In this document: one piece after another, positions 1 to 64,000 of the stretch
How the letters are laid out: the number at the start of each line of letters is the position of its first letter
Numbering within the stretch: position 1 is the first letter of the stretch
Assembly: GCF_030384885.1 (NCBI RefSeq)
Contig: NZ_CP128613.1
Strand: one strand, 5' to 3'
DNA length: 64,000 nucleotides
Origin: Escherichia coli
GTDB taxonomy: Bacteria; Pseudomonadota; Gammaproteobacteria; Enterobacterales; Enterobacteriaceae
Translations under genes and position numbers: made by a program
Notes under the pieces: generated by a model
What the model was told of the DNA's origin: nothing
The model's database searches: none
The model's input: only the letters and a program-made list of their open reading frames with translations

Positions 1-994
1 GCACCGTTCCGGCGATCAGCTGAAAATCACTGCTCACCTGGCGATCGCTACCAAACGGGTAAAAGGTTTTCTCTTCAATGGCTTTTAGCAACATTGCCTG
101 TTCGTCTGCGCCCAGTTCGCCAATCTCATCAAGAAACAACATGCCGCCGTTGGCACTGCGTAATAATCCTTCACGAGATTCCCGCGCCCCGGTAAACGCG
201 CCTTTTACATGACCAAACAGCGTCGACATGGCGGTATCACCGCGCAGGGTGGCGCAGTTCACTTCCACAAACGCGCCGCTAAACTGATGCCGCGCCTGTT
301 TTAACTCGAAGATGCGTCGTGCCAGAAACGACTTTCCCGCACCGGTCGGGCCGTTAAGCAGGATCGGTGCGCGGGATTTGATCGCCACTTTTTCGATCTG
401 CTCAATCATGCGGTTGAAGTGGGCGTTACGCGTGGCAATGCCGGATTTGAGGAAATCGAGGGTTTGCTGGCGTTCTTCGGCAAAGCGGCTGGCGATGGCG
501 TTATAACGGCTTAAATCGAGATCGATAATCGTCACTTCACCTGCGCCGCGCGGTTGTTCTTTTTTGCGCGGTGGTGAAGATTGTATCAACCGGGCGGGCA
601 AGTAACGCGCTTCTGCCAGCAGAAACCAGCAAATCTGCGCGACGTGGGTACCGGTGGTGATGTGAATTAAATAGTCTTCTTTATCAGGTTCGAACGCGTA
701 ACCACGGGCGAAATCATGCAGGCAGGCGTAAACCTCCTCGAAATCCCACGGGTTATGCAGTTCAATCTCAACGCTCACCACTTCTGTTTCTGGCGAAACA
801 TTGGCGATATCGCGTTTAAGCGTTTCAAACAGCGAGCGTGAGCGGGCGTCGTGCAACAATTCCAGTCGATTGATGACTAACGATTCTTGCTGGCATAGAC
901 AGAGTGACGGACGCCATTTCGACCATCGCTGACTGCCGCGCCCGGCATAATCCAGTACGGTGCCGACAAAGCCAAAAGCCACTGTTTTACGCAT
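1..994 (-). CDS. rtcR: Sigma-54-dependent transcriptional activator RtcR, N-terminal part only; the 3' end of the gene lies beyond the window start
   Basis: Reverse-strand translation from ATG (complement of 992-994) reads MRKTVAFGFVGTVLDYAGRGSQRW..., matching remembered RtcR; divergent from rtcBA with a sigma-54 promoter between them. The track ORF 312-506(+) is antisense to it. Confidence 0.85.
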   Translation of the reverse strand, partial: MRKTVAFGFVGTVLDYAGRGSQRWSKWRPSLCLCQQESLVINRLELLHDARSRSLFETLKRDIANVSPETEVVSVEIELHNPWDFEEVYACLHDFARGYAFEPDKEDYLIHITTGTHVAQICWFLLAEARYLPARLIQSSPPRKKEQPRGAGEVTIIDLDLSRYNAIASRFAEERQQTLDFLKSGIATRNAHFNRMIEQIEKVAIKSRAPILLNGPTGAGKSFLARRIFELKQARHQFSGAFVEVNCATLRGDTAMSTLFGHVKGAFTGARESREGLLRSANGGMLFLDEIGELGADEQAMLLKAIEEKTFYPFGSDRQVSSDFQLIAGTV

Positions 995-1127
995 CTTAGA
1001 TATCCTTATAAAAGACGATATTTCATTATCGGCGAATTGGCTTTGCGGGAAATCTCCGCTTACGGACGTAAAGATTTAATCTATTAAAAACAATGAATTA
1101 AAAAATTAAGCTGCTTATTTAATTTTC

Positions 1128-1143
1128 TGGCACGACGGTTGCA
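1128..1143 (+). promoter_or_regulatory. Sigma-54 (-24/-12) promoter for rtcBA
   Basis: TGGCAC-gacgg-TTGCA is a perfect match to the TGGCAC-N5-TTGCW consensus, about 40 bp upstream of the rtcB ATG. Confidence 0.8.
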
Positions 1144-1181
1144 ATTATCAGGACAGCAAACAACGAAAAGAGAAAAACAAA

Positions 1182-2408
1182 ATGAATTACGAATTACTGA
1201 CCACTGAAAATGCCCCGGTAAAAATGTGGACCAAAGGCGTGCCGGTAGAGGCCGATGCGCGTCAGCAACTTATTAATACGGCGAAGATGCCGTTTATTTT
1301 CAAACATATTGCGGTAATGCCGGATGTACACCTGGGTAAAGGTTCCACCATTGGTAGCGTGATCCCAACCAAAGGAGCGATTATTCCGGCGGCGGTGGGG
1401 GTAGATATCGGTTGTGGAATGAACGCACTGCGAACTGCGTTAACGGCGGCTGACCTGCCTGAAAACCTGGCGGAGCTGCGTCAGGCGATTGAAACTGCCG
1501 TGCCGCACGGACGTTCCAATAATCGTAGCCGTCGTGATAAAGGCGCATGGGAGCATCCGCCTGTTAACGTCGATGCTAAATGGGCCGAGCTGGAAGCTGG
1601 TTATCAGTGGTTAACGCAAAAATATCCGCGTTTCCTTAACACTAATAACTATAAACATCTGGGAACGCTGGGAACGGGTAACCACTTTATTGAAATCTGC
1701 CTTGATGAGTCGGACCAGGTGTGGATTATGCTGCACTCCGGTTCACGCGGAATTGGTAATGCCATCGGGACTTACTTTATCGATCTGGCACAAAAAGAGA
1801 TGCAGGAAACGCTTGAAACGTTGCCATCGCGTGACCTGGCGTACTTTATGGAAGGTACGGAATACTTTGATGATTACCTGAAAGCGGTGGCCTGGGCGCA
1901 GCTTTTTGCCAGCCTTAACCGCGATGCGATGATGGAAAATGTGGTAACGGCGTTGCAGAGCGTTACGCAGAAAACGGTAAGACAGCCACAAACGCTGGCG
2001 ATGGAAGAGATCAACTGTCACCACAACTATGTGCAAAAAGAACAGCACTTTGGCGAAGAGATCTATGTGACGCGTAAAGGCGCGGTGTCTGCGCGTGCTG
2101 GTCAATATGGAATTATTCCCGGTTCGATGGGGGCGAAAAGCTTTATTGTCCGTGGGCTGGGAAATGAAGAGTCGTTCTGTTCGTGCAGCCACGGTGCCGG
2201 GCGGGTAATGAGCCGTACTAAAGCGAAAAAACTGTTCAGCGTGGAAGATCAAATTCGTGCCACCGCGCATGTGGAATGCCGTAAAGATGCCGAAGTGATC
2301 GACGAAATCCCGATGGCGTATAAAGATATCGACGCGGTGATGGCGGCACAAAGCGATCTGGTGGAAGTTATCTACACCCTGCGTCAGGTGGTGTGTGTAA
2401 AAGGATAA
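1182..2408 (+). CDS. rtcB: RNA-splicing ligase RtcB
   Basis: 408 aa ORF; MNYELLTTENAPVKMWTKGVPVEADARQQL... matches remembered RtcB. Confidence 0.95.
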   Translation: MNYELLTTENAPVKMWTKGVPVEADARQQLINTAKMPFIFKHIAVMPDVHLGKGSTIGSVIPTKGAIIPAAVGVDIGCGMNALRTALTAADLPENLAELRQAIETAVPHGRSNNRSRRDKGAWEHPPVNVDAKWAELEAGYQWLTQKYPRFLNTNNYKHLGTLGTGNHFIEICLDESDQVWIMLHSGSRGIGNAIGTYFIDLAQKEMQETLETLPSRDLAYFMEGTEYFDDYLKAVAWAQLFASLNRDAMMENVVTALQSVTQKTVRQPQTLAMEEINCHHNYVQKEQHFGEEIYVTRKGAVSARAGQYGIIPGSMGAKSFIVRGLGNEESFCSCSHGAGRVMSRTKAKKLFSVEDQIRATAHVECRKDAEVIDEIPMAYKDIDAVMAAQSDLVEVIYTLRQVVCVKG

Positions 2409-3428
<1,020 letters not shown>

Positions 3429-3470
3429 TATAAAGATGTAAGCCGGAACCGACGTATTATCCGGCTAAAC

Positions 3471-6182
<2,712 letters not shown>

Positions 6183-6698
6183 TCACTTCACTGTGGAAAA
6201 TGAGGAAATATTATTTTTTTTGCGCTTCGTAATTAATGGTTATAAGGTCGGCCAGAAACCCTTCTAATGCAAGCGATGACGTTTTTTTATGTGTCTGAAT
6301 TTGCACTGTGTCACAATTCCAAATGTTTATTAACAACTCACCTAATAACGACGCTGATGCAGCGTGAATACTGGGTTTTACGGTATTTTCCTCATGTTCA
6401 TCAGTTTCATTTAAGCAAGGGAGTCTTCTCAATTCCTGATGAAAGAGCCATCTAAAAAGAGGATCTTAATAAACCTATTAAGAATGAGATGGAACAAACT
6501 GGATGTTTTACTTATGAAACTGTTTCACTCCTTTACTTAATTTATAGAGTTACCTTCCGCCTTTTGAAAATACACAACGGCCATTTTTTGCACCTAGATA
6601 CAGATTTTCTGCGCTGTATGGCATTGATTTGCTGCTAATCCTGTGGATTGCACTAGGTTTAAGTGGTCGAGATCACATTTCCTTGCTCATCCCCGCAA

Positions 6699-6728
6699 CT
6701 CCTCCCTGCCTAATCCCCCGCAGGATGA
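6699..6728 (+). promoter_or_regulatory. Candidate MalT boxes of the malPQ promoter
   Basis: GGATGA at 6723-6728 and the reverse complement of GGAGGA at 6699-6704, matching the GGA(T/G)GA MalT box, 70-100 bp upstream of malP. Confidence 0.5.
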
Positions 6729-6775
6729 GGAAGGTCAACATCGAGCCTGGCAAACTAGCGATAACGTTGTGTTGA

Positions 6776-9193
<2,418 letters not shown>

Positions 9194-9202
9194 GGAAGCT
9201 CG

Positions 9203-11287
9203 ATGGAAAGCAAACGTCTGGATAATGCCGCGCTGGCGGCGGGGATCAGCCCCAATTACATCAATGCCCACGGTAAACCGCAGTCGATTAGCGCCGAAAC
9301 CAAACGGCGTTTGCTTGACGCGATGCATCAACGTACCGCCACGAAAGTGGCGGTAACGCCAGTCCCGAATGTCATGGTCTATACCAGCGGCAAAAAAATG
9401 CCGATGGCGGTGGAGGGCAGCGGCGAATATAGCTGGCTGCTGACCACCGAAGAAGGAACGCAGTACAAAGGCCATGTAACGGGGGGCAAAGCGTTCAATT
9501 TACCGACGAAGTTGCCGGAAGGTTATCACACGTTGACACTCACCCAGGACGACCAGCGCGCGCATTGCCGGGTGATTGTCGCCCCGAAACGCTGTTACGA
9601 ACCGCAGGCGTTGCTGAATAAACAAAAGCTGTGGGGCGCCTGCGTCCAGCTTTATACGCTGCGATCGGAAAAAAACTGGGGTATTGGGGATTTTGGCGAT
9701 CTCAAAGTGATGCTGGTGGATGTGGCAAAACGTGGCGGGGCTTTCATCGGTCTGAACCCGATTCATGCGCTCTATCCGGCAAATCCGGAAAGTGCCAGTC
9801 CGTATAGCCCGTCTTCTCGTCGCTGGCTAAATGTGGTTTATATCGACGTTAACGCCGTCGAAGATTTCCATCTTAGCGAAGAGGCTCAGGCCTGGTGGCA
9901 GTTACCGACCACGCAACAGACGCTGCAACAGGCACGGGATGCCGACTGGGTCGATTACTCCACCGTCACTGCGCTGAAAATGACAGCATTGCGGATGGCG
10001 TGGAAAGGTTTTGCGCAACGTGATGATGAGCAGATGGCCGCGTTTCGCCAGTTTGTTGCAGAGCAGGGCGACAGCCTGTTCTGGCAGGCGGCGTTTGACG
10101 CGTTACATGCCCAGCAAGTGAAAGAAGACGAAATGCGCTGGGGCTGGCCTGCATGGCCAGAGATGTATCAGAACGTGGATTCACCAGAAGTGCGTCAGTT
10201 CTGCGAAGAACATCGTGATGACGTCGATTTTTATCTCTGGTTGCAGTGGCTGGCTTACAGCCAGTTTGCCGCCTGCTGGGAGATAAGCCAGGGCCATGAA
10301 ATGCCGATTGGCTTGTACCGTGATCTGGCGGTTGGCGTAGCAGAGGGTGGAGCAGAAACCTGGTGCGACCGGGAGTTGTATTGCCTGAAAGCGTCGGTGG
10401 GCGCGCCGCCGGATATCCTCGGCCCGTTGGGGCAGAACTGGGGATTGCCGCCGATGGATCCGCATATCATCACCGCGCGTGCCTATGAACCGTTTATCGA
10501 GCTGTTGCGTGCCAATATGCAAAACTGCGGCGCGTTGCGAATTGACCATGTGATGTCGATGCTGCGTTTGTGGTGGATACCGTATGGCGAGACGGCAGAT
10601 CAGGGCGCGTATGTTCACTATCCGGTAGATGATCTGCTCTCGATTCTGGCACTCGAAAGTAAGCGCCATCGCTGCATGGTGATTGGTGAAGACCTCGGCA
10701 CTGTACCGGTAGAGATTGTCGGTAAACTGCGCAGCAGCGGTGTGTACTCCTACAAAGTGCTCTATTTCGAAAGCGACCACGAGAAGACATTCCGCGCGCC
10801 GAAAGCGTATCCGGAGCAGTCGATGGCGGTTGCGGCGACACACGACCTGCCTACACTGCGTGGCTACTGGGAGAGCGGGGATTTAACACTGGGCAAAACG
10901 CTGGGGCTGTACCCGGATGAAGTGGTATTGCGCGGTCTGTATCAGGATCGCGAACTGGCGAAGCAAGGGTTACTGGATGCACTGCATAAACATGGTTGCC
11001 TGCCAAAACGTGCGGGGCATAAGGCATCGTTAATGTCGATGACGCCGATGCTTAATCGTGGTTTGCAACGTTATATCGCTGATAGTAACAGTGCTCTGTT
11101 AGGGCTTCAGCCAGAAGACTGGCTGGATATGGCCGAACCGGTAAATATTCCCGGAACCAGTTACCAGTATAAAAACTGGCGGCGCAAGCTTTCCGCAACG
11201 CTTGAGACGATGTTTGCTGATGATGGCGTGAACAAGTTGCTGAAGGATTTGGACAGACGGCGCAGAGCGGCTGCGAAGAAGCAGTAG
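9203..11287 (+). CDS. malQ: 4-alpha-glucanotransferase (amylomaltase)
   Basis: 694 aa; MESKRLDNAALAAGISPNYINAHGKPQ...; 9 bp downstream of the malP stop. Confidence 0.97.
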   Translation: MESKRLDNAALAAGISPNYINAHGKPQSISAETKRRLLDAMHQRTATKVAVTPVPNVMVYTSGKKMPMAVEGSGEYSWLLTTEEGTQYKGHVTGGKAFNLPTKLPEGYHTLTLTQDDQRAHCRVIVAPKRCYEPQALLNKQKLWGACVQLYTLRSEKNWGIGDFGDLKVMLVDVAKRGGAFIGLNPIHALYPANPESASPYSPSSRRWLNVVYIDVNAVEDFHLSEEAQAWWQLPTTQQTLQQARDADWVDYSTVTALKMTALRMAWKGFAQRDDEQMAAFRQFVAEQGDSLFWQAAFDALHAQQVKEDEMRWGWPAWPEMYQNVDSPEVRQFCEEHRDDVDFYLWLQWLAYSQFAACWEISQGHEMPIGLYRDLAVGVAEGGAETWCDRELYCLKASVGAPPDILGPLGQNWGLPPMDPHIITARAYEPFIELLRANMQNCGALRIDHVMSMLRLWWIPYGETADQGAYVHYPVDDLLSILALESKRHRCMVIGEDLGTVPVEIVGKLRSSGVYSYKVLYFESDHEKTFRAPKAYPEQSMAVAATHDLPTLRGYWESGDLTLGKTLGLYPDEVVLRGLYQDRELAKQGLLDALHKHGCLPKRAGHKASLMSMTPMLNRGLQRYIADSNSALLGLQPEDWLDMAEPVNIPGTSYQYKNWRRKLSATLETMFADDGVNKLLKDLDRRRRAAAKKQ

Positions 11288-11299
11288 AGAGCGGTTGAT

Positions 11300-11320
11300 G
11301 CCGGATGCGATGCATCCGGC
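11300..11320. terminator. Bidirectional hairpin between convergent malQ and gntT
   Basis: GCCGGATGC-gat-GCATCCGGC, a 9 bp stem with 3 nt loop. Confidence 0.6.
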
Positions 11321-11331
11321 AGTCAGTGTTA

Positions 11332-12648
11332 TCAAATCACCATATTCAGCAGCAGACAGCCTACCAGACCGCACACCGAGATAATGGTTTCCAGCATCGA
11401 CCAGGACTTGATGGTCTCGCCGATAGTCAGGTTAAAGTACTCTTTGAATAGCCAGAAGCCCGGATCGTTCACGTGAGAGAAAATCACACTACCGGAACCA
11501 ACCGCAATAACCATCAGTTCCGGGCTAACACCCGTCGTTGCAATTAGTGGTGCCGCGATACCCCCCGCAGTGATTGCCGCAACGGTTGCGGAACCCAGCG
11601 CGATACGCAGTACGGCGGCAATCGACCAGGCCATCAGCAGCGGAGAAATGTTGGTTTCGTGCATCATGGAAGCAATGTATTTGTCCACGCCGCTGTCTAC
11701 CAGCACCTGCTTGAACGCACCGCCACCACCGATGATCAACAGCATCATCGCGATGATTTTGATGGAAGAAACCAGCGTGTCGTTAATCTGATCCATTGAA
11801 CGACCACGGTTCAGACCAAAGGTGAACATCGCAATCAACACGGCAATCAGCGTTGCCATTACCGGGTCACCGAGGAACTCCGCCACTGGCAGGAAAGCGT
11901 GACCTTTCGGCAGGATCATTTCGGCAATTGCACGCATCGCCATCAGCACAACCGGCACCAGAGAAGTCCAGACGCTGACGCCAAAGCTTGGCATCTCTTC
12001 TTCGCTGAAGGTTTTCGCGCTGTACAGACCTTCCGGGATTGGCTTATCGATACCTTTCAGCACGCGAGCGTAAACCGGACCGGCGAGAATAACGGTTGGG
12101 ATTGCCAGAATAGTTCCGTACAGCAGGGTCTTACCCATATCGGCATTGAAAATGGTGGCAATCGCAGTTGGGCCCGGATGTGGCGGCAGGAAGCCGTGGG
12201 TCACAGACAGCGCAGCCGCCATTGGTACACCAACATACAGCAGCGGAATATTCGCGGAAGCCGCGATGGTAAACACCAGCGGCAGCATTAGCACGAAGCC
12301 CACTTCATAGAACAGGGCAAAACCGACAGTAAAACCGGTTAACACTACCGCCCATTGGATGTGTTTTTTACCAAATTTGGCAATCAGCGTGGTGGCGATA
12401 CGCTGTGCACCACCGCAGTCTGCCAGCATTTTGCCCAGCATCGCGCCAAAACCCATGATCAGGGCAAGGCTACCGAGCGTCCCGCCGACACCAGCTTTGA
12501 TGGAGCCAATAACTTTATCCAGCGGCATTCCCTGCATTAATCCAACAGCAAGCGCCACGAGGACGAGAGCGATGAATCCGTTCATTTTGAAGCGGATCAT
12601 CAGGAGCAACAACAAGATTACACCGATAGCAACAATGACTAATGGCAT
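11332..12648 (-). CDS. gntT: High-affinity gluconate:H+ symporter
   Basis: 438 aa polytopic membrane protein; MPLVIVAIGVILLLLLMIRFKMNGF... Confidence 0.95.
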   Translation of the reverse strand: MPLVIVAIGVILLLLLMIRFKMNGFIALVLVALAVGLMQGMPLDKVIGSIKAGVGGTLGSLALIMGFGAMLGKMLADCGGAQRIATTLIAKFGKKHIQWAVVLTGFTVGFALFYEVGFVLMLPLVFTIAASANIPLLYVGVPMAAALSVTHGFLPPHPGPTAIATIFNADMGKTLLYGTILAIPTVILAGPVYARVLKGIDKPIPEGLYSAKTFSEEEMPSFGVSVWTSLVPVVLMAMRAIAEMILPKGHAFLPVAEFLGDPVMATLIAVLIAMFTFGLNRGRSMDQINDTLVSSIKIIAMMLLIIGGGGAFKQVLVDSGVDKYIASMMHETNISPLLMAWSIAAVLRIALGSATVAAITAGGIAAPLIATTGVSPELMVIAVGSGSVIFSHVNDPGFWLFKEYFNLTIGETIKSWSMLETIISVCGLVGCLLLNMVI

Positions 12649-12668
12649 GATTTACCTGGCCTTTCATT

Positions 12669-12682
12669 TGTTATGGGTAACG
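12669..12682 (-). promoter_or_regulatory. Candidate GntR operator (proximal) of gntT
   Basis: TGTTATGGGTAACG, palindromic around GGGTAAC and similar to the distal site, about 20 bp upstream of the gntT ATG. Confidence 0.4.
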
Positions 12683-12797
12683 TCAATTTTCTGACGACAA
12701 ACTCTAATTATCCCAATCGGGAACAGAGATATTGCGGCACCACGACTGATACCCACTAAAACTAATTATTGTAGTCAGATGTCAGGAGTATGTTTGG

Positions 12798-12814
12798 TAC
12801 CCACGTGAATGATA
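12798..12814 (-). promoter_or_regulatory. Candidate GntR operator (distal) of gntT
   Basis: Reverse complement reads ATGTTACCCGTATCATT, matching the remembered GntR operator half-palindrome ATGTTACC...; in the gntT upstream region. Confidence 0.55.
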
Positions 12815-12999
12815 CGGGTAACATCTGGCGTTTGAGAATCACCAGAGCGGGGTAAATTTAAATTATGAGAGGTTGGTCATATTATCGCGGGGAAACGTAG
12901 GGACTGGATTTGCCGAGGCAATGTAGCGCCAACGCCTGGCAGACGGCCCGATAAGACGCTTTAGCGTCGCATCGGGCAATCTATAAAAGAGAGGATAAC

Positions 13000-13575
13000 T
13001 TAGTAGTAAGAGTGTTCGCCGCGCTGGTGTTCGGTGAGATCGCGTACACCTTTCAGCTCCGGGAATTCGTTCAGCAGCTGCTTTTCGATCCCTTCTTTCA
13101 GCGTCACATCGACCATTGAACAACCGTTACAACCGCCGCCAAATTGCAGAATGGCGTAACCGTCTTCGGTGATTTCCATCAGCGAAACGCGACCACCGTG
13201 ACCGGCAAGCTGTGGGTTGATCTGCGACTGCAGCATATACTCCACGCGCTCCATCAGCGGCGCATCGTCAGCTACTTTGCGCATTTTGGCGTTTGGGGCT
13301 TTCAGCGTCAGCTGAGAACCCAACTGGTCGGTAACAAAGTCGATCTCTGCATCTTCCAGGTAAGGCGCGCTTAACTCATCAACATACGCGGTCAGCAGGT
13401 CAAATTTCAGGGCAGTGTCGGTGGCTTCCACAGCGTCCGGCGGACAATAAGAAACGCCACATTCAGCGTTAGGCGTGCCAGGGTTAATCACAAATACGCG
13501 GATTTGTGTCCCTTCTTCCTGATTTGCCAGCAGTTTGGCAAAGTGCGCTTGTGCAGCATCGGAAATACGGATCAT
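13000..13575 (-). CDS. nfuA: Fe/S cluster biogenesis protein NfuA
   Basis: 191 aa; [29 protein letters not shown]... with a C-terminal Nfu domain CNGC motif. Confidence 0.95.
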
Positions 13576-13633
13576 AGTAATGGCCTAATAGTTGACTATT
13601 TTAGTTGGTTATAATACGCCCATCATCGAGGCT

Positions 13634-14335
<702 letters not shown>

Positions 14336-14336
14336 A

Positions 14337-15125
<789 letters not shown>

Positions 15126-15156
15126 ACAGCTGTTGAAATGGCGAGACAGAACTTTA

Positions 15157-16032
15157 CTAGCTCGCCGCAGCCAACTCCTCTTCTGACACCCCGGTAAATC
15201 GCATGATGTCTGCAAGAGGGACTCCGGATTCAAGCATTATTTTTGCTATATGCAAGGCTTTGGATTGTTCCCCCTCTTGCCGCAATCTTTCCGCAATAGT
15301 CATTAAACTCTCCTTGTGTTTCGGTGAACGTTCGGCAACGCCGTCGATAAAATCGTTAAAACGTACCGCATCGCCGGTTTGTAGTATGTAATTAAACAGC
15401 CCTTTGATTTGTCTGTCATTAGCGTATCCACTACTTAATAAGCAGGCCATTTGCTCTACTAGCCCCATCAGGTCGCGTTGACGTATATGTTTTTGAATTA
15501 GCTCCAGCAGCGCCATGCGCCGGTGCTGCATGATTTCATCATCAGGCATGACAGTGACATCAATCAGCGGAAATGCAGAGGCATAAAGCTGCCTTGCCAG
15601 TTTGGGATCGGCGAAACAATCCAGCCAACACAGTGAATAGGGATAGGGGCTTTCAATGCCGTGGTAAAACAACAATGGCACCACCATCGGCAACGTTTTG
15701 TATCCGGCATCCAGGTGATTTTGCATTGCGGCAATGGCGTAACGCATCATGCGAAATGCGATCAGTTTGTTTGAGGTGCTTTGATGTTCAATCAGACAAT
15801 AGATATATCCCGGTCCTTGTTCCGTTTTCACCGACCACAGCACGTCGGAATAGCTTTCACGCAGATCGTCATCAATAAAGCTGCTCGACTCCAGCTTGAG
15901 GGTTTTCATATCACAGAGCGCGTGAATAGGTGCCGGTAAATGGAACGCAAGAAAATCGCGCGCCGTCTCCGGTTGGCGTAAAAAGAGTTTGAACAGCGCA
16001 TCGTGTGGGGTGGAACTCTGCTTTTTGCTCAT
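15157..16032 (-). CDS. rpnA: Recombination-promoting nuclease RpnA (YhgA, transposase_31/PD-(D/E)XK-like)
   Basis: 291 aa; [33 protein letters not shown]..., the characteristic Rpn/YhgA N-terminus. Confidence 0.85.
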
Positions 16033-16176
16033 GGCGTTCCTTCACCTGTTGTTTGAATGCCGCGACTCTACGCGCCACTCCACACCTGTGCATTAGCGAG
16101 TTTTCATCCCTGCGAGACGCTTTCAGAGGAACTTACGTTGTACTGCAAGAGTTGCATTTTTATGGAAAGCCGCACG

Positions 16177-16215
16177 CAAAAAAGCCCGGTTGCAAACGCA
16201 TACCGGGCTTTCAAA
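16177..16215 (-). terminator. Rho-independent terminator downstream of feoC
   Basis: Stem AGCCCGGT/ACCGGGCT (16183-16190 and 16202-16209) followed on the minus strand by a T-run. Confidence 0.6.
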
Positions 16216-16233
16216 ACAGGTAGTAAAACAAGG

Positions 16234-16470
16234 TTAACGTAACGCCCACCACTCACGCAGACAGGCTTTGCCTTCCGGGCAGCTTTTACAACTCCCGGAG
16301 AGGCAGCCGTCAGGTTCTTCCTGAATTCGCACGGCTTTGCCCATACTTTCCAGCTGTTGCAGCATGGCGTTAATCATGGGTTGCGGAGTGTTCAATGTCT
16401 GGCTTATCTGGGCCGCTTCCATACGGCCCCGTAATGCCAGCAAATCACGCACCTGAATGAGCGAAGCCAT
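16234..16470 (-). CDS. feoC: Ferrous iron transport protein FeoC
   Basis: Track ORF is 92 aa; the recognised protein begins [23 protein letters not shown]... (78 aa), start trimmed to 16470. Confidence 0.85.
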
Positions 16471-16480
16471 TGCTGTATCC

Positions 16481-18802
16481 TTAGTGGCAATCGCCAGTGG
16501 TGCTGGCTGCACAGCAACTGCTTACCGATTTGCGTGTTGCCAGCAGTTCGATATCGACCCGGCTACGTGCGCGACGCAGCAAACCGATAACCACGATGTT
16601 AAACAGGATAACCGCCAGAATGCACACCAGGCTGTAAGTTGGGTGCTGGCTGTAGCTGGCGACCTGGTAGAACAATGTTGCCAGTGAGTAAGCAATATTC
16701 AGCCCCCACAGGATGGAGAAGCCCATCCAGCCACGGCTTGATTCACGGGCGATGGCCCCCATCACCGAGATACACGGTACATACAGCAGAACGAAAATCA
16801 GGTAGCTGTAAGCAGCTGCTGCGCTTCCAAATTTCTGATCCATCACGCCCATCGCTCCGGTACCCATTTCACCGTCGCCTTTGCTCGCTTCAATGGGGTT
16901 CATCAGTACGCTAAGACTGAAGGTGTCTTTCAGACTCTGCCAGGTTTCATCTACCGCGCTGAATAGCTCTTCACCGAGGTTAAATTCCGCCGGATTGAAC
17001 TCTTCATCCTGAATATTTTCTGCGGTGTAGAGAGTGTTGAGCGTACCCACTACCACTTCTTTCGCCATTGCGCCCGTGAACAGGCCAACTGTTGCCTGCC
17101 AGTTATCTTCATGTACACCAATCGGCTTGAAGACCGGGGTGATCACCCGACTAACGGAAGCCAATGCGGAGTCGTTGATGTTATCGACGATTTTCCCGCT
17201 CAGAGAGAAGCTGTTGAAAGCGCTCAGGAAAATGCTGACGATGATAATCACTTTACCAGCACGCAGAACGAAACCTTTCAGACGCTGCCAGGTCTGGATA
17301 ATCAGGCTTTTAACGTGTGGTACATGGTAGACCGGTAGCTCCATGACAAACGGCGTCGCTTCACCGCGCATGATGGTGTACTTGAGCATCAGGCCAGTCA
17401 GCACCGCCATCACAATACCGAGCATATACAGCGAGAAGACCGCCAGCGCACCGTTCTGCCCGAAGAAGGCAGCCGCGAATACGGCGAAGATAGCCAGACG
17501 CGCGCCGCAGGACATAAACGGTGCCATCATGATGGTCATCAGACGTTCACGCGGTGCATCAAGCGTACGTGCGCCCATTACCGACGGTACGTTACAACCG
17601 AAACCAACGATCAGCGGTACAAAGGATTTCCCGGGCAAGCCCAGCGCCTGCATCAGACGGTCCATCACAAACGCCGCACGCGCCATATAGCCGGAGTCCT
17701 CGAGGAAGGAGAGGAACAGGTACATCATGCCGATCTGTGGCACCAGTGGCAGAACGGTGTTAATACCGCCCCCCAGGCCCTGGGCGAGGAAGATAGTCAG
17801 CCAGTCCGGGAAGTGGAGCGTGTAGCCAATCCACTGAATACCATGCACAAATAGCGCCACGGAGCCGACGTCAAACAGTGGCTGTAACGCCCCGCCGATG
17901 TTGATAGCCAACAGGAACATCAGGTACATCACAAAGAGGAAAATCGGCAGACCGAGGAAACGGTTGAGCACGATTTTATCTACCGCAGTGGTGAAACGGC
18001 TGGGTTCTGCCGTCAGGGTGTTGCTTACCACATCACAGATGGCAGCAATGCACTGGTAACGCGCATCGGCAATGTGCAGCGCCGGATCGTCCATCTCATT
18101 ACGCAGACGGGCGAGGGCGGCATCAAGATGCTGCGACGCTTCACCGGCGTAGGCGCGGCTGTAGATATCGCCTTCCAGCATTTGCAGGCCCAGCCAGCGA
18201 CGTTGTTTGAGCGGGATGTCGGAAGGCATCACTTTTGCCAGTGAATCTGCTTCGTTGAGCAGCGGCTGTGCGTAATGCACCAGTTCCACATTCTCGTTAG
18301 CTTTATAGCGATCAATCGCCAGCTTGAGCGCTTCAATACCGCGACCACGAGTTGAAACCAGCGGGATCACCGGGCAGCCAAGACGTGCCGACAGAGCATC
18401 AATTTCAATGCGAATATTTTGCTTCTCGGCAATGTCGAGCATGTTCAGCGCCACGATGCAGGGAATGCCGAGTTCCAGCAGTTGTAGCGTCAGGTACAGG
18501 TTACGCTCAAGGTTAGACGCATCCACCACGTTAATCAGCAGGTCAGCGTCGCCACTCAAAATGTAGTGACAGGCGATTTGCTCATCGAGCGAGGTCTGCG
18601 ATGAGATGGTGGTCAGAGAATAGGTGCCGGGGAGGTCCACCAGCGTGACCTGATGATCGGTGGTGGAGAATTGCCCTTCTTTACGTTCGACGGTAACGCC
18701 AGCCCAGTTACCTACACGCTGGCGCGCGCCGGTGAGCTGGTTAAATAAGGTTGTCTTGCCAGAATTTGGATTACCAATTAAGCCAATGGTTAATTTTTTC
18801 AT
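16481..18802 (-). CDS. feoB: Ferrous iron transporter FeoB (G-protein domain plus permease)
   Basis: [25 protein letters not shown]... with a GTP-binding P-loop; the track ORF begins 4 codons upstream. Confidence 0.95.
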
Positions 18803-18818
18803 TGTTGTTATCACCGTA

Positions 18819-19046
18819 TTAACAGGAAACCGCTTCCACTTCTAATAAGGCCAGATCTTTTTTGCGTAATACCAGGCTCACACGACGGGTTTCGATATGA
18901 ATGGGGTCGCCAAGTGGAGCGACGCGCACCACATTAAAAGAGGAGCCAGGTAACATGCCAAGAGAAAGCAGTTTTTGGCGATATGCCGGGCTGATTTCAC
19001 GGGAAAAGCCAGTGATTTTCCACGCAGTATCTGGAGTGTATTGCAT
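18819..19046 (-). CDS. feoA: Ferrous iron transport protein FeoA
   Basis: 75 aa; [35 protein letters not shown]... Confidence 0.93.
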
Positions 19047-19156
19047 AGGTGCCTACTTGTTTCTCATTAACTGGATAACTACCTCATGGGGCGTTTGACA
19101 GCGACATGAGACCAGATGATTTGCCAACAAAGGAGAGATTAAATAATCAACAACAC

Positions 19157-19175
19157 AATGATAATGAGAATGGTT
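19157..19175. promoter_or_regulatory. Candidate Fur box upstream of feoA
   Basis: AATGATAATGAGAATGGTT resembles the GATAATGATAATCATTATC Fur consensus, about 110 bp upstream of the feoA ATG. Confidence 0.4.
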
Positions 19176-19235
19176 TCTATCAGCAATACTTAAAATGTGT
19201 GCGAATGTTGGTTTAGATAATAATCTGCGTGAATG

Positions 19236-19249
19236 TTGATGTGGCTCAA
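19236..19249. promoter_or_regulatory. Candidate FNR site upstream of feoA
   Basis: TTGAT-gtgg-CTCAA matches 9 of 10 positions of TTGAT-N4-ATCAA. Confidence 0.5.
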
Positions 19250-19380
19250 GGTTATATCGCAGCGAAAATATAATTCGAATGGCGAATTATCAGGGCGGGT
19301 TAATGTTTAATTAAGGTTTCATTTGTTAATTAAGTGATAAATATTGACGAAATATAGTGTGAGTTTCGTTGTGGAATAAA

Positions 19381-19410
19381 AATGCCGGAGATATTCTCCG
19401 GCATTTTTAT
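19381..19410. terminator. Bidirectional intrinsic terminator downstream of tex
   Basis: AAAAAT-GCCGGAGA-tattc-TCCGGC-ATTTTT: a hairpin flanked by A-run and T-run. Confidence 0.7.
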
Positions 19411-19429
19411 GTCAGGCATGGCGTTTATT

Positions 19430-19465
19430 GCCAGATGCGGCGTGAACGCCTGATCTGGCCTACGA
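19430..19465. repeat. REP (repetitive extragenic palindrome) element
   Basis: GCCAGATGCGGCGTGAACGCCTGATCTGGCCTAC resembles the REP consensus GCCGGATGCGGCGTGAACGCCTTATCCGGCCTAC. Confidence 0.7.
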
Positions 19466-19502
19466 TCTTGTGCAAATTCGAACCGTAGGCCAATCAGGAG
19501 GT

Positions 19503-21824
19503 TTAACGTTTTTTGCCCATTGCCGCCGCCAGCGCATCCATCATCGCGCTGTTACCGGCAGGCTGCGCTTCACGACCGCGTGGTTTGGCTGCCGGGCGGT
19601 TGTTTTGCGGGCGTTCATTACCGCCCCCGCGACGGGCGTTGGTTTCGCCAGGCTGCTCGTCCAGACGCATAGTCAGGGCGATACGTTTACGCTGAAGATC
19701 CACTTCCAGCACTTTCACCTTCACAATGTCGCCCGCTTTCACCACGGTATGCGGATCTTCCACAAACTTGTTCGACAATGAAGAGATGTGAACCAGGCCG
19801 TCCTGATGTACGCCAATATCGACAAACGCGCCAAAGTTGGTGACGTTGGTCACCGCACCTTCGAGGATCATACCCGGTTGCAGGTCGTTCATTGTCTCGA
19901 CGCCATCGGCAAACTGGGCGGTTTTAAATTCCGGACGCGGATCGCGACCCGGTTTTTCCAGCTCTTTGATGATGTCGGTTACCGTCGGCACACCGAATTT
20001 CTCATCAGTAAAGTCAGACGCTTTCAGGTTACGCAGTTCGCTGCTGTTACCCATCAGATCTTTCAGTGCCTGCTGTGTTGCTGCCAGAATGCGTTCCACC
20101 ACCGGATAGGCTTCCGGGTGAACAGTAGAGGCGTCCAGCGGGTTGTCACCGTGGTTAATGCGCAAGAAGCCTGCGCACTGCTCGAAGGCTTTTGGCCCCA
20201 GGCGGCTGACTTTTAACAGTTGCTGGCGGTTCTGGAACTGGCCGTTCTCATCGCGCCAGGCCACAATGTTTTGCGCCATCATGCGCGTCAGGCCCGCCAC
20301 GCGGGTTAACAGCGGAACGGAAGCGGTGTTGAGATCGACGCCAACGGCGTTTACGCAGTCTTCTACTACTGCATCCAGTTTGCGGGCCAGCTGCGTCTGG
20401 CTGACGTCATGCTGATACTGACCTACGCCGATAGATTTCGGATCGATTTTCACCAGCTCCGCCAGCGGATCCTGCAAACGACGGGCGATAGACACCGCGC
20501 CACGCAGCGAAACATCGAGATCCGGGAACTCCTGCGCTGCCAGCTCGGAAGCCGAGTAAACCGACGCGCCTGCTTCGCTGACGATCACTTTCTGTGCGGT
20601 CACTTTCGGAAACTGCTTCTGAACGTCGAGATAGAAACGCTCAGTTTCGCGGGAAGCCGTACCGTTACCGATTGCCACCAGTTCAACGTTATGTTTTTCA
20701 CACAAGGCAGCAACGGTCATCGCTGCTTTTGCGGCTTGTCCGGTGTGCGGATAAATGGTGTCGGTCGCCACCAGTTTACCCGTCGCATCGACTACCGCCA
20801 CTTTTACCCCGGTACGCAGACCCGGATCGAGGCCCATCGTCGCACGCAGTCCGGCTGGGGCCGCCATCAGCAGATCGTGCAGGTTACGGGCAAAGACGTT
20901 GATTGCTTCATCTTCTGCACGTTCGCGCACTGTACCCATCAGTTCGGTTTCCAGGTGCATCAGCACCTTGATGCGCCAGGTCCAGCTCACCACGCCTTTG
21001 CGCCAGCTATCCGCCGGGGCATTGTTCAGGCGCAGACCGAGGTGATCCATGATGATTTGCTCGCAATAGCTCTCTTTTGGCGGTTCGTCGAACTGCGGAT
21101 CGGCATTTAGCGAAAGCTGGAGTACGCCTTCGTTACGCCCACGGAACATCGCCAGCGCGCGGTGAGAAGGCACCGTTGACAGCGGTTCGTGATGATCGAA
21201 ATAGTCGCGGAATTTCGCCCCTTCCTCTTCTTTACCGTTCACCACCGTAGAAACCAAATGCGCGTTCTTCCACAGATAATCACGCACTTTCGCCAGCAGC
21301 GCGGCATCTTCGGCAAACCGTTCCATCAGGATATAGCGCGCGCCGTCCAGCGCGGCTTTGGTATCTGCTACGCCTTTATCGGCATCAACATATTGTGCAG
21401 CGGCGACTTCTGGCGTGTGCGACGGATCGTTCCACAGTAGGTCGGCCAGTGGCTCAAGTCCTGCTTCAATAGCAATTTGCCCGCGGGTGCGGCGTTTAGG
21501 TTTGTAGGGCAGGTAGAGGTCTTCGAGTTCGGTTTTGCTTAAGGTGGCGTTGATAGCATTCGCCAGCTCGTCGGTCAGTTTGCCTTGCTCGGAAATGGAC
21601 TTGAGGATTGCCTGACGTCTCTCTTCCAGCTCGCGCAAATAGCTCAGACGCGTTTCCAGATTACGCAGTTGCGTGTCATCCAGACCGCCGGTGATTTCCT
21701 TACGATAACGTGCGATAAACGGCACGGTATTCCCTTCGTCAAGCAGGCGAACGGCAGCGTCAACCTGTTCCGGGCGCGCCTGAATTTCACCCGCAATAAT
21801 GCGGCAGAACGAATCATTCATCAT
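19503..21824 (-). CDS. tex: Transcription accessory protein Tex (YhgF), S1 domain
   Basis: 773 aa; [43 protein letters not shown]... Confidence 0.95.
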
Positions 21825-21920
21825 GGTTTGAGTTCATCTTTTCGGATCAAAAATCAGGGGATAGTTATACGGACTGGCTGGCAAAAATGCCAGCCATCGG
21901 CAGGAGGTTAAGACTCTTCC

Positions 21921-22397
21921 TTACGGTTTCACGTACTCGATAGCATTAACATACCAGCTCGCTTCCCCGGCAGGGGTATTGACCACTGCCAGATCGCCCA
22001 CTTCTTTTTTCAGCAATGCGCGGGCCATTGGGGAATCGATAGAGATGTAATCTTTACGGCCAAAAATTTCATCGTAGCCGACAATGCGAAAACGGTGAGT
22101 CACGCCATCGTCGTTTTCAATCTCCACCCATGCGCCAAAAAAGACTTTGCCTTCCTGTTGCGGGGAGTAATCGACGATTTTGAGATTTTCCATGCATTTA
22201 GTGAGATAGCGCACGCGACGGTCGATTTCACGCAGACGCTTTTTATTATACTGATAGTCAGCATTTTCGCTGCGGTCGCCCAGACTTGCAGCCCAGGTCA
22301 CTTTTTTTGTGACCTCCGGGCGCTCTTCACGCCAGAGATAATTTAGCTCTTGTTTGAGTTTTTCATACCCTTCCCGGGTAACCAGGGGCGTTTTCAT
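21921..22397 (-). CDS. greB: Transcription elongation factor GreB
   Basis: Recognised protein begins MKTPLVTREGYEKLKQELNYLW... (158 aa); the track ORF starts 12 codons upstream. Confidence 0.93.
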   Translation of the reverse strand: MKTPLVTREGYEKLKQELNYLWREERPEVTKKVTWAASLGDRSENADYQYNKKRLREIDRRVRYLTKCMENLKIVDYSPQQEGKVFFGAWVEIENDDGVTHRFRIVGYDEIFGRKDYISIDSPMARALLKKEVGDLAVVNTPAGEASWYVNAIEYVKP

Positions 22398-22624
22398 CTC
22401 GTTGATTCCCTTTGTCTGTTTGATAATGCGCACATTGGGTATAACGTGATCATATCAACAGAATCAATAATGTTTCGCCGAATAAATTGTATACTTAAGC
22501 TGCTGTTTAATATGCTTTGTAACAATTTAGGCTGAAATTCATACCAGATTTAGCTGGTGACGAACGTAAGCTTTTTTAAGAATACACGCTTACAAATTGT
22601 TGCGAACCTTTGGGAGTACAAAGA

Positions 22625-24693
<2,069 letters not shown>

Positions 24694-24700
24694 ATAAAAC

Positions 24701-24730
24701 GGGAGGAGAAGGAGCCTCCTGTTTTATTTT
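24701..24730 (+). terminator. Probable intrinsic terminator after envZ
   Basis: AGGAG...CTCCT inverted repeat followed by GTTTTATTTT. Confidence 0.5.
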
Positions 24731-24856
24731 GTGCACTCAGTATCTACTGAATGAATACGGTCTCAGACATCGGCACCATACGAAGTAAAGTGTACTGTAA
24801 GCTGATTGCAGGCTAGCGTATCCTGATTAGTAAAAGCACACTAAAGGAATAGCTTG

Positions 24857-26140
24857 ATGCAACTTACCAACGAAGAACAAGTACAGATTGCTCGTATAAA
24901 AGAAAAAATCCCACGCATTGCCGCACTGGATCCTGAATGTAAGTTATTCGGTTCTGAAGGTTGGAAATATCAATGGCCGAAGCCTGCCAGCGAGGCGGAA
25001 ATAGCTTCCTGGGAGAAAAAACATAGCGTCACTTTGCCACGGGAATATCGAATTTTTCTTCGCTATATCGCTAATGGCGGTCCGGCACATGCCTACGGTC
25101 TTGAATCTTTAGGCGGTACAGATATTTATGGCGATATAACAAAAGAAAGCCCTGTACCGCTTTATATGACGCAGCAGGATGTTGATGTGTTGAATGCTGG
25201 CCGTACAGAAGATGATGAAGAATATAGTTTTTTTGACGGCGCATTGACCATTCTCACCCTGGGATGTACTTATGATATTTGCCTGGTGGTGACGGGGCAG
25301 TATCGCGGAAGGTTAATGCTGACTGATGGTGATGAAGATTATCCGTTTGATTTTATATATGATAAAAATTTCCTCAACTGGTATGAACGCTGGCTGGACG
25401 ATTTTATTGCTGGCATGAGTATGAAGGGTTTCGATAGAAGTTTGCCAGGAACGCAAATTCAACTGCGTGAGTGGTTTTTAACTGAGAAAATCCCGGATTT
25501 ACGTAGATCCATTTTATTCTCGCTATGCCGTTTTCCACAGATAGAACCCGAAACTTTTGCCCTTTGGGAACATGTTTGCCGTACAGAGAATGATAAAGAA
25601 TTGTGTGAAGAGGCATTCATAAGATTACGCCAAAAAAAAGTTTCTTGTGCTGCAGATATTTTTCGACTCTATTTTGCAATGTCAGATGAATTACGTGATA
25701 TTGCTATTAAAGATCTCCGTTTTGCCTGTAGAGATAGTGTGGTGAATATTGAGGATTATATTCATTCACTGTTAATAATAATGCCTGAACTTGACGATGA
25801 CACTCTATCCTCAGCTGTCTTTGCTATACGAGAAACAGAGTATAATAAATATGATACTTTTCTGCCGCTTCTCGAACGTATCACTGATGACCGTCAGCAA
25901 ACATTATTGTGGGCGATGAGTAAGGCGCCTGATTTCAATGAAAGCCGAGGATTCGTTGAGTTGGTATTACCGCTTTTTGCATCATCAAAGATGGAGAATG
26001 TAAGGAAGGCTATTTTGTTGCTCATTGAAGTTAAAGATAATCGTATTCCACCATTGGTTGATGAAGCTGCAACTCGTTTCCCTGAACTGACCATTTTACG
26101 AGAAAACTACTATCTCAGGACGTGGGGACATAAGCCATAA
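24857..26140 (+). CDS. Accessory protein: SMI1/KNR4 (SUKH-1)-like N-terminal domain plus about 230 aa helical C-terminal extension
   Basis: N-terminus carries the SMI1/KNR4 signature (EAEIASWEKKHSVTLPREYRIFLRYIANGG ... DYPFDFIYDKNFLNWYERWLDDF). ATG at 24857 has RBS AAGGA 9 bp upstream; the track used TTG at 24854. AT-richer than flanks by eye; no K-12 counterpart remembered at this locus. Confidence 0.7.
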   Translation: MQLTNEEQVQIARIKEKIPRIAALDPECKLFGSEGWKYQWPKPASEAEIASWEKKHSVTLPREYRIFLRYIANGGPAHAYGLESLGGTDIYGDITKESPVPLYMTQQDVDVLNAGRTEDDEEYSFFDGALTILTLGCTYDICLVVTGQYRGRLMLTDGDEDYPFDFIYDKNFLNWYERWLDDFIAGMSMKGFDRSLPGTQIQLREWFLTEKIPDLRRSILFSLCRFPQIEPETFALWEHVCRTENDKELCEEAFIRLRQKKVSCAADIFRLYFAMSDELRDIAIKDLRFACRDSVVNIEDYIHSLLIIMPELDDDTLSSAVFAIRETEYNKYDTFLPLLERITDDRQQTLLWAMSKAPDFNESRGFVELVLPLFASSKMENVRKAILLLIEVKDNRIPPLVDEAATRFPELTILRENYYLRTWGHKP

Positions 26141-26177
26141 ATTAATGGTTCAGAAATGATCTAACGCGGAGAAAAAT

Positions 26178-26708
26178 ATGATCAGGGAACATATTCAGCA
26201 AGCGATAAATAATAGGTTAGCATTTGATGGCCCATTCAATGTTGTTCCTGAACCTGCAAGCACTGCGTTTGATAGCCGGATCCCGACATTGAAAAACGGT
26301 GTCTGGCAGAAGGCCAGCCCTATGTTGCAGGCGCGTTTTGCACATTGTGGACGTTGGTTAAGCGCTACACATGGAAGCTGGCTAAGTATAAGTGACATGG
26401 AAACGCTTTGGCAGGAACACATAGAAGATACGTTTCTTGATGAAATCAAAATGAATGCTGTAGCTTCAAGTGATAATTGGGATAACCATGCCTTGGGACT
26501 ATTTCGTTCTCATCGCCTGTCACTTTTTGCCGGTAGTGATTACAGTTATGAAATGGTTTTTCTCCTTTGGCTAGATAGTACCGTTGAGCCAGAGGTCTGG
26601 GTTTATGACTGCAATGGGGAATCACGTTATAAAGATCTTAATGATTACCTGAATGCATATATTAATGATGACGTAAGCGCCTGTGAGCGCTCTTGGCGAG
26701 TAGAATGA
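26178..26708 (+). CDS. Accessory small protein (176 aa), uncharacterised, possibly SUKH/immunity-like
   Basis: C-terminal segment EPEVWVYDCNGESRYKDLNDYLNAYIND resembles the C-terminal block of SUKH-type proteins; RBS GGAG 7 bp upstream; same strand as and 37 bp after the preceding ORF. Confidence 0.55.
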   Translation: MIREHIQQAINNRLAFDGPFNVVPEPASTAFDSRIPTLKNGVWQKASPMLQARFAHCGRWLSATHGSWLSISDMETLWQEHIEDTFLDEIKMNAVASSDNWDNHALGLFRSHRLSLFAGSDYSYEMVFLLWLDSTVEPEVWVYDCNGESRYKDLNDYLNAYINDDVSACERSWRVE

Positions 26709-27331
26709 ATAGCCCCCCTTGCCCCTTTGATCCACAAACCGCACATTACCTCGGCACAGTGCAAATCCACTACACCTCAACCACCTTCAACGCTGCCGTT
26801 AAGCATTATACCTATCACATTAAAAAGCGTTTTAAAGGGGTTAAATGGGGAATTGGTACCGCTGGCTTATTGGCTATATTGCCCATGATCCCACAATGGT
26901 TGAAACCTTCTCATGACTTTAAACTCAACGCAATCAGTACGTTAATTCTTCTATTAATGTTGCCACTCCTCTTATCAATGTTCCTGTTAATCAGCAGAAG
27001 AATTAACGATTTTAAGTCAAAAACAAAGCAAGTTACTTTTACGAAACCCGTGCGTTATGCGTTTTATTTCGAGGGGATTGTTTTTTATGAATCTCATCAG
27101 CAGGGCATACTTCGCTGGGAAGATTTTTATGGCATTGAGTATGAAGAAGATTATTTGTGGCTTTTTCTGCATTTACCGAAGAGTTTTCCCAGAGAAGCGA
27201 CGAAAGCGTTTTGCGATATTTTCATTCCCACCAGTGCGATAAAAGCGCAGCCTGAACTGGATACGTTTTTTCGTGAAACACGCCACTCGCTGGATTATCT
27301 GTTTGTCCCGTTTAATTCTGACAGAAAATAA
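26705..27331 (+). CDS. Accessory membrane protein, YcxB-like (two TM helices plus C-terminal bPH-like domain)
   Basis: ATG at 26705 overlaps the upstream TGA stop (ATGA); the track used TTG at 26693. Two hydrophobic helices (WGIGTAGLLAILPMIPQWL; ISTLILLLMLPLLLSMFLLI) then ...ILRWEDFYGIEYEEDYLWLFLHLPKSF..., typical of YcxB-like proteins. Confidence 0.6.
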   Translation: MNSPPCPFDPQTAHYLGTVQIHYTSTTFNAAVKHYTYHIKKRFKGVKWGIGTAGLLAILPMIPQWLKPSHDFKLNAISTLILLLMLPLLLSMFLLISRRINDFKSKTKQVTFTKPVRYAFYFEGIVFYESHQQGILRWEDFYGIEYEEDYLWLFLHLPKSFPREATKAFCDIFIPTSAIKAQPELDTFFRETRHSLDYLFVPFNSDRK

Positions 27332-27334
27332 CAT

Positions 27335-27362
27335 ATCCCCCGTATCTGGTGAAACGGGGGAT
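27335..27362 (-). terminator. Hairpin terminator downstream of pckA, at the island boundary
   Basis: ATCCCCCGT-atctggtgaa-ACGGGGGAT, a 9 bp stem followed on the minus strand by ATGTTATTTTCT. Confidence 0.6.
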
Positions 27363-27383
27363 TTCGTCGCTTAACTTATCGGA

Positions 27384-29006
27384 TTACAGTTTTGGACCAG
27401 CCGCTACCAGCGCGGCACCCGCTGGGGTGTCGGTGTATTTATCGAAGTTGTCGATAAACAGTTTCGCCAGAGTTTCGGCTTTTTCCTGCCACTGTTCAGG
27501 AGAAGCGTAGGTGTTACGCGGATCGAGGATCTTAGTGTCTACGCCCGGCAGTTCAGTCGGGATTGCCAGGTTAAACATCGGCAAAGTGAAGGTTTCTGCG
27601 TTATCCAGCGAACCGTTGAGGATGGCGTCGATAATGGCGCGGGTATCTTTAATGGAGATACGTTTGCCAGTACCGTTCCAGCCAGTGTTAACCAGATATG
27701 CCTGCGCACCCGCCGCTTGCATACGTTTCACCAGCACTTCTGCGTACTGAGTTGGGTGCAGCGACAGGAACGCCGCGCCGAAGCAAGCGGAGAAGGTTGG
27801 CGTCGGTTCGGTGATGCCACGTTCAGTACCGGCCAGTTTGGCGGTGAAGCCAGAGAGGAAGTGGTACTGAGTTTGATCGGCAGTCAGGCGAGAAACCGGC
27901 GGCAGCACACCAAAGGCGTCTGCGGTCAGGAAGATAACTTTAGTTGCGTGGCCCGCTTTGGAAACCGGTTTAACGATGTTATCGATGTGATAGATCGGAT
28001 AAGAAACGCGGGTGTTCTCGGTTTTTGAACCATCGTCAAAATCGATAGTGCCATCTTCACGTACGGTGACGTTTTCCAGCAGCGCATCGCGACGGATAGC
28101 GTTGTAGATTTCAGGTTCCGCTTCTTTCGACAGCTTGATGGTTTTCGCGTAGCAGCCGCCTTCGAAGTTAAACACGCCGTCGTCATCCCAGCCGTGCTCG
28201 TCATCGCCAATCAGGCGACGTTTCGGGTCGGTGGAAAGGGTGGTTTTACCGGTGCCGGAAAGGCCAAAGAACACCGCAACATCGCCTTTCTCGCCAACGT
28301 TGGCGGAGCAGTGCATAGAAGCGATGCCTTTCAGCGGCAGCAGGTAGTTCATCATCGAGAACATCCCTTTCTTCATTTCGCCGCCGTACCAGGTACCGCC
28401 AATCAACTGCATACGCTCGGTCAGGTTAAACGCCACGAAGTTTTCAGAGTTCAGCCCCTGCTCTTTCCACTGGGGGTTAGTGCATTTTGCGCCGTTCATA
28501 ACGATAAAGTCAGGTTTAAAACCAGCCAGCTCTTCATCGCTCGGGCGAATAAACATGTTTTTGACAAAATGCGCCTGCCAGGCCACTTCGGTGATGAAAC
28601 GGACGGAAAGACGCGTGTCTGGGTTCGCACCACAGAAAGCGTCGACAACGAACAGACGTTTGCCAGAAAGCTGTTTGGTCACCAGGCCCTTCAGATGCTG
28701 CCAGGTTTCCGGAGAGAGAGGTTTGTTGTCGTTCTTACCTTTGCCTTTATCAGCCCACCAGAAGGTATCGCGAGTGGTATCGTCACGGACGATATACTTA
28801 TCTTTTGGTGAGCGACCGGTGAATATACCGGTATCGACGGCAACGGCACCCAGATTAGTTAACACCCCGCGCTCATAACCTGTCAGGCTCGGATCGAGCT
28901 CTTCCTGATACAGCAGGTCGTAGCTTGGGTTGTAAACGATATCATGTACGTCACTGATACCATAAGCCTCGAGTTCTTGCGGGGTCAAACCATTGTTAAC
29001 GCGCAT
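27384..29006 (-). CDS. pckA: Phosphoenolpyruvate carboxykinase (ATP)
   Basis: Recognised protein begins [30 protein letters not shown]... (540 aa); the track ORF starts 23 codons upstream. Confidence 0.95.
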
Positions 29007-29124
29007 TTCACTGCTCCTTAGCCAATATGTATTGCCTGAATAGTAAAGTCTTTTTGGGGGTGTTAACCGCGACAAGGCTCATAGATTTACGTATCTGGAG
29101 AAATTCATATTTGACAAAAAACTC

Positions 29125-29140
29125 CGTGATTCCTGTCACG
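29125..29140. promoter_or_regulatory. Candidate CRP site in the pckA upstream region
   Basis: cGTGA-ttcctg-TCACg fits TGTGA-N6-TCACA at 8 of 10 positions. Confidence 0.3.
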
Positions 29141-29384
29141 AAACGGTTGCTATTATCGCAGAAATAGCATTTTAGGTGTGGAAAATGTTCTTAAAAGGTT
29201 AAATCTTGGTTTATATGGCGGGAATATTGTGAGTGGAATCGCATTCCTGAATGAAATTGATGCAAATTCAATCGGTAAAGTATCGATTCACCACGCTAAC
29301 TTTTTTTGATTATTTTCTGAAAAAAGCAAAATACTACGGCCCGGATGCGATAATTAACCCACTTTTTGATTCTGGATAACTAAC

Positions 29385-31109
29385 ATGGATAACGTTGAAC
29401 TTTCACCCGCAACACGCTGGGGGATGATTGTTACCGGATTACTTCAGGGTCTAGTTTGCTACCTACTGATCGCCTGGCTTTCCGGAAAAAATCACAGTTG
29501 GATTGTTTATGGCGTGCCTGCGACCGTCGCGTTTTCATCCGTTTTACTCTTCTCCGTGATCTCCTTTAAACAGAAGCGCCTTTGGGGATGGCTGGCGCTG
29601 GTGTTTATTGCCACGCTGGGAATGAGCGGCTGGCTGAAGTGGCAAACTGATGGCATGAACCCCTGGAGAGCTGAAAAGGCGCTTTGGGATTTTGGTTGCT
29701 ATCTGCTGCTGATGGCAATGTTGTTGCTACCGTGGATACAACAAAGCCTTCGCATCCGCAATGACAGTAGCCGCTATCGCTATTTTTACCAGTCAGTATG
29801 GCATAACGTACTTATATTACTGGTGATTTTTCTCGCCAATGGCCTGACGTGGCTGGTACTTTTACTGTGGGGCGAGTTGTTTAAACTTGTTGGCATCACG
29901 TTTTTCAAAACGCTCTTTTTTGCAACCGACTGGTTTATTTATCTCACGTTAGGTCTGGTTACCGCACTGGCGGTGATCCTCGCGCGTACACAGTCACGTT
30001 TAATCGACTCTATTCAAAAGTTGTTCACGTTAATCGCCACGGGGTTGCTGCCGTTAGTATCATTGCTAACCCTGATGTTTATCATCACCCTGCCGTTTAC
30101 GGGCCTGAGCGCGATTTCTCGCCACATCTCCGCCGCCGGGTTGCTGTTGACGCTGGCCTTTTTGCAATTGATTTTAATGGCTATTGTCCGCAATCCGCAA
30201 AAAGCGTCACTTCCCTGGACGGGGCCGTTGCGTTGCCTGATTAAAACCGCTCTGCTGGCTGCTCCGCTGTATGTGTTCGTCGCCGCCTGGGCGTTATGGC
30301 TGCGGGTCGCTCAGTACGGCTGGACTGTCGACCGCTTGCAGGGCGCGCTGGCGGTGCTGGTGTTACTGATATGGTCGCTGGGGTATTTTGTCAGTATCGT
30401 CTGGCGTAAAGGGCAAAACCCTCTTGTTCTTCAGGGCAAAGTGAACCTTGCGGTTTCGTTATTGGTGTTGGTAATACTGGTGCTTCTTAATTCGCCGGTG
30501 CTGGATAGTATGCGCATTAGTGTGAACAGTCATATGGCACGTTATCAGAGCGGCAAGAACACGCCAGATCAGGTAAGTCTCTACATGCTCGAACAGAACG
30601 GTCGCTATGGACGTGCGGCGCTTGAGTCGCTGAAAAGCGATGCCGAGTATATGAAAGACCCGAAACGCGCACGGGATCTGCTGATGACGTTAGATGGAGA
30701 GCAACATCTTCAGGAACAGGTATCGGAAAAAGTATTAGCCGAAAATGTGTTAATTGCCCCAGGCTCTGGCAAACCGGATACGGCATTCTGGTCGGCCTTA
30801 ATCCAGGATCGCTATAACGTGATGACCTGTATTGAAAAAGACGCCTGCGTACTGGTCGAGCAAGATCTGAATAGTGATGGTCAGGTGGAGCGGATCCTGT
30901 TTGCTTTTAATGATGACAGAGTCATTGTCTATGGCTTTGACCCGGCCAGAAAAGAATGGGACGCGCTTGATATGAGTTTACTTCCGCGCCAAATAACGAA
31001 AGAAAAATTACTCGCTGCTGCGAAGGATGGAAAACTGGGGACGAAGCCTAAAGCATGGTGTGATCTGACGGTAGATGGTGAAACGCTGGAAATAAACCTA
31101 AGTAAGTGA
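29385..31109 (+). CDS. yhgE: Inner membrane protein YhgE
   Basis: 574 aa polytopic ORF; [32 protein letters not shown]... Confidence 0.88.
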
Positions 31110-31177
31110 CAATGCGTATTTGATTTTTTATCGGATACGACGCTTTATCTTACCAACAATAACTTGCGAATTATTGC

Positions 31178-31206
31178 GTAGGCCTGGTAAGCGCAGCGCA
31201 TCAGGC
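31178..31206. repeat. REP element between yhgE and hslO
   Basis: Reverse complement reads GCCTGATGCGCTGCGCTTACCAGGCCTAC, REP-like; a second hairpin TCCGGCAGAG...CTGCCGGA follows at about 31222-31245. Confidence 0.6.
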
Positions 31207-31253
31207 CATTACGTCGTAAAATCCGGCAGAGCACTCTCTGCCGGACATACTCA

Positions 31254-32132
31254 TTAATGAACTTGCGGATCTGCCGGAGACGCGTTGTTGCGGATTTCAG
31301 CAATATCCATCGCATTGAACAGATAGTGGTTACCGCAGTAATCACAATGCATGTCAATTTCGCCTTCTTCCGCCAGAATGCTATCCACTTCTTCATCCGG
31401 CAGTGTTTTTAGCGCGTCGGCGCAACGTTCACGCGAACAGGTGCATTTGAACTCCACATCCTGCGGATCGTAAACCGTCACCTCTTCTTCGTGATACAAA
31501 CGCCACAACACTTCGTTTGCCGGTAAGGTCAGCAGTTCTTCGGTTTTGATGGTTTCGGTTAGCGTTGCCAGGTGGTCAAAGTCGTCCTGCTGGGCATTTT
31601 GCGCAGGCATTACCTGCAACAACATACCGCCTGCAGCCGGTTTGCCGTCTACGTCGCCGGTGCGAATAAACAGGCGCGTCGGCAGCTGTTCAGAACGCAT
31701 AAAGTAATCTTCCAGGCAGGCCGCCAGGGTATCACCTTCCAGACCCACCACGCCCTGATAGCGTTCACCTTCGCTCGGGGTGATGGTGATCACCACGTAA
31801 CCATTGCCCACTAGCGTTTTCAGGTCGGCATTTTCCGGAATTTCGCCCTGTACGCGCGCGACGCCACGCATCTGCTGTTTGTTGTTTCCGTTGATGACCG
31901 CCAGACTCATCGGGCCGTCGCCTTGCAGCTGTACGGTGATATCACCATCAAATTTTAGCGTAGCGGTTAACAGGCTGGTCGCAACCAGCAGTTCTGCCAG
32001 CACGTTTTTAACGGGCTGCGGATAATCGTGATTCTCAAGGATCTGTTGCAGGGTTTCCGAAACGGTTACCAGTTCGCCGCGTACGGCAAAGTTTTCAAAC
32101 AGATAGCGATGTAATTGGTCATGTTGCGGCAT
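31254..32132 (-). CDS. hslO: Redox-regulated chaperone Hsp33
   Basis: Recognised protein begins [24 protein letters not shown]... (292 aa), with C-terminal zinc-centre cysteines CTCSRERC...CDYCG; the track ORF has 2 extra N-terminal codons. Confidence 0.93.
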
Positions 32133-32156
32133 AATCATCTCTCTTGCAGGTGACAG

Positions 32157-32558
32157 TTATTCACTGTCGCCATGTTTAAATCGTAACAGGTCGCGGCGCT
32201 CTTTTTTGTCCGGGCGTCGGTCCGGGTGCGGCATGGTTAAGGCATTAAGTTTACGTGCCAGCGCCATTTTTTCGCGTTTCTCTACACTTTCTGCAGTCTC
32301 TTCATACAGCAAGACTGCCTCGCTGGCGGGGCGACGCTGTTCAGTAATCGCCTTTACAATCACCGTTCGTTCGTCATTTCCCTGGCGCAGAGTGAGCGTG
32401 GCATTCAGCTCGACGATTTTGCTTGGCTTGCTGCGCTGCCCGTTGTAGTGCACCTTACCGCCTTCGATCATTTCGCGGGCCAGCGCGCGGGTTTTATAAA
32501 AACGGGCGGCCCATAGCCATTTATCCAGTCGAACCTCAACAGCAGGTTTTTCTTTCAT
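32157..32558 (-). CDS. hslR: Ribosome-associated heat shock protein Hsp15
   Basis: 133 aa; MKEKPAVEVRLDKWLWAARFYKTRALAREMIEGGKVHYNGQRSKPSK..., S4 domain. Confidence 0.93.
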   Translation of the reverse strand: MKEKPAVEVRLDKWLWAARFYKTRALAREMIEGGKVHYNGQRSKPSKIVELNATLTLRQGNDERTVIVKAITEQRRPASEAVLLYEETAESVEKREKMALARKLNALTMPHPDRRPDKKERRDLLRFKHGDSE

Positions 32559-32568
32559 GGCGTCTCCT

Positions 32569-33237
32569 TCACATTAGCGAGGGGATCAGGCGGCGGTAGT
32601 CATTCAGTGACGGATGGTGCTGATACTGTTTCTCGGCAATCCCGGAGTCAGGATTAGTCACGCCGAGGCAGTAACGAATACCAAATTGTGCGGCAGCATC
32701 GAGAATCGCTTCGCTGTCATCAATAAACAGCGTTCTTTCAGCTTTCAGACCCGTAGCTTCGGCCACCGCATGCCATAACCGCTGATCCTCTTTCGGATAA
32801 CCAAATGTGTGGGTGGAAAGTAATAAATCAAGGTGTGCGTCCAGACCGGTATGCTCAAGTTTTACCGCCAGGTTATGCGGATGAGCATTGGTGAGCAAAA
32901 TTCGCTGCTTACCACTGGCTTTCAGTGCCTCAAGAAACGGAATGGTATCTTCACGCAGTACGGCACGCGGTCCCATCTCGGTGGTCATCGCACAGATATC
33001 CAGACCCAGTTGCTCACTCCAGTAATCAAGACAGTACCAGTTTAGCGTATGCTGCACGTCGTGATATTGCTGGCGCATATAGTCCATCGCTTCCTGTGGT
33101 GTGACCCCGTTTTTCGCCCCCCATGTTTCAGGCACCAGCTTTTGCCAGAAATAGTTATCGAAGGCGAGGTCGAGCAACGTGCCGTCCATATCCAGCAGAA
33201 CGGTATCTACGTCCTGCCAGGCAATGTTGATATGCAT
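32569..33237 (-). CDS. yrfG: HAD-family GMP/IMP nucleotidase YrfG
   Basis: Recognised protein begins MHINIAWQDVDTVLLDMDGTLLD... (222 aa) with the HAD DxDGT motif; the track ORF starts 15 codons upstream. Confidence 0.88.
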   Translation of the reverse strand: MHINIAWQDVDTVLLDMDGTLLDLAFDNYFWQKLVPETWGAKNGVTPQEAMDYMRQQYHDVQHTLNWYCLDYWSEQLGLDICAMTTEMGPRAVLREDTIPFLEALKASGKQRILLTNAHPHNLAVKLEHTGLDAHLDLLLSTHTFGYPKEDQRLWHAVAEATGLKAERTLFIDDSEAILDAAAQFGIRYCLGVTNPDSGIAEKQYQHHPSLNDYRRLIPSLM

Positions 33238-33301
33238 GAGGGAAATCTCCAGAGTGAAGCAATTTGCGCGACAGGGTAGCATAACCTGCCGCGCAAACGT
33301 G

Positions 33302-35437
33302 TTATTCGATAAGGCTTTCTGAAGGGGTGATCAGTTGCGGGTTCAGGCAGCTTTCATAATAGGCCTGAATCTCCATCATGCGAGTGCGATGACGCTGGTA
33401 ACGACGCCAGGCCTGTACGCCATTGTAAATGGCGCTACCCAGCATCGTCAGTAGCAGCAGTGTGGTGCTGAGATAGCGCCACAGACCGGAACGATCCGGG
33501 ATCGGATGAAGGCCAATATGCTGCGTACCATTGGCGTCAGTGAAGATTTTTGTGACGATACCCTCGGCGTTAAACGGCGTATGCATCAGCATTTGTGCCA
33601 GTTTCTGGAAAGCGTTCCACTGTTCTTGCGGCGGGTAGTCGTAAAGTGATGTTGAAGGCCAGGGTTGATCAACAAAATCGCTGCCTTCGTCGCTGACAAT
33701 CAGGAATCCGCCGGGGGCCGGACTGTTAAGTGACTGTGCCGCTCGCGCTGTTTCATGCGTGATGAACGGTGCGGTGGAGGTCGCCACCAGGTTATCCAGC
33801 GATTCCGCACTCACTGGGCGTAATAACACATTCACGCCATCGAGTTTCCCGGCGTTAGCGCGTTTAACCAGCGCGTCCCAGTCTTTACTGTTGCCGAGAT
33901 TGACCAGCGCATTTTTCAGTCGCACACAGTCATCTTTGGCAGAACAAAGATCCGCTGTCTTCAGTACGATATCGCCAAAATCATCAAGCAATACCATGCC
34001 GGATTTTTGAATTGCTGAACGTAATGAGGCGCTGACGCGAGATTCATCTTCCGGTTTAGGGTGCAGCTGGCGATTAACTGCTTCGGTCAATGCCGTCGCT
34101 TTGTTGACCAGTTCAGATTCTGGTAATGGTAATGAACGGGCGTCATTCCAGATGATCTGCGAGCAGTCAAACGGTAAAAAAGGTGAATTGGTTTTCGCGC
34201 TCCAGGTACCGGAAGTGCGAATATTACACATTCCCGTACCGCTAATACGCAATGTATCGCCAACCCGCACGCCAGCGTCAGCCAGTTGTTTCACGCTGGT
34301 GGCTTCAATGGTCTGCGCGCCTTTCATCCACGAGAGGGTGAATTTCAGCGGCATATCCAGCGGGATCCAGAATAACAGCATAAACAGCACCAGTAGCGAG
34401 CCCGCAGCGATAATCGTACTGCGCAGCCAGTGCTGTAACGGAAAGTTTTTTACTTCATCATGCAGCGAAAGATATCGCCCCTGACGCACTACGTGGCGGT
34501 CGAGATAGATATCGATATCGGTTTGTTGGCCGAGATCCTGAGCAATGTAGGGCTGCCAGTGTGCGGGATAGACCAGGTCGATAATACCGAGTGAAATATT
34601 GTTGATCTGTTCCTGATCGTTTTCGCCAAACAATCCCCAACGACGCGGTGTACCGCGCAGACAATGAATTTCCCGCAGGGAGGATTTTGCCGGGGGCGCG
34701 AATAGTCCCCACAGTCCTGCGCCCAGCAGCAGTAACGCGCCGCCTGCCAGCCACGGAACAAATACATCCGGGGTAATCAGGCAGAAAAAGAACATCAGGA
34801 AGGAGGCGACAATCAGCAACGCTTCGCGCAGCCCGCGCGGACGACTTAGCGCATACTCTTCGTGCGTTTCTTTGCGAATATTGAGTAGCTCGATTTGCTC
34901 ACTCTCTTCCCCGCGAATAGACGCCTGTGTTGACGGAACAGGTTGCAAGGCATAGCCGCGAGTTTCCTGCATGTACTCCTGCAGCGTATGACCGTTGAGT
35001 GAAATAACCAGCGGCAGCGAATCGGTATGAATCAGTTCAACGCTATTCTCATCGTTGATGTACTGCTCCCAGAAAGGGGGCAGGTGGACTTCTACCGAAT
35101 CGAGGTAGTAACGCCATTTATTCGGATCGTCGGTAGAGATGCCGTAACGCGTGATAGCGTGTGTCAGCATCATGACGTTGTTGCTTTCGGCATTCAGCGC
35201 CAGAGAGATCGGTGCCGCGCTGGCTCCCGTTGGGCCCGGCGCCTGTAATACCTGCGTCAGGCTCTCAAGATAATTTTCAACGGCGCTACGTTCTTCAGGT
35301 GTGAGTTTACGCGTTTGCGCATCCGCGAAGGCGTTGGTCCAGGGCAGCTGACGCCGTCTGGATCGCACTTTTATCAGCCATCCCGCAAGTAGTGAGCAGG
35401 CCAGCAAAGCAGCTAAAAAAATCACAATGGTGCTCAT
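33302..35437 (-). CDS. igaA: Intracellular growth attenuator IgaA (YrfF), inner membrane Rcs regulator
   Basis: 711 aa; MSTIVIFLAALLACSLLAGWLIKVRSRRRQLPWTNAF... Confidence 0.92.
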   Translation of the reverse strand: MSTIVIFLAALLACSLLAGWLIKVRSRRRQLPWTNAFADAQTRKLTPEERSAVENYLESLTQVLQAPGPTGASAAPISLALNAESNNVMMLTHAITRYGISTDDPNKWRYYLDSVEVHLPPFWEQYINDENSVELIHTDSLPLVISLNGHTLQEYMQETRGYALQPVPSTQASIRGEESEQIELLNIRKETHEEYALSRPRGLREALLIVASFLMFFFCLITPDVFVPWLAGGALLLLGAGLWGLFAPPAKSSLREIHCLRGTPRRWGLFGENDQEQINNISLGIIDLVYPAHWQPYIAQDLGQQTDIDIYLDRHVVRQGRYLSLHDEVKNFPLQHWLRSTIIAAGSLLVLFMLLFWIPLDMPLKFTLSWMKGAQTIEATSVKQLADAGVRVGDTLRISGTGMCNIRTSGTWSAKTNSPFLPFDCSQIIWNDARSLPLPESELVNKATALTEAVNRQLHPKPEDESRVSASLRSAIQKSGMVLLDDFGDIVLKTADLCSAKDDCVRLKNALVNLGNSKDWDALVKRANAGKLDGVNVLLRPVSAESLDNLVATSTAPFITHETARAAQSLNSPAPGGFLIVSDEGSDFVDQPWPSTSLYDYPPQEQWNAFQKLAQMLMHTPFNAEGIVTKIFTDANGTQHIGLHPIPDRSGLWRYLSTTLLLLTMLGSAIYNGVQAWRRYQRHRTRMMEIQAYYESCLNPQLITPSESLIE

Positions 35438-35756
35438 GCTTTCCCCATCTTACTTAGTCTGTCAGGCGTGGTCAGTCGCACCGGACACAATACATGATTC
35501 TGCGGTTGGCTATCGGCAAGCGTGGAGTTTAACTTGAGCATCATTAAGCACATCACAGTAACCGCTGATCATAGCAAACCCTCTGAAGGCGGAATATCAG
35601 CAAATTCCTGGAGTTATTTCAACCTATTGACTTTTAATTTGATTTGAGGATGATTATTTAATAAGTTACATAAATGTAAATAACATGCAATTCACATTGC
35701 CGAAAGCGTGTCCGATATCGCACAATAACCGCTGATTTCACAGCATAGATCCCACG

Positions 35757-36317
35757 ATGAGCAAATCATTACAAAAACCCACCATTCTGAATGTTGAAAC
35801 TGTAGCCCGTTCACGACTGTTTACCGTCGAAAGCGTGGATCTGGAGTTCAGCAATGGCGTGCGGCGTGTTTATGAACGAATGCGTCCAACCAACCGGGAA
35901 GCGGTGATGATTGTGCCGATTGTGGACGATCACCTGATCCTGATCCGCGAATACGCAGTGGGAACGGAATCCTACGAATTAGGTTTTTCGAAAGGATTAA
36001 TTGATCCGGGTGAAAGCGTCTACGAAGCCGCTAACCGCGAGCTAAAAGAAGAAGTGGGATTTGGTGCGAACGATCTGACTTTTTTGAAGAAGCTCAGCAT
36101 GGCACCGTCTTACTTTTCCAGCAAAATGAATATCGTGGTAGCGCAAGATCTCTACCCGGAATCGCTGGAAGGCGATGAGCCAGAGCCGCTACCACAGGTG
36201 CGCTGGCCGCTGGCGCATATGATGGATTTGCTGGAAGATCCTGACTTCAACGAAGCACGTAATGTCAGCGCACTGTTCCTCGTGCGCGAGTGGTTGAAGG
36301 AGCAGGGGCGAGTGTAA
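35757..36317 (+). CDS. nudE: ADP compounds hydrolase NudE (Nudix)
   Basis: 186 aa; MSKSLQKPTILNVETVARSRLF...; Nudix box GLIDPGESVYEAANRELKEEVG. Confidence 0.93.
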   Translation: MSKSLQKPTILNVETVARSRLFTVESVDLEFSNGVRRVYERMRPTNREAVMIVPIVDDHLILIREYAVGTESYELGFSKGLIDPGESVYEAANRELKEEVGFGANDLTFLKKLSMAPSYFSSKMNIVVAQDLYPESLEGDEPEPLPQVRWPLAHMMDLLEDPDFNEARNVSALFLVREWLKEQGRV

Positions 36318-36329
36318 ATGCGTGAAGTT

Positions 36330-36430
36330 TGCCTGATGCACAATGCTTATCAGGCCTGCGCGGCTCCTGCAATATATTGATTTTTCTCGATGTTGCCAGA
36401 CGGATAACGTGTTCACGCCGTATCCGGTAT
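36330..36430. repeat. BIME-like pair of REP elements between nudE and mrcA
   Basis: GCCTGATGCACAATGCTTATCAGGCCTGC and GCCAGACGGATAACGTGTTCACGCCGTATCCGGTAT are REP-like units in opposite orientation. Confidence 0.6.
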
Positions 36431-36459
36431 AAATAAAGTGACACTTTGTCAGCAAACTG

Positions 36460-36484
36460 AAAAAGGCGCCGAAGCGCCTTTTTA
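36460..36484. terminator. Bidirectional intrinsic terminator between nudE and mrcA
   Basis: AAAAA-GGCGC-cgaa-GCGCC-TTTTT. Confidence 0.75.
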
Positions 36485-36485
36485 A

Positions 36486-39038
36486 TCAGAACAATTCCTG
36501 TGCCTCGCCATTATCGATAATGGTCGTTCCCACCTCGTGCACCGCCTGTTGTGTCGGCTGTGTACCTTCGATGAAATACTCTTCGCGGCTGTTGCCACCA
36601 TTAGCTAACTGCCCGGTGCTGCGATCGATATTCACCGTCACAATACCCGGCGGCGGCGTCAGCGGCTGTTCCGGCACGCCTTCAAGAACGGCTTTCATAT
36701 AAGCGTCCCATGCAGGCTGGGCACTCTTGGCACCGCCTTCGTAACCTGAGATCTGATCTTTAATCGCTCCGGAAGCCGTTGTATGACCGAGATTACGGCG
36801 GTGATCATCAAAGCCAATCCAAACCGAGGTCACAACGCCCGGACCGTAACCCGAGAACCACGCATCTTTCGAACTGTTAGTGGTACCCGTTTTTCCGCCG
36901 ATATCATGCCGTTGTAAATCACGACCTGCTCGCCAGCCGGTACCCTGCCAGCCTGGCTCACCAAAAATATTGGTGTTCAGGGCGCTCTTAATCAGGAATG
37001 CCAGCGGAGTGTTGATGACGTGCGGTGCGTACTCCTGCGCGCCAGTCTTCGCGACTAACGCCTGATTCGCCTGCTCCAGCTGCGGCATTGGTACAGAAAC
37101 ATTCTGCTGCTCGCGGGAGATAGCGACATCTTCAACATCGTTATTTTCCAGCACGTTCGATTTCTGCGTATCACCGTAAATCACCGGAATATCGCATTCC
37201 GGGCAGGCTACTTTCGGTTTCGCTTCGAAAATCACGCCGCCCTGATCGTTTTCAATTTTGCTGATAAACCACGGGTCCACCAGGAAGCCGCCGTTCGCCA
37301 TTACCGCGTAGCCGCGCGCCACCTGCATTGGGGTGAAGGACGCTGAACCCAGCGCCAGCGATTCGGTGTGGACAATGTTTTGCGCCGGGAAGCCGAAGCG
37401 TTGCAGATATTCTGCAGCGTAGTCGACGCCCATCGCCCGCATTGCGCGTACCATCACCACGTTTTTCGACTGGCCCAGTCCCTGACGTAAGCGAATTGGA
37501 CCGGCATACTGTGGTGGTGAGTTCTTCGGCTGCCAGTCAGAACCGGCACCTGCATCCCAGCGGGAAATTGGCACATCGTTCAACATACTTGCCAGCGTCA
37601 GACCTTTATCCATCGCCGCGGTGTAGAGGAACGGTTTGATGTTGGAACCTACCTGACGCAGTGCCTGGGTGGCGCGGTTAAACTTGCTCTGATTGAAATC
37701 AAAGCCACCGACCAGCGCCATAACGGCACCGTTTTGCGGATTGATCGACACCAGCGCCGAGTTCACTTCCGGCACTTGTGCAAGCCACCATGCATCGCCA
37801 ACCTGACGAACCCAGATTTGCTGACCCGTTTGCAGAACATCGGTCACTTTACGCGGCGTCGGTCCCTGCTGAGTATCCGAACGGTAAGGACGCGCCCAGC
37901 GAACGCCTTCCATACTCAATGCGACGGTCGACCCGTCCGCCAGCATCGCCGTCGCTTCCTGAGGATTGGCGCTGGTGACTGCGGCAGGCAGCAGCGGACC
38001 ATAGGTCGGCAGCGCCTTCAGCGTATCGGTAATCTTGTTGTTATCCCACGCCGATTCGCCCACTTTCCACAGCACATTTGCCGGGCCGCGATAGCCGTGG
38101 CGCATGTCGTAGTCCAGCACGTTATTACGTACTGCCTGCTGTGCGGCCTGCTGTACTTTGCGGGTGATGGTGGTGTAAATGCGATAACCGTCTTCATAGG
38201 CACTTTCGCCATAACGGTTATACATCTCCTGGCGCACCATTTCGCTCAGGTACGGCGCAGAGAAAGCAATCTCCGGCGCGTGATAGTTAGCGTTAATCGC
38301 CTCAGTGCGTGTCTGATCGAACTGTTGTTGGGTGATATACCCTTCATCCAGCATCCGCGACAGTACGACGTTACGCCGCGCGACGGCACGATCCATTGAG
38401 TAGAGCGGATTAAAGGTGGAAGGCGCTTTCGGCAGCCCGGCTATCACCGCCATTTCGTTCAGCGTCAGTTGGTCGACCGTTTTACCGAAATAGACTTGTG
38501 CCGCAGCACCGACACCATAGGCGCGGTAACCGAGGTAAATCTTGTTCAGATAAAGCTCGAGGATCTCGTCTTTCGTCAGCAACTGTTCAATGCGAATCGC
38601 GAGGAAGACTTCCTTAATCTTACGCATCAGCGTGCGTTCTGGACTGAGGAAGAAGTTTCTCGCCAGCTGCTGGGTAATGGTACTCGCCCCTTGTGACGCG
38701 TGGCCGGAGAACAGCGCCACACTTGCCGCACGGAAGATCCCCACCGGGTCAACGCCGTGATGCTCGTAGAAGCGGCTGTCTTCCGTCGCGATAAAGGCTT
38801 TCACCATCTCCGGCGGGATTTGATCCAACGTAACCGGAATACGACGTTTCTCACCGTATTGAGCAATCAGCTCGCCATCGGCGCTGTAAATCTGCATCGG
38901 AATTTGCAGGCGAACATCTTTTAATGTCGCCACATCCGGCAGTTGTGGCTCGATGTAGCGGTATAGGCCATAAATCGAGCCTGCTCCCAGCAGAATGCAA
39001 CAGACTGCAAGGATCAAAAAATACTTTACGAACTTCAC
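36486..39038 (-). CDS. mrcA: Penicillin-binding protein 1A (bifunctional transglycosylase/transpeptidase)
   Basis: Recognised protein begins MKFVKYFLILAVCCILLGAGSIYG... (850 aa); the track ORF starts 8 codons upstream. Confidence 0.95.
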   Translation of the reverse strand: MKFVKYFLILAVCCILLGAGSIYGLYRYIEPQLPDVATLKDVRLQIPMQIYSADGELIAQYGEKRRIPVTLDQIPPEMVKAFIATEDSRFYEHHGVDPVGIFRAASVALFSGHASQGASTITQQLARNFFLSPERTLMRKIKEVFLAIRIEQLLTKDEILELYLNKIYLGYRAYGVGAAAQVYFGKTVDQLTLNEMAVIAGLPKAPSTFNPLYSMDRAVARRNVVLSRMLDEGYITQQQFDQTRTEAINANYHAPEIAFSAPYLSEMVRQEMYNRYGESAYEDGYRIYTTITRKVQQAAQQAVRNNVLDYDMRHGYRGPANVLWKVGESAWDNNKITDTLKALPTYGPLLPAAVTSANPQEATAMLADGSTVALSMEGVRWARPYRSDTQQGPTPRKVTDVLQTGQQIWVRQVGDAWWLAQVPEVNSALVSINPQNGAVMALVGGFDFNQSKFNRATQALRQVGSNIKPFLYTAAMDKGLTLASMLNDVPISRWDAGAGSDWQPKNSPPQYAGPIRLRQGLGQSKNVVMVRAMRAMGVDYAAEYLQRFGFPAQNIVHTESLALGSASFTPMQVARGYAVMANGGFLVDPWFISKIENDQGGVIFEAKPKVACPECDIPVIYGDTQKSNVLENNDVEDVAISREQQNVSVPMPQLEQANQALVAKTGAQEYAPHVINTPLAFLIKSALNTNIFGEPGWQGTGWRAGRDLQRHDIGGKTGTTNSSKDAWFSGYGPGVVTSVWIGFDDHRRNLGHTTASGAIKDQISGYEGGAKSAQPAWDAYMKAVLEGVPEQPLTPPPGIVTVNIDRSTGQLANGGNSREEYFIEGTQPTQQAVHEVGTTIIDNGEAQELF

Positions 39039-39157
39039 TGGAAATTTCCCATTTAGTTTCATTTGGGCAGTTTATAAACAAACGCGCGGTAGTATAAAGG
39101 CAAGCCAGACGCATTGATATACCCGTCAGAGTGACGGGTGATAAGGAGATCATCACA

Positions 39158-39937
39158 ATGGCATTTAAGATCTGGCAAATTGGTTTGCATTTACAACAGC
39201 AAGAAGCGGTAGCGGTTGCGATCGTGCGGGGCGCAAAAGAATGCTTTTTGCAACGCTGGTGGCGGTTGCCGCTGGAGAACGACATAATCAAAGATGGGCG
39301 GATTGTCGATGCACAGCGGCTGGCTAAAACGTTGTTACCGTGGAGTCGCGAACTGCCGCAGCGTCATCACATTATGTTGGCGTTTCCCGCCAGTCGCACA
39401 TTACAGCGGTCATTTCCGCGCCCGTCGATGTCCCTTGGTGAGCGGGAGCAAACGGCCTGGCTGTCCGGGACGATGGCCCGCGAGCTGGATATGGATCCGG
39501 ACTCCCTGCGCTTCGATTACAGCGAAGACTCACTCAGTCCCGCCTATAACGTGACTGCCGCGCAAAGCAAAGAGCTGGCAACGCTGCTTACTTTGGCAGA
39601 AAGGTTGCGTGTTCATGTTAGTGCGATCACCCCGGATGCCAGTGCATTACAGCGATTCCTGCCTTTTTTACCTTCTCATCAGCAATGTCTGGCCTGGCGT
39701 GATAACGAACAGTGGCTGTGGGCGACGCGCTATAGCTGGGGGCGCAAACTGGCGGTGGGGATGACTAGCGCGAAGGAGCTGGCGGCAGCGTTATCCGTTG
39801 ATCCCGAAAGCGTCGCGCTATGTGGCGAAGGCGGATTTGACCCGTGGGAGGCGGTTTCTGTTCGTCAGCCGCCGCTACCGCCGCCAGGTGGAGACTTTGC
39901 CATCGCGCTGGGGCTGGCGCTAGGGAAGGCGTACTGA
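39158..39937 (+). CDS. hofM: Type IV pilus/DNA-utilisation assembly protein HofM (PilM-like)
   Basis: Recognised protein begins MAFKIWQIGLHLQQQEAVAVAIVRG... (259 aa). Confidence 0.9.
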   Translation: MAFKIWQIGLHLQQQEAVAVAIVRGAKECFLQRWWRLPLENDIIKDGRIVDAQRLAKTLLPWSRELPQRHHIMLAFPASRTLQRSFPRPSMSLGEREQTAWLSGTMARELDMDPDSLRFDYSEDSLSPAYNVTAAQSKELATLLTLAERLRVHVSAITPDASALQRFLPFLPSHQQCLAWRDNEQWLWATRYSWGRKLAVGMTSAKELAAALSVDPESVALCGEGGFDPWEAVSVRQPPLPPPGGDFAIALGLALGKAY

Positions 39938-40476
39938 TGAACCCGCCAATTAATTTTTTGCCCTGGCGACAGCAACGCCGGACCGCTTTTCTTCGTTTCT
40001 GGTTGCTGATGTTCGTTGCGCCTCTGCTGCTGACCGTCGGGATAACGCTAATATTGCGTCTGACAAGCAACGCCGAAGCTCGCGTAGATGCCGTTTTGCT
40101 TCAGGCGGAACAACAACTCGCCCACAGCTTACAAATAACGAAACCACGTTTGCTGGAGCGCCAACAAATTCGTGAGCAGCGTTTGCAAAGGCAGCGCCAG
40201 CGACAATTTACCCGTGACTGGCAATCTGCGCTGGAAGCACTGGCGGCGCTTTTACCCGAGCACGCCTGGCTGACAACGATAAGCTGGCAGCAGGGAACGC
40301 TGGAGATCAAGGGGCTAACAACAAGCATTACCGCGTTAAACGCGCTGGAAACGTCACTCCGCCAGGATGCTTCTTTTCATCTCAATCAGCGGGGGGCCAC
40401 GCAGCAGGATGCGCAGGGACGCTGGCAATTTGAGTATCTGTTAACAAGGAAGGTTAGCGATGGACATGCTCTTTGA
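39937..40476 (+). CDS. hofN: HofN (PilN-like)
   Basis: MNPPINFLPWRQQRRTAFLRFWLLMF... (179 aa); ATGA overlap with the hofM stop. Confidence 0.88.
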   Translation: MNPPINFLPWRQQRRTAFLRFWLLMFVAPLLLTVGITLILRLTSNAEARVDAVLLQAEQQLAHSLQITKPRLLERQQIREQRLQRQRQRQFTRDWQSALEALAALLPEHAWLTTISWQQGTLEIKGLTTSITALNALETSLRQDASFHLNQRGATQQDAQGRWQFEYLLTRKVSDGHAL

Positions 40477-40900
40477 CTGGTGGTTCGCCACATCACCCCG
40501 CCTCCGCCAGCTTTGCTGGGCATTCTGGTTGATGATGTTAGTTACGCTCATTTTTCTGTCATCGACACACCAGGAAGAGAGCGACGCATTAATTCGACTA
40601 CGGGCAAGTCATTACCAGCAGTGGGCCGCACTGTATCGCCTGGTAAACACCACTCCCTTCAGTGAGGAAAAAACGCAGCCCTTTTCGCCACTGGATTTTC
40701 AGTTATCCGGCGCGCAACTGGTTTACTGGCATCCATCCGCGCAGGGAGGTGAGTTGGCGTTGAAAACGCTGTGGGAAGCAGTGCCGTCGGCATTTACACG
40801 GCTGGCAGAGCGCAACGTCAGCGTGAGCCGTTTTTCGTTAAGCGTGGAAGGTGATGACCTTTTGTTCACGCTACAACTGGAGACGCCGCATGAGGGTTAA
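40460..40900 (+). CDS. hofO: HofO (PilO-like)
   Basis: 146 aa; MDMLFDWWFATSPRLRQLCWAFWLMMLV...; overlaps hofN by 17 nt. Confidence 0.85.
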   Translation: MDMLFDWWFATSPRLRQLCWAFWLMMLVTLIFLSSTHQEESDALIRLRASHYQQWAALYRLVNTTPFSEEKTQPFSPLDFQLSGAQLVYWHPSAQGGELALKTLWEAVPSAFTRLAERNVSVSRFSLSVEGDDLLFTLQLETPHEG

Positions 40901-41294
40901 ACGCTGGTTGTTAGCAGGCATTGCATTGTGCCTTTTAACCGGTATGCGTGACCCTTTTAAACCGCCGGAAGATCTATGTCGGATTAGCGAACTTAGCCAG
41001 TGGCGCTATCAGGGGATGGTAGGGCGAGGCGAGCACATCATCGGTGTAATAAAAGATGGGCAAAAAAAATGGCGACGGGTGCAGCAAAACGATGTGTTGG
41101 AAAACGGCTGGACGATCTTACAGCTAACGCCAGACGCACTAACGCTGGGAACCGGGACAAACTGCGAACCGCCACAATGGTTGTGGCAACGGCAAGGAGA
41201 TACAAATGAAGCAATGGATAGCCGCACTACTGTTGATGCTGATACCCAGCGTACAGGCGGCAAAGCCGCAAAAAGTGACGCTGATGGTGGATGA
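40890..41294 (+). CDS. hofP: HofP (PilP-like lipoprotein)
   Basis: MRVKRWLLAGIALCLLTGMRDPFKPP... (134 aa). Confidence 0.85.
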   Translation: MRVKRWLLAGIALCLLTGMRDPFKPPEDLCRISELSQWRYQGMVGRGEHIIGVIKDGQKKWRRVQQNDVLENGWTILQLTPDALTLGTGTNCEPPQWLWQRQGDTNEAMDSRTTVDADTQRTGGKAAKSDADGG

Positions 41295-42444
41295 CGTTCC
41301 GGTAGCTCAGGTGTTGCAGGCGCTGGCTGAACAGGAGAAGTTGAACCTGGTGGTGTCGCCAGACGTCAGCGGTACGGTGTCATTACATCTAACAGATGTT
41401 CCCTGGAAGCAGGCGCTACAAACTGTAGTGAAAAGCGCCGGGCTAATAACGCGTCAGGAGGGCAACATTCTCTCGGTGCATTCCGTTGCCTGGCAGAATG
41501 ACAATATCGCCCGTCAGGAGGCTGAACAGGCGCGGGTGCAGGCAAGTCTGCCGCTGGAAAATCGTAGTATAACCCTGCAATACGCCGACGCGGGAGAACT
41601 GGCGAAAGCAGGGGAGAAACTACTGAGTGCTAAAGGGAGTATGACCGTTGATAAACGTACCAATCGCCTTTTGCTGCGAGATAACAAAGCGGCGTTAAGC
41701 GCGCTTGAACAGTGGGTAGCGCAAATGGATCTGCCGGTCGGGCAGGTTGAGCTGTCGGCGCATATTGTCACCATTAATGAAAAAAGTTTGCGTGAGTTAG
41801 GCGTGAAATGGACGTTGGCTGATGCGCAACAAGCTGGTGGCGTTGGGCAAGTCACCACGCTTGGCAGCGACCTCTCCGTAGCGACGGCGACAACGCATGT
41901 CGGTTTTAACATTGGACGCATCAACGGACGTTTACTGGATCTTGAGCTTTCCGCGCTCGAACAAAAACAGCAGCTGGATATTATCGCCAGTCCGCGTCTG
42001 CTGGCCTCACATCTTCAGCCTGCCAGCATTAAACAGGGGAGCGAAATTCCATATCAGGTTTCCAGCGGGGAAAGTGGCGCGACGTCGGTGGAATTTAAAG
42101 AGGCCGTCCTGGGGATGGAAGTTACGCCCACGGTGTTACAAAAAGGTCGCATCCGGCTGAAATTACACATCAGCCAGAACGTTCCGGGGCAGGTGCTACA
42201 GCAGGCCGATGGCGAAGTGCTGGCGATTGATAAGCAGGAGATCGAAACGCAGGTCGAGGTCAAAAGCGGAGAAACGTTGGCGCTGGGTGGTATTTTTACC
42301 CGTAAAAATAAATCGGGTCAGGATAGCGTACCGTTGCTTGGTGACATTCCCTGGTTCGGGCAATTATTTCGTCATGACGGAAAAGAAGATGAACGACGCG
42401 AGTTAGTGGTGTTTATCACGCCACGACTGGTTTCCAGTGAGTAA
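41206..42444 (+). CDS. hofQ: Secretin HofQ (PilQ/ComE-like outer membrane channel)
   Basis: 412 aa; MKQWIAALLLMLIPSVQAAKPQKVTLMV... with signal peptide and C-terminal secretin region; overlaps hofP. Confidence 0.9.
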   Translation: MKQWIAALLLMLIPSVQAAKPQKVTLMVDDVPVAQVLQALAEQEKLNLVVSPDVSGTVSLHLTDVPWKQALQTVVKSAGLITRQEGNILSVHSVAWQNDNIARQEAEQARVQASLPLENRSITLQYADAGELAKAGEKLLSAKGSMTVDKRTNRLLLRDNKAALSALEQWVAQMDLPVGQVELSAHIVTINEKSLRELGVKWTLADAQQAGGVGQVTTLGSDLSVATATTHVGFNIGRINGRLLDLELSALEQKQQLDIIASPRLLASHLQPASIKQGSEIPYQVSSGESGATSVEFKEAVLGMEVTPTVLQKGRIRLKLHISQNVPGQVLQQADGEVLAIDKQEIETQVEVKSGETLALGGIFTRKNKSGQDSVPLLGDIPWFGQLFRHDGKEDERRELVVFITPRLVSSE

Positions 42445-42844
42445 ACAGCCGTAAAAGCGGTAATGTTTTTACGCTGAACGTGTTTCATCTATTTGACGCG
42501 CGCAGGTATTTAGCATACAAGGAGTACCGATTTGAGAGTTGGTGCTCTTCGCTGCCTGCGTTCCATGATGATGATTTATCATTCAGGCGGCATTTTGCTG
42601 TCTTTTTTACGCTAATCTTACCCGGTGATTTATCGCCAGAGCGGTGGTAGCAAGGCAGCGCGCTTGCAGCGACCAGATATGCAGAGGGATGGGTGATTTA
42701 TTCAGTTGCCAAACCCGCTGGAGTATTGAGATAATTTTCAGTCTGACTCTCGCAATATCTTATGAGGTTTCAGTTCATGTCCTGCGGCGCTCTCTGAGCG
42801 AAGCGGGTTTATCATTAACGAATAGTCTTAGTAGTACCGAAAAA

Positions 42845-43366
42845 ATGGCAGAGAAACGCAATATCTTTCTGGTTGGGCCTATGGGTGCCGGAAAAAGCAC
42901 TATTGGGCGCCAGTTAGCTCAACAACTCAATATGGAATTTTACGATTCCGATCAAGAGATTGAGAAACGAACCGGAGCTGATGTGGGCTGGGTTTTCGAT
43001 TTAGAAGGCGAAGAAGGCTTCCGCGATCGCGAAGAAAAGGTCATCAATGAGTTGACCGAGAAACAGGGTATTGTGCTGGCTACTGGCGGCGGCTCTGTGA
43101 AATCCCGCGAAACGCGTAACCGTCTTTCCGCACGTGGCGTTGTCGTTTATCTTGAAACGACCATCGAAAAGCAACTTGCACGCACGCAGCGTGATAAAAA
43201 ACGCCCGTTGCTGCACGTTGAAACACCGCCGCGTGAAGTTCTGGAAGCGTTGGCCAATGAACGCAATCCGCTGTATGAAGAGATTGCCGACGTGACCATT
43301 CGTACTGATGATCAAAGCGCTAAAGTGGTCGCAAACCAGATTATTCACATGCTGGAAAGCAACTAA
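42845..43366 (+). CDS. aroK: Shikimate kinase 1
   Basis: Recognised protein begins [28 protein letters not shown]... (173 aa); the track ORF starts 67 codons upstream, probably spurious leader. Confidence 0.93.
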
Positions 43367-43422
43367 TTCTGGCTTTATATACACTCGTCTGCGGGTACAG
43401 TAATTAAGGTGGATGTCGCGTT

Positions 43423-44511
43423 ATGGAGAGGATTGTCGTTACTCTCGGGGAACGTAGTTACCCAATTACCATCGCATCTGGTTTGTTTAATGAACCAGCT
43501 TCATTCTTACCGCTGAAATCGGGCGAGCAGGTCATGTTGGTTACCAACGAAACCCTGGCTCCTCTGTATCTCGATAAGGTCCGCGGCGTACTTGAACAGG
43601 CGGGTGTTAACGTCGATAGCGTTATCCTCCCTGACGGCGAGCAGTATAAAAGCCTGGCTGTACTCGATACCGTTTTTACGGCGTTGTTACAAAAGCCGCA
43701 TGGTCGCGATACTACGCTGGTGGCGCTTGGCGGCGGCGTAGTGGGCGATCTGACCGGCTTCGCGGCGGCGAGTTATCAGCGTGGTGTACGTTTCATTCAA
43801 GTCCCGACGACGTTACTGTCGCAGGTCGATTCCTCCGTTGGCGGCAAAACCGCGGTCAACCATCCCCTCGGTAAAAACATGATTGGCGCGTTCTACCAGC
43901 CTGCTTCAGTGGTGGTGGATCTCGACTGTCTGAAAACGCTTCCCCCGCGTGAGTTAGCGTCGGGGCTGGCAGAAGTCATCAAATACGGCATTATTCTTGA
44001 CGGTGCGTTTTTCAACTGGCTGGAAGAGAATCTGGATGCGTTATTGCGTCTGGATGGTCCGGCAATGGCGTACTGTATTCGCCGTTGTTGTGAACTGAAG
44101 GCAGAAGTTGTCGCCGCCGACGAGCGCGAAACCGGGTTACGTGCTTTACTGAATCTGGGACACACCTTTGGTCATGCCATTGAAGCTGAAATGGGGTATG
44201 GCAATTGGTTACACGGTGAAGCGGTTGCTGCGGGTATGGTGATGGCGGCGCGGACGTCGGAACGTCTCGGGCAGTTTAGTTCTGCCGAAACGCAGCGTAT
44301 TATAACCCTGCTCACGCGGGCTGGGTTACCGGTCAATGGGCCGCGCGAAATGTCCGCGCAGGCGTATTTACCGCATATGCTGCGTGACAAGAAAGTCCTT
44401 GCGGGAGAGATGCGCTTAATTCTTCCGTTGGCAATTGGTAAGAGTGAAGTTCGCAGCGGCGTTTCGCACGAGCTTGTTCTTAACGCCATTGCCGATTGTC
44501 AATCAGCGTAA
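43423..44511 (+). CDS. aroB: 3-dehydroquinate synthase
   Basis: 362 aa; [32 protein letters not shown]... Confidence 0.95.
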
Positions 44512-44602
44512 CAACAAGAAAGGTCAGGCCGCTTATCAAGCGGTCTATTAGCTTCAGGTTAATTGCAACGTGGTAAGCATTAACCTTTTAGTGGGGTGTT
44601 AA

Positions 44603-45889
44603 ATGGATGAATTCAAACCAGAAGACGAGCTGAAACCCGATCCCAGCGATCGTCGTACTGGTCGTTCTCGTCAATCTTCTGAACGTTCTGAGCGTACTGA
44701 ACGTGGCGAACCGCAGATCAATTTTGATGATATTGAACTTGATGACACTGACGATCGCCGTCCGACTCGTGCGCAAAAAGAGCGCAATGAGGAACCGGAA
44801 ATCGAAGAAGAAATTGACGAATCCGAAGATGAAACCGTGGATGAAGAGCGCGTAGAGCGTCGTCCGCGTAAGCGCAAAAAAGCAGCCAGTAAACCCGCTT
44901 CTCGTCAGTATATGATGATGGGCGTCGGCATTCTGGTTCTCCTGCTGTTGATCATCGGTATCGGTTCTGCGCTAAAAGCCCCCTCGACCTCTTCCAGCGA
45001 TCAAACCGCGTCTGGCGAGAAGAGTATTGATCTTGCTGGCAATGCGACCGATCAGGCGAATGGCGTGCAGCCAGCGCCGGGAACCACGTCTGCGGAAAAT
45101 ACTCAGCAGGATGTTTCTCTGCCGCCGATCTCTTCTACGCCGACTCAAGGGCAAACCCCGGCGGCAACGGATGGTCAACAACGTGTTGAAGTGCAGGGTG
45201 ACCTGAACAATGCGCTGACCCAGCCACAAAATCAGCAACAGTTGAATAATGTGGCGGTCAATTCCACGTTGCCGACTGAACCCGCGACGGTCGCGCCTGT
45301 TCGCAATGGCAATGCATCGCGTGACACGGCGAAAACGCAAACCGCTGAACGTCCGGCCACTACGCGTCCAGCTCGCCAGCAGGCGGTGATTGAACCGAAA
45401 AAACCGCAAGCAACCGTGAAAACGGAACCGAAGCCGGTAGCACAGACGCCGAAGCGTACTGAACCAGCTGCTCCTGTGGCGAGCACGAAGGCACCGGCTG
45501 CGACCTCTACGCCAGCACCAAAAGAGACCGCAACTACGGCTCCAGTACAGACGGCATCCCCGGCGCAAACCACGGCAACACCAGCCGCTGGAGGGAAGAC
45601 CGCAGGTAATGTTGGTTCGTTGAAATCGGCACCGTCCAGCCATTACACTCTGCAGCTGAGCAGTTCCTCTAACTACGACAACCTGAACGGTTGGGCGAAG
45701 AAAGAGAATCTGAAAAACTACGTTGTCTATGAAACGACGCGTAATGGTCAGCCGTGGTATGTCCTGGTTTCTGGCGTGTACGCTTCGAAAGAAGAGGCGA
45801 AAAAAGCGGTATCTACATTGCCAGCAGATGTCCAGGCCAAAAACCCGTGGGCGAAACCGCTGCGTCAGGTACAGGCCGATCTGAAGTAA
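44603..45889 (+). CDS. damX: Cell division protein DamX (SPOR domain)
   Basis: 428 aa; [26 protein letters not shown]..., a low-complexity Pro/Thr/Ala/Gln-rich linker, and a C-terminal SPOR domain. Confidence 0.93.
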
Positions 45890-45995
45890 TCAAGGTTATC
45901 TCCCGCAATGGTTTATCATCGCGGGAGTTGCCTGAAGCGCTGGATGCTGTCGGAGCTTTCTCCACAGCCGGAGAAGGTGTAATTAGTTAGTCAGC

Positions 45996-46832
45996 ATGAA
46001 GAAAAATCGCGCTTTTTTGAAGTGGGCAGGGGGCAAGTATCCCCTGCTTGATGATATTAAACGGCATTTGCCCAAGGGCGAATGTCTGGTTGAGCCTTTT
46101 GTAGGTGCCGGGTCGGTGTTTCTCAACACCGACTTTTCTCGTTATATCCTTGCCGATATCAATAGCGACCTGATCAGTCTCTATAACATTGTGAAGATGC
46201 GTACTGATGAGTACGTACAGGCCGCACGCGAGCTGTTTGTTCCCGAAACAAATTGCGCCGAGGTTTACTATCAGTTCCGCGAAGAGTTCAACAAAAGCCA
46301 GGATCCGTTCCGTCGGGCGGTACTGTTTTTATATTTGAACCGCTACGGTTACAACGGCCTGTGTCGTTACAATCTGCGCGGTGAGTTTAACGTGCCGTTT
46401 GGCCGCTACAAAAAACCCTATTTCCCGGAAGCAGAGTTGTATCACTTCGCTGAAAAAGCGCAGAATGCCTTTTTCTATTGTGAGTCTTACGCCGATAGCA
46501 TGGCGCGCGCAGATGAGGCATCCGTCGTCTATTGCGATCCGCCTTATGCGCCGCTGTCTGCGACCGCCAACTTTACGGCGTATCACACAAACAGTTTTAC
46601 GCTTGAACAACAAGCGCATCTGGCGGAGATCGCCGAAGGTCTGGTTGAGCGCCATATTCCAGTGCTGATCTCCAATCACGATACGATGTTAACGCGTGAG
46701 TGGTATCAGCGCGCAAAATTGCATGTCGTCAAAGTTCGACGCAGTATAAGCAGCAACGGCGGCACACGTAAAAAGGTGGACGAACTGCTGGCTTTGTACA
46801 AACCAGGAGTCGTTTCACCCGCGAAAAAATAA
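45996..46832 (+). CDS. dam: DNA adenine methyltransferase (GATC)
   Basis: 278 aa; [42 protein letters not shown]...; DPPY catalytic motif present. Confidence 0.96.
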
Positions 46833-46849
46833 TTCTCAAGGAGAAGCGG

Positions 46850-47527
46850 ATGAAACAGTATTTGATTGCCCCCTCAATTCTGTCGGCTGATTTTGCCCGC
46901 CTGGGTGAAGATACCGCAAAAGCCCTGGCAGCTGGCGCTGATGTCGTGCATTTTGACGTCATGGATAACCACTATGTTCCCAATCTGACGATTGGGCCGA
47001 TGGTGCTGAAATCTCTGCGTAATTATGGCATTACTGCCCCTATTGATGTGCATCTGATGGTGAAACCGGTCGATCGCATTGTGCCAGATTTCGCTGCCGC
47101 TGGTGCCAGCATCATAACCTTTCATCCAGAAGCCTCCGAGCATGTTGACCGCACGCTGCAACTGATTAAAGAAAATGGCTGTAAAGCGGGGCTGGTATTT
47201 AACCCGGCGACACCGCTGAGCTATCTGGATTACGTGATGGATAAGCTGGATGTGATCCTGCTGATGTCCGTCAACCCTGGTTTCGGCGGTCAGTCTTTCA
47301 TTCCTCAAACACTGGATAAACTGCGCGAAGTACGTCGTCGTATCGACGAGTCTGGCTTCGACATTCGACTGGAAGTGGACGGCGGCGTGAAGGTGAACAA
47401 CATTGGCGAAATCGCTGCGGCAGGTGCCGATATGTTCGTCGCTGGTTCGGCCATTTTCGATCAGCCAGACTACAAAAAGGTCATTGATGAAATGCGCAGT
47501 GAACTGGCAAAGGTAAGTCATGAATAA
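46850..47527 (+). CDS. rpe: Ribulose-phosphate 3-epimerase
   Basis: 225 aa; [47 protein letters not shown]... Confidence 0.96.
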
Positions 47528-48278
47528 GTTTGAAGATATTCGCGGCGTCGCTTTTGATCTCGATGGTACGCTGGTGGACAGTGCTCCTGGTCTGGCTGCT
47601 GCGGTAGATATGGCGCTGTATGCGCTGGAGTTGCCCGTCGCAGGTGAAGAGCGTGTTATTACCTGGATTGGTAATGGCGCAGATGTTCTGATGGAGCGTG
47701 CATTGACTTGGGCGCGTCAGGAACGTGCGACTCTGCGTAAAACAATGGGTAAACCGCCCGTTGATGACGACATTCCGGCAGAAGAACAGGTACGTATTCT
47801 GCGTAAACTGTTCGATCGCTACTATGGCGAGGTTGCCGAAGAGGGGACGTTTTTGTTCCCGCACGTTGCCGATACGCTGGGCGCATTGCAGGCAAAAGGC
47901 CTGCCGCTAGGTCTGGTCACCAACAAACCGACGCCGTTCGTCGCGCCACTGCTCGAAGCCTTAGATATCGCCAAATATTTCAGCGTGGTGATCGGTGGCG
48001 ATGATGTGAAAAACAAAAAGCCGCACCCGGACCCACTGTTACTGGTGGCTGAGCGGATGGGCATTGCCCCACAACAGATGCTGTTTGTTGGCGACTCCCG
48101 CAATGATATTCAGGCAGCAAAAGCAGCCGGTTGCCCTTCAGTTGGCTTAACCTACGGATATAACTACGGCGAGGCTATCGATCTTAGCCAGCCTGATGTA
48201 ATTTATCAGTCTATCAATGACCTTCTGCCCGCATTAGGGCTTCCGCATAGCGAAAATCAGGAATCGAAAAATGACTAA
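47520..48278 (+). CDS. gph: Phosphoglycolate phosphatase
   Basis: 252 aa HAD family; [30 protein letters not shown]...; overlaps the rpe stop. Confidence 0.95.
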
Positions 48279-49275
48279 GCCCATCGTTTTTAGTGGCGCA
48301 CAGCCCTCAGGTGAATTGACCATTGGTAACTACATGGGTGCGCTGCGTCAGTGGGTAAACATGCAGGATGACTACCATTGCATTTACTGTATCGTTGACC
48401 AACACGCGATCACCGTGCGCCAGGATGCACAGAAGCTGCGTAAAGCGACGCTGGATACGCTGGCCTTGTATCTGGCTTGTGGTATCGATCCTGAGAAAAG
48501 CACCATTTTTGTTCAGTCCCACGTGCCGGAACATGCGCAGTTAGGCTGGGCACTGAACTGCTATACCTACTTCGGCGAACTGAGCCGCATGACGCAGTTT
48601 AAAGATAAATCTGCGCGTTATGCCGAGAACATCAACGCGGGTCTGTTTGATTATCCGGTGCTGATGGCGGCGGATATCCTACTGTATCAAACCAATCTGG
48701 TGCCGGTGGGTGAAGACCAGAAACAGCACCTGGAACTGAGCCGCGATATCGCTCAGCGTTTTAATGCGCTGTACGGCGACATTTTTAAAGTGCCGGAACC
48801 GTTTATTCCAAAATCTGGCGCGCGCGTAATGTCGCTGCTGGAGCCGACCAAGAAGATGTCCAAGTCTGACGATAACCGCAATAACGTTATCGGCCTGCTG
48901 GAAGATCCGAAATCGGTAGTGAAGAAAATCAAACGCGCGGTCACTGACTCCGACGAGCCGCCGGTAGTTCGCTACGATGTGCAGAATAAAGCGGGCGTTT
49001 CCAACCTGCTGGATATTCTTTCTGCGGTAACTGGCCAGAGTATCCCGGAACTGGAAAAACAGTTCGAAGGCAAGATGTATGGTCATCTGAAAGGCGAAGT
49101 GGCTGATGCCGTTTCCGGTATGCTGACTGAATTGCAGGAACGCTATCACCGTTTCCGCAATGACGAAGCCTTCCTGCAACAGGTGATGAAAGATGGCGCA
49201 GAAAAAGCCAGCGCACACGCTTCCCGTACGCTAAAAGCGGTGTACGAAGCGATTGGATTTGTGGCGAAGCCGTAA
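48271..49275 (+). CDS. trpS: Tryptophan--tRNA ligase
   Basis: 334 aa; [25 protein letters not shown]... with class I KMSKS motif. Confidence 0.96.
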
Positions 49276-49280
49276 TATCA

Positions 49281-49345
49281 AAACGCTCGGACAGTCCCCT
49301 CGCCCCTTTGGGGAGAGGGTTAGGGTGAGGGGAGCAGGCAAGCGC
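49281..49345. repeat. GC-rich palindromic repeat / probable terminator after trpS
   Basis: TCCCCTCGCCCCTTTGGGGAGAGGGTTAGGGTGAGGGGAG contains nested inverted repeats (CCCCTC...GAGGGG); repeat family not assigned. Confidence 0.45.
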
Positions 49346-49544
49346 CAGTGCGAATTACCCTCTGCTCGCATTGTCGAATAAATCAATTCGTCATCACTCT
49401 GAAACCGGGGAAACCCGGTTTTTTATCCTCCTATTTGCAATAATCCGAAAAAATGTGAAGCGCCTCGCCGTTTCCACATCTCGCTGTTGCGCCTTATCTT
49501 CGAATTCCTGAATATATAAATATTCAATTTAATGAAAATTTACT

Positions 49545-50450
49545 ATGCGTCGAACGTTTATCAAAAAAGAAGGCGTCGTCATCACGACACTGGCCCGTTA
49601 TTTGTTGGGTGAAAAATGCGGTAATCGACTGAAAACCATAGATGAACTGGCAACTGAATGCCATTCATCCGTTGGCCTGACGCAGGCCGCGTTGAAAACG
49701 CTGGAATCAAGCGGTGCGATACGAATTAAACGCCGCGGGCGCAATGGCAGTTATCTGGTGGAAATGGATAACAAAGCACTGCTGAGTCATGTGGATATCA
49801 ACAACGTTGTGTGTGCCATGCCCTTGCCCTATACCCGCTTGTACGAAGGTTTAGCGAGTGGACTGAAAGCTCAGTTTGATGGCACTCCTTTTTATTATGC
49901 GCATATGCGCGGCGCGGATATTCGTGTGGAGTGTTTACTTAACGGCGTGTATGACATGGCGGTGGTTTCCCGACTGGCGGCAGAAAGTTATCTCACGCAA
50001 AAAGGCTTATGCCTCGCGCTGGAGTTGGGGCCGCATACCTACGTTGGTGAGCATCAGTTGATTTGCCGTAAAGGAGAGGCTGCAAAGGTGAAACGCGTGG
50101 GGTTGGATAACCGTTCGGCGGATCAGAAAATCATGACCGATGTCTTTTTTGGCGATAGTGATGTGGAACGAGCCGATCTCTCTTATCACGAGAGTTTACA
50201 ACGCATTGTTAAAGGCGATGTCGATGCGGTGATCTGGAATGTGGTAGCGGAGAGCGAACTGGCCATGCTGGGATTAGAAGCGATGCCACTGACGAACGAT
50301 CCGCGATTTTTACAGGCTACTGAAGCCGTGATACTAACGCGTGCCGATGATTACCCAATGCAACAACTACTACGTACGGTTGTAGATAAACATGCCCTGC
50401 TTGCTCATCAACAGCGAGTAGTCAGTGGGGAACAGGAACCCAGTTATTAA
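49545..50450 (+). CDS. yhfZ: Putative transcriptional regulator YhfZ
   Basis: 301 aa; MRRTFIKKEGVVITTLARYLLGEKCGNRLKTIDELATECHSSVGLTQAALKTLE... with N-terminal HTH-like segment; first gene of the yhfZ-yhfS cluster. Confidence 0.8.
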   Translation: MRRTFIKKEGVVITTLARYLLGEKCGNRLKTIDELATECHSSVGLTQAALKTLESSGAIRIKRRGRNGSYLVEMDNKALLSHVDINNVVCAMPLPYTRLYEGLASGLKAQFDGTPFYYAHMRGADIRVECLLNGVYDMAVVSRLAAESYLTQKGLCLALELGPHTYVGEHQLICRKGEAAKVKRVGLDNRSADQKIMTDVFFGDSDVERADLSYHESLQRIVKGDVDAVIWNVVAESELAMLGLEAMPLTNDPRFLQATEAVILTRADDYPMQQLLRTVVDKHALLAHQQRVVSGEQEPSY

Positions 50451-50466
50451 ACGAAAGGCATCTGAA

Positions 50467-50829
50467 ATGGAAACCAGACTCAACCTGCTTTGTGAGGCAG
50501 GCGTTATTGATAAGGACATCTGCAAAGGCATGATGCAGGTCGTCAACGTACTGGAAACAGAGTGTCATCTACCGGTACGCAGCGAGCAAGGAATGATGGC
50601 GATGACACATATGGCGAGCGCACTGATGCGCAGTCGCCGTGGTGAAGAAATAGAGCCGTTGGATGACGAATTGCTGGCAGAGCTGGCGCAATCCAGCCAC
50701 TGGCCAGCCATTTTACAATTGCATCAGGTGTTGTTGAAGGAATTCGCACTGGAAGTTAACCCGTGTGAAGAAGGCTATTTGCTGGCCAATCTTTATGGAT
50801 TATGGATGGCCGCTAACGAAGAGGTCTGA
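50467..50829 (+). CDS. yhfY: Uncharacterised protein YhfY
   Basis: METRLNLLCEAGVIDKDICKGMMQVVNV... (120 aa); the track ORF starts 14 codons upstream. Confidence 0.75.
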   Translation: METRLNLLCEAGVIDKDICKGMMQVVNVLETECHLPVRSEQGMMAMTHMASALMRSRRGEEIEPLDDELLAELAQSSHWPAILQLHQVLLKEFALEVNPCEEGYLLANLYGLWMAANEEV

Positions 50830-50912
50830 ATCTCCCGGCAAATCCACGTCGCGCATCTTAAATATTCAAAAAAATGAATATTTAATTCAAGGAACAGAAA
50901 CGAGGCAACAAG

Positions 50913-52076
50913 ATGTTTGTAGAAGCATTGAAACGCCAGAACCCGGCACTGATTTCCGTCGCACTCAGTTTGTGGCAACAGGGCAAAATCGCCCCGGACA
51001 GTTGGGTAATCGACGTCGATCAGGTACTGGAAAACGGTAAGCGGCTGATTGAGACGGCACGGCTTTACGGTATTGAACTGTATCTGATGACCAAACAGTT
51101 CGGTCGTAATCCGTGGCTGGCAGAAAAACTGCTGGCGCTGGGTTACAGCGGCATTGTGGCGGTGGATTACAAAGAGGCACGAATCATGCGCCGCGCAGGT
51201 TTATCGGTGGCGCATCAGGGGCATCTGGTACAAATCCCTTGTCATCAGGTTGCTGACGCCGTTGAACAGGGCACCGACGTCATCACCGTGTTTACCCTCG
51301 ATAAAGCGCGGGAAGTTTCTGCCGCAGCGGTGACGGCCGGGCGGGTCCAGCCTGTGCTGCTCAAAGTTTATAGCGACGATGATTTTCTTTATCCGGGGCA
51401 GGAGAGCGGTTTTGCACAGCATTCGCTGCATGAGGTGGTTGCTGAAATCCAGAAACTACCGGGGTTACATTTAGCCGGATTAACCCATTTCCCTTGCCTG
51501 CTATGGGATGAGGCTGCCGGGAAAGTTTTGCCAACACCGAACCTCCAGACGCTGGTCAATGCTCGTAACCAACTTCTGAAGTCTGGAGTTGTACTTGAGC
51601 AATTAAACGCGCCTTCAGCGACCAGCTGCACTTCGCTGCCATTACTGGCGGAATACGGTGTGACTCATGCCGAACCCGGCCATGCACTGACGGGGACGAT
51701 TCCGGCAAACCAGCAGGGCGACCAACCTGAACGTATCGCCATGCTTTGGTTAAGTGAAATTTCCCATCACTTCCGTGGCGACAGTTATTGCTATGGCGGT
51801 GGCTATTACCGTCGTGGGCATGCGCATAACGCACTGGTATTTACGCCAGAAAATCAAAGCATTACTGAAACATATCTCAAAGCCGTAGATGACAGCAGTA
51901 TCGACTACACCCTGCCGCTGGCAGGCGAGCATTCGGTAAGCAGTGCTGTGGTGCTCTGCTTTCGCACGCAGATTTTTGTCAGCCGTAGCGATGTGGTGCT
52001 GGTATCGGGTATTCAGCGCGGCGCGGCAGAAATTGTGGGGCGTTATGACAGCCTCGGTAACCCTCTGGAGGCGTAA
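50913..52076 (+). CDS. yhfX: Putative PLP-dependent enzyme YhfX (alanine-racemase-fold-like)
   Basis: 387 aa; [36 protein letters not shown]... Confidence 0.8.
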
Positions 52077-53302
52077 TGGCGCGATTTGTGGTGTTAGTGA
52101 TTGATAGCTTTGGCGTAGGCGCAATGAAAGATGTCATGTTGGTGCGCCCACAGGATGCCGGGGCGAATACCTGTGGTCACATCCTGAGCCAGTTGCCGCA
52201 TTTGCAGCTACCAACGCTGGAGAAAATGGGGCTAATCAACGCATTAGGTTATGCGCCAGGCGATATGCAGCCGTCAGACTCCGCAACCTGGGGCGTGGCA
52301 GAGTTGCAACATGAAGGTGGCGACACCTTTATGGGGCATCAGGAAATTTTAGGCACGCGCCCGTTACCGCCGCTGCGGATGCCCTTTCGCGATGCGATTG
52401 ACCGTGTTGAACAGGCATTAGTCACCGCTGGCTGGTGGGTTGAGCGCCGTGGCGATGATCTGCAATTTCTGTGGGTCAATCAGGCGGTTGCGATTGGCGA
52501 TAATCTCGAGGCGGATTTAGGCCAAGTCTATAACATTACCGCCAATCTCTCTGTGATCTCTTTTGACGACGCAATCAAAATTGGTCGTATCGTGCGTGAC
52601 CAGGTACAGGTCGGTCGGGTCATTACATTTGGCGGCCTGTTAACCGACAGTCAGCGTATTCTCGATGCCGCAGAAAGCAAAGAAGGGCGCTTTATTGGCA
52701 TCAACGCGCCGCGTTCTGGCGCTTATGACAACGGTTTCCAGGTCGTGCATATGGGCTATGGCGTCGATGAAAAAGTGCAGGTGCCACAAAAACTGTATGA
52801 AGCAGGCGTGCCAACCGTGCTGGTGGGTAAGGTGGCAGATATCGTCAGCAATCCTTATGGCGTGAGCTGGCAAAACCTGGTGGATAGCCAGCGGATTATG
52901 GATATCACCCTCGACGAATTTAACACGCATCCGACGGCGTTTATTTGCACCAACATTCAGGAAACTGACCTCGCTGGTTACGCAGAAGACGTCGCACGCT
53001 ATGCCGAACGTTTGCAGGTGGTTGACCGTAACCTTGCCCGGCTTGTTGAGGCGATGCAGCCAGATGATTGCCTGGTCGTGATGGCGGATCACGGTAACGA
53101 TCCGACCATTGGTCACAGCCACCATACCCGTGAAGTAGTGCCAGTGCTGGTTTATCAGCAAGGGCTGGTCCACACGCAACTCGGTGTGCGCACCACGCTT
53201 TCTGATGTGGGGGCTACCGTGTGTGAATTTTTCCGTGCGCCACCGCCACAAAATGGTCGCTCTTTTCTTTCCTCCCTCCGGTTTGCAGGAGACACCCTAT
53301 GA
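52076..53302 (+). CDS. yhfW: Putative phosphopentomutase-like metalloenzyme YhfW
   Basis: 408 aa; [35 protein letters not shown]..., resembling phosphopentomutase/alkaline-phosphatase superfamily N-termini. Confidence 0.8.
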
Positions 53303-54177
53303 GTTTTGATCCGACGGGCTTCACCCTCGCCCATGAGCATCTGCATATTGATCTCTCCGGCTTTAAAAACAACGTGGACTGCCGCCTTGATCAGTATGCG
53401 TTCATTTGCCAGGAGATGAACGACCTGATGGCACTGGGTGTGCGTAATGTGATTGAGATGACCAACCGTTACATGGGGCGCAATGCACAATTTATGCTCG
53501 ATGTAATGCACGAGACGGGGATCAACGTGGTGGCCTGCACCGGTTATTACCAGGACGCGTTTTTCCCGCAACATGTGGCGACCCGCAGCGTGCAGGAACT
53601 GGCGCAGGAGATGGTCGATGAAATTGAACAGGGTATCGATGGCACGGAGCTGAAAGCCGGGATCATCGCGGAGATCGGCTCCAGCGAAGGAAAGATTACG
53701 CCGCTGGAAGAGAAGGTGTTTATTGCCGCCGCGTTGGCGCATAACCAGACCGGATGCCCCATCTCCACGCATACGTCGTTCAGCACTATGGGGCTGGAGC
53801 AATTGGCTCTGTTGCAAGCCCACGGAGTTGATCTTTCGCGCGTCACCGTCGGGCACTGCGATCTGAAAGACAACCTCGACAACATTTTGAAGATGATCGA
53901 TCTCGGCGCGTATGTGCAGTTCGACACCATCGGCAAGAACAGTTACTACCCGGACGAAAAGCGCATTGCGATGCTCCACGCGCTACGTGACCGTGGTTTG
54001 CTGAACCGCGTCATGCTGTCGATGGATATTACGCGCCGCTCCCATTTAAAAGCCAACGGTGGTTATGGCTATGACTATTTATTGACCACCTTTATTCCGC
54101 AATTGCGCCAGTCAGGATTCAGTCAGGCCGATGTGGATGTGATGTTACGTGAAAATCCCTCTCAATTTTTCCAATAA
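53299..54177 (+). CDS. php: Phosphotriesterase homology protein (amidohydrolase superfamily)
   Basis: 292 aa; [32 protein letters not shown]...; HxH metal-binding motif. Confidence 0.88.
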
Positions 54178-54187
54178 GGACAGACTC

Positions 54188-54541
54188 ATGAAAAAGATTG
54201 GTGTTGCAGGCTTACAGCGTGAGCAGATTAAAAAAACCATTGAAGCGACGGCTCCTGGCTGTTTTGAAGTTTTCATTCACAACGACATGGAAGCGGCGAT
54301 GAAGGTGAAATCCGGGCAACTGGATTACTACATCGGCGCGTGTAATACCGGTGCGGGCGCGGCATTGTCGATTGCCATCGCGGTGATTGGCTATAACAAA
54401 AGTTGCACCATTGCCAAGCCGGGCATTAAAGCGAAAGACGAGCATATCGCCAAAATGATCGCCGAAGGGAAAGTGGCGTTTGGGCTTTCCGTTGAGCATG
54501 TCGAACACGCGATTCCGATGCTGATTAACCATCTGAAATAA
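54188..54541 (+). CDS. yhfU: Uncharacterised protein YhfU
   Basis: MKKIGVAGLQREQIKKTIEATAPG... (117 aa); the track ORF starts 13 codons upstream. Confidence 0.75.
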   Translation: MKKIGVAGLQREQIKKTIEATAPGCFEVFIHNDMEAAMKVKSGQLDYYIGACNTGAGAALSIAIAVIGYNKSCTIAKPGIKAKDEHIAKMIAEGKVAFGLSVEHVEHAIPMLINHLK

Positions 54542-54552
54542 AAGGCACGACT

Positions 54553-55857
54553 ATGGATCTGTATATTCAGATTATCGTGGTGGCGTGCCTGACGGGTATG
54601 ACATCGCTTCTGGCGCATCGCTCGGCAGCCGTTTTTCATGACGGTATCCGCCCGATCCTGCCGCAACTGATTGAAGGCTATATGAACCGTCGTGAGGCGG
54701 GGAGTATCGCTTTTGGTCTGAGCATTGGTTTTGTGGCCTCGGTGGGGATCTCTTTTACCCTGAAAACCGGGTTGCTCAACGCATGGTTACTCTTTCTTCC
54801 TACCGATATCCTCGGTGTCCTGGCGATAAACAGCCTGATGGCGTTTGGCCTTGGTGCACTCTGGGGCGTACTGATCCTCACCTGTCTGCTGCCGGTAAAC
54901 CAGCTGCTGACCGCGCTACCGGTGGATGTATTAGGTAGTCTGGGGGAATTAAGCTCGCCAGTGGTTTCAGCTTTTGCACTGTTCCCGTTGGTGGCGATTT
55001 TCTACCAGTTTGGCTGGAAGCAAAGTCTGATCGCCGCCGTGGTAGTGTTGATGACCCGTGTGGTGGTAGTGCGCTATTTCCCGCATCTCAATCCGGAATC
55101 CATCGAAATCTTTATTGGCATGGTGATGCTGCTGGGGATCGCGATAACTCACGACCTGCGTCATCGTGATGAAAATGACATCGATGCCAGCGGTATGTCG
55201 GTGTTTGAAGAACGTACGTCGAGGATTATCAAAAATTTACCCTATATCGCCATCGTAGGGGCGCTGATTGCCGCCGTTGCCAGCATGAAGATTTTTGCTG
55301 GTAGTGAAGTGTCGATCTTCACCCTGGAGAAAGCATATTCCGCAGGTGTAACGCCGGAACAATCACAAACGCTGATCAACCAGGCGGCGCTGGCGGAATT
55401 TATGCGCGGGCTGGGTTTTGTGCCGTTGATTGCCACCACCGCGTTAGCAACAGGTGTGTATGCAGTTGCGGGCTTTACCTTTGTTTATGCGGTGGGCTAT
55501 CTCTCGCCGAATCCGATGGTTGCGGCGGTATTAGGCGCAGTGGTTATTTCGGCAGAAGTCCTGTTACTTCGTTCGATCGGCAAATGGCTGGGACGCTACC
55601 CATCGGTACGTAATGCGTCGGATAACATCCGTAACGCCATGAATATGCTGATGGAAGTGGCTCTGCTGGTCGGTTCGATTTTCGCAGCAATTAAGATGGC
55701 GGGCTATACCGGATTCTCTATCGCGGTTGCCATTTACTTCCTCAACGAATCTCTGGGCCGTCCGGTACAGAAAATGGCGGCACCGGTCGTGGCAGTAATG
55801 ATCACTGGCATCCTGCTGAATGTTCTTTACTGGCTTGGTCTGTTCGTTCCGGCTTAA
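54553..55857 (+). CDS. yhfT: Inner membrane protein YhfT (putative transporter)
   Basis: 434 aa polytopic membrane protein; MDLYIQIIVVACLTGMTSLLAHRSAAVFHDG... Confidence 0.82.
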   Translation: MDLYIQIIVVACLTGMTSLLAHRSAAVFHDGIRPILPQLIEGYMNRREAGSIAFGLSIGFVASVGISFTLKTGLLNAWLLFLPTDILGVLAINSLMAFGLGALWGVLILTCLLPVNQLLTALPVDVLGSLGELSSPVVSAFALFPLVAIFYQFGWKQSLIAAVVVLMTRVVVVRYFPHLNPESIEIFIGMVMLLGIAITHDLRHRDENDIDASGMSVFEERTSRIIKNLPYIAIVGALIAAVASMKIFAGSEVSIFTLEKAYSAGVTPEQSQTLINQAALAEFMRGLGFVPLIATTALATGVYAVAGFTFVYAVGYLSPNPMVAAVLGAVVISAEVLLLRSIGKWLGRYPSVRNASDNIRNAMNMLMEVALLVGSIFAAIKMAGYTGFSIAVAIYFLNESLGRPVQKMAAPVVAVMITGILLNVLYWLGLFVPA

Positions 55858-55868
55858 AGAAGGCACCT

Positions 55869-56954
55869 ATGAAGACGTTTCCTTTGCAAAGCCTGACGCT
55901 TATTGAAGCGCAGCAAAAGCAGTTTGCGTTGGTGGATACGATTTGCCGCCATTTTCCCGGCGCGGAGTTTCTTACCCGCGGGGATTTAGGCTTAACGCCG
56001 GGGCTGAATCAACCGCGCATTACTCAGCGTGTGGAGCAGGTGCTGGCTGATGCGTTTCATGCGCCAGCGGCGGCGCTGGTGCAGGGCGCGGGTACTGGAG
56101 CAATTCGCGTCGGGCTGGCAGCTTTGCTCAAATCGGGGCAGCGTCTTCTGGTGCATGACGCGCCTGTTTACCCGACGACTCAGGTCATTATTGAGCAGAT
56201 GGGGCTGACGCTTATTACAGCTGATTTCAACGACCTGTCGGCGCTTAAAGAGGCCATTGAAGAGCAACAACCTGATGCCGCGCTGGTGCAGCATACGCGC
56301 CAGCAGCCGCAGGACAGCTATGTACTGGCAGATGTGCTGGCAACGCTGCGCGCAGCAGGTGTTCCAGCCTTAACCGATGACAACTATGCGGTGATGAAGG
56401 TGGCGCGCATTGGCTGTGAATGCGGCGCGAATGTTTCGACATTCTCCTGTTTCAAGCTGTTTGGACCAGAGGGTGTTGGCGCGGTGGTAGGCGATGCCGA
56501 TGTTATCAACCGTATTCGCGCTACGCTTTACTCTGGCGGCAGCCAGATTCAGGGCTCACAGGCGCTGGAAGTCTTGCGTGGTTTGGTGTTTGCGCCAGTG
56601 ATGCACGCGGTGCAGGCGGGGGTATCTGAACGGTTGCTGGCTTTACTTAACGGTGGCGCAGTGGCGGAAGTGAAAAGCGCGGTGATTGCCAATGCGCAGT
56701 CGAAGGTGTTGATTGTGGAGTTTCATCAACCGATTGCCGCCAGAGTGCTTAAAGAGGCGCAAAAGCGCGGCGCGTTGCCTTACCCGGTTGGTGCAGAGTC
56801 GAAATATGAGATCCCGCCGCTTTTTTATCGCCTTTCCGGAACGTTTCGCCAGGCGAATCCGCAATTAGAACATTGTGCGATTCGTATTAACCCGAATCGC
56901 AGCGGTGATGAGACGGTATTGCGGATTTTGCGCGAGAGTATTGCCAGCGTTTAA
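55869..56954 (+). CDS. yhfS: Putative PLP-dependent enzyme YhfS
   Basis: 361 aa; MKTFPLQSLTLIEAQQKQFALVDTICRHFPGAEFLTRGDLGLTPG... Confidence 0.8.
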   Translation: MKTFPLQSLTLIEAQQKQFALVDTICRHFPGAEFLTRGDLGLTPGLNQPRITQRVEQVLADAFHAPAAALVQGAGTGAIRVGLAALLKSGQRLLVHDAPVYPTTQVIIEQMGLTLITADFNDLSALKEAIEEQQPDAALVQHTRQQPQDSYVLADVLATLRAAGVPALTDDNYAVMKVARIGCECGANVSTFSCFKLFGPEGVGAVVGDADVINRIRATLYSGGSQIQGSQALEVLRGLVFAPVMHAVQAGVSERLLALLNGGAVAEVKSAVIANAQSKVLIVEFHQPIAARVLKEAQKRGALPYPVGAESKYEIPPLFYRLSGTFRQANPQLEHCAIRINPNRSGDETVLRILRESIASV

Positions 56955-56992
56955 TTCTGGGAACGATGTTTTCGCAGAGTATGGAGAAAAAT

Positions 56993-57018
56993 ACGCCCTC
57001 GGAAAATTCAGAGGGCGT
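56993..57018 (-). terminator. Hairpin terminator between convergent yhfS and yhfL
   Basis: ACGCCCTC-ggaaaattca-GAGGGCGT, an 8 bp stem; T-run on the minus strand downstream of the yhfL stop. Confidence 0.55.
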
Positions 57019-57058
57019 TAGCTCATTAAATCGGTGTTAGCCGATTTCTGTCAGAGAC

Positions 57059-57226
57059 TTACTGTGCAGTAGGACCGCAACCGCCAATGATTTTAGAAAT
57101 AGAAATTGCTGGGTGCAGCAGGTAGTCGTAAGAGCAGTTCTTATCACGGTTTTCAATATGACCAGTACATGCAGTTAACGTAGCCAGTACCGCACCAACC
57201 AGTGCAACTTTAATAAATTTGTTCAT
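57059..57226 (-). CDS. yhfL: Small lipoprotein YhfL (55 aa)
   Basis: Translated by hand from the reverse strand: MNKFIKVALVGAVLATLTACTGHIENRDKNCSYDYLLHPAISISKIIGGCGPTAQ, with lipobox LTAC. Absent from the ORF track because it is under 60 aa. Confidence 0.85.
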   Translation of the reverse strand: MNKFIKVALVGAVLATLTACTGHIENRDKNCSYDYLLHPAISISKIIGGCGPTAQ

Positions 57227-57472
57227 TTACATTCCCTATGTATTATATATTAATTAATATTCATTTATTATATGAATATAAGCAGACTGCTCATTAAGAA
57301 CGATACAGGAATATTTAATTGGCGTCAGTGAGTGAATGACTTAATTTTGTAAGTCGCTGTAACGGTGAAAATAACCCATTAGCAAATGATATTTACTAAG
57401 AGGTTATGATTTATTTACTGAATATATAAAAAGAGTGATAAAGAGGGCCAGAATTATCTGGCCCGGGTAAAA

Positions 57473-58846
57473 TTAATGGTTAGAGAACCAGTTCAATTTA
57501 TCGCGCAGGCTAACGACCCGACCAATAATAATTAATGAGGGGCTGTTCATTTGCTGCGCCAGCTCGCCCAGTTGCGAGAGCGTACCGTCAATCACGCGTT
57601 GCGTTACCGCCGTACCGTTTTCGACAATCGCCACCGGCATTTCGCCAGGCATTCCGTGTTCAATCAGTTTTTGCTGAATGGTCGCGGCCTGATTCAGCCC
57701 CATATAGAACACTAGCGTCTGTTTTTCGGCTGCCAGGTTTTCCCAGTCCAGCTCGCCACCGGTTTTTAAGTGTCCGGTGATTAAGCGCACGCTCTGAGCA
57801 TAATCGCGATGCGTGAGGGGAATGCCCGAATAGGCAGAGCAACCAGACGCTGCGGTAATACCCGGAACTACTGAGAACGGAATACCCGCATTGCACAGTG
57901 TTTCAAGCTCTTCGCCACCACGGCCAAAAATAAACGGATCGCCGCCTTTCAGCCGCACCACGCGTTTACCTTTTTGCGCTTCCCGCAGCAGGATCTGGTT
58001 AATCTCTTCCTGCGGTACGCAGTGATACCCCGCGCGTTTACCGACGAAGACACGATCCGCATCGCGCCGTACCAGATTCATAATATCGTCTGAAACCAGA
58101 CGGTCGTAGACCACCACATCTGCCTGCTGAATTTGTTGCAGACCTTTTAGTGTCAGCAGACCGGCATCGCCCGGACCTGCGCCAACCAGCACCACTTCAC
58201 CGCGATGATCGAGCGGTTCATTGATTAACTGTTCGGTCGTTTCGGTAATGGCTTTCTGATCGTTGTTCGCCAGCGACTGCGCCAGGCGATCATTAACGAA
58301 CAGTTTTTCCCAGAAACGGCGACGTTCACCCATCGTGGCGAACTGTCGTTTGACCCGACCGCGTAACTGCCCCGCATATTTTGCTACCTGGCCGAGATGC
58401 AGCGGCAGCAGTGATTCAAGTTTTTCGCGCAACAGTCGCGCCAGAACCGGAGAGGTGCCGCCAGAGGAGACCGCTACCATGAGAGGGGAGCGGTCAATAA
58501 TCGACGGCATAATAAAGCTGGCGGCTTTCGGCGCATCGACCACGTTACAGAAGATACGACGAGATTCGGCGGCTTCGCTGACACGCTGGTTAAGCGCGTC
58601 ATCATCCGTCGCCGCAATTGCCAGCCAGCAGGTGTCGAGAAGGCTTTCATCAAATGGCCCTTCGACGAGGGTTAACATGCCTGCATCTGCCCATGCGGTG
58701 AACTGTGGAATAAACGCTAATGCATTCACCGTTAAGCGAGCACCTGCGTCTAACAGCAACCTTGCTTTGCGTTCCGCGACATCACCACCGCCGACAATCA
58801 AACAGTCGCGGTCGCGTAATTGGCAAAATATAGGCAAATGATCCAC
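57473..58846 (-). CDS. cysG: Siroheme synthase (multifunctional)
   Basis: 457 aa; [43 protein letters not shown]... Confidence 0.96.
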
Positions 58847-58864
58847 GTAAAAACCCCTTAATAA

Positions 58865-59671
58865 TTAACCGGCAGCCGTTTCAGTTTGATTAAATTTGTC
58901 CGCAACCGGACGATTAGCTTTCGGCGTAGCATACCAATAACCCAATCCCATGAATACGGCACCCGATAAAGTATTACCCAGCGTCACCCACAGCAGGTTA
59001 TGACCAATACCCGCCAGCGTGTAGGCTTCGCTGTGGTTGCCGAACCATGAGAGCGCGAACAGCGTCATGTTAGCGATGGAGTGCTCGTAACCGGACGCAA
59101 TAAACGCCAGCAGACACCACCAGATTGCGATAAATTTCGCCGCGCCTTCAGTACGCAGTGCCATCCAGATTGCCAGACAAACCAGCCAGTTACACAATGC
59201 GCCTTTGAAGAACAGTACCATTGCCGGTGCGGTGGTTTTAGCCAGCGCGACGGAGTGAACAATACTGGTATCTACTGGCAAAAGGCTACCACCGCCCCAG
59301 CTATAAAGCATGGCAACAAAGACGGAACCGACCAGGTTACCCAGCCAGGTTTGCGGCAGGATTGCCCACATTTGCCCGTGGCTAATGGTGCCCGCTTTCA
59401 CCCCAAAGGTGAGGAACATGGTGTGTCCGGTGAACAGTTCAGAACCGGCGATAATGACCAGCGTTAAGGCGATACCGAAGGTCGCGCCCATCACCAGAGG
59501 ACGTACGGACGGATCGAGCAAATTACCGAGCGTGAAAATCAGGATGATCCCCAGCCCCACATACGCGCCCGCCATCGCGGAGCTTACCCAGAAGCCGAGC
59601 GGGTTATTTGCCGACAGGCGTGCAATGCGCGCAGCGTTAGCCGCACACTTATTAATAGTGTCTGTAAACAT
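58865..59671 (-). CDS. nirC: Nitrite transporter NirC (FNT family)
   Basis: 268 aa membrane protein; MFTDTINKCAANAARIARLSANNPLGFWVSSAMAGAYVGLGI... Confidence 0.95.
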   Translation of the reverse strand: MFTDTINKCAANAARIARLSANNPLGFWVSSAMAGAYVGLGIILIFTLGNLLDPSVRPLVMGATFGIALTLVIIAGSELFTGHTMFLTFGVKAGTISHGQMWAILPQTWLGNLVGSVFVAMLYSWGGGSLLPVDTSIVHSVALAKTTAPAMVLFFKGALCNWLVCLAIWMALRTEGAAKFIAIWWCLLAFIASGYEHSIANMTLFALSWFGNHSEAYTLAGIGHNLLWVTLGNTLSGAVFMGLGYWYATPKANRPVADKFNQTETAAG

Positions 59672-59797
59672 TTGATTATCCTTTAAAAAATAAAAACAAA
59701 AAATAAAACAAAAAGTTTAAAAAATGTCCTGCAATATACTTAAGGTCATTACAGGACAATGCAAAAAGGGGAGGCATTGCGCCTCCCGTTAAAACAA

Positions 59798-60124
59798 TTA
59801 ACCGCGTAGCTGTACCACGCCGTCTTTCACTCGTGCCTCGTAATGCTTGACGGAAAACTGTTCATCTTCCATGCATAAACCGTCGCTTAAGCGAAAACGC
59901 TGTTTTTTCAGCGGACTGGCGACCCACAGCTCGCCCTGGTGTTCCGCAATCAGCCCGCGTGACAGCACGCTGGATTCGAAGAACGGATCGATGTTGCTGA
60001 TCGCAAACACCTGGTCGCTGTGATACGGGCGGAAAATCGCTACCTGCTCGTCACCTAACAGCGCGCAGACGCCGGTTTCAGGCAGGATGTCATCAATTTT
60101 GCAGATGTCTTTCCACTGGCTCAT
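59798..60124 (-). CDS. nirD: Nitrite reductase (NADH) small subunit
   Basis: 108 aa; MSQWKDICKIDDILPETGVCALLGDEQVAIFRPY..., Rieske-like. Confidence 0.95.
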   Translation of the reverse strand: MSQWKDICKIDDILPETGVCALLGDEQVAIFRPYHSDQVFAISNIDPFFESSVLSRGLIAEHQGELWVASPLKKQRFRLSDGLCMEDEQFSVKHYEARVKDGVVQLRG

Positions 60125-62664
60125 GCGTTGTCCTCCACCAGAGTTACCGGGATACGTTCATACGGCGTTGCCGGACGGTGCTGTTCGCGCTCTGGCACCA
60201 TCTGCACGTTCGGGTCACGCTTATCGCTGTTGATGAAGTGTTTGAAGCGAGTCTGCGCAGACGGCGTATTGACCGTTTCAGTCCACTCACACACTACCGC
60301 TTCACGCAGGCGCGCCATCTCTTCTTCCAGATGTGCGTTCAGCCCCAGCTTGTCGTCAATGATCACCGCTTTCAGGTAATCGATGCCGCCTTCGAGGTTT
60401 TCTAACCACGGTGCGGTACGCGTCAGTTTGTCGGCAGTACGGATGTAGAACATCATGAAGCGGTCAAGATATTTGATCAGCGTTTCGCGATCGATATCCG
60501 CTGCCAGCAGATCCGCATGACGCGGTTTCATGCCGCCGTTACCGCACACATACAGGTTCCAGCCTTTTTCAGTGGCGATAATACCCACATCTTTACCCTG
60601 AGCTTCTGAACATTCACGGGTACAGCCGGAGACACCGAACTTCATTTTGTGCGGCGTACGGATGCCTTTGTAGCGGTTTTCCAGTTCCACGCCGAGGCCG
60701 ACGCTGTCGCCAACGCCGTAGCGGCACCAGGTGCTACCCACGCAGGTTTTCGCCATACGCAGTGCTTTCGCATACGCATGACCGGTTTCGAAACCTGCTT
60801 CAATCAGCTGACGCCAGATCTCCGGCAGATCGTCTTTCTGTGCGCCAAACATCGCCAGACGCTGGGAGCCGGTGATTTTGGTGTAGAGATTAAATTCACG
60901 CGCGATACGACCCACTGCCATCAGCCCTTCTGGGGTGATTTCACCACCCGGAGAACGCGGGATCACCGAGTAGGTACCGTCTTTCTGGATGTTAGCGAGG
61001 AAGTTGTCGTTAGAATCCTGCAGCGGAGTATGTTCCGGCTTCAGAATGTATTCGTTCCAGCAGGAGGCCAGCAGCGAACCGACGGTCGGTTTACAAACCT
61101 CACAACCGTAGCCTTTACCGTGTTTCGCCAGCAGTTCTTCGAAGGTTTTAATGCCTTCAACGCGGATCAAATGGAACAGTTCCTGACGCGAATAAGCAAA
61201 GTGTTCGCACAGGTTATTGTTAACTTCGATACCCTGTTTTGCCAGTTCCGCGTTCAGTACCTGAGTGACCAGCGGGATACAGCCACCGCAGCCAGTACCC
61301 GCTTTGGTTTCGGCTTTCAGCGCCGCAACGGTGTGGCAGCCTTTGTTGATGGCAGCAATCAGATCGCCTTTGGTGACGTCGAAGCAGGAGCAGATTTGCG
61401 CGCTGTCCGGCAGTTTATCAACACCGATAGACGGCTTGCCGCTACCTGAGTGCGCCGGCAGGATCAGGGAATCCGGGTTTTCCGGCAGTTCGATTGCGTT
61501 CAGCACCAGTTGCAGCAGGTTACCGTAGTCGCTGGTATCACCCACCAGTACTGCACCGAGCAGGGTTTTGTTGTCTTCGCTGACAATCAGGCGTTTGTAG
61601 ATCTCTTTACTTTCGTCGAGGTAAACGTAGCTACGTGCGCCAGGCGTGCGACCGTGAGCATCGCCAATACCGCCTACGTCTACGCCCAGCAATTTCAGCT
61701 TGGCGCTAAGGTCAGCACCTTCAAAGGCGTTTTCGCTACCGAGAATATGGTCAACGGCGACCTGCGCCATTTTGTAGCCAGGTGCTACCAGACCAAATAC
61801 ACGGTTGTTCCAGCTTGCGCATTCGCCGATGGCGTAGATATCTGGATCGGAAGTCTGGCAGGAATCATTAATGACGATACCCCCACGCGGAGCAACGTCC
61901 AGACCACACTGAGTTGCCAGCTTATCGCGCGGACGGATACCGGTAGAGAAGACGATAAAGTCGACTTCCAGTTCGCTGCCGTCGGCAAAACGCATGGTTT
62001 TACGCGCTTCAACACCTTCCTGCACAATCTCAAGGGTGTTTTTGCTGGTGTGAACGCGCACGCCCATACTTTCGATTTTGCGACGCAGCTGCTCGCCACC
62101 CATCTGATCAAGCTGTTCCGCCATCAGCATAGGGGCAAATTCGATAACGTGGGTTTCAATGCCTAAGTTTTTCAGCGCGCCAGCGGCTTCCAGACCTAAC
62201 AGGCCGCCGCCAACAACGGCACCGCGCTTACTGCGACGGGCGCAGGATTCAATGGCGTTGAGGTCTTCAATGGTGCGATAGACAAAGCAGTCCTGAGTAT
62301 CAGAACCTTTGATTGGCGGGATCCACGGATAGGAACCGGTCGCCATGATCAGCTTGTCATAAAAAACGGTACGTCCGGCGCTGGAGTGAATCACCTTCTC
62401 CTGACGGTTGATGGTGATAGCGCGTTCGCCGACCAGAACTTTAATACCGTGTTTCTCGTAGAAGCCTTCGCGCACCAGCGACAGCTCTTCGGCGGTGTGG
62501 TGAGAGAAGTAAGACGAGAGGTGTACGCGGTCATAAGCGATGCGCGGTTCTTCACAGAAAACGGTAATATCAAAGTTGGCCGCATCAGATTTATCAAGAA
62601 GATCTTCGATAAAGCGATGGCCGACCATACCGTTACCGATAATTGCGAGTCTGACTTTGCTCAT
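60121..62664 (-). CDS. nirB: Nitrite reductase (NADH) large subunit
   Basis: 847 aa; MSKVRLAIIGNGMVGHRFIEDLLDKSD...; stop overlaps the nirD start. Confidence 0.97.
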   Translation of the reverse strand: MSKVRLAIIGNGMVGHRFIEDLLDKSDAANFDITVFCEEPRIAYDRVHLSSYFSHHTAEELSLVREGFYEKHGIKVLVGERAITINRQEKVIHSSAGRTVFYDKLIMATGSYPWIPPIKGSDTQDCFVYRTIEDLNAIESCARRSKRGAVVGGGLLGLEAAGALKNLGIETHVIEFAPMLMAEQLDQMGGEQLRRKIESMGVRVHTSKNTLEIVQEGVEARKTMRFADGSELEVDFIVFSTGIRPRDKLATQCGLDVAPRGGIVINDSCQTSDPDIYAIGECASWNNRVFGLVAPGYKMAQVAVDHILGSENAFEGADLSAKLKLLGVDVGGIGDAHGRTPGARSYVYLDESKEIYKRLIVSEDNKTLLGAVLVGDTSDYGNLLQLVLNAIELPENPDSLILPAHSGSGKPSIGVDKLPDSAQICSCFDVTKGDLIAAINKGCHTVAALKAETKAGTGCGGCIPLVTQVLNAELAKQGIEVNNNLCEHFAYSRQELFHLIRVEGIKTFEELLAKHGKGYGCEVCKPTVGSLLASCWNEYILKPEHTPLQDSNDNFLANIQKDGTYSVIPRSPGGEITPEGLMAVGRIAREFNLYTKITGSQRLAMFGAQKDDLPEIWRQLIEAGFETGHAYAKALRMAKTCVGSTWCRYGVGDSVGLGVELENRYKGIRTPHKMKFGVSGCTRECSEAQGKDVGIIATEKGWNLYVCGNGGMKPRHADLLAADIDRETLIKYLDRFMMFYIRTADKLTRTAPWLENLEGGIDYLKAVIIDDKLGLNAHLEEEMARLREAVVCEWTETVNTPSAQTRFKHFINSDKRDPNVQMVPEREQHRPATPYERIPVTLVEDNA

Positions 62665-62722
62665 TTTTGCCTCGATTTCTTTTCTATTACCGCTTACCTT
62701 AACGATTCAGCAACCCCGCTTA

Positions 62723-62736
62723 TTGATGTAAATCAA
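62723..62736 (-). promoter_or_regulatory. FNR binding site of the nirB promoter
   Basis: TTGAT-gtaa-ATCAA is a perfect match to the FNR consensus, about 65 bp upstream of the nirB ATG. Confidence 0.85.
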
Positions 62737-62749
62737 ATTCACCTTTATA

Positions 62750-62765
62750 TACTCCTTAAGGGGTA
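62750..62765 (-). promoter_or_regulatory. NarL/NarP 7-2-7 heptamer pair of the nirB promoter
   Basis: Minus strand reads TACCCCT-TA-AGGAGTA, two inverted TACYYMT heptamers with 2 bp spacing, immediately upstream of the FNR site. Confidence 0.7.
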
Positions 62766-62925
62766 TATTGCTGATTTGTATAAATTTTCTTAAGTCACGG
62801 AATTGTCTGACATTTCATTCGTGTGCAAAAAATAGACAAAATGAAAGGGTTTATAGAAATAGACGTACGTAGCGGGGTAAGTGAGGAAAAGGCCGGACGA
62901 CGATAGCGCCGCCCGGCATGAGCAA

Positions 62926-64000
62926 TTAATGAGAGGTCAGGGTGTTATGCTGACGGTGACGGCTGACGAAACCTAACAGGAAGCACATCACAAAGACGAC
63001 AGCGTACAGACCGTTTGCCGTCAGCAGCGCCGCCTTTGGACCGCTATGTTCAACAATCGGGCCGGTAACGACAAAGGTCAGCATGGTACCGATGGTCCCG
63101 CAGGTCAGGACAAAGTTAACCAGTTTTGGTGACGGTACTTTGGTTTGCTGTGAACCCAGGGTGATGATGGTGGTATAGATCGCGCTGGAGAAGAAGCCCA
63201 GGGCGAGAATTGACCACGCCATATGTGCCGGTGTTCCGGTGTTAAAGACGTACATCAGAATCGCAGCCAGACCGGCCAGTACGGTCAGAATACGTTGCAA
63301 ATCAAAGAAGCGAAGAATAAAGCTGAACGCCCACATGCCGACCATATATGACATCCAGAAGTTACTCACCAGCGTACCTGCGTCGTTCAGGCTCATGCCC
63401 AGGCCTTTGGCATACTCTGGTACCCAGGAGATAAAACCTAACTGACCGAGGATGTAGCACAGCGCTGCAATTGAGAGAAACAGTACGCCGATGCCCCATT
63501 TTTCTTTCGCTACTGGAGCATCCGTTTTTGGCGCATGTTTGCCCAGTGCCGGAAACTCACAGCCGAAGGTCAGAATAAAAATAGCGACGTAAACCAGCCC
63601 GATGCAGGCATAAACCCAGTACCACTCAATGCTGCGCGCCAGCAGAAACGCGGCGATCATTGGGAAAATCATCCCTGCCATACTGAAGAAGGAGTCGGTA
63701 AATAACAGGCGAGAACCGCGCTGACGCCCTTCATACATTTGTGTTATCAGGAATGTACCAATCGACATGGTGATGCCGCTGACCACCCCGAGAATGAACA
63801 TCGCTGCCGAGAAAAGCGCCAGGCTATGGCTGAACATCAAACCGGCAACCGCCAGCACCATCAGGAGAAAGCCAAAACGTAACTGCGTTTTCAACGGGAC
63901 GATTTCCATCAGCCAGGCATTGAGGAAGATAGAGATTAAAATGCCAGCATTGAGGAAGGTGAAGGTGTTACTCATACTGGAAACAGGCAGATTGAAATAA
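62926..64000 (-). CDS. tsgA: Putative MFS transporter TsgA, C-terminal part; the 5' end extends beyond the window end
   Basis: Reading frame is open to the window edge; in-window translation ...[36 protein letters not shown]... matches an internal region of remembered TsgA, so the ATG at 63975 is internal. Confidence 0.85.

Follow-up and report, generated by a model that had tools for sequence, protein, structure and literature searches.

A divergent, predicted YcxB-like membrane protein downstream of SUKH-type genes in a variable island between envZ and pckA of Escherichia coli

The accessory island and its upstream genes

The window analysed here is a 64,000-nucleotide stretch of the Escherichia coli contig NZ_CP128613.1. 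Comparison with E. coli K-12 reveals an accessory insertion, low in GC and about 2.66 kb long (24726..27382), between envZ and pckA, which takes the place of 43 bp of the 75-bp K-12 envZ-pck spacer. The last K-12-shared sequence before the insertion is the envZ intrinsic terminator, a hairpin followed by a T-run (24702..24720, + strand), and K-12 homology stops at about 24725. The GC content of the insertion is 0.36-0.45, compared to about 0.55 in the flanks. A repeat search of the island found no att sites, IS elements, flanking or terminal repeats, and no mobility genes; an Rfam search of the island found no RNA family. At its far end, where the 3' ends of ORF3 and pckA converge, lies a GC-rich hairpin (CCCCCGT...ACGGGGG, 27335..27362) with a predicted folding energy of -18.6 kcal/mol (z = -2.3). 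This hairpin lies inside the insertion, is missing from the K-12 spacer, and is likely a bidirectional terminator.

The island carries three co-directional genes. ORF1 (24857..26140, + strand) is preceded by an AGGA Shine-Dalgarno sequence; the DNA in front of it showed no convincing promoter. Its SMI1/KNR4 (SUKH) domain, which is also reflected in the PGAP name, occupies residues 44-170 approximately and matches the Pfam families SMI1_KNR4 (2.7e-6) and SUKH_6 (3.4e-5). The C-terminal half of ORF1 extends for about 250 uncharacterised amino acids beyond the SUKH domain; its candidate relationship to the HEAT-like domain described below was unsupported by BLASTP and hhalign. ORF2 (26178..26708, + strand) codes for a protein of 176 amino acids without a Pfam match, whose AF2 model (pLDDT 88.5) adopts a SUKH fold: TM-scores against SMI1/KNR4 models are 0.7-0.95, and nearly all Foldseek matches are SMI1/KNR4 proteins. 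The likeness between ORF2 and the SUKH domain of ORF1 is not significant at the sequence level and is visible by structure comparison only. A preliminary description of this DNA, made from the letters alone, had called both upstream genes SUKH-like, an assignment now supported by Pfam for ORF1 and by the AF2 fold for ORF2.

In Pectobacterium parmentieri, a VgrG-DcrB-PAAR/Rhs gene is followed after 20 bp by an ORF2 homolog, with no YcxB gene beside it; the toxin domain of this Rhs protein resisted classification. The ORF2 family therefore occupies the toxin-adjacent position by which immunity proteins are recognised, and we infer that ORF2 itself is an orphan Rhs-type immunity gene.

The ORF3 gene

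ORF3 (26705..27331, + strand) codes for a putative YcxB-family inner-membrane hairpin protein of 208 amino acids. Its ATG (26705-26707) overlaps the stop codon of ORF2 (TGA, 26706-26708) in the sequence ATGA. The open reading frame, its overlapping start and the tight coupling to the upstream gene, all proposed in the preliminary description, are thus confirmed. E. albertii shows this 4-nt overlap as well, and in Enterobacteriaceae G50 and the L022-type locus the ORF2 stop and the ORF3 start are separated by a gap of 3-5 nt. RefSeq places the start at a GTG at 26759; the longer form is favoured by a conserved FDPQTAHYLGT segment upstream of that position, and the RefSeq gene model is due for an 18-codon extension.

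The first seven codons (MNSPPCP, 26705..26725, + strand) stand apart from the rest of the gene. According to blastn breakpoints and an alignment of the junctions, they are part of the ORF1-ORF2 cassette and lie outside the conserved module, and homology with a 346-aa HEAT::YcxB fusion gene of other strains restarts at 26726. Relatives of ORF3 form 18 homolog clusters, with conservation along the full length. Pairwise dN/dS values are mostly 0.15-0.47, the exception being a single near-identical pair at 0.79. Judged from these sequence comparisons, ORF3 is a real gene on which purifying selection is acting.

Topology and predicted domains of ORF3

The protein begins with about 47 soluble residues, predicted to be cytoplasmic, in good agreement with the 45 or so noted previously. 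The conserved part of this segment (26747..26845, + strand) contains the invariant residues Y15, L16, G17, V19 and Q20 and, in the AF2 secondary structure, a predicted beta-strand (residues 15-21) followed by a helix (residues 25-42) that ends in a K/R-rich KKRFKGVK motif. Two transmembrane (TM) helices follow. TM1 (residues 48-66, 26846..26902, + strand) is moderately hydrophobic and contains no charged residues, whereas TM2 (residues 76-96, 26930..26992, + strand) is strongly hydrophobic and is succeeded by a conserved RRINDFKSKT sequence. The 19-residue Kyte-Doolittle mean of TM2 is 2.62, a value equalled by one of 2000 shuffles; that of TM1 is about 1.28 in this allele and 1.5-2.75 in most relatives. 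The earlier claim of two strongly hydrophobic helices consequently applies to TM2 and was slightly overstated for TM1. Two hydrophobic peaks are found at matching positions in all 19 family members, and the two-TM membrane protein proposed earlier is borne out by the hydropathy and charge analysis and the AF2 secondary structure. Six Lys/Arg residues precede TM1 and five follow TM2; this charge pattern, together with an inter-helix loop of nine residues, predicts that both the N- and C-termini are cytoplasmic.

The C-terminal part (residues 113-193, 27041..27283, + strand) is a predicted cytoplasmic YcxB/PH-like domain of six beta-strands and a C-terminal helix, marked in the family by the motifs Y.FY.EG, E(S/P)HQ.G, W.DF and IFIP. 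The segment that the preliminary description had quoted from this region, ILRWEDFYGIEYEEDYLWLFLHLPKSFP, corresponds to residues 135-162. In the AF2 model, the N-terminal strand and helix and the beta-rich domain of ~100 amino acids are predicted to form jointly a cytoplasmic PH-like module. Sequence conservation is concentrated in the cytoplasmic domain, and the TM helices are variable.

Relationship to the YcxB-like family

The similarity to YcxB-like bPH domains that had been suspected from the sequence is not significant at the level of the Pfam HMM and evident at the level of structure. The YcxB-like family PF14317, which belongs to the PH-domain-like clan and has B. subtilis YcxB as its type member, matches ORF3 below threshold (E=0.65, residues 123-155). 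Among 19 relatives, this family reaches E<=1e-3 in one and E<=0.1 in six, and it is the sole family that recurs on their C-terminal domain. Nothing significant was found for ORF3 or its relatives in Pfam, NCBIfam, PADLOC or PHROGs, no defence or immunity HMM library gave an above-threshold match for ORF3, and a comparison of HMM profiles of ORF3, ORF2 and the HEAT-like domain with PDB sequences gave nothing usable. Weak matches to MASE8, PycTM and MdoH extend over the TM hairpin alone and were dismissed as compositional.

Structure comparison is more informative. The AF2 model of ORF3 is of moderate confidence (pLDDT 74.9), and 49 of its best 50 Foldseek matches in AFDB50 are named YcxB family or YcxB-like. 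These matches have E-values of 1e-9 to 1e-5, a probability of 1.00 and TM-scores of 0.33-0.59, and their alignments are near full length (180-227 columns); the best match is the identical UniProt entry, which is already named “YcxB family protein”. On the basis of this model, ORF3 is placed in the YcxB-like (PH-like clan) family as a divergent member. It has the overall layout of PF14317 proteins, in which a brief cytoplasmic N-terminal stretch is followed by a hairpin of two helices and then by a beta-rich domain that closes with a helix, and its C-terminal motifs fall inside the Pfam match region. YcxB-like proteins are widespread (AFDB50 yields upwards of 1,100 matches by structure), whereas the ORF3 branch is tiny and very divergent: a search of 1.84 billion representatives found only 15 relatives with E<=1e-3. 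The branch also differs from the remainder of the family in its own E(S/P)HQxG and W.DF motifs, in the HEAT-like fusions of some lineages and in its setting within an immunity-gene cluster. A literature search for YcxB and PF14317 found no functional or experimental study.

Distribution and variants of the locus

Of 5,426 complete E. coli genomes, 19 carry ORF3 and 18 the whole island. A genome-collection scan located the close ORF3 family in 3 of 100,044 species representatives; with distant ORF3 relatives the scan found none. A tblastn search of ORF3 against plasmids and phages gave no match and no sign of carriage by mobile elements. Between the window and Salmonella, the dS of ORF3 is 0.17 and the flanks are only 86-89% identical, a disparity that indicates horizontal transfer.

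At the envZ|pckA site of a few other Escherichia and Salmonella lineages, the YcxB module is constant and its upstream partners, all of them immunity-type genes or domains, vary: they may be CdiI_5 genes, a HEAT-like domain fused to the module, a variant of ORF2 or no more than a remnant of ORF2. E. whittamii, Escherichia sp. E4742 and E. coli A30 contain the 346-aa HEAT::YcxB gene and no immunity cassette. In the Salmonella variant, CdiI_5 genes are inserted directly 5' of the YcxB module. In Enterobacteriaceae G50 the module is kept and ORF2 has decayed to a remnant, and in the L022 type ORF2 and ORF3 share 66% and 63% identity, respectively, with their counterparts. Fusion of the HEAT-like domain to the YcxB module occurs in both orders, and their pairing is retained across deep divergence (43-46%) and the swap in domain order. 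A HEAT-like homolog is also found on a Bacteroidota plasmid, as part of an array that includes an SMI1/KNR4 gene. The two distant ORF3 relatives with usable context are solitary, one (P0021) between secF and a GH43 gene, the other (P0022) near abgT.

Three junctions cluster within about 40 bp, and the stretch that precedes F(D/G)xxTAH varies freely. An intragenic target for site-specific insertion was considered for this clustering and set aside, since selection that keeps the conserved module intact is the simpler explanation.

The preliminary description had not known the combination of the three genes as a described system. A specific, undescribed system of this kind is not sustained: the YcxB module is constant while its partners at the site change, and the ORF2 family works without a YcxB gene. 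Nor is the link to SUKH proteins obligatory, as the module is found with HEAT-like, CdiI_5 or decayed ORF2 partners.

Comparison with known immunity and PH-domain systems

The gene content of the site is best compared with the heterogeneous polyimmunity loci already described by Zhang et al. (2012, PMC3482391), who listed HEAT repeats and two-TM proteins among the immunity types and termed fused immunity domains “polyimmunity proteins”. Like those loci, the envZ|pckA site displays a co-directional, tight array (SUKH, SUKH, CdiI_5, HEAT-like), absence of a toxin gene, content that varies among strains and species, fusions in variable order and horizontal acquisition. Unlike them, it is very small (1-4 genes), is always found at one chromosomal site, adjoins no recombinase or mobile element, and contains a constant YcxB module outside the recognised immunity families. 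Two-TM immunity proteins such as Imm-CdiI of CdiA-CT EC93 and Imm17, known from immunity genes or polyimmunity loci (PMC3482391), are likewise small inner-membrane hairpins; these are nearly TM-only, with conserved intramembrane or loop motifs, whereas the conserved part of ORF3 is a cytoplasmic domain of 100 amino acids.

Membrane-anchored bacterial PH-domain proteins are needed to export a leaderless bacteriocin and to protect the producer from it (PMC8657885; PMC11580447). The bPH_2/DUF1200-type proteins DdE and DdF of the enterocin DD14 cluster share with ORF3 two TM helices and a cytoplasmic PH-like domain, and are documented to handle, and to protect the producer from, a membrane-active peptide toxin (PMC8657885; PMC2817789). 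They belong to another Pfam family and to Gram-positive bacteriocin operons with ABC transporters; the ORF3 locus contains no bacteriocin or transporter genes, and no sequence similarity between the two was detected.

Possible functions of ORF3

The reading that we favour, with a probability of roughly 0.45, is that ORF3 is an orphan immunity-type protein, the constant 3' member of a small heterogeneous polyimmunity locus. The nature of the locus is indicated by its co-directional, tightly packed genes, the absence of a toxin gene and its strain-variable content. ORF3 adjoins SUKH or CdiI_5 genes and is fused in both orders to a HEAT-like domain, as is typical of members of polyimmunity loci and their fusion proteins; in the contexts of its relatives that were examined, no toxin gene adjoins it. 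An immunity role, deduced from the neighbours only, is plausible. Among the roles suggested earlier (membrane effector, sensor or third immunity protein) it is the most plausible, though unproven. Conservation of the cytoplasmic domain rather than of the TM helices argues against classical pore-former immunity through helix-helix contact.

Under this orphan-immunity reading, ORF1-3 would be carried on one polycistronic message, with translational coupling through the ATGA overlap; such coupling would represent operon packaging and not a dedicated three-part machine. ORF3 would most likely act on the cytoplasmic side of the inner membrane. There its conserved PH-like domain may bind an incoming toxin, either contact-dependent or delivered by a T6SS, or else a peptide that acts on the membrane, and so neutralise or block it. 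The TM hairpin, which is poorly conserved, would chiefly anchor the protein.

One observation that sits uncomfortably with immunity is that ORF3 is the fixed anchor and the immunity genes turn over. It is possible, if on balance doubtful, that ORF3 descends from a fusion with the HEAT-like domain and that its product is a resident, accessory protein of the membrane with a task unrelated to toxin immunity, for example a PH-domain oligomeric scaffold, a transporter accessory or an envelope-stress factor. The gap between the envZ terminator and ORF3 would then be a permissive spot in which orphan immunity cassettes borrow the transcription and termination signals of ORF3. As the sole constant gene of the site, which occurs in the HEAT::YcxB form without a cassette and persists in G50 as ORF2 decays, the YcxB module behaves as such a resident would. 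The solitary distant relatives are in keeping with this, as is the proposal of Xu et al. that membrane-anchored bacterial PH families are oligomeric transporters or pores (PMC2817789). The HEAT-YcxB link, which outlives deep divergence and the change in domain order, could likewise mean a dedicated two-part function apart from immunity. Against this, over 99% of E. coli lack the gene, and its close relatives are limited to 3 of 100,044 species representatives; the low GC, the horizontal exchange and the fairly fast evolution (dN/dS of up to 0.47) are features of conflict genes and not of physiological ones. The HEAT-like partner, moreover, recurs in an SMI1/KNR4-containing array of another phylum, and three types of immunity cassette have been inserted at this one place.

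Other explanations assign ORF3 a part in the action of its neighbours. The fusions in both orders, the ATGA overlap or 3-5 nt spacing to the SUKH gene that is kept across variants and the comparable divergence of ORF2 and ORF3 in the L022 type would all suit a membrane docking or oligomerisation partner that holds HEAT-like or SUKH proteins where toxins enter, fusion or coupling then reflecting a stoichiometric complex; bacterial PH domains are known to oligomerise and to bind peptides by sheet extension (PMC2817789). We nevertheless regard this as improbable, given that the ORF2 family adjoins an Rhs toxin without any YcxB gene, that the Salmonella neighbours are CdiI_5 genes and that the SUKH partner has decayed in G50. 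Still more remote is a membrane-disrupting effector, whether an abortive-infection or anti-phage protein or a holin-like toxin restrained by the SUKH proteins. The layout of two TM helices and a sensor domain resembles that of TM effectors of defence systems, and PADLOC yielded a weak PycTM match (E=0.02, residues 54-135); that match is non-significant and covers the TM hairpin only, the gene is also found by itself, or joined to the HEAT-like domain, without any SUKH “antidote”, no signalling, sensor or cyclase partner gene lies nearby, and ORF3 has no PHROG, phage or plasmid matches.

A broader proposal, which we consider unlikely, is that the YcxB-like two-TM module is an unrecognised membrane-tethered immunity or docking module that works with interchangeable soluble immunity domains (HEAT-like, SUKH) at the inner membrane, the place of arrival of incoming toxins. 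The HEAT-YcxB pairing, which persists at about 45% identity and through the swap in domain order, would in that case be a genuine two-part unit and not a matter of adjacent cassettes. If true, this would provide the first functional handle on the uncharacterised PF14317 family.

Should ORF3 not be protective, the locus would still be a clean example of orphan immunity cassettes that are swapped at a fixed site without mobile-element machinery. Should it protect against a contact-dependent toxin, it would represent a new membrane-anchored immunity family and hint at a role for the wider YcxB-like family. The locus offers a concrete context for the family: a rare, horizontally exchanged cluster of E. 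coli, Salmonella and their relatives in which immunity-type domains are repeatedly linked to a YcxB module.

ORF3: gene and protein architecture

The open reading frame of ORF3 (26705-27331, plus strand), its ATGA overlap with the upstream stop codon and the peptide quoted in the preliminary description are all present in the sequence. The RefSeq/PGAP annotation places the start at GTG 26759 (190 aa, WP_227456980.1), thereby cutting off a conserved FDPQTAHYLGT segment; since homologs keep this segment upstream of 26759 in the alignments, the ATG at 26705 (208 aa) is the better start. Judging from pairwise dN/dS values, which are mostly 0.15-0.47 among variants (0.79 for one near-identical pair), ORF3 is a real protein-coding gene that is evolving fairly fast. 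A frameshifted allele was also observed: the homolog P0016 (182 aa, 3 member sequences) has an N-terminus identical to that of the E. albertii allele P0008 and continues into an alternative frame (…FMNLISRAYFAG…), corresponding to about 27085-27242 of the window in the +1 frame; the gene is therefore inactivated in some strains.

The protein begins with a K/R-rich, predicted cytoplasmic segment of about 47 residues, followed by TM1 (residues 48-66; lacking charged residues, Kyte-Doolittle mean about 1.28) and, after a loop of 9 residues, TM2 (residues 76-96; mean 2.62, equalled in 1 of 2000 shuffles); a K/R-rich stretch then leads into a domain of about 100 aa. The two hydrophobic peaks occupy the same positions in 19 of 19 family members, TM1 being stronger in most relatives, and the charge distribution predicts an N-in/C-in topology. 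The AlphaFold model, built from the family alignment (pLDDT 74.9, pTM 0.68), opens with a strand (15-21) and a helix (25-42); a pair of long helices (44-66, 76-108) follows, then six strands within residues 116-175 and finally a C-terminal helix (183-192). Going by secondary-structure order only, the N-terminal strand ahead of the hairpin presumably completes the sheet.

We conclude that ORF3 belongs to a divergent lineage of YcxB-like membrane proteins with a probable PH-like fold; the earlier structural guess of a two-TM, YcxB-like protein was right. The sequence profile proposed as a check (Pfam PF14317, YcxB) is nearly silent for ORF3 (E=0.65, residues 123-155); of the 19 relatives, 1 matches it at E<=1e-3 and 6 do so at E<=0.1. 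Searches of NCBIfam, PADLOC and PHROGs gave no meaningful match for ORF3. The family is tiny: a set of 5.8 billion proteins yielded 18 clusters, one of 1.84 billion yielded 15 representatives at E<=1e-3, and the family occurs in 3 of 100,044 species representatives.

The island and its chromosomal site

The gene order in the window is yhgF-greB-ompR-envZ, then pckA-yhgE-hslO, on the E. coli chromosome. The envZ/pck spacer of K-12 measures 75 bp; homology to K-12 ends at about 24725, immediately past the envZ terminator hairpin, and restarts at 27383, within the end of pckA. The intervening island of 2.66 kb (GC 0.36-0.45, compared with about 0.55 in the flanks) carries three co-directional genes, namely ORF1 (24857-26140), ORF2 (26178-26708) and ORF3, and its own GC-rich hairpin (27335-27362), which lies in the gap where ORF3 and pckA converge. 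Neither bounding repeats, mobility genes nor an Rfam match were found for the island. No sigma-70-like promoter could be detected in the stretch from the envZ terminator to ORF1 (24726-24856); expression of the island may rely on terminator read-through or an unrecognised promoter. The stretch queried (24650-27400) is 100% identical to strain 2013C-4282; among 5,426 complete E. coli genomes, the complete island occurs in 18 and ORF3 in 19.

The same site in other lineages

All placeable close relatives of ORF3 are found at the same envZ/pckA site, always adjoining pckA, and the preceding content varies. In E. whittamii, Escherichia sp. E4742 and E. coli A30, a single 346-aa gene (HEAT::YcxB) fuses a 144-aa HEAT-like domain to the YcxB module. 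In a Salmonella enterica genome (L007), a 1,225-bp insert (4806-6030) consisting of a CdiI_5 gene, a 91-aa ORF and a CdiI_5 fragment is placed exactly after ...FDPQTAH and cleanly splits HEAT::YcxB, with a junction overlap of only about 5 bp; this leaves a HEAT-like gene of 152 aa and, separately, a YcxB gene of 205 aa that takes its first 11 codons from the insert. One Escherichia lineage (L018, L022, L026) displays a HEAT-like gene, an ORF2 variant (66% identical) and a YcxB gene, in that order. In the window and in E. albertii the HEAT-like part is replaced by ORF1, ORF2 and 7 new codons, and homology to the fusion restarts at 26726. In Enterobacteriaceae G50, what precedes the intact YcxB gene is an ORF2 reduced to 5' and 3' remnants, and a locus with Salmonella-like flanks (L020) shows the reversed order, the YcxB module preceding a C-terminal HEAT-like domain (365 aa). 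ORF3 in the window differs from its Salmonella counterpart by a dS of only 0.17, despite 86-89% identity of the flanking envZ and pck; the YcxB module therefore moves horizontally.

In distant phyla, the HEAT-like domain also occurs by itself, as a small free-standing protein. On a Chondrinema litorale plasmid (NZ_CP111056.1; L027, 3643-7304), a 43%-identical homolog belongs to a co-directional small-gene array that includes an SMI1/KNR4 gene; next comes a multi-TM protein of 214 aa without YcxB-like character. In one E. albertii locus (L006; CP117637.1, 4150-7900) downstream of the three island genes come a 227-bp envZ 3'-end fragment, a RelE/HTH toxin-antitoxin pair and, for the second time, the pckA 3' end, and fimbrial usher genes occur upstream instead of ompR-envZ. 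This locus is rearranged, and the core-gene flanks were apparently carried along with it.

ORF1 and ORF2

ORF1 combines an N-terminal SMI1/KNR4 (SUKH) domain with an unclassified C-terminal half, for which relatedness to the HEAT-like domain was not detectable. Its short, imperfect direct repeats (25194-25603; 21-30 nt, 76-83% identical) encode acidic TEDDEEY/TDGDEDY/TENDKEL-like stretches. ORF2 gave no match in the Pfam search; its model (pLDDT 88.5) matched SMI1/KNR4 models at TM-scores of 0.7-0.95. The ORF2 family reaches Pectobacterium, Dickeya, Brenneria, Corticimicrobacter and Caulobacter. In Pectobacterium parmentieri (L016, CP003415.1) the homolog is located 20 bp past a VgrG-DcrB-PAAR/Rhs toxin gene, which is the canonical immunity position, with no YcxB gene nearby. 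From family and position, we therefore infer that ORF1 and ORF2 are orphan immunity genes. The C-terminal domain of about 125 aa that follows the NPVNWIDPFGL motif of this PAAR-Rhs protein (1710-6525) has no Pfam match and is likely the toxin type cognate to SUKH proteins of the ORF2 family.

A possible role in polyimmunity

Heterogeneous polyimmunity loci and polyimmunity proteins of polymorphic toxin systems have already been described, and the immunity types listed include HEAT repeats and two-TM proteins (PMC3482391). As in such loci, the island genes are co-directional with tight or overlapping spacing, the ORF3 site holds only immunity-type members and lacks a toxin gene, and the content of the envZ/pckA site varies between strains; as in polyimmunity proteins, domains at the ORF3 site are fused in differing orders (PMC3482391). 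We tentatively assign a probability of about 0.45 to ORF3 being an immunity-type member of a polyimmunity locus. By guilt-by-association, the YcxB module would be a candidate membrane-anchored immunity protein, and the ATGA coupling would reflect operon packaging, rather than a three-part machine. Two-TM PHb families with intracellular domains were reported by Xu et al. (PMC2817789), and membrane-anchored bacterial PH proteins are required for export of enterocin DD14 and for self-protection (PMC8657885), the latter making a protective role of ORF3 at the membrane plausible.

Of the options in the preliminary description, a third immunity protein is the best, but confidence in it is limited because no toxin gene was seen adjoining any ORF3 relative among the contexts examined, and because two remote relatives, at about 20% identity, each stand alone, flanked by housekeeping genes. 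Moreover, ORF3 is a fixed element and not a turning-over cassette, and the conserved surface is cytoplasmic, not intramembrane. The solitary relatives and the fixed position favor a somewhat less likely alternative, in which ORF3 is a resident membrane protein, unrelated to immunity, at a site where cassettes accumulate. The immunity reading is further tempered by the age of the HEAT-YcxB pairing, which suggests a dedicated two-part unit. A role of ORF3 as a docking partner carries smaller weight, as does an effector role.

The proposal of an undescribed SUKH-YcxB system is unsupported, because the SUKH link is facultative, the ORF2 family works without YcxB, and the kind of locus as well as the name of the family had been documented before. 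The new contribution is modest: it consists of an initial lead, from genomic context, for the YcxB-like proteins, and a clear view of cassette insertion and replacement at a single chromosomal site.

Follow-up and report, generated by a model that had tools for sequence, protein, structure and literature searches.

Organization of the hofMNOPQ locus

The window, i.e. the whole 64,000-nt stretch of Escherichia coli DNA analysed here, contains five consecutive overlapping genes on the + strand, each of which starts with ATG and, as judged by inspection of the open reading frames, carries no internal stop codon. Profile, fold and annotation matches agree in identifying them as hofMNOPQ, a locus of the type IV pilus / DNA-uptake family, as the initial annotation had proposed; the gene limits given there were exact, as was the placement of mrcA, which is oriented divergently on the - strand. 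Alternative names are yrfD-yrfC-yrfB-yrfA-hofQ in the older E. coli nomenclature, comABCDE in Haemophilus and pilMNOPQ in Pseudomonas. The genes of the region are as follows:

36486–39038, - strand: mrcA (PBP1a), from the annotation of the identical record NZ_CP027579.1
39158–39937, + strand: hofM, 259 aa, predicted short cytoplasmic actin-fold protein resembling PilM and the GspL cytoplasmic domain (AlphaFold2 model, Foldseek)
39937–40476, + strand: hofN, 179 aa, PilN-family bitopic inner-membrane protein (Pfam PilN)
40460–40900, + strand: hofO, 146 aa, putative PilO/GspM-like bitopic inner-membrane protein (PF25319)
40890–41294, + strand: hofP, 134 aa, PilP-fold periplasmic protein (Pfam HofP, AlphaFold2 model, fold matches)
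41206–42444, + strand: hofQ, 412 aa, outer-membrane secretin with an N-terminal signal peptide (NCBIfam, Pfam)
41206–41294, + strand: hofP/hofQ overlap, 89 nt, read in one frame as the signal peptide of HofQ and in the second as the tail of HofP (ORF coordinates)

The hofM-hofQ region is 100% identical to that of E. coli 2013C-4282 (NZ_CP027579.1), in which hofM-hofQ are annotated. The proposal that the operon is intact and without frameshifts was borne out by alignment of positions 39039–42845 with the hofMNOPQ region of K-12 MG1655 (b3395-b3391): the alignment was free of gaps, the five genes were of equal length, and neither premature stops nor frameshifts were found. Gene order, start codons and overlaps also match those of K-12, and so do the neighbours, with mrcA divergent upstream and aroK-aroB-damX-dam downstream (annotations of NZ_CP027579.1 and NC_000913.3). 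Both flanking intergenic regions are 100% identical. [quoted passage not shown] The open frame of mrcA extends to 39062, beyond the annotated start at 39038. The best overall explanation of these data is that the locus is almost certainly an intact orthologous copy of E. coli hofMNOPQ; the locus itself is already known, and this copy is an ordinary one.

Gene products and their relation to PilMNOPQ

The five-gene order is shared with the PilMNOPQ systems of Pseudomonas aeruginosa, Myxococcus and Thermus, and the individual products correspond to their components through (i) the PilM fold of HofM, (ii) the PilN domain of HofN, (iii) the PilP fold of HofP and (iv) the PilQ profile of HofQ. For HofM and HofP, searching the solved structures by sequence produced no meaningful match, and these two proteins were therefore compared by fold. 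The AlphaFold2 model of HofM (pLDDT 90.2) yielded P. aeruginosa PilM as its top Foldseek matches (5eq6/5eoy, E 8e-14; also 5eox/5eou, E about 1e-13), followed by T. thermophilus PilM:PilN (2ych, TMq 0.69) and the cytoplasmic domains of GspL/EpsL. In contrast to PilM proteins, HofM scores below the curated PilM sequence model TIGR01175 (15 bits vs a cut-off of 133) and is about 95 residues shorter (259 vs about 354 aa), a size nearer to that of the cytoplasmic domain of GspL. Its only Pfam match, T2SSL, is sub-threshold (18.3 vs 25.5 bits), and a segment scan detected no hydrophobic segment. By its modelled fold, HofM ranks as a short, divergent protein resembling PilM and GspL.

HofN matches Pfam PilN (PF05137; 36.9 bits vs a cut-off of 22.8) and carries a hydrophobic, membrane segment at residues 22–40. 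Its N-terminal motif N[FL]LPWR, retained in 67 of the 78 orthologues, presumably resembles the PilM-binding N-terminus of PilN. HofO, with a hydrophobic segment of the same kind at residues 18–36, matches the HofO EspM-like domain PF25319 (89.1 bits vs a cut-off of 27); no match to the PilO model was obtained in the Pfam search at E<=0.01.

HofP scored 261 bits against Pfam HofP. In its AlphaFold2 model the core (residues 38–101) has a pLDDT of 84–91 and the C-terminal tail (residues 106–134) a value below 50. Each of the best 13 fold matches was to either PilP or the HR domain of GspC, with modest E-values (1e-4 to 0.26). PilP is a lipoprotein, whereas no conserved lipobox cysteine was found among the 61 HofP orthologues: C30 and C92 are invariant, and Cys14 is present in only four of these proteins, this position being mostly occupied by Leu or Pro. 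This pattern of residues suggests that HofP is probably anchored or exported otherwise than by lipobox lipidation. The missing lipobox sets HofP apart from PilP, but is no ground for excluding it from the PilMNOPQ module.

HofQ was recognized by NCBIfam NF007851 (854 bits, cut-off 598) and by the PilQ model TIGR02515 (447 bits, cut-off 284), and contains the Pfam domains STN (STN/N0), Secretin_N and Secretin. Its N-terminus is a typical signal peptide, MKQWIAALLLMLIPSVQA/AKPQ, opened by the ATG at 41206. The best solved relative is the competence PilQ of Vibrio cholerae (6w6m, E 8e-75). Unlike PilQ proteins of 571–745 residues, HofQ (412 aa) lacks the N-terminal extension, since it aligns only to their C-terminal roughly 410 residues.

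HofM is thus placed in the cytoplasm by prediction, HofN and HofO in the inner membrane, HofP in the periplasm and HofQ in the outer membrane as the secretin. By homology, the five products would form the envelope-spanning alignment complex and the pore of a PpdD pilus / DNA-uptake machine, the remaining parts of which would be encoded elsewhere in the genome (ppdD-hofBC, ppdAB-ygdB-ppdC and gspO). A construct in which the hofM-hofQ block was cloned as a single fragment, together with other components, assembles pili (bioRxiv 10.1101/856302).

Gene junctions and translation initiation

The ORF coordinates confirmed overlaps of 17 nt for hofN/hofO, 11 nt for hofO/hofP and 89 nt for hofP/hofQ. 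The hofM/hofN junction, described in the initial annotation as a 4-nt ATGA overlap, is instead of the TGATG type, with an overlap of 1 nt. Its sequence is GTAC-TGA-TGA-ACC, in which hofM ends with the first TGA (39935–39937) and the hofN ATG occupies 39937–39939; the ATGA string does occur there, but its TGA is not the stop codon of hofM. In 80 loci of Enterobacteriaceae the modal overlaps were 1 or 4 nt (M/N), 17 nt (N/O), 11 nt (O/P) and 89 nt (P/Q), although start codons in other genera were picked automatically and some loci may be wrong. Recurring as they do across Enterobacteriaceae, the overlaps are no mere accident of one strain.

From these overlaps it had been concluded that translation is obligately coupled at every junction, with each downstream protein synthesized exclusively by ribosomes coming straight from the upstream gene. 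An overlap is indeed present at each junction in an architecture conserved across Enterobacteriaceae, and the subunits of homologous systems form a stoichiometric complex. However, an overlap by itself does not demonstrate coupling, and obligate coupling is not implied here, because each of the five genes has its own Shine-Dalgarno sequence (AAGGAG for both hofM and hofQ) and because, of all initiation regions in the operon, that of hofQ is predicted to be the most open, both in the window, where it falls in the 1st percentile, and in each of 69 orthologous operons. The hofM initiation region of the window is also predicted to be open (dG_open 6.1 kcal/mol vs a background of 11.4), these estimates describing the thermodynamic folding of naked mRNA. 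Across these 69 operons, which are phylogenetically related, so that p-values overstate their independence, dG_open was 8.0 kcal/mol for hofM and 4.65 kcal/mol for hofQ, as compared with a background of 13.0, and both genes fell under the background median in 100% of the loci. The corresponding values for hofN, hofO and hofP were 14.3, 12.5 and 12.5 kcal/mol; by prediction none of these three regions is open, a point in favour of the coupled reading.

The distances between upstream stop and downstream start are similarly uneven. They amount to a few nucleotides at M/N (1 nt) and arguably at O/P (11 nt) and N/O (17 nt), and exceed this at P/Q, where the hofP stop lies 89 nt past the hofQ start. 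An overlap of 89 nt would be poorly suited to termination-reinitiation. The P/Q distance moreover varies from 4 to 140 nt between genera, a range that a conserved mechanism of termination-reinitiation at this junction could hardly accommodate. Obligate coupling at all four junctions is therefore improbable: coupling keeps its plausibility for hofN, hofO and hofP, for which the folding predictions are compatible with it, and is doubtful for hofQ.

We rather lean, with some reserve, towards an operon composed of two translation units instead of a five-gene chain. Ribosomes would start independently at the two conserved open sites, hofM and hofQ, and hofN, hofO and hofP would be the genes likeliest to rely on ribosomes that come from the gene before them, because their overlaps are short and their initiation regions are predicted to be no more open than coding sequence. 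The same reading takes the P/Q overlap to be non-adaptive and the HofP tail (residues 106–134) to be possibly dispensable.

Several observations bear on the origin of the P/Q overlap. Conservation in HofP is lowest in the tail, which some genera lack, and codon-position variation inside the overlap tracks the hofQ frame. The hofP stop codon (TGA) is embedded in the conserved Asp-Asp codons of HofQ (GAT GAC). When HofQ residues 1–30 were recoded synonymously, the hofP frame stayed open to the same stop in 60% of cases, so the length of the overlap needs no selection. Selection for a long overlap was accordingly considered and rejected on the strength of the recodings, the poorly conserved tail, the variation in the hofQ frame and the existence of genera with overlaps of just 4 or 38 nt. 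The overlap may instead be a by-product of a hofQ start that sits 5' of the first hofP-frame stop, this stop being presumably held in place by the conserved HofQ codons.

The overlap might also be an annotation error, the true hofQ start lying further downstream or hofP ending earlier, given that long bacterial overlaps often reflect mispredicted starts and that the HofP tail is both poorly conserved and modelled with low confidence. This is very unlikely, as (i) the hofP frame contains no stop before 41292–41294, either here or in K-12, (ii) AAGGAG lies well spaced in front of the ATG at 41206, which opens the signal peptide, (iii) the next in-frame ATG (Met11) would strip the signal peptide of its charged N-region, and (iv) roughly half of the loci, from several genera, give tblastn matches to HofQ that start with residue 1.

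Regulation, conservation and significance

Three features flanking the five genes are relevant to expression of the operon:

38882–39007, no strand assigned: CRP-binding fragment of the yrfD (= hofM) promoter, inside the mrcA 5' coding region (EMSA primers of PMC1635313)
39039–39157, no strand assigned: mrcA-hofM spacer, 119 nt, carrying the hofM Shine-Dalgarno sequence AAGGAG; zero differences from K-12
42448–42471, + strand: small terminator-like hairpin and its T-rich tail, 4 nt past the hofQ stop (consensus scan)

In K-12 the yrfD promoter fragment, in which two weak CRP-S sites were predicted, is shifted by CRP, and yrfD is induced 16-fold by Sxy in a CRP-dependent manner; without Sxy, transcription of the operon is poor or undetectable (PMC1635313). 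The EMSA primers used in that study map exactly to the window (38882–38901, + strand; 38986–39007, - strand), and positions 38860–39038, including the CRP-binding fragment, are identical to K-12. Because of this identity, control by Sxy and CRP is presumably the same as in K-12: expression would be low in laboratory culture and would be switched on by Sxy and cAMP-CRP through weak CRP-S sites inside mrcA. Between 38700 and 39200, a strict search allowing up to 1 mismatch found no CRP-S site of the form TGNGA-N6-TCNCA, and a relaxed half-site scan combined with position conservation over 73 loci gave no convincing CRP-S site in the EMSA fragment.

H. influenzae comABCDE and V. cholerae pilMNOPQ, which have been treated as orthologues of hofMNOPQ, are likewise controlled by Sxy (Sxy/TfoX) and CRP via CRP-S sites (PMC1635313). 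In both Haemophilus and E. coli the CRP-S site overlaps the upstream ORF; unlike the Haemophilus and Vibrio promoters, that of E. coli has two predicted weak sites, not one. The secretin is required for DNA uptake in these competence systems, and in E. coli hofQ::kan abolishes Sxy-induced DNA uptake (PMC3330819). Wild-type E. coli has not been shown to undergo natural transformation, no natural inducing condition is known for E. coli sxy, and chromosomal transformation was obtained only with a recombineering helper (PMC3330819). The physiological role of the operon (DNA as a nutrient, transformation or an adhesion pilus) is debated, since transformation of the wild type is undemonstrated (PMC3330819).

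Downstream of hofQ, the 401-nt spacer preceding aroK contains an aroK promoter-like site (42706–42735) and two terminator-like hairpins, terminator-like sites being no more numerous in the region than expected from shuffled sequence. Scanned with Rfam at gathering thresholds, the entire window, this spacer included, revealed no RNA element.

A full-length operon is present in 5425 of the 5426 complete E. coli genomes. The allele described here is uncommon, with 16–18 of the 5426 records at least 99% identical to it and the remainder at about 96–98%. Within Escherichia, dN/dS ranges from 0.02 to 0.25 for the five genes (about 0.10 for hofM, 0.16 for hofN, 0.2 for hofO, 0.2 for hofP and 0.03 for hofQ), and all five are under purifying selection. 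Relaxed selection on hofO, which its dN/dS of about 1 against K-12 might indicate, was rejected: that figure derives from only 13 substitutions (3 synonymous and 10 non-synonymous), and deeper comparisons within Escherichia give 0.16–0.25. In E. albertii NBRC 107761, in-frame stops occur within hofO and hofP.

The term cryptic, applied to the operon in the initial annotation, is appropriate if it means silent under laboratory culture (PMC1635313), but not if it means decaying. That the operon is a decaying relic, whose open reading frames persist after loss of function, is scarcely credible and already contradicted by the selection data: the poor transcription in the laboratory, the undetected natural transformation (PMC1635313, PMC3330819), the K-12 figure for hofO and the E. 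albertii stops would suit such a relic, yet the full-length copy is almost universally retained, hofO too is constrained at greater divergence, and the operon is Sxy-inducible, with hofQ needed for the resulting uptake of DNA.

With its frames intact, this strain is not functionally distinguished from K-12 at hofMNOPQ, and as a textbook-annotated core-genome operon the locus in itself matters little. Obligate coupling should no longer be deduced from the overlaps. What the two-unit reading modestly adds is a testable refinement: hofM and hofQ would start independently, hofN, hofO and hofP might be coupled, and HofP could dispense with its tail. It may help those who redesign the type IV pilus cassette of E. 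coli, e.g. when hofP and hofQ are to be separated or the junctions recoded.

Layout and identity of the hofMNOPQ locus

The analyzed locus comprises five genes transcribed in the same direction, surrounded by the following features:

39158-39937 (+): hofM, ATG start, no internal stops
39937-40476 (+): hofN, ATG start, no internal stops
40460-40900 (+): hofO, ATG start, no internal stops
40890-41294 (+): hofP, ATG start, no internal stops
41206-42444 (+): hofQ, ATG start, no internal stops
annotated start 39038 (-): mrcA, divergent from hofM
downstream of hofQ: aroK, aroB, damX and dam (from the annotation)
42585-42603 (+): terminator-like hairpin with a T-run in the hofQ-aroK spacer, consensus match only
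42706-42735 (+): sigma-70-like site (TTGCCA, 18 nt, TG-GATAAT; 10/12 matches) in the hofQ-aroK spacer, consensus match only, presumably the aroK promoter

The operon limits given in the initial annotation (39158-42444) coincide exactly with these ORFs, and divergence from mrcA, located on the - strand, was borne out. Alignment of positions 39039-42845 with E. coli K-12 MG1655 revealed zero gaps, and all five genes have the K-12 lengths and contain no stops; the operon is therefore intact, as had been claimed. [quoted passage not shown] No differences from K-12 occur in the two spacers flanking the operon (mrcA-hofM, 119 nt; hofQ-aroK, 401 nt) or in 179 nt at the 5' end of mrcA. Thus, the hof coding region differs from K-12 by approx. 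3% (5.7% for hofN, with a dS of 0.16), in contrast to the adjoining intergenic DNA and mrcA 5' end (0 differences), a contrast that may stem from recombination of a segment or from unusually strong conservation of the regulatory DNA. Positions 39000-42600 have a 100% identical counterpart in the chromosome of another E. coli strain, 2013C-4282 (NZ_CP027579.1).

The identification of the genes as hofMNOPQ is correct. HofQ clears the secretin models for HofQ and PilQ and contains STN, Secretin_N and Secretin domains; its closest solved structure is the competence-pilus secretin of Vibrio cholerae (6w6m). HofN, with one hydrophobic segment, clears the Pfam PilN model, and its N-terminal motif N[FL]LPWR is kept in 67 of 78 orthologues despite an overall identity of 31-53%. 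HofO matches its own family (HofO EspM-like domain). Since sequence searches of HofM and HofP against solved structures gave no useful match, and HofM scored below the cut-off of the curated PilM model, the structures of both proteins were predicted from alignments of 61 orthologues. The best fold matches of the HofM model (pLDDT 90.2) are the PilM proteins of P. aeruginosa and T. thermophilus, followed by GspL (cytoplasmic domain) and FtsA. For HofP, a beta core (residues 38-101) is modelled with confidence, and each of the 13 best fold matches of the model is either PilP or the HR domain of GspC, which is homologous to it. Compared with their Pseudomonas counterparts, HofM is approx. 95 residues shorter than PilM, a conserved lipobox cysteine is missing from HofP, and the long extension at the N terminus of PilQ has no counterpart in HofQ. 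The N-terminal Cys14 of HofP is not conserved, so this protein is probably not a lipoprotein. Two other cysteines of HofP, Cys30 and Cys92, occur without exception in the 61 aligned orthologues, suggesting that its PilP-like domain contains a conserved disulfide. The locus represents an ordinary copy of an already known feature.

Gene junctions and translational coupling

According to the initial annotation, the genes overlap at each junction, which was taken to indicate obligate translational coupling. The N/O (17 nt), O/P (11 nt) and P/Q (89 nt) overlaps are as described. The hofM/hofN overlap, given as a 4-nt ATGA, is in fact a 1-nt overlap (TGATG): in the sequence TAC-TGA-TGA-ACC the first TGA is the hofM stop, whose last base opens the hofN ATG. 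Mapping of the five genes in 80 orthologous loci from other Enterobacteriaceae (HofQ identity 67-98%) revealed that the junction architecture is conserved across this family. The M/N overlap is 1 nt in 29 loci and 4 nt in another 29, the N/O junction is a 17-nt overlap in 48 and a 3-nt gap in 15, the O/P overlap is 11 nt in 63, and the P/Q overlap is 89 nt in 35 (range 4-140 nt).

The long P/Q overlap is not the product of a mis-annotated hofQ start; this possibility was rejected, since hofQ opens with a good Shine-Dalgarno (SD) sequence and a typical signal peptide. Nevertheless, the length of the overlap is apparently not a device but a by-product. The HofP residues encoded within it (106-134) are less conserved than any other part of HofP and have a pLDDT of <50 in the predicted structure. 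Nucleotide diversity by codon position inside the overlap tracks the hofQ frame, and variation is lowest at third codon positions in the hofP frame, which is the opposite of the pattern expected from constraint on the HofP tail. The hofP stop (TGA) sits within conserved HofQ Asp-Asp codons (GAT GAC), and when HofQ residues 1-30 are recoded synonymously, the hofP frame stays open to its native stop in 60% of cases. The overlap is only 4 nt in Leclercia-like loci (HofP of 103-105 aa) and 38 nt in Phytobacter and Kosakonia (HofP of 117 aa).

Obligate coupling at every junction was not established. Each of the five starts in the window is preceded by its own SD sequence. We also computed the energy needed to unfold the initiation region (dG_open; -18 to +6 around each start, with 90 nt of context on either side). 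In the window, the starts of hofQ (4.5 kcal/mol) and hofM (6.1 kcal/mol) rank with the most open sites in the operon, and that of hofP (16.0 kcal/mol) with the most closed (background 11.4 +/- 3.1). Mean values for 69 loci, which are folding predictions on naked RNA from related sequences, were 8.0 (hofM), 14.3 (hofN), 12.5 (hofO), 12.5 (hofP) and 4.65 (hofQ), against a background of 13.0 +/- 3.9; hofM and hofQ fell below the background median in 69/69 loci. Such open starts fit a model in which ribosomes would initiate independently at hofM and hofQ, and coupling, if any, would be limited to hofN, hofO and hofP. On these predictions, the claim that hofQ is obligatorily coupled to upstream translation is probably wrong.

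Other genes of the window

A second competence-gene homologue, gntX (13634-14317, - strand; annotated as 'DNA utilization protein GntX'), the homologue of comF, is located approx. 25 kb from hofMNOPQ. In Enterobacteriaceae, comF has its own CRP-S promoter (PMC1635313).

The RNA-splicing ligase gene rtcB (1183-2408, +) is a frameshifted pseudogene according to the annotation of the identical RefSeq record, and the flanking rtcR and rtcA are intact. Three annotated genes (24857-27331, +) separate envZ from pckA, an interval that presumably contains no genes in K-12:

24857-26140 (+): SMI1/KNR4-family protein
26178-26708 (+): hypothetical protein
26759-27331 (+): hypothetical protein

Since SMI1/KNR4 proteins frequently act as immunity proteins in polymorphic toxin systems, the trio may constitute a small orphan-immunity islet. 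In addition, yhfL directly follows yhfS (approx. 56954-57059); the fructoselysine operon frlABCDR, which separates these genes in K-12, thus seems to be missing in this strain.

Regulation, distribution and selection

Published work has already established what the locus is, how it is regulated and what role it plays. Two CRP-S sites were predicted in the promoter of yrfD (hofM) by Cameron and Redfield, who observed weak CRP binding to this promoter and a 16-fold, CRP-dependent induction of yrfD by Sxy; the operon had earlier been found to be poorly or undetectably transcribed (PMC1635313). The EMSA primers of that study map to positions 38882-39007, i.e. within the mrcA CDS and outside the region delimited in the initial annotation. 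Insertion hofQ::kan abolishes Sxy-induced DNA uptake (Sinha and Redfield; PMC3330819), and growth on DNA requires competence-gene homologues (work cited in PMC3330819). Moreover, a cassette that assembles type IV pili in E. coli contains hofM-hofQ cloned as one native piece of DNA (preprint 10.1101/856302).

All but one of the 5426 complete E. coli genomes (5425) carry full-length hofMNOPQ. Alleles at least 99% identical to the window copy were found in only 16-18 of the 5426 records, the majority being approx. 96-98% identical. Across genera (L003-L082, orthologous loci of other Enterobacteriaceae), identity to the window proteins is 67-86% for HofQ, approx. 37-68% for HofM, 31-53% for HofN, 30-50% for HofO and 31-62% for HofP; the secretin thus evolves several-fold slower than the inner-membrane alignment proteins.

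Some orthologous loci carry apparent lesions. The E. albertii type strain NBRC 107761 (L007, 3755-4586) has in-frame stops at hofO codon 70 and hofP codon 34, with intact hofM, hofN and hofQ (HofQ 97% identical to that of the window). The pattern resembles an inactivation of the alignment subcomplex specific to this lineage, sequencing error being the alternative. The hofM, hofN and/or hofQ genes are seemingly disrupted or fused (several tblastn pieces, a 15-aa ORF, a 439-aa fused hofM ORF) in Citrobacter koseri NCTC10786 (L038), C. amalonaticus AUH_CA_2023_1 (L014) and Phytobacter massiliensis JC163 (L028), which reflects either real pseudogenes or long-read assembly indels.

The dN/dS of hofO versus K-12 is approx. 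1, a value resting on just 13 substitutions. Versus more distant Escherichia (L003-L007), dN/dS is approx. 0.10 for hofM, 0.16 for hofN, 0.2 for hofO, 0.2 for hofP and 0.03 for hofQ. The term "cryptic", used in the initial annotation, is thus appropriate in the sense of silent in the laboratory, but not in the sense of decaying, since these low ratios (0.03-0.2) point to purifying selection acting on all five hof genes.

Follow-up and report, generated by a model that had tools for sequence, protein, structure and literature searches.

Box C downstream of trpS in Escherichia coli: a truncated and probably dispensable copy of a known dispersed repeat

The GC-rich element that lies downstream of trpS in the stretch of Escherichia coli DNA analysed here (64,000 nucleotides in all, hereafter called the window) is a copy of Box C, the known non-coding dispersed repeat of enterobacteria that has also been named PIT, TMECO and HPG1. 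The copy is truncated and lies in the 3′ untranslated region (UTR) of trpS. In our best explanation, to which we assign a probability of about 80%, it is dispensable, performs no specific task for trpS or yhfZ, and has a structural and recombination-prone role.

The trpS–yhfZ intergenic region

The trpS gene, encoding tryptophan–tRNA ligase, occupies positions 48271–49275 on the + strand, and yhfZ, which encodes a GntR-family regulator and is the first gene of the yhfZ–yhfS cluster, occupies 49545–50450 on the same strand. Both assignments come from the open reading frame list and from the RefSeq annotation of E. coli strain 2013C-4282 (NZ_CP027579.1), with which this region of the window is 100% identical. 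The gap between the two genes, 49276–49544, measures 269 bp. These were the coordinates given to the element in the initial annotation; they do contain it, but they denote the whole gap, while the full Box C element spans only about 49279/49286–49362. The GC-rich string that had been quoted (CCCCTCGCCCCTTTGGGGAGAGGGTTAGGGTGAGGGGAG) is found on the + strand at 49296–49334, and begins 21 nt past the trpS stop codon. It is single-copy in the 64-kb window and multi-copy genome-wide, and its 0 matches across 100 shuffles place it far beyond chance. The trpS 3′ UTR is organized as the stop codon, Box C, and a separate intrinsic terminator, in this order.

At the other end of the cluster, the window diverges from K-12 a few bases beyond the yhfS stop codon. 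The sequence after yhfS (56955–57400, and on to 64000) contains neither frlABCDR nor the Box C and REP of the K-12 yhfS–frlR gap. The genes that follow yhfS are yhfL, cysG, nirC, nirD, and nirB, and the same order is found in strains D7 and O145 RM10425-C1.

Identification of the element as Box C

The 36-mer at 49297–49332 is identical to TMECO nos 7, 11 and 15, which are of type “A mm” (Table 1, PMC4666352); TMECO is the new name given to the BoxC or PIT element by Holder et al. 2015 (PMC4666352). The name PIT element is that of Hoyne and Maher, and denotes the same repeat. Within the 36-mer, the 21-mer GGGAGAGGGTTAGGGTGAGGG is identical to the consensus of HPG1, one of the two names (HPG1 and HPG2) used by Kaplan et al. 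2016 (PMC5100583). The reverse complement of 49286–49337 aligns end to end with the 22 BoxC sequences of K-12, a set from Petrillo et al. (PMC2267715, supplementary file 69), and the core plus flank is identical to eco:11_BoxC across 43 nt. The region upstream of fabI in K-12 also holds the HPG1 21-mer, and the 42-nt core at that site differs from that of the window at 1 position.

The general features of the family are present as well. The segment 49297–49332 has the three-block core, composed of CCCTC(G/T)CCC(C), a loop of 2–5 nt, GGG(G)AGAGGG, TTA or CCG, and GGGTGAGGG(G). The flanks extend the core into a unit of about 50–56 nt, as the alignment reaches through GACTGTCCGAG and to the CAG/TGTT end. 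The copy lies between genes, trpS and yhfZ, as do the other copies inspected. The window copy is thus like Box C/PIT/TMECO in being intergenic and multi-copy, in having flanks that match the 50–56-nt unit, and in residing in a strain-variable region. Unlike the 23 TMECO copies of K-12, it occupies the trpS locus, which is not among their sites and which in K-12 carries a REP pair.

With a 60-nt query, a Box C-like sequence was detected in all but one of the complete E. coli genomes (5425 of 5426). These genomes have between 1 and 29 such places, with a median of 16, and the chromosome of the host strain has 10. The element was initially left without a family, with the suggestion that it might belong to a dispersed repeat family other than REP. 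The suggestion is borne out by these counts, and the gap in the assignment is closed by the identity of the 36-nt core to the published copies. The element is multi-copy, and it has a strong predicted RNA fold (−23.7 kcal/mol), unlike the single-copy, unstructured sequence that would have refuted the initial annotation. In a scan of 48800–50000 against Rfam with a permissive E-value, only chance matches were returned; the best of them over the element was Antizyme_FSE, which scored 21.4 bits (E = 0.095) where the gathering score is 40. Rfam thus contains no family for Box C. Box C has been known since the 1990s, and the window element is already known in kind.

In K-12, the 3′ end of ycjD, which encodes a DUF559 protein, reads ACCCTCTCCCTGAAAGAGCGAGGGGG and resembles a degenerate Box C half-unit lying over the stop codon. 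The intact Box C that precedes fabI is about 170 nt away from this end (K-12 locus, about 5395–5420).

Anatomy of the window copy

Alignment with the published K-12 BoxC sequences places the type A unit and its conserved flanks (CTCGGACAG...GGGGAGCAG) at 49286–49337 on the + strand. The unit is preceded by a weakly conserved, A-rich lead-in, CAAAACG, that starts at 49279, and its left flank is shared with copies in K-12. The 36-nt core, on the same strand, is built from three blocks. The C-rich block CCCCTCGCCCC (49296–49306) is followed by the loop TTT, and the first G-rich block GGGGAGAGGG (49310–49319) by the loop TTA, after which the second G-rich block GGGTGAGGGG (49323–49332) is arranged in tandem with the first. 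The HPG1 G-quadruplex motif (49311–49331) is located inside this core, and the pattern GGGN3GGGN3GGGN3GGG has a single site in the 64 kb, namely the Box C. The inverted-repeat search showed that the C block can pair, though imperfectly, with either of the G-rich blocks, which mirror one another. The predicted fold is either one of two alternative hairpins or a three-block fold. The early description of the element as a GC-rich nested palindrome is consequently right in its GC-richness and its pairing blocks, but the nesting is not there, as one C block is followed by two tandem G blocks.

Downstream of the A unit, homology to the K-12 composites, in which an A unit is paired with an inverted B unit, defines the A+B spacer at 49338–49356. 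This is followed at 49357–49362 by ACCCTC, the stub of an inverted type-B unit, of which the remainder is gone. The stretch 49333–49362 (AGCAGGCAAGCGCCAGTGCGAATTACCCTC) runs from the tail of the A unit through the spacer into the B stub. It is homologous to the fepB–entC, ygfF–gcvP, and alx–sstT composites of K-12, and the alignment score of this 30-mer was reached by 0 of 2000 shuffles. The homology stops after ACCCTC, at 49362, where the K-12 composites go on with ACCCCGGCCCTCTCCC... The Box C of the window is therefore a two-unit element in truncated form, with a complete A unit, the family spacer, and 6–8 nt of the inverted B unit. It resembles the K-12 A+B composites in its A unit, its orientation, and its spacer of about 24–27 nt (AaCAGGCcaGCa..GTGCGAA..TTACCCTC). 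In contrast, the K-12 composites keep the whole B unit (ACCCTCACCCCGGCCCTCTCCC...GGG), whereas the window copy stops at ACCCTC and continues with 28 unrelated nucleotides. The window copy thus falls short of an intact pair, which would have both units in full, the B unit inverted and about 25 nt of spacer between them; here, the B unit is cut to ACCCTC.

The 28-nt stretch (TGCTCGCATTGTCGAATAAATCAATTCG, 49363–49390) is private to the Box C allele of the trpS slot, and has no significant similarity to the BIME allele described below. It is followed by the 11-nt right junction TCATCACTCTG (49391–49401), which is common to the Box C and BIME alleles and differs in the empty allele. A BLAST search with the 65-nt query 49336–49400 found one place in each of exactly 1524 Box C-allele genomes, and none elsewhere. 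This single-copy result masked the short homology of the spacer, which was revealed by direct alignment to the K-12 pairs.

Distinction from REP elements and from the trpS terminator

REPs and BIMEs, like Box C, are short, GC-rich, structured, dispersed intergenic repeats, and a BIME fills this very slot of trpS in K-12, in 1735 genomes, and in E. albertii. A REP is a single imperfect palindrome (of the GCCGGATGCGGCGTGAACGCCTTATCCGGCCTAC type), as opposed to the three C/G/G blocks of Box C, and the two are without sequence similarity. The initial annotation noted that the element does not look like a canonical REP, and the comparisons agree. The window element lacks the REP consensus palindrome (…GCCGGATGCGGCG…CGCCTTATCCGGCCTAC…), and no match to the REP-tail pattern was found in 49276–49544. 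In addition, when the region was aligned with the sequence downstream of K-12 trpS, the two REPs (a BIME) in the K-12 slot did not align with the window insert. Over the whole window, the pattern searched, GCCTTATCCGGCCTAC, which represents one REP variant, has a sole match at 19448–19463, with 2 mismatches and within chance. The canonical REP units that the initial annotation mentions elsewhere in the window were not confirmed with this pattern.

The intrinsic terminator of trpS, AAACCGGGGAAACCCGGTTTTTT, was located at 49402–49424 on the + strand by its inverted repeat, its fold, and its conservation. It has the stem AAACCGGG / CCCGGTTT, the loop GAAA, and a T-run, and lies about 70 nt beyond Box C; its RNA fold has an energy of −14.5 kcal/mol (z = −2.5). 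The 23-mer is identical in Yokenella, Trabulsiella, and Enterobacteriaceae bacterium 89, where it is found 9–19 nt past the trpS stop, and it is kept in all E. coli alleles of the slot. This conservation just past the trpS stop in other genera therefore identifies the hairpin at 49402–49424 as the real terminator of trpS, separate from Box C. When the genome collection was scanned with the same 23-mer, many unrelated hairpins were also retrieved, and trpS was present at 7 of the 80 loci tested.

A structured terminator had been offered as a fallback identity for the element itself. Box C does resemble a rho-independent terminator in being a GC-rich hairpin downstream of a stop codon, but no U-run comes after it, as the sequence that follows is AGCAGGCAAGCG. 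The fallback thus finds no support, considering the missing T-run, the location of the terminator at 49402–49424, and the earlier work on PIT elements, which, in the account relayed by PMC4666352, had neither promoter nor terminator activity and no in vivo effect. A promoter and terminator scan of the + strand made no call over Box C; the terminator part of the scan also missed 49402–49424, probably since the longest stem there uses three of the T's.

Three alleles of the trpS slot

The end of trpS and the terminator region are both present in 5074 of the 5426 genomes. The segment between them, which we call the trpS slot, contains Box C in 1524 of the 5426 and the REP pair (BIME), as in K-12, in 1735. 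Subtraction of these two filled classes from the 5074 leaves about 1815 genomes with an empty slot, in which the spacer is the 17-nt TTTAACATTAATGCCAA. The slot is accordingly filled by a BIME or Box C in about 60% of the genomes, and Box C is absent from it in about two thirds. Among the relatives, E. albertii has a BIME, Escherichia sp. MOD1-EC7003 has a single REP, and Escherichia sp. E1V33 has a Box C allele whose G-runs have decayed. The slot is empty in Yokenella, Trabulsiella, and Enterobacteriaceae bacterium 89, where 9–19 nt separate the stop codon from the terminator. From this short distance in the other genera, we infer that the empty slot is ancestral and that Box C was gained secondarily within Escherichia.

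The terminator and the region upstream of yhfZ (49402–49544) are conserved in all of the slot alleles. Box C at this locus would hence be a dispensable passenger in the trpS 3′ UTR, because it is absent from about two thirds of the genomes and from the other genera examined, whereas both of these conserved stretches are retained in every allele.

In the Box C allele of E1V33 (locus 1386–1512), the G-run changes GGGGAGAGAG and GGGTGGGGGG break the quadruplex/triplex pattern, and the rest of the allele is intact. These changes are consistent with decay over constraint.

How did Box C arrive in the slot? One proposal is that Box C, and especially the A+B composite, is a MITE-like element that transposed into this site and is still mobile. 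The composite, of about 130 bp, has an inverted-repeat structure with similar outer ends (CTCG..GTCCCCTCGCCCC and its complement), the number of Box C places per genome varies from 1 to 29, and no insert is present in the other genera examined. However, the alleles of the trpS slot offer neither a clean empty/filled junction nor a significant target-site duplication: a simple insertion would not account for all the differences between the filled and empty alleles. Moreover, E. coli and Escherichia sp. E1V33 share one and the same allele, private 28 nt included, which points to one old event rather than recurrent insertion. REPs have an associated transposase family, RAYT; for Box C, we know of no transposase. 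Holder et al. describe Box C as being without association to transposons, phages or plasmids (PMC4666352). We thus consider this proposal quite improbable. A candidate target-site duplication, ATCAAAACG / ATCAATTCG, matches at 7 of 9 positions, as expected by chance, and was not adopted.

Structure of Box C and possible effects on the neighboring genes

The predicted RNA fold of Box C is strong in its absolute energy, −23.7 kcal/mol (−10 as DNA), but is not exceptional against composition-matched shuffles (z about −1.2). The RNA fold prediction that had been proposed as a check on the element is thus favorable in the first respect and unfavorable in the second. We dropped hairpin stability as evidence for a function, as the energies are no better than those of the shuffles. 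Therefore, the structural argument rests on the conservation of the family and on the published biophysics.

REP elements have been described as stabilizing transcripts by blocking 3′-to-5′ exonucleases, and Box C could similarly act as a functional hairpin in the trpS 3′ UTR, protecting the transcript from its 3′ side. Such a function would account for the alternation of REP and Box C in one slot. It accords with the position of Box C in the transcribed region upstream of the terminator, with the absolute energy of its RNA fold, with the REP pair in the same slot of 1735 genomes and E. albertii, and with the G-rich strand being the mRNA-sense strand. On the other hand, no insert at all is present in about one third of the E. 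coli genomes or in any of the three other genera examined, the terminator hairpin already provides 3′ structure, and the fold is not distinguished from shuffles. Furthermore, the published tests of PIT/BoxC, to the extent that PMC4666352 reports them, found no effect on expression. A stabilizing function at trpS is therefore unlikely in our estimation.

The single strand of type A mm forms a very stable intrastrand triplex in vitro, as established by circular dichroism (CD) and NMR, with a Tm of 74 °C (PMC4666352). When the complementary strand is added, the duplex forms, and in the in vivo DMS footprinting, no protection was observed and the triplex was not detected (PMC4666352). Kaplan et al. 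recorded ion-dependent CD spectra of quadruplex and hairpin forms, and proposed a switch (PMC5100583). In line with their proposal for HPG1/HPG2, the window copy might be a switch between G-quadruplex, hairpin and duplex, or triplex, that acts on neighbors such as yhfZ. The 21-mer is indeed a canonical three-tetrad motif, the sole one in the window, and the ion-dependent structures (PMC5100583) and the NMR triplex (PMC4666352) demonstrate what the sequence can adopt in vitro. Several observations speak against the switch: the duplex that forms with the complementary strand and the lack of DMS protection in vivo (PMC4666352), and the published surveys, in which Box C copies have no consistent distance, orientation or gene class relative to genes (PMC4666352). 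In addition, Box C is missing at the locus in most genomes, while 49402–49544 is conserved in all of the alleles. We regard a switch controlling the neighboring genes as very improbable.

Box C at the junction left by a probable loss of yhfZ–yhfS

In E. coli O157:H7 strain 7636, a single Box C separates trpS from frlR (locus 501–630), and yhfZ–yhfS is absent at the locus. This Box C has the left flank of the trpS slot and, on its right, the flank that adjoins the Box C of the yhfS–frlR gap in K-12 (no. 15). By sequence match, the trpS–Box C–frlR junction is present in 342 of the 5426 genomes.

Three genomes, E2865, WCHEC020031, and UK_Dog_Liverpool, have both of these Box C copies, in direct orientation around the yhfZ–yhfS cluster. 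A pigeonhole count for genomes with both copies had given 2861 < 3550, and both copies were then seen in these three sampled genomes. In E2865, the copies form a perfect 43-bp direct repeat, with its members 7,699 bp apart (locus 9512–9546 and 17211–17245). When the O157 junction is compared with E2865 by blastn, it is divided into two segments that overlap on exactly these 43 nt. Furthermore, yhfZ comes next after trpS in both E. albertii and Trabulsiella; the presence of the cluster is therefore the ancestral condition, and the O157 arrangement is a derived one.

The simplest reading of the O157 junction, and one with which the sequences agree closely, appears to be that the eight-gene yhfZ–yhfS cluster was lost by recombination between the Box C of the trpS slot and that of the yhfS–frlR gap. 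The crossover could have occurred within one chromosome, or the deleted arrangement could have been acquired by exchange with incoming DNA, with one crossover in Box C; either way, Box C would be the junction. Taking the trpS–yhfZ slot and the yhfS–frlR gap together as a natural experiment, we consider it reasonably probable that Box C copies act as sites of crossover in the loss of gene clusters. Recombination between Box C copies was raised by Holder et al. just as a possibility (PMC4666352), and in the literature searched, we found no published account of a yhfZ–yhfS loss bounded by Box C.

In the yhfS–frlR Box C of WCHEC020031 and UK_Dog_Liverpool (locus 17160–17325), a G of the third block is replaced by A (GGGTGAGAGG). 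The direct copies in these two genomes are therefore no longer perfectly identical.

Proposed role of Box C at the trpS locus

Single-strand exposure: The G-rich strand of Box C is the + strand, which is the mRNA-sense strand for trpS. As judged by GC skew, the + strand has the sequence of the leading strand and so serves as the template of the lagging strand. During replication, the G-rich strand would be transiently single-stranded.

Fold-back and homology: Once single-stranded, the C/G/G blocks may fold back as a hairpin, or as a triplex or quadruplex according to the published in vitro work. Meanwhile, the near-identical copies of Box C would supply short homology at many sites of the chromosome.

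Instability: The combination of fold-back and dispersed homology would favor replacement, deletion, and ectopic recombination at the site. One such event, as proposed above, would be the crossover with the yhfS–frlR copy. TMECO loci are markedly more variable among strains than control intergenic sites (PMC4666352). The effect of Box C at this locus is thus likely to be that of a recombination or instability site, and not that of a regulator of trpS.

Two observations weigh against this explanation. First, 28 nt of the insert are unaccounted for, and the difference between the filled and empty alleles exceeds a clean insertion. Second, as opposed to a neutral reading, the filling of about 60% of the slots by a BIME or Box C could reflect selection for a structured 3′ UTR element.

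Implications

For annotation, the “unassigned” label is replaced by Box C, and the trpS terminator is placed in a separate hairpin. The truncated composite, the multi-allele slot, and the Box C-bounded loss of the yhf genes are useful illustrations, and no new kind of element is involved. The trpS slot, flanked by a stop codon and the terminator that serves it, illustrates how short structured repeats shape the intergenic regions of E. coli: roughly a third of the strains leave it empty, another third have REPs there, and the last third have Box C. The locus also provides a concrete, testable case for the published idea that Box C loci are hot spots of instability: the second Box C, 7.7 kb away, supplies the homology that would explain the loss of yhfZ–yhfS in the O157:H7 genome and in the 342 junction genomes. 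If this is general, Box C would drive the presence/absence variation of operons in E. coli, and would be more than a variable spacer.

Follow-up and report, generated by a model that had tools for sequence, protein, structure and literature searches.

The window analysed here, a stretch of 64,000 nucleotides of Escherichia coli DNA, carries eight intact, closely packed genes on the plus strand, yhfZ-yhfY-yhfX-yhfW-php-yhfU-yhfT-yhfS, as called from the list of open reading frames and from how RefSeq annotates NZ_CP027579.1, a record that is 100% identical (Table 1). The strain carrying the window is E. coli 2013C-4282. This is a long-annotated E. coli locus, real and conserved, and already known rather than new. 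The products of the cluster include a regulator, a presumed membrane transporter and five enzymes, and all eight scored far over the Pfam or NCBIfam cut-offs for the families given in Table 1, with the exception of YhfY, whose match to the PRD family was weak. These profile matches confirmed six family assignments made in an initial annotation of this DNA, which had left both the stand-alone PRD protein YhfY and YhfU, with its predicted RpiB-like fold, without a role. The co-directional arrangement with short gaps or overlaps was evident from the open reading frames, the annotation and direct reading of the junctions: yhfX and yhfW overlap by 1 nt (TAATG), yhfW and php overlap by 4 nt (ATGA) as had been claimed, the php/yhfU, yhfU/yhfT and yhfT/yhfS spacers measure 10-11 nt, and the yhfY/yhfX spacer measures 83 nt. 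An overlap between yhfZ and yhfY had been claimed as well, but the annotated yhfY start (ATG at 50467, with a Shine-Dalgarno-like AAAGG 5' of it) leaves a 16-nt gap after yhfZ; the only way for yhfY to overlap yhfZ is an upstream alternative GTG start at 50425, for which we found no support. The hairpin between yhfS and yhfL, which is followed by a T-run on the minus strand, is probably the terminator of yhfL and would also end the yhf transcript.

Table 1. Genes and sequence elements of the yhf locus (positions are those of the window).
Feature	Position	Strand	Description
CRP-like half-site TGTGA-N6-TCGCC	49454..49469	+	91 nt before the yhfZ start codon
palindrome O1 ATCTTCG-aattcc-TGAATAT	49496..49515		putative YhfZ operator; the haplotype of the window has a degenerate copy
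palindrome O2 ATATTCA-atttaa-TGAAAAT	49520..49539		putative YhfZ operator; ends 6 nt before the yhfZ ATG
yhfZ	49545..50450	+	transcription factor, HTH_41 + YhfZ_C ligand-binding domain
yhfY	50467..50829	+	stand-alone PRD-like protein, invariant His48
palindrome OX AAATATTCA-aaaaaa-TGAATATTT	50860..50883		between yhfY and yhfX, covering the yhfX promoter region; putative YhfZ operator
yhfX	50913..52076	+	fold-type III (alanine-racemase-like) PLP enzyme
yhfW	52076..53302	+	phosphopentomutase-like, alkaline-phosphatase superfamily
php	53299..54177	+	phosphotriesterase-homology binuclear metallohydrolase
yhfU	54188..54541	+	DUF2620, predicted RpiB/LacAB-like fold, invariant Cys52-x-Thr/Ser54-Gly
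yhfT	54553..55857	+	polytopic membrane protein, presumed transporter
yhfS	55869..56954	+	fold-type I PLP enzyme, accessory cluster member
hairpin GCCCTC-N10-GAGGGC	56995..57016		between yhfS and yhfL

In E. coli K-12, the eight genes (b3383-b3376) likewise lie between trpS and cysG, in an unchanged order and with the same flank on the trpS side, but the two clusters are only 93.4% identical overall at the nucleotide level (88% in yhfX and about 91% in yhfZ and yhfS). K-12 carries the 5.2-kb frlABCDR operon between yhfS and yhfL, whereas the window has no frl, 5,243 nt of K-12 being replaced by 28 nt at 56961-56988. Against K-12, each of the eight genes had a dN/dS ratio in the range of 0-0.13, with dS values of 0.13-0.43, indicating that purifying selection acts on them. 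When we compared 80 genomes from several phyla that carry the cluster, a core of yhfZ, yhfY, yhfX, yhfW, php, yhfU and yhfT was common to Enterobacterales, Vibrionaceae, Fusobacteria (Sebaldella), Clostridia and Bacilli; yhfU and yhfT were neighbours in 80/80 loci and yhfX and yhfW in 70/70, while the order of the other genes was shuffled. Since the arrangement recurs across these phyla and all eight genes have such low dN/dS values, it is not due to chance. Within the cluster, yhfS is accessory (present in only 38/80 loci), and yhfW is missing from several Yersinia species.

The K-12 RefSeq products of all eight genes are annotated as 'putative' or 'uncharacterized', and literature searches for a substrate, an inducer or a growth phenotype of the yhf genes returned only matches from high-throughput screens. 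The earlier view of a conserved cluster with no assigned substrate agrees with K-12 RefSeq, PDB titles and the literature, and in a paper of January 2026 YhfW is still an uncharacterised putative mutase. The lack of a phenotype in the literature would fit a cluster that is silent or decaying in E. coli, a remnant with no current physiological role, as would two features of the window strain, the H302Y change in YhfW and a weakened O1 palindrome (K-12 has His302 and a perfect O1), and the finding that 367 of 5,426 complete genomes have no match spanning at least 80% of an 8.5-kb query consisting of the cluster and about 0.55 kb of flank per side. We consider this improbable, because all the reading frames are intact and under the constraint described above, the cluster is kept in 5,059 of the 5,426 genomes, and its conservation spans phyla.

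YhfZ matched NF041241 over its full length (369.3 bits; cut-off 260) as well as PF14502 and PF14503, and its C-terminal domain is covered by PDB 2OZZ. Upstream of yhfZ, the O2 palindrome contains an exact TTCA-N6-TGAA at 49523-49536, and the OX palindrome upstream of yhfX, which is almost invariant in Enterobacterales though the flanking DNA diverges, contains an exact match to the motif at 50865-50878. The O1 palindrome is perfect in K-12 (ATCTTCA-aattcc-TGAAGAT); the haplotype closest to the window, H2, has the same O1 variant as the window, and the O1 region shows a cross-genus footprint. Across 84 loci, T[TA]CA-N6-TG[TA]A occurred 4.16 times per kb upstream of cluster genes compared to 0.12 times per kb elsewhere, an enrichment of about 34-fold, and the form of the palindrome followed the phylum (TTCA..TGAA in Proteobacteria, GTACA..TGTAC in Firmicutes). 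These patterns suggest that the TTCA-N6-TGAA palindrome upstream of yhfZ and yhfX is likely the operator of YhfZ. The CRP-like element, TGTGA-N6-TCNC, was found in 25 Enterobacteriaceae loci, at -91 relative to the ATG in 21, at -88 in 3 and at -63 in 1, with a variable spacer, against an expected background of 0.003 per 140 nt; its right half-site is weak, and a sigma-70 scan around it found no plus-strand promoter. Its recurrence is consistent with CRP binding at this site.

YhfY scored 15.3 bits against the PRD model PF00874 (gathering threshold 23) and 26.2 bits against TIGR03582 (cut-off 69; E 7.9e-6), and its orthologues in loci L002, L004, L007 and L096 carry unmarked PF00874 hits. His48, a candidate phosphorylatable histidine, was present in 73/73 sequences. 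The EF_0829/AHA_3910-type clusters also encode a small PRD protein that stands alone and is related to YhfY (TIGR03582, although YhfY falls under the cut-off of this family). Alongside membrane proteins that are themselves uncharacterised, they contain a PLP enzyme and a hydrolase, and our literature search found no characterisation of them; these clusters differ from yhf in their enzymes and in their DUF4310/4311/4312 membrane proteins, none of which is matched by YhfT. In Salmonella, the dga pathway for D-glucosaminate degrades an amino-sugar acid by means of a PTS and a PLP lyase. In other yhf loci, an Enzyme I gene lies directly 3' of yhfW (L078), as do genes for lactose/cellobiose-family EIIC proteins (L002 and L005); eight Vibrionaceae loci have such EIIC genes close to the cluster. 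Along with the PRD protein, these neighbouring genes are a hint that the cluster is coupled to the sugar phosphotransferase system.

YhfW matched PF01676 and passed the cut-off of PRK12383 (729 bits), a model that we take to represent YhfW orthologues; no solved or named protein tying PRK12383 to a tested activity was found. It does not qualify as DeoB itself (TIGR01696, 139.3 versus 341.2 bits; NF003766, 177.3 versus 256 bits). In an alignment with the Bacillus cereus phosphopentomutase DeoB (PDB 3M8W), the core, the DT nucleophile and the ADHGNDP and HTRE motifs were shared, whereas the central cap domain of DeoB, which holds the pentose phosphate, could not be aligned confidently to YhfW. 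Within the nucleophile and metal-ligand set, YhfW of the window has D10, T84, D298, D338, H339 and H350. However, codon 302 (52979-52981, TAC) encodes Tyr where His is found in 71/71 relatives (72 sequences compared), so that H302Y, a private change, affects a predicted metal ligand that is invariant elsewhere, and the full Asp/His set found in the YhfW family overall is incomplete in the window. The initial annotation had correctly described YhfW as phosphopentomutase-like but made no mention of this substitution.

Php matched PF02126 with 484 bits, and the metal ligands H12, H14, E125, H158, H186 and D243 were invariant in 82/82 sequences. Its structure has been solved (PDB 1BF6 and 4LEF); in 1BF6, Php uses Glu125 where most members of the family have a carboxylated lysine. 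The best named NCBIfam relative of Php was the phospho-furanose lactonase family (NF045706; 1e-29), although a score of 103.6 bits versus a cut-off of 630 places Php outside this family. The phospho-sugar lactonases (NF045706; Lmo2620, PDB 3PNZ), which act on pentono-1,4-lactone 5-phosphates and are located in sugar-uptake clusters, have the same PTE fold, are related to Php at E values of 1e-29 to 1e-34, and share with it a binuclear metal centre whose ligands are four His and one Asp. Php is about as near to quorum-quenching lactonases/esterases as it is to the sugar-lactonases, and its closest solved relatives by sequence are lactonases deposited as aryldialkylphosphatases. When Php is overproduced, it feeds a pathway leading to 2-oxo-3-hydroxy-4-phosphobutanoate (PMC3010111), which resembles a phosphorylated sugar acid.

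The membership of Php in the phosphotriesterase family and of YhfW in the alkaline-phosphatase superfamily could also point to phosphorus scavenging, with organophosphate or phosphonate esters as the source, Php and YhfW as the enzymes that cleave P-O or C-P bonds, and the PLP enzymes handling aminophosphonates; in addition, the cluster is common in marine Vibrionaceae. We give this reading very little weight, because YhfW retains the mutase-type DT motif, the RpiB-like protein would be left without a role, and no phosphonate-pathway genes were present in the neighbourhood. In addition, the conserved upstream elements are the YhfZ-type palindrome and the CRP-like site, and no Pho-box-like element was recognised when the upstream region was read by eye.

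YhfU is predicted to fold like the RpiB/LacAB sugar-phosphate isomerases, although it is not a member of PF02502 by sequence (13.6 versus 24.7 bits). Its C52 and T54 aligned to C66 and T68 in the C-G-T-G loop of RpiB in a weak alignment (E 0.026), and C52 as well as T/S54 were found in 85/85 sequences. With its 117 residues, YhfU is aligned only up to residue 124/149 of RpiB, so the C-terminal helix of RpiB, in which the phosphate-binding arginines are located, is absent. RpiB/LacAB proteins are about 30 residues longer, the catalytic and phosphate-binding residues of RpiB have no conserved counterpart in YhfU outside the Cys-x-Thr loop, and YhfU, unlike RpiB/LacAB, is always encoded beside a membrane protein. 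This protein, YhfT, is presumed to be an importer but may have another role; Asp, Glu and Arg residues buried within it are invariant, and its predicted model had no match among solved structures. A distant homologue of YhfT (24% identical) is encoded by a gene that lies 13 nt before one for an MTA/SAH nucleosidase.

The initial annotation had seen a 'complete uptake-plus-catabolism pathway', but the cluster encodes neither a kinase nor a recognisable PTS permease. The missing kinase would be explained if YhfT and YhfU formed an unorthodox PTS-type group translocator that delivers a phosphorylated substrate, with YhfT as the IIC-like channel and YhfU not as an isomerase but as a IIB-like carrier phosphorylated on Cys52. 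We regard such a translocator as unlikely; YhfU did not show an EIIB-type fold, in which strand 1 is followed by a phosphorylatable Cys, and YhfT showed no similarity to known EIIC proteins in sequence or fold.

Among the PLP enzymes, YhfX matched PF01168 (76.9 bits; cut-off 24.1) and PF21279, with K61 (the PLP lysine), Y299 and R301 invariant, and YhfS matched PF00155 (40.8 bits; cut-off 19.7) and PF22475, with the PLP lysine K196 and the pyridine-N aspartate D170 invariant. The structures of both products (PDB 4KBX and 4J8L, respectively) are titled 'uncharacterized'. The sole named NCBIfam match of YhfX was ornithine racemase (E 5.6e-7), and its assignment as Orr (NF040742) was rejected at 28.9 bits versus a cut-off of 480; the best NCBIfam matches of YhfS were methionine gamma-lyase and O-succinylhomoserine sulfhydrylase, both far under their cut-offs. 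Taken together with the relation of Php to lactonases and the buried charged residues of YhfT, which would suit a zwitterion, these matches could point to an amino-acid-derived lactone, lactam or D-amino acid without a sugar (homoserine-lactone-like compounds or basic D-amino acid derivatives), for which Php would be the ring-opening hydrolase, YhfX a racemase, YhfS a gamma-lyase or aminotransferase, and YhfW a phosphatase or phosphotransferase. A substrate of this kind appears quite unlikely to us, given that the supporting family matches all fall far under the cut-offs, that the core genes for the RpiB-like and phosphopentomutase-like proteins would have no role, and that the PRD protein and the PTS neighbours would go unexplained.

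A pentose phosphate is instead suggested by the alignment of YhfW with phosphopentomutase and its retention of the DT motif and the family-invariant Asp/His residues, by the phospho-furanose lactonase as the best named relative of Php with its six invariant metal ligands, and by the YhfT homologue beside the nucleosidase gene (MtnN). Counted against our reading of the cluster as a whole are the unaligned cap domain of YhfW and its scores under the DeoB cut-offs, the absence of most RpiB residues from YhfU and its weak sequence similarity to RpiB, the comparable closeness of Php to quorum-quenching enzymes, the dispensability of yhfS in half of the loci and of yhfW in several Yersinia, the link to MtnN through a homologue of only 24% identity, and the lack of genes for a kinase or a recognisable PTS permease, which leaves the origin of the phosphate unaccounted for. 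Overall, the degraded molecule is most likely a phosphorylated furanose-type sugar or sugar-acid skeleton joined to an alpha-amino(acid) function, and of the possibly phosphorylated amino-sugar or amino-acid-derived substrates proposed in the initial annotation, a sugar-plus-amine phosphate remains the most economical reading. We put it at about an even chance that the region is an inducible catabolic cluster for a phosphorylated five-carbon furanose-type sugar or sugar acid combined with an alpha-amino(acid) compound.

From the gene content, conservation, conserved DNA motifs, kept catalytic residues and predicted folds described above, we infer the substrate class, each biochemical step and the order of reactions, the steps being drawn from homology only. 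In this scheme, YhfZ would bind TTCA-N6-TGAA at the yhfZ and yhfX promoter regions and probably repress until its C-terminal domain binds an inducer, the CRP-like site at -91 would add catabolite control, and YhfY would probably relay the phosphorylation state of the PTS to the YhfZ switch. YhfT would import the compound, Php would open a lactone, ester or amide bond, YhfW would move or remove phosphate via a phospho-threonine and a two-metal site, YhfU would isomerise the sugar phosphate with its RpiB-type Cys-x-Thr loop, and YhfX, with YhfS where present, would racemise, transaminate or eliminate the amino group. More tentatively, and with some doubt, the cluster may represent a catabolic route without a described precedent in any organism, for a phosphorylated pentose-type amino compound such as a pentonolactone phosphate carrying an amino group or a conjugate of ribosyl and amino acid, with entry through YhfT together with a mini RpiB-like YhfU and with PTS status sensed by a split PRD/YhfZ switch; if true, YhfT would stand for a transporter family with a fold absent from the PDB. 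In related loci, the cluster is followed by a gene for a NagB-family deaminase in two Bacilli and by one for a HAD phosphatase in L007 and L008.

The window matched the E. coli 2013C-4282 chromosome (NZ_CP027579.1) at 100% identity, the RefSeq annotation of that record names all eight genes of the yhf cluster, and the ORF list of the window gave frames identical to the RefSeq genes. Reading of the junctions in the sequence showed that the yhfX stop indeed abuts the yhfW start, one base being common to both (TAATG), and that yhfW and php share the 4 nt ATGA, as had been described. The overlap between yhfZ and yhfY proposed in the initial annotation exists only if an upstream GTG start is used; the annotated ATG at 50467, preceded by a Shine-Dalgarno-like AAAGG, leaves a 16-nt gap. 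The three gaps downstream of php (php/yhfU, yhfU/yhfT and yhfT/yhfS) measure 10-11 nt, and the yhfY-yhfX spacer 83 nt. Profile matches agreed with the family assignments made earlier, in which yhfY (PRD-like) and yhfU (DUF2620) were the two genes without a role. Overall, the initial observation of the cluster was correct and its catabolic interpretation reasonable, but to call the pathway complete was an over-reach.

Genes and other features of the yhf region (window positions) and of related loci (positions within each locus)
Feature	Position	Strand	Assignment or description
Divergent segment	~46850-60675		rpe to nirC and beyond
trpS-yhfZ spacer	49281-49390		
Palindromic element	49296-49334		G+C-rich, in trpS-yhfZ spacer
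Core of palindromic element	49311-49332		22 nt
trpS terminator	49401-49426		hairpin
O1	49496-49515		palindrome, yhfZ leader
O2	49520-49539		palindrome, yhfZ leader
yhfZ	49545-50450	+	HTH_41 plus YhfZ_C
yhfY	50467-50829	+	small PRD-like protein
OX	50860-50883		palindrome, yhfY-yhfX spacer
yhfX	50913-52076	+	alanine-racemase-type PLP domain plus YhfX-like_C
yhfW	52076-53302	+	metalloenzyme/phosphopentomutase group
yhfW codon 302	52979-52981	+	TAC, Tyr
php	53299-54177	+	PTE-family protein
yhfU	54188-54541	+	DUF2620
yhfT	54553-55857	+	PF10797
yhfS	55869-56954	+	fold-type I PLP enzyme plus YhfS-like_C
Segment in place of frlABCDR	56961-56988		28 unrelated nt
Hairpin	56995-57016		GCCCTC-N10-GAGGGC
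L095	8001-9978		YhfT homologue and nucleosidase gene
L064 (Vibrionaceae)	~17211-21293		PTS/DUF7916 or yhfZ-paralogue locus
L067 (Vibrionaceae)	20622-21293		PTS/DUF7916 or yhfZ-paralogue locus
L055 (Vibrionaceae)	4258-7200		PTS/DUF7916 or yhfZ-paralogue locus
L062 (Vibrionaceae)	16442-19343		PTS/DUF7916 or yhfZ-paralogue locus

The cluster is well known and annotated as genes of unknown function, so that its finding is not itself novel. In keeping with its description as functionally unassigned, the K-12 RefSeq record labels all products 'putative' or 'uncharacterized', and these E. coli y-genes are still unexplained despite crystal structures of YhfX (4KBX), YhfS (4J8L) and the YhfZ C-domain (2OZZ), named 'uncharacterized' or 'hypothetical' in the PDB, and of Php, still named 'phosphotriesterase homology protein'. 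Literature searches with gene names, b-numbers, UniProt/PDB codes and DUF names gave no substrate assignment, only screens and lists, and the matches were mostly B. subtilis namesake genes or high-throughput lists; a match to 'b3379' was actually a plasmid name, and mentions of a 'riboswitch' or 'attenuator' concerned distant coordinates or BIME repeats. The source names shown for the 120 best DUF2620 matches were all 'DUF2620', 'hypothetical' or similarly uninformative, and YhfW is among the uncharacterised genes in a January 2026 paper (PMC12924614). The sole functional observation is the rescue of a pdxB deletion by Php overproduction, through a route inferred to yield 2-oxo-3-hydroxy-4-phosphobutanoate (PMC3010111).

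Conservation was examined through YhfT, which belongs to a small family, with 305 clusters at the 50% identity level in a set of 1.84 billion representatives. Scanning a single genome of each species with an 8-sequence alignment gave 80 loci, onto whose ORFs the eight E. coli proteins were mapped. In all 80, yhfU was found with yhfT and always immediately upstream; yhfX was present in 78, php in 77, yhfZ in 72, yhfW in 70 (adjoining yhfX in every one), yhfY in 69 and yhfS in only 38. The gene order was Z-Y-X-W-php-U-T-S in Enterobacteriaceae, Z-Y-php-U-T-X-W in Vibrionaceae and Z-(Y)-U-T-php-(S)-X-W in Firmicutes, the U-T and X-W pairs staying unbroken throughout these rearrangements. Several partner genes were retained even in metagenomic loci whose YhfT is only 27-32% identical. 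Several Yersinia species keep the cluster without yhfW (L041, L043, L045-L048, L051 and L052), and in Enterovibrio (L066, L073 and L074) only yhfU-yhfT-yhfX-yhfW are left, without the regulator, the PRD-like protein and php. Compared with K-12, all eight genes showed dN/dS of 0-0.13 at dS of 0.13-0.43 and are therefore maintained by selection. Since the genes persist in about 93% of the complete genomes of E. coli, and in gut and marine bacteria of several phyla, they presumably serve a common, unrecognised nutrient. Knowing this nutrient would fill a gap in the metabolic map of E. coli, would give functions to YhfT and DUF2620, both orphan families, and might account for the bypass of pdxB by Php overproduction.

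Alignments showed that catalytic residues are kept across the yhf enzyme families: H12, H14, E125, H158, H186 and D243 in Php; K61 in YhfX, where Y299 and R301 are likewise invariant; K196 and D170 in YhfS; and D10, T84, D298, D338, H339 and H350 in YhfW. The DT nucleophile motif, ADHGNDP and HTRE of YhfW align with B. cereus phosphopentomutase, whereas its central cap domain gave no confident alignment with that enzyme. When YhfX was compared by sequence with solved enzymes, only its own entry, 4KBX, was matched. The profile alignment of YhfU with E. coli RpiB was statistically weak (E 0.026) and placed Cys52-Asn-Thr54-Gly of YhfU on Cys66-Gly-Thr68-Gly of RpiB, in which Cys66 and Thr68 form the catalytic pair; every sequence of the YhfU family has Cys52, with Thr or Ser at position 54. 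Because YhfU is without the C-terminal part of RpiB and fell below the Pfam threshold, it is predicted to resemble RpiB in build and is not a member of that family. A relationship of YhfU to SFCGS/EF_0830 was rejected, as only DUF2620 proteins were among the matches listed by the NCBIfam scan and profile search. In locus L095, 13 nt separate a YhfT homologue (24% identity) from the bona fide MTA/SAH nucleosidase gene downstream of it, which scores 191.9 bits where the cut-off is 169; four contigs carry this 24%-identical YhfT and the pair recurs on a second one, a pairing which hints that the YhfT family may handle ribosyl compounds. Other neighbours of yhfT were discounted: an Orn/Lys/Arg decarboxylase gene in L006 was taken to mark a conserved housekeeping neighbourhood (gin, tmk) and not an operon, and in L039 and L044 the acid-phosphatase genes that follow yhfT were judged unrelated.

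Three core enzymes have homologues that act on five-carbon furanose phosphates, namely phosphopentomutase, ribose-5-phosphate isomerase B and, via NF045706, pentonolactone-5-phosphate lactonases. The two PLP enzymes imply an alpha-amino function. We propose that the cluster would encode an inducible pathway consuming a phosphorylated pentose-type amino compound, a general scheme to which we give an even chance, and any specific substrate is much less probable than the scheme. No kinase gene was found in any locus examined. A link with the phosphotransferase system (PTS) is suggested by three observations: YhfY is a PRD-like protein with an invariant His48, an Enzyme I gene directly follows yhfW in one Clostridiales genome, and lactose/cellobiose-family EIIC genes come after yhfW at two loci and close to the cluster at eight loci of Vibrionaceae. 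In the main rival explanation, YhfU would be an IIB-like phospho-carrier for YhfT, a reading that we regard as unlikely. Two Bacilli have a NagB-family deaminase gene downstream of the cluster, and in another lineage a HAD phosphatase gene follows it. In Vibrionaceae, a lactose/cellobiose-type PTS (IIB, IIC and IIA) and a DUF7916 protein adjoin the yhf cluster. In L064 this PTS stands beside a second yhfZ paralogue, which L067 has in the same position, and YhfZ-family regulators may thus control PTS operons more generally.

Alignment of upstream regions from different genera gave a clear regulatory footprint. All Enterobacterales share TTAAATATTCAAAAAAATGAATATTTAA in the yhfY-yhfX spacer, amid otherwise divergent sequence, and two palindromes of this type (O1 and O2) lie in tandem in the yhfZ leader; the Vibrionaceae counterpart is TATCTTCAAAATAATGAAGATA and that of Firmicutes a related ATGTACA-N6-TGTACAT. 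The pattern T[TA]CA-N6-TG[TA]A was found in 64/84 loci, at a density of 4.16 per kb in the cluster upstream regions versus 0.12 per kb over the remainder of the 1.56 Mb of locus DNA, and the exact palindrome pattern had three matches in the 64-kb window, two of them at the palindrome sites of the yhfZ leader and the yhfY-yhfX spacer. Because the motif is found together with yhfZ and differs between phyla, we take it to be the putative YhfZ operator, and the position of the palindromes over likely core promoters suggests that YhfZ would act there as a repressor. TGTGA-N6-TCNC, a plausible candidate CRP site, precedes yhfZ in 25 loci of Enterobacteriaceae, 21 times at 91 nt from the ATG, with a variable spacer. 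No RNA family was recognised by Rfam within 49200-57500, the sole match (E 0.66) being due to chance.

In this haplotype, O1 is degenerate, with two substitutions (ATCTTCG..TGAATAT versus the perfect ATCTTCA..TGAAGAT of K-12) that are common to the closest haplotype, strain 2017-02-2CC. From rpe to nirC and beyond, this strain differs from K-12 to an unusual degree (dS 0.13-0.43 for the rpe-nirC genes), whereas dam, just upstream of this segment, has a dS of 0.011, and of the 5,434 E. coli records that matched an 8.5-kb query (49000-57500) only 22 were at least 95% identical to it, which together suggest an old recombinational import. YhfW residue 302 is Tyr here and His in 71/71 other family members, in K-12 and in the closest haplotype. 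This position aligns with the His of the phosphopentomutase D-x-x-x-H motif, a metal ligand in the alkaline-phosphatase superfamily, and from this alignment and superfamily background His302 is predicted to be a metal ligand of YhfW. Because Tyr302 replaces it, YhfW may be impaired or inactive in this strain. The handles gained are an operator prediction usable in reporter screens, a hypothesis on the substrate class and a caution on the YhfW of this strain; with the operator motif, the RpiB-like fold predicted for YhfU and the pentose-phosphate hypothesis, the function of the cluster becomes somewhat more testable.

The fructoselysine operon frlABCDR, which occupies 5.2 kb between yhfS and yhfL in K-12, is absent and replaced by 28 unrelated nt. 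Since yhfS is immediately followed by cysG in 24 further loci of enterobacteria, lack of frl seems to be the ancestral state and frl an insertion in most E. coli. Upstream of the cluster, the trpS-yhfZ spacer holds a G+C-rich palindromic element, CCCCTCGCCCCTTTGGGGAGAGGG..., which is not alignable with the 132 nt of K-12 there, the site of a reported BIME repeat; its 22-nt core occurs once in the window, and the trpS terminator hairpin follows it. Downstream, the hairpin at 56995-57016 has a T-run on the minus strand; it is probably the terminator of yhfL, possibly a bidirectional one that ends the yhf transcript too.

Follow-up and report, generated by a model that had tools for sequence, protein, structure and literature searches.

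An uninterrupted yhfS-yhfL junction in Escherichia cryptic clade I as a probable ancestral, frl-free site

Background

The frlABCDR genes of Escherichia coli K-12 are associated with the utilisation of fructoselysine and psicoselysine (Wiame et al. 2002, 2004, as cited in PMC5996543 and PMC3505186). Fang et al. (2018) reported that phylogroup B2 lacks both the fructoselysine transporter and the frl operon, and metabolic models in the same work predicted growth on fructoselysine in 0-3% of B2 strains versus 69-91% of the others (PMC5996543). The absence of the pathway has also been termed "a hallmark of B2 strains", with reference to Monk et al. (bioRxiv 10.1101/2025.09.14.675865). Didelot et al. 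(2012) place frl among the gene clusters gained by some lineages. A preprint on frl regulation makes no mention of yhfL, yhfS or the phylogenetic distribution of the operon.

Earlier work has already described the presence/absence polymorphism of frl and tied it to phylogroup and metabolic niche (PMC5996543; bioRxiv 10.1101/2025.09.14.675865). The locus described here makes small additions at most, namely the frl-negative state in Escherichia cryptic clade I, an emerging source of Shiga-toxin-producing strains, and an explicit direction for the event.

Results and discussion

Anatomy of the junction

The stretch of DNA analysed here (the window) is 64,000 nucleotides long. The site of interest is the spacer between yhfS and yhfL (56955-57058), which by its sequence and by comparison with K-12 is the unoccupied form of the site where frl-positive E. 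coli carry a 5.2-kb frlRDCBA block. The preliminary description had placed yhfS and yhfL next to each other and convergent, with about 100 bp between their stop codons. The sequence and the list of open reading frames (ORFs) agree with this, and the measured spacer is 104 bp long.

The gene to the left is yhfS (55869-56954, plus strand), a 361-aa ORF with a TAA stop at 56952-56954 and the final gene of the yhfZYXW-php-yhfUTS cluster. Its product matches the Pfam families YhfS-like_C (E 2.5e-44) and Aminotran_1_2, and by these domains is a PLP-dependent aminotransferase-fold enzyme. YhfS is 94.5% identical to its K-12 counterpart by tblastn, versus above 99% for YhfT and CysG. To the right is yhfL (57059-57226, minus strand, stop 57059-57061), a 55-aa ORF. 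Its product matches DUF4223 (E 5e-38), is 100% identical to K-12 YhfL (WP_001031834.1; tblastn) and, by family assignment, is a small lipoprotein-like protein of the DUF4223/YhfL family. The right-hand flank is anchored by cysG (57473-58846, minus strand), an ORF that RefSeq annotates as siroheme synthase in NZ_CP027579.1, a near-identical genome. The window CysG is 99.1% identical to that of K-12.

The names yhfS and yhfL are also given by the annotation of NZ_CP027579.1. The same annotation gives the gene order as trpS, yhfZ, yhfY, yhfX, yhfW, php, yhfU, yhfT and yhfS, followed on the opposite strand by yhfL, cysG, nirC, nirD and nirB. A simple promoter/terminator scan found no promoter in the junction region. 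The two other sites flagged by the same scan, one inside yhfL and one near cysG, are irrelevant to the spacer.

Hairpins in the spacer

The whole spacer folds at -34.1 kcal/mol (RNAfold; z = -3.4), and 0 of 200 shuffled sequences were as stable. The predicted structure has a strong GC-rich hairpin at 56993-57018, a weaker AT-rich hairpin at 57028-57047 and a marginal third. The spacer had been described as holding a single hairpin. One GC-rich hairpin does dominate, but it is not the only one.

The main stem is 8 bp long with 6 G-C pairs and is formed by ACGCCCTC (56993-57000) and GAGGGCGT (57011-57018). Read on the minus strand, the hairpin begins 41 nt past the yhfL stop, and the stem is followed by ATTTTTCT (56992-56985) as a U-rich tract. 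Since this is a GC-rich stem-loop with a U-rich tract downstream of the yhfL stop, the element (56985-57018, minus strand) is a putative intrinsic terminator of yhfL; folding and conservation together identify it as a conserved Rho-independent terminator with a predicted termination activity. The main stem is unchanged in 11 of 11 sequences from E. coli, Escherichia L025 and E. albertii, and being invariant it gives no covariation evidence. Pairs in the upper stem change across the 11 sequences yet remain paired. The hairpin is also kept just downstream of yhfL in the frl-positive K-12, O157:H7 and E69. The simple terminator scanner skipped this hairpin, the loop of which is longer than the 8-nt limit of the scanner. 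On the plus strand an A-run precedes the hairpin and there is no U-run after it; therefore, the end of the yhfS transcript is not readily explained by the main hairpin.

The second hairpin (57028-57047, AAATCGG-TGTTAG-CCGATTT) was also predicted by RNAfold and lies directly after the yhfL stop. In the RNAalifold consensus it forms 7 pairs, with substitutions to G-U and A-U and a few broken pairs, and it is less conserved than the main hairpin. An Rfam scan of 56500-57600 (E up to 1) found no known small RNA in the spacer. Matches to mir-2944 and SNORA54 were rejected as eukaryotic chance matches far below the gathering scores.

Lineage of the window

The window differs from chromosome NZ_CP027579.1 of strain 2013C-4282 by only 3 mismatches and 1 indel over 64 kb. 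Okuno et al. 2023 (PMC10100065) list this strain in Escherichia cryptic clade I and as stx1-positive. At the junction, identity to the window is 94.6-96.8% in just 17 other complete genomes, among them EC42405, which the paper likewise names as clade I. At yhgF these clade-I-like genomes are 97.5-98.6% identical to the window. In all other E. coli the identity does not exceed 93% at the junction and is about 96.4% at yhgF. The window is from Escherichia cryptic clade I, and its source is 2013C-4282 or a near-identical isolate; the few differences probably reflect a separate version of the assembly or a very closely related isolate.

The site is empty in 18 of the 18 clade-I-like complete genomes, and frlB and frlD are found in none of them. 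These genomes share a spacer haplotype that is 94.6-100% identical within the group. The paper describing the clade I strains (PMC10100065) makes no mention of frl or fructoselysine. A different genome, Escherichia L025, was considered as a clade I representative and rejected, being only 91.6% identical to the window and belonging to a different Escherichia lineage.

The region from yhfS to cysG (55869-58846) is unusually divergent, with 89-94% identity to most E. coli versus about 96.4% for yhgF. Several empty-site haplotypes are present in the species, at roughly 89-90%, 91%, 92.6% and 93% identity to the window.

The window also has features unrelated to the junction. Between envZ and pckA (24857-27331, plus strand) there are three extra genes, one of which encodes a 427-aa SMI1/KNR4 (SUKH-1) protein (Pfam E 1.2e-6). 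SUKH proteins are often immunity proteins. The other two ORFs, of 176 and 190 aa, have no Pfam match. This 2.8-kb stretch is found in 18 of 5,426 complete E. coli genomes, a number equal to the size of the clade-I-like set, and may be a clade-I-specific islet. In other E. coli, envZ and pckA are either adjacent or separated by a RelE/ParE and NadS pair. In addition, rtcB (about 1183-2408, plus strand) is annotated as frameshifted in NZ_CP027579.1, and rtcR and rtcA look intact.

Absence of frl from this genome

The K-12 proteins FrlA, FrlB, FrlC, FrlD and FrlR have no match in the 64-kb window by tblastn. The best E value was 0.84, for FrlD; FrlB gave a best E of 3.3, and FrlA, FrlC and FrlR gave no match, with E above 1.6. 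The reported absence of frlABCDR from the locus is thus borne out.

A tBLASTn search for the pathway elsewhere in the genome had also been proposed, and the search was negative for the window and 150 kb of plasmid by tblastn and for the chromosome by blastn of frlB and frlD. The chromosome was searched with a joined query (2,150 bp window yhgF plus K-12 frlB plus frlD; blastn, word 11). NZ_CP027579.1 ranked first, with 100% identity on the yhgF part, and was matched in one place only, yhgF. The query found 1 place in the other clade-I-like genomes and 2 places in frl-positive genomes. frlB and frlD are absent from the chromosome at the DNA level, at which a pathway of less than about 65% nucleotide identity would escape. 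The evidence for frlA, frlC and frlR chromosome-wide is indirect: across 5,426 complete genomes, those with an unbroken junction and those carrying the block form almost complementary sets, and in the frl-negative genomes listed only short repeats of the block are matched. The Frl proteins have no match (tblastn, E up to 0.01) over 150 kb of the two plasmids of 2013C-4282, which takes in all of unnamed1 but 4.5 kb and all of unnamed2 but about 19 kb, its tra region. There are no frl genes in the plasmid annotation that was examined. Its gene content predicts that the strain would not grow on fructoselysine or psicoselysine.

Plasmid unnamed2 of 2013C-4282 is a 119-kb virulence plasmid with ehxCABD, espP, saa and iha. 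It also has an L-lactate permease gene and lutABC-type lactate oxidation genes (L054 10705-15160), which lie outside the window.

Comparison with K-12

In two K-12 derivatives the gene order is yhfL, frlA, frlB, frlC, frlD, frlR and convergent yhfS, which is the order that the preliminary description had given. The K-12 locus and the window both have php, yhfU, yhfT and yhfS on one side and yhfL, cysG, nirC, nirD and nirB on the other, in the same orientation, and both keep the yhfL terminator hairpin. The flanks are 94.4-95.3% identical. The distance between the yhfS and yhfL stops is 5,319 bp in K-12, a net difference of about 5.2 kb. The earlier estimate was that about 5-6 kb of K-12 sequence has no counterpart here, and the roughly 5.2 kb found by BLAST falls within it.

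The junction was aligned with K-12 as had been suggested. By BLAST, window 52955-56960 corresponds to K-12 locus 1-4006 (94.4%) and window 56981-60000 to K-12 locus 9242-12260 (94.5%). The match halts at 56960 and restarts at 56981, so 20 nt in the window (56961-56980) stand opposite 5,235 nt in K-12, which is the minimal gap as defined by BLAST. The comparison of strain EC18 with K-12 gives a closer view of the same gap. The EC18 flanks are 99.6-100% identical to K-12 in 250-bp windows beside the junction, and 29 nt of spacer replace K-12 positions 4002-9243 (5,242 bp). The K-12 locus differs from the window, then, by a block of 5,235-5,242 bp in place of 20-29 nt of what is probably ancestral spacer. 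Comparing both the window and EC18 with K-12, the spacer core TCTGGGAACGATGTTTTCGCAGAGTATGG (56956-56984) has no counterpart in frl-positive genomes. Allowing up to 6 mismatches, the 29-nt core of EC18 has no match in L004, the K-12 locus made up of the frl block with roughly 4 kb on either side. The shorter 20-nt core of the window has three matches in L004 at up to 6 mismatches, which were taken as chance.

The K-12 block starts 2 nt past the yhfS stop. It contains a boxC-like repeat, a REP element, frlR, frlD, frlC, frlB, frlA and about 220 bp of the region upstream of frlA. As read from the sequence, the K-12 spacer between yhfS and frlR (L004 4002-4150) contains the boxC-like repeat GGGGAGAGGGTTAGGGTGAGGGG and a REP-like palindrome.

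Frequency of the two states

The uninterrupted junction, scored where a 1,104-bp junction query was covered to 80% or more at a single place, is present in 2,105 of 5,426 complete E. coli genomes. The frl block, defined as at least 80% of the 5.2-kb K-12 block, is present in 3,297, and 24 genomes have neither state. Across a spread listing of the genomes, coverage of the frl query falls from 98% to 1% without intermediates. The frl-negative genomes listed match the frl block only in repeat elements of 40-50 bp. The boxC-like repeat and the REP element result in 5-16 extra matches per genome to the block. Since the counts are nearly complementary and the coverage drops from 98% to 1%, the frl polymorphism is common and essentially two-state.

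The preliminary description had expected a presence/absence polymorphism of the operon at the level of the population, and the counts of 2,105 empty and 3,297 occupied sites agree. It had also called the polymorphism clean. The two-state part of this claim stands, but the site is not clean, as in frl-positive genomes the block takes the place of about 29 nt of spacer.

An absence call always raises the generic concern that the operon is present in the organism and was lost from the sequence through the assembly or the choice of window. Nothing specific in these data favours such an artefact. The closed chromosome NZ_CP027579.1, near-identical to the window with its 3 mismatches and 1 indel, argues against it, as does the same uninterrupted junction in 2,105 independent complete genomes. 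An artefact is therefore extremely unlikely.

Related arrangements

The arrangement in the window is most like that of the frl-negative B2 type. Strain SE15, which we take to be phylogroup B2, has the same empty site. Its yhfS and yhfL converge on a spacer of 107 bp, which can be aligned end to end with that of the window. The predicted phenotype is also the same, without growth on fructoselysine or psicoselysine. The two differ in lineage. The window is from cryptic clade I, and its junction is about 89.7% identical to SE15 versus 94.6-96.8% for the clade-I-like genomes.

In O157:H7, yhfL, its terminator and cysG are conserved as in the window. The O157:H7 strain F7508 (L008 1-7615) differs in having frl, with an internal stop in frlD, and in lacking the yhfZ-yhfS cluster, so that trpS abuts frlR. 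This is the opposite combination to that of the window, and the trpS-cysG interval therefore holds two independently variable cassettes.

Outgroups were surveyed with YhfL as the anchor, taking up to 10 kb on each side and one genome per species, and CysG, YhfL, YhfS, YhfT, Php and the five Frl proteins were placed by tblastn. In E. albertii, Citrobacter, Superficieibacter, Buttiauxella and Enterobacter sp. ENT03, as in the window, yhfL and yhfS are convergent on a spacer of about 60-110 bp with no frl nearby. Outside Escherichia the spacer is not alignable and holds a different terminator, which looks bidirectional (AAAAAACCGGG...CCCGGTTTTTT).

Ancestral state of the site

Among the loci listed in the outgroup survey, frl lies between yhfL and yhfS only in E. 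coli E69. A Frl homologue was found near yhfL (tblastn, up to 10 kb on each side) in 0 of the 38 non-E. coli loci listed, a set of species that does not include E. fergusonii or most of the named cryptic clades. The genomes in which yhfL adjoins convergent yhfS without frl are E. albertii, Escherichia L025, Citrobacter werkmanii, Citrobacter sp. FP75, two Superficieibacter species, Buttiauxella agrestis and Enterobacter sp. ENT03.

The spacer itself carries the same signal. Along its whole length it is orthologous among clade I, B2 SE15, CREC-544, EC18, PS10-3, L025 and E. albertii. The mean column identity of the window spacer with SE15, CREC-544, EC18 and PS10-3 is 93%, and the core of about 29 nt (56956-56984) aligns with the spacers of E. 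albertii and L025. Because the outgroups are empty and the core is orthologous to that of E. albertii and L025, the empty site is very probably ancestral and the frl block a later insertion that replaced the core, with the direction given by parsimony. Relative to the window, the breakpoints are the same (56960 and 56981) in K-12 and in the divergent frl-positive E69. The shared breakpoints suggest a single insertion event, and this points to frl having been inserted once.

The preliminary description had spoken of K-12 sequence that is missing here. The absence is real; however, reading it as a deletion does not hold, since the outgroups point to the empty site as the original state and to an insertion in K-12. 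A de novo deletion, in which a K-12-like arrangement lost its 5.2-kb frl block by excision and kept a scar, is the most natural reading of missing K-12 sequence, and operon-sized deletions are common in E. coli. Such a deletion cannot recreate a core of 20-29 nt that is orthologous to E. albertii and L025. Neither the boxC-like repeat, the REP element, frlR nor the frlA promoter has left a remnant in the spacer, and no direct repeats flank the K-12 block that could mediate excision. De novo deletion is therefore highly improbable and, as far as the alignments go, effectively refuted by the orthologous core.

The other alternative is a secondary loss by allelic replacement. In this case the ancestor of clade I would have had frl, and recombination across yhfS-cysG would have imported an empty allele. 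EC18, with its empty site and ancestral core between K-12-like flanks, makes exchange of alleles at this locus plausible, and the junction region is unusually polymorphic (89-94% versus 96.4% for yhgF). However, all 18 clade-I-like genomes are empty and share a distinct spacer haplotype, to which no other E. coli is more than 93% identical, so any import must predate the diversification of the clade. The site is empty, too, in the outgroups on both sides (E. albertii, L025, Citrobacter and others), and parsimony favours no gain at all over a gain that was later lost. Allelic replacement in clade I is thus unlikely.

EC18 (L050 6471-6636) has flanks of the K-12 type and a YhfS that does not differ from the K-12 protein, but its site is empty and holds the 29-nt core. 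It is either a surviving pre-insertion haplotype or the product of a short recombinational replacement.

Mode of insertion

A repeat search around the K-12 block gave only short repeats at chance level and none, direct or inverted, at its boundaries. No target-site duplication, IS or integrase remnants or att-like repeats were found at the K-12 block boundaries or in the window spacer. With no boundary repeats, models of insertion by a transposon or an integrase were dropped. The GC content of the frl block is 0.538 versus 0.540 and 0.523 for the flanks; the block is therefore without a compositional sign of recent foreign origin.

The reading preferred here, an insertion into an empty site, would start from an ancestor with yhfS and yhfL convergent on a spacer of the 104-bp type, the main element of which would be the yhfL terminator. 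A 5.2-kb block would have entered once, in a part of E. coli sensu stricto that includes K-12, O157:H7 and B1-type strains (O103, O111). The insertion would have taken place just downstream of the yhfS stop and would have replaced about 29 nt of the spacer. The original arrangement would have persisted in clade I, in phylogroup B2 and in several more lineages. If frl is nowhere else in its genome, the present strain would fail in the uptake and splitting of fructoselysine and psicoselysine via FrlA, FrlD, FrlB and FrlC. It is likely, with somewhat less confidence than the polarity of the site itself, that frl was a single gain within E. coli sensu stricto, through an illegitimate event without the hallmarks of a mobile element, and that clade I (18 of 18 genomes) never had it.

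Conclusions

The finding is an ordinary one and has little weight beyond bookkeeping. The direction of the event does bear on reasoning about selection on the use of Amadori products in the gut. Literature wording to the effect that B2 dispensed with the enzymes probably has the direction backwards. If the insertion reading is true, strains such as EC18 suggest that occupied and empty alleles are still exchanged by recombination. Likewise, if it is true, the use of fructoselysine would be a derived trait that parts the A/B1/E-type lineages from clade I and B2, and not something that B2 has discarded.

Follow-up and report, generated by a model that had tools for sequence, protein, structure and literature searches.

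A short open reading frame (ORF) on the reverse strand of an Escherichia coli genome raises the question of whether it is a genuine gene and, if so, what kind of protein it encodes. The window, meaning the whole stretch of DNA analysed, comprises 64,000 nucleotides of contig NZ_CP128613.1 (RefSeq assembly GCF_030384885.1), and the ORF occupies positions 57059 to 57226 of it. The first-pass annotation, made from the sequence alone, had described this ORF as a lipoprotein gene matching yhfL and hidden by a 60-aa ORF cut-off. The ORF is yhfL, a real gene that E. coli annotations already include, and as such an ordinary finding that was previously known. It is very likely to be a free-standing, monocistronic gene encoding a prolipoprotein of 55 residues that belongs to the YhfL/DUF4223 family, with the lipoprotein pathway as the likely mechanism.

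Identity of the gene

The ORF is 168 nt long and, according to the ORF listing and its translation, extends from an ATG at 57226 to a TAA at 57061–57059. The 56 codons counted previously correspond to 55 codons plus the stop, and neither a frameshift nor a missing start codon, both of which were looked for, is present. The product, MNKFIKVALVGAVLATLTACTGHIENRDKNCSYDYLLHPAISISKIIGGCGPTAQ, was aligned with the annotated protein of E. coli K-12 MG1655 (b3369, NP_417828.1; 'DUF4223 domain-containing lipoprotein YhfL') and is 100% identical to it. Membership of Pfam DUF4223 (PF13978) is defined by a full-length HMM match above the gathering score. Residues 1 to 54 of the window protein align to profile positions 1 to 54 of 54, with 129.2 bits compared with a cut-off of 27 (E = 5e-38), and no family besides DUF4223 was detected in a Pfam scan at E ≤ 1. 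Orthology to b3369 is apparent in position as well as in sequence, as the gene adjoins nirBDC-cysG on the downstream side in the window and in K-12 alike. Protein identity, family match and the cysG neighbour thus uphold the identification as YhfL, and the coding sequence at 57059–57226 (−) corresponds to RefSeq yhfL, WP_001031834.1.

The K-12 locus shares with the window the identical protein, the place directly downstream of cysG, the Shine-Dalgarno sequence, the promoter region and the terminator. The two loci differ at three of the 168 nt of the gene, all of these differences being synonymous, and in the neighbour that follows, which is yhfS in the window and the frlABCDR operon in K-12.

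A 601-bp stretch around yhfL finds a match in 5,419 of 5,426 complete E. coli genomes, with yhfL annotated in more than 5,400, and is 100% identical to E. coli 2013C-4282 (NZ_CP027579.1). This record already names the ORF yhfL ('YhfL family protein', WP_001031834.1) between cysG and yhfS; therefore, the gene was not missed in the public annotation. In the ORF track supplied for the window it was indeed hidden by the 60-aa cut-off, as not a single ORF is listed at that default in the gap at 56955–57472. As a discovery, yhfL is of little weight, having been part of the K-12 annotation for decades. The case serves rather as a procedural control of modest value, in which real genes under strong conservation escape an ORF list filtered at 60 aa. 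A reader with the sequence alone recovered yhfL correctly, yet added one false detail, namely pairs of cysteines in CxxC-like motifs.

An Rfam scan of 56800–57600 revealed no known sRNA or leader, its two chance matches to eukaryotic families lying far below the gathering scores. A literature search under the name DUF4223 found nothing. The name yhfL is also used for an unrelated long-chain acyl-CoA ligase of Bacillus subtilis, which is the source of most literature matches for this name.

Genomic context

The gap at 56955–57472 measures 518 bp and lies between the end of yhfS (56954) and the end of cysG (57473). yhfS and yhfL are convergent, and the spacer from the yhfS stop to the yhfL stop (56955–57058) is only 104 bp long, because the 5.3-kb fructoselysine operon frlABCDR, which separates the two genes in K-12, is absent from the window. 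This contiguous yhfL–yhfS junction is found in 2,098 of the 5,426 complete E. coli genomes, and the remainder match the yhfL half only. The region 56900–57500 reaches an identity of at least 95% in only 45 of 5,421 matching E. coli records; most records show 90–95%, a low level for this species. Most of the divergence is located outside yhfL, in the spacer and on the yhfS-proximal side, which suggests a recombination-prone variable region.

The K-12 spacer between frlR and yhfS contains a REP-like palindrome that the window lacks. On the opposite strand, yhfT (434 aa) and yhfS (361 aa, a PLP-dependent aminotransferase-fold enzyme) occupy 54553–56954 (+), convergent to yhfL. Both genes belong to the poorly characterised yhfS-yhfX/php cluster and are annotated in the identical RefSeq record.

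Outside E. coli, yhfL is found in a variety of surroundings. The Salmonella gene is located between bigA and trpS, and that of Cronobacter after frlR and before trpS. In Serratia, yhfL lies upstream of speFL-speF-potE, in Erwinia it is flanked by a ROK regulator and a LysR regulator, and in Edwardsiella it is situated near an integrase. The neighbours of the Xenorhabdus gene are a NUDIX gene on one side and, on the other, a small unannotated ORF followed by a gene for a Kdo hydroxylase. No partner gene is conserved beside yhfL in these six genera. yhfL is a stand-alone gene, and the sole regularity of its context is that it stays in the variable cysG-to-trpS region in close relatives.

Transcription and translation signals

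The start codon is preceded by a Shine-Dalgarno-like AGGGA (57233–57237, −), read from the sequence 6 nt 5' of the ATG. At an equal upstream distance, the Serratia, Salmonella, Cronobacter and Erwinia homologues carry AGGGA, AAGGA or AGGA. No clear equivalent was seen at the Xenorhabdus locus, where an AAGG is located further upstream, or at the Edwardsiella locus. A start-stop ORF (ATG TAA) at 57227–57232 (−) lies in frame directly before the yhfL ATG (ATGTAAATG) and has the Shine-Dalgarno region in common with it. This mini-ORF is identical in K-12 and, given its lack of conservation in the six other genera examined, is probably incidental.

The spacer between cysG and yhfL (57227–57472) is an AT-rich stretch of 246 bp. 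It differs from K-12 by 6.3% (16 of 254 positions, a count that includes the final 8 bases of cysG) against 1.8% in yhfL, and the 75 nt downstream of yhfL contain nine differences. In K-12, the spacer is reported to be bound by H-NS, and genomic SELEX located in it an H-NS-associated sigma-70 'constitutive promoter', TTAACG-19-TATAAT (PMC3946193). A sigma-S SELEX peak has also been described in the K-12 spacer (PMC5493296). The counterpart in the window is a promoter-like TTAATG-19-TATAAT (57267–57297, −), a weak assignment, which deviates from the K-12 element by one base in the −35-like hexamer. A consensus promoter scan restricted to spacers of 16–18 nt called no sigma-70 site upstream of yhfL, because the 19-nt spacer of this element is outside the rules of the scan.

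Just past the cysG stop, a scan detected a terminator-like hairpin, GGGCCAGATAATTCTGGCCC, with a T-rich tail (57445–57464, −), which is probably the terminator of cysG. yhfL would therefore constitute a separate transcription unit. At the other end of the gene, a stem formed by ACGCCCUC and GAGGGCGU is followed by AUUUUUCU (56985–57018, −). The RNA fold of 56985–57062 (−) has a minimum free energy (MFE) of −26.3 kcal/mol with z = −4.24, and none of 200 shuffles was as stable. The G+C-rich stem is kept in K-12, and the element is, judged by this predicted fold, a typical strong intrinsic terminator of yhfL. It was overlooked by the terminator scan because its loop region exceeds 8 nt, the scan allowing 3–8 nt. 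In the same MFE structure, a first, A/U-rich hairpin, AAAUCGG-N6-CCGAUUU (57028–57047, −), is located between the stop codon and the terminator and is kept in K-12 with one G-U change.

Among K-12 transcripts, the mRNA of yhfL showed the strongest repression upon induction of Nac, falling to 0.008-fold (approximately 125-fold), with a ChIP peak nearby (PMC5217608). The yhfL transcript is thus detectable, and the gene is taken to be transcribed under ordinary conditions.

Sequence conservation

Orthologues from Salmonella, Cronobacter, Serratia, Erwinia, Edwardsiella and Xenorhabdus were used for comparison between genera. For these orthologues, pS lies between 0.52 and 0.88, which is near saturation, compared with 0.16 to 0.21 for pN (between genera overall, 0.5–0.9 and 0.10–0.21), a pattern that indicates strong purifying selection on yhfL. 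When 21 homologues are aligned at the level of genera, the residues T16, L17, T18, C20, G22, N26, C31, Y33, D34, Y35, H38 and P39 are invariant, as are S42, S44, K45, I47, G48, G49, C50 and G51. In the same alignment, the signal-peptide h-region differs freely from genus to genus, while the lipobox is fixed. C20, C31 and C50 are still invariant across 32 diverse members, including more distant ones, and the window protein possesses every invariant column of both alignments.

A larger homologue set consists of 142 sequences bearing the YhfL core motif. A lipobox is recognisable in 136 of them and has the form LTAC in 112. Among the 136 lipobox-bearing homologues, the +2 residue is threonine in 134 and serine in two, aspartate does not occur, and +3 is glycine in 134; cysteines at mature positions 0/11/30 are present in 102. 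The window protein bears the family signature C-T-G-x8-C-x-YDYLLHP-x-ISISK-x-IGGCG, in which mature positions 1, 12 and 31 are cysteines. The family is small and narrow, comprising 269 clusters at 90% identity. Among 1.84 billion proteins, 46 cluster representatives (50% identity) match YhfL, and all organism-named matches are from Enterobacterales. That the mature peptide is so extremely conserved, when the signal peptide varies, suggests in our interpretation a conserved binding partner in the envelope.

Lipoprotein signals and predicted processing

The predicted signal peptide, MNKFIKVALVGAVLATLTA, comprises residues 1 to 19 (57170–57226, −). Its n-region contains K3 and K6, and residues 7 to 16 form a hydrophobic core that is devoid of D, E, R and K, with a Kyte-Doolittle 9-mer mean of up to 2.8 at residues 7 to 15. 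The lipobox L17-T18-A19-C20 (57167–57178, −) matches the classical pattern [LVI][ASTVI][GAS]C at residue 17, with Cys20 as the predicted lipidated +1 residue. The N-terminus also fits a PROSITE PS51257-style expression and the G+LPPv2 expression; the signal peptide and LTAC lipobox described in the first-pass annotation are thus in line with two published lipoprotein patterns. Substrates of signal peptidase II are recognised by a positively charged n-region, an uncharged hydrophobic h-region and a lipobox cysteine at residues 15 to 35, a range that includes Cys20. From these sequence signals, YhfL is most likely lipidated at Cys20.

Cleavage before Cys20 would leave a mature lipopeptide of 36 residues, CTGHIENRDKNCSYDYLLHPAISISKIIGGCGPTAQ (57062–57169, −), which carries conserved residues and, with Cys31 and Cys50, a probable disulfide pair. 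The two CxxC-like cysteine pairs that had been attributed to the protein do not exist. Only three cysteines are present (C20, C31 and C50), and they form neither a CxxC nor a Cx(1-4)C motif. As both remaining invariant cysteines lie in an oxidising compartment, a disulfide between them is expected, and Cys31 and Cys50 probably form the single disulfide of mature YhfL.

According to the Lol-avoidance rule of E. coli, lipoproteins without aspartate at +2 are released to the outer membrane. In YhfL, +2 is threonine and +3 is glycine, and the Asp +2 that marks inner-membrane retention is absent. Because of this Thr-Gly pair without aspartate, Lol sorting to the outer membrane is predicted, and YhfL is probably a small outer-membrane lipoprotein. 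In the proposed pathway, the precursor would be exported by Sec, Lgt would attach diacylglycerol to Cys20, LspA (signal peptidase II) would cut between Ala19 and Cys20, and Lnt would N-acylate the new N-terminus. LolCDE, LolA and LolB would carry the resulting lipopeptide of 36 residues to the outer membrane, where it would reside in the inner leaflet, and a Cys31–Cys50 disulfide made by DsbA would staple a tiny domain containing a beta-hairpin.

An AlphaFold2 model of YhfL, built from the 32-sequence alignment, consists of a signal-peptide helix followed by a hairpin of strands 21–25 and 32–36, with low confidence. Its mean pLDDT is 68, with values of 52–70 in the mature peptide. A profile search of PDB sequences returned no relative, the only match being PrsA (E = 0.67) through similarity of the signal peptide.

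Alternative explanations

The length of the ORF alone is no evidence of a gene, because chance ORFs are common nearby. In the surrounding 3.3 kb, 49 ORFs reach 20 aa or more, among them antisense ORFs of 65–100 aa, and chance ORFs of like or greater length than yhfL are therefore readily found in its vicinity. These numbers would permit the ORF at 57059–57226 to be a chance, untranslated frame in an AT-rich spacer. However, it fits a curated family from end to end, its homologues extend over at least 20 genera in which synonymous change is saturated and the protein is conserved, and it is accompanied by Shine-Dalgarno, promoter and terminator signals. The conservation pattern can be regarded as having already refuted a chance ORF, the probability of which is practically nil. 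A small protein with redox activity or metal binding based on CxxC pairs is likewise an extremely improbable explanation, for which nothing speaks beyond the earlier description. The three cysteines are 11 and 19 residues apart, one of them is the predicted lipidation site, and the family spacing is 0/11/30. With no CxxC anywhere in its 55-aa sequence, YhfL does not fall into the CxxC redox or metal-binding class, and this explanation, too, is to be considered already refuted by the sequence.

Two further explanations concern the fate of the exported product. An older K-12 annotation lists YhfL as a 'conserved secreted peptide' (PMC5493296), and the alanine at −1 is compatible with signal peptidase I (SPase I), as would befit a soluble periplasmic peptide that is cleaved by this enzyme and carries no lipid. 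The leucine at −3, however, is typical of signal peptidase II sites and not of SPase I sites, and the current annotations of both K-12 and Salmonella designate a lipoprotein. Of 142 homologues, 136 retain the +1 cysteine and the L-[TAS]-[AG]-C box despite a freely varying signal peptide, which also argues against a soluble peptide; this explanation is quite improbable. A lipoprotein that stays in the inner membrane, or one displayed at the cell surface, instead of facing the periplasm in the outer membrane, is improbable as well. Enterobacteria do have lipoproteins that break the +2 rule or are exposed at the surface, but aspartate at +2 is found in none of the 136 homologues, all of which have threonine or serine at this position, nearly always followed by glycine. 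A lipidated, periplasm-facing protein of the outer membrane remains the preferred interpretation of YhfL.

Possible role in the outer membrane

Lpp, OsmB, the entericidins EcnA/B and YnbE are, like YhfL, short prolipoproteins encoded by monocistronic genes with a stress or stationary-phase promoter. No sequence similarity to YhfL was detected for any of them (Pfam scan at E ≤ 1), and they lack the conserved two-cysteine mature domain that distinguishes YhfL. For another small lipoprotein, LptM (YifL), an assisting role in maturation of the LptD/E translocon was recently discovered. LptM resembles YhfL as a very short enterobacterial lipoprotein with a similar signal peptide and lipobox, whereas the mature sequences are unrelated. 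By analogy with the role of LptM for LptD, mature YhfL might serve a conserved outer-membrane machine, either as an accessory subunit that has gone unrecognised or as a helper in its oxidative folding, and not be a passive orphan. This proposal, which is unlikely and put forward tentatively, is founded on the near-invariance of the mature peptide from Escherichia to Xenorhabdus and Edwardsiella and on its two non-lipidated cysteines. Screens for interaction partners or for genetic interactions could reasonably include YhfL, given its unusually conserved mature peptide.

An assignment of YhfL to LptM itself was rejected. The LptM family NF047847 is the sole NCBIfam match, scoring 12.6 bits compared with a cut-off of 27.7, and it covers only residues 1 to 20, i.e. 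the signal peptide. Some YhfL homologues of 55–70 aa (P0068, P0108 and P0110) are labelled LptE/RlpB by JGI. This label was not adopted either: a Pfam scan of YhfL at E ≤ 1 yields DUF4223 only, and the homologues so named are 55–70 aa long and match PF13978 only. The LptE/RlpB labels probably reflect similarity of the signal peptide.

The Salmonella annotation of yhfL is that of a putative lipoprotein of the outer membrane. An antibody-agglutination screen enriched two CRISPRi spacers that target the gene, but a clean yhfL deletion was without phenotype in the single assay described (PMC12070745). Expression of yhfL was listed, without follow-up, among the predictors of antibiotic resistance in laboratory evolution (PMC4351646). 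In the pigeon-adapted DT2 lineage, Salmonella yhfL is listed as one of the genes whose coding capacity has changed (PMC3760250).

Follow-up and report, generated by a model that had tools for sequence, protein, structure and literature searches.

The products of the nirBDC-cysG operon are a cytoplasmic NADH-dependent nitrite reductase, the nitrite transporter NirC and sirohaem synthase. Its promoter in Escherichia coli K-12 (pnir or pnirB) is the closest described system for the locus studied here (Tyson et al. 1993/1994, Wu et al. 1998, Browning et al. 2000/2004/2008). An FNR site at -41.5 has been listed for the operon (PMC3688515), and its transcription start lies 23/24 nt ahead of the ATG, with TAAGGT as -10 element (PMC4216584). 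NarL bound at -69.5 clashes with IHF at -88, displaces it and relieves the repression by Fis (PMC10853779). The consensus for the NarL/NarP heptamer is TACYYMT (PMC4886647). One heptamer of this type, TACCCCT, occurs at narG -89, and NarL has a high affinity for the palindromic 7-2-7 site built from it (PMC4549865).

A second E. coli promoter of similar design, pnrf, belongs to another locus and has another sequence. Its NarL/NarP site is found at -74.5 rather than -69.5 and there is an additional input from NsrR. Like pnir it is FNR-dependent with the FNR site at -41.5 (PMC3688515), and NarL/NarP induce it further while nucleoid-associated proteins restrain it (PMC5434802).

We analysed a stretch of 64,000 nucleotides of E. 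coli DNA, to which we refer as the window. A preliminary description of this window had assigned positions 62665-62925 to the nirB promoter, with an FNR consensus site and a NarL/NarP 7-2-7 pair, and had called the locus intact. This is exactly the tsgA-nirB intergenic region. Both flanking genes are encoded on the minus strand, with tsgA (stop codon 62926-62928) upstream of nirB, and from open reading frames and synteny the promoter thus lies directly upstream of nirBDC-cysG and downstream of tsgA. The genes and the terminator of the region are as follows.

57473-58846, minus strand: cysG, 457 aa, full length, 4 aa different from K-12
58865-59671, minus strand: nirC, 268 aa, full length, 1 aa different from K-12
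59798-60124, minus strand: nirD, 108 aa, protein identical to K-12
60121-62664, minus strand: nirB, 847 aa, full length, ATG at 62664, 1 aa different from K-12 (L791V)
62892-62917, minus strand: intrinsic terminator of tsgA, an 11-bp G+C-rich hairpin followed by CTTTTCC, from a terminator scan
62926-64000, minus strand: 3' part of tsgA (MFS transporter), from the list of open reading frames and the annotation of matching records; the end of the window cuts the gene

Compared with the K-12 proteins, NirB, NirD, NirC and CysG are of full length and free of internal stops, so the nirBDC-cysG operon is intact in the window, as had been claimed. There are only few amino acid changes (1, 0, 1 and 4) despite a nucleotide divergence of 2-6% across the genes, which indicates strong purifying selection.

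Some further characteristics of the region lie outside the promoter itself. The RNA of the tsgA terminator folds with -20.9 kcal/mol (z = -2.9). Two of its stem positions differ from K-12 (62912 and 62907), where an A-U pair has become G-U and an A.C mismatch has become a G-C pair, and the stem is paired at least as well as that of K-12. In the nirD-nirC spacer (125 bp) we observed a one-base insertion of T relative to K-12 at window position 59796, which is the sole indel in the 7 kb alignment. The sRNA NarS has been reported to target the translation-initiation region of nirC (PMC8139620). An Rfam scan of positions 62400-63200 returned noise only (IsrM, 14 bits where the gathering score is 376, E = 0.17) and an RNA element is unsupported there.

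For the promoter coordinates we transferred the start point from K-12, so that +1 corresponds to window position 62688, 24 nt before the ATG. With this published start the centres of the FNR site and of the heptamer pair come to lie at -41.5 and -69.5 in the window, as in K-12. The elements are listed below; all of them are given in nirB sense, and K-12 refers to MG1655 (NC_000913.3).

62665-62688, minus strand: 24-nt 5' UTR beginning at the inferred +1 (62688), identical to K-12
62670-62673, minus strand: Shine-Dalgarno sequence GAGG, within the 5' UTR
62694, minus strand: position -6, A in the window and G in K-12; second base after the -10 hexamer, in the discriminator
62696-62701, minus strand: -10 hexamer TAAGGT, -13 to -8, identical to K-12
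62698-62711, minus strand: Cra (FruR)-like site GCTGAATCGTTAAG, -23 to -10, overlapping the -10 hexamer; 13/14 match to RSTGAAWCSNTHHW; identical to K-12
62723-62736, minus strand: FNR site TTGATTTACATCAA, centre -41.5 (class II position), identical to K-12
62750-62765, minus strand: NarL/NarP 7-2-7 site TACCCCT-TA-AGGAGTA, centre -69.5
62760, minus strand: position -72, C in the window and A in K-12 (TACCCAT to TACCCCT); heptamer position 6, where the consensus has M (A or C)
62771-62776, minus strand: AATCAG, core of the IHF I region, -88 to -83, identical to K-12
62823-62837, minus strand: Fis consensus core GTCTATTTTTTGCAC, centre -142.0 (-149 to -135), matching GNNYAWWWWWTRNNC; identical to K-12

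Both motifs named in the preliminary description were thus recovered inside the intergenic region. The FNR site is the only perfect TTGATN4ATCAA in the 64 kb window, where 0.04 would be expected by chance, and its centre lies 65 nt from the nirB ATG. A search with the 7-2-7 consensus TACYYMT-NN-AKRRGTA allowing at most one mismatch gave a single match in the window, at 62750-62765 (0.14 expected), and for the exact sequence TACCCCTTAAGGAGTA found at these positions on the minus strand (nirB sense) the expectation is 0. Both heptamers of the site fit TACYYMT, the pair is placed 13 bp upstream of the FNR site, and it is one base off the K-12 pair. The FNR motif had originally been quoted from the plus strand, where positions 62723-62736 read TTGATGTAAATCAA, and the heptamers from the minus strand; this is harmless because both are inverted repeats.

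A consensus match does not prove function, and on this general caveat alone one could argue that the motifs are chance matches without a regulatory role. We assign next to no probability to this reading. The low chance expectations per 64 kb, the exact spacing of the two motifs to each other and to the nirB ATG, the near-identity to the experimentally characterised K-12 promoter and an architecture which is kept in 89 species effectively refute it. The identification as the nirB promoter was therefore correct: the region adjoins nirBDC-cysG and its geometry matches that of K-12.

The region most likely works as described for K-12. Under anaerobiosis FNR would bind the perfect site at -41.5, a class II position, and from there would activate RNA polymerase at the weak promoter with its TAAGGT hexamer. 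This activation would be restrained by Fis, IHF and H-NS at their upstream sites. In the presence of nitrate or nitrite, phosphorylated NarL or NarP would occupy the 7-2-7 site at -69.5, displace IHF from -88 and so lift the repression. The cis elements, their spacing and conservation and the intact operon are seen in the sequence itself, while binding, start site and in vivo response in the source strain are expected by analogy with K-12. The trans-acting genes fnr, narXL and narQP lie outside the window and are presumably present in the source genome.

The remaining elements agree with this picture on sequence. The predicted IHF (-88) and Fis (-142) sites were both found, and the stretch from -122 to -73 as well as the Fis core are identical to K-12. 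We take the Fis core of the window to be the equivalent of the Fis site which Browning et al. 2000/2008 reportedly placed at -142, in the upstream part of the nir promoter of K-12. A second IHF site of the K-12 promoter (IHF II) lies at -115. The consensus string RSTGAAWCSNTHHW used for the Cra-like site is said to come from Ramseier et al., and control of nir by Cra was reportedly described by Tyson et al. 1997. A scan of positions 62500-63100 for the two-hexamer sigma-70 consensus found no promoter; we did not count this against the promoter, as it is a class II FNR-dependent promoter without a good -35 element. A 14-mer resembling an FNR site with two mismatches, TTTATACAAATCAG, was noticed at 62771-62784 (-96 to -83, centre -89.5), where it overlaps the IHF I region. 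We treated it as a probable chance resemblance.

We then compared the whole intergenic region with MG1655. The alignment shows 14 substitutions in 261 bp and no indels (94.6% identity). Apart from the FNR site, the -10 hexamer, the Cra-like site and the entire 5' UTR, the two promoters share their place between tsgA and nirB, the position of the 7-2-7 site, its right heptamer and the core sequences for IHF (-88) and Fis (-142). Between -122 and -7 the only difference is the A to C change at -72, and the second change in the core promoter is the G to A change at -6. The remaining 12 substitutions are all located upstream of -120, two of them being those in the stem of the tsgA terminator.

The preliminary description had concluded that the promoter is regulated as in K-12 and had proposed an alignment with the K-12 nir promoter as a check. 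In this alignment the left heptamer diverges, reading TACCCCT in the window and TACCCAT in K-12, so that the claim, taken literally and by the standard set in that description (no divergence at the motifs), fails for the NarL/NarP site at -72. What stands of the claim is that the FNR site is identical and that both heptamers fit the consensus. As the change at -72 stays within TACYYMT and represents the majority allele of E. coli (see below), FNR and NarL/NarP very probably control the promoter in the way known from K-12, from which we infer identical regulation.

Window positions 40001-64000 (24 kb; damX/hofQ, the yhf genes and cysG-nirB-tsgA) are 100.0% identical to E. coli 2013C-4282 (NZ_CP027579.1) and show ∼96% identity to nearly all other complete E. 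coli genomes, with 98% for the next best. For the stretch from tsgA to yhfL the identity of K-12 is 96.06%. The nir part shows 95.2-95.4% identity to two other Escherichia species genomes and is thus about as distant from these as from K-12; for E. whittamii the identity is 93% and for E. albertii 90.7%. Judged by these values the 24-kb stretch looks like a deeply diverged or imported haplotype, which would account for the 14 differences between this promoter and that of K-12. Over the 391 bp that surround the promoter, only 20 records reached 99% identity to the window, and the records which we sampled ranged from 96.2 to 97.2%.

To obtain the allele frequencies we searched 5426 complete E. 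coli genomes with 45-mers in which the variant base is central, so that the 28-base word of megablast must contain the variant. Queries of 115 bp could not split the alleles, as one mismatch corresponds to 99.1% identity and remains within the top identity band. At -72 the C of the window was present in 3995 genomes (∼74%), including O157:H7, ST131 and E2348/69, and the A of K-12 in 1208. The NarL/NarP site of laboratory K-12, TACCCAT, is thus the minority form in E. coli and TACCCCT the common one, which is a by-product of this analysis. At -6 the A of the window was encountered in only 18 of the 5426 genomes, and these are the same 18 genomes that match the 115-bp core promoter perfectly. 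The majority nir allele of E. coli, as found in O157:H7, ST131 and E2348/69, has TACCCCT like the window but carries G at -6.

For the comparison with other enterobacteria, we searched the GTDB species genomes with a degenerate codon pattern of the nirB N-terminus, which is blind to the promoter. The search yielded 106 loci, 102 of them with enough upstream sequence. A perfect FNR site with its centre 64 or 65 nt from the ATG was found for 89 of these 102 species-level loci. In all 89 there is a 16-mer exactly 13 nt upstream of the FNR site, which starts with TAC in 87 cases and ends with GTA in all 89, and all 89 have AATCA at -88 to -84. The nir promoters of Citrobacter, Klebsiella, Enterobacter, Kluyvera, Salmonella subspecies and Rahnella follow this arrangement, both in the distance of the perfect FNR site from the ATG (64/65 nt) and in the 7-2-7 site 13 nt upstream of it. 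Most other Enterobacterales nir promoters also carry the TAAGGT hexamer and the CTGAATCGTTAAGG block, which is retained in 74 of the 89 species promoters. They differ in the inner bases of the heptamers, which vary (-74 to -71 and -66/-65), and beyond -120 they are largely unalignable. The layout with FNR at -41.5 and the 7-2-7 site at -69.5 is therefore kept across many enterobacterial genera.

Of the 89 species, 53 have C at -72 and the other 36 have A. The symmetric base in the right heptamer corresponds to C in 86 of the 89, and taken together these counts indicate that C is a normal state at -72. Position -6 is G in 71 of the 72 TAAGGT-type promoters from other species, with a Pluralibacter MAG as the only exception, and A at -6 is shared by less than 10% of the 72 distinct aligned sequences. 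The A of the window is therefore derived and unusual. Position -6 belongs to a block from -24 to +27 (window 62662-62711) that is almost invariant across enterobacterial genera; the retention of this block and of the FNR/7-2-7 layout is the other by-product of the comparison. By comparison, the spacer that separates the FNR site from -24 is far less conserved. The invariance of the block may stem from several superimposed constraints, namely Cra, RNA polymerase, RyhB pairing and the ribosome-binding site.

One of the contigs in this search was labelled Chryseobacterium sp. 18061 and carried an enterobacterial-type nirB promoter which hardly differs from the one in Citrobacter sp. 18056, a genome of the same project (loci L072 and L105). 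This suggests that the Chryseobacterium sp. 18061 assembly is mislabelled or contaminated.

The second base after the -10 hexamer lies in the stretch that is contacted by sigma region 1.2. One could hence suppose that the promoter is the same as in K-12 but that the G to A change at -6 measurably alters its kinetics, with a shorter open-complex lifetime and a lower nir expression, or with a changed sensitivity to supercoiling or ppGpp, in the small carrier lineage. The near-invariance of -6 across species and the rarity of A in E. coli speak for such an effect, as does the report that sigma region 1.2 reads a G-rich sequence (GGGA) immediately downstream of the -10 element, which makes RNA polymerase bind more strongly (PMC3526302). 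However, for E. coli RNA polymerase a full swap of GGGA to CCCT shifts the affinity just ∼7-10 fold (PMC3526302) and a single G to A change is expected to do little. Moreover, 18 independent isolates have kept the A, with an operon that is intact and under strong purifying selection, as seen from 1, 0, 1 and 4 amino acid changes against 4-6% DNA divergence. We consider a measurable kinetic effect unlikely. That the change represents a lineage-specific tuning of open-complex stability, and hence of nitrite reductase expression, in the 2013C-4282 haplotype and its relatives seems to us rather improbable. The A at -6 is a rare allele of its lineage, and we expect its effect to be modest at most. 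We also considered whether it creates a new -10-like hexamer and rejected this, as both candidates (GGTAAG and TAAGCG) are poorer matches to TATAAT than TAAGGT. Given the conservation from -24 to +27, the rare substitution at -6 is a cheap natural variant to test.

The substitutions upstream of -120 fall where nucleoid proteins act. Several of them (-158/-157, -133 to -131 and -123) flank the Fis core without touching it, and the intergenic region as a whole is less similar to K-12 than nirB, for which the identity is 97.9%. The core logic of FNR and NarL/NarP could thus be kept while the 12 upstream substitutions alter the repression by Fis, IHF II and H-NS, so that basal anaerobic expression or the fold-induction by nitrite differs. 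Against this we note that the Fis core and the entire IHF region from -122 to -73 are unchanged, that most of the changed upstream positions are poorly conserved across species, and that at -123 the window has the base which is found in 70% of the sequences of other species. We regard an altered repression of this kind as very unlikely, though the quantitative behaviour could differ from K-12 given the changes at -72, at -6 and at the 12 upstream positions.

We are highly confident that the region is the known nirBDC-cysG promoter, most likely working as in K-12. The system is already known and the variation is ordinary allelic variation. The outcome, a textbook promoter that had been annotated correctly and a nir operon that is intact in the source strain, matters little in itself.

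Two minor observations concern the haplotype. In the 7.4 kb which we compared with NZ_CP027579.1 the sole difference is at window position 60976, the third base of nirB codon 563, which is T here (nirB sense) and C in NZ_CP027579.1; the encoded NirB residue does not differ from that of K-12. Between yhfL and yhfS (window ∼56950-57060) the homology with K-12 ends ∼70 bp past yhfL. As yhfS directly follows yhfL in 2013C-4282, the window lacks the frlABCDR fructoselysine operon of K-12. In some other E. coli genomes the match to the query is split into three pieces that span ∼5.2 kb more, with frlA annotated under the match.
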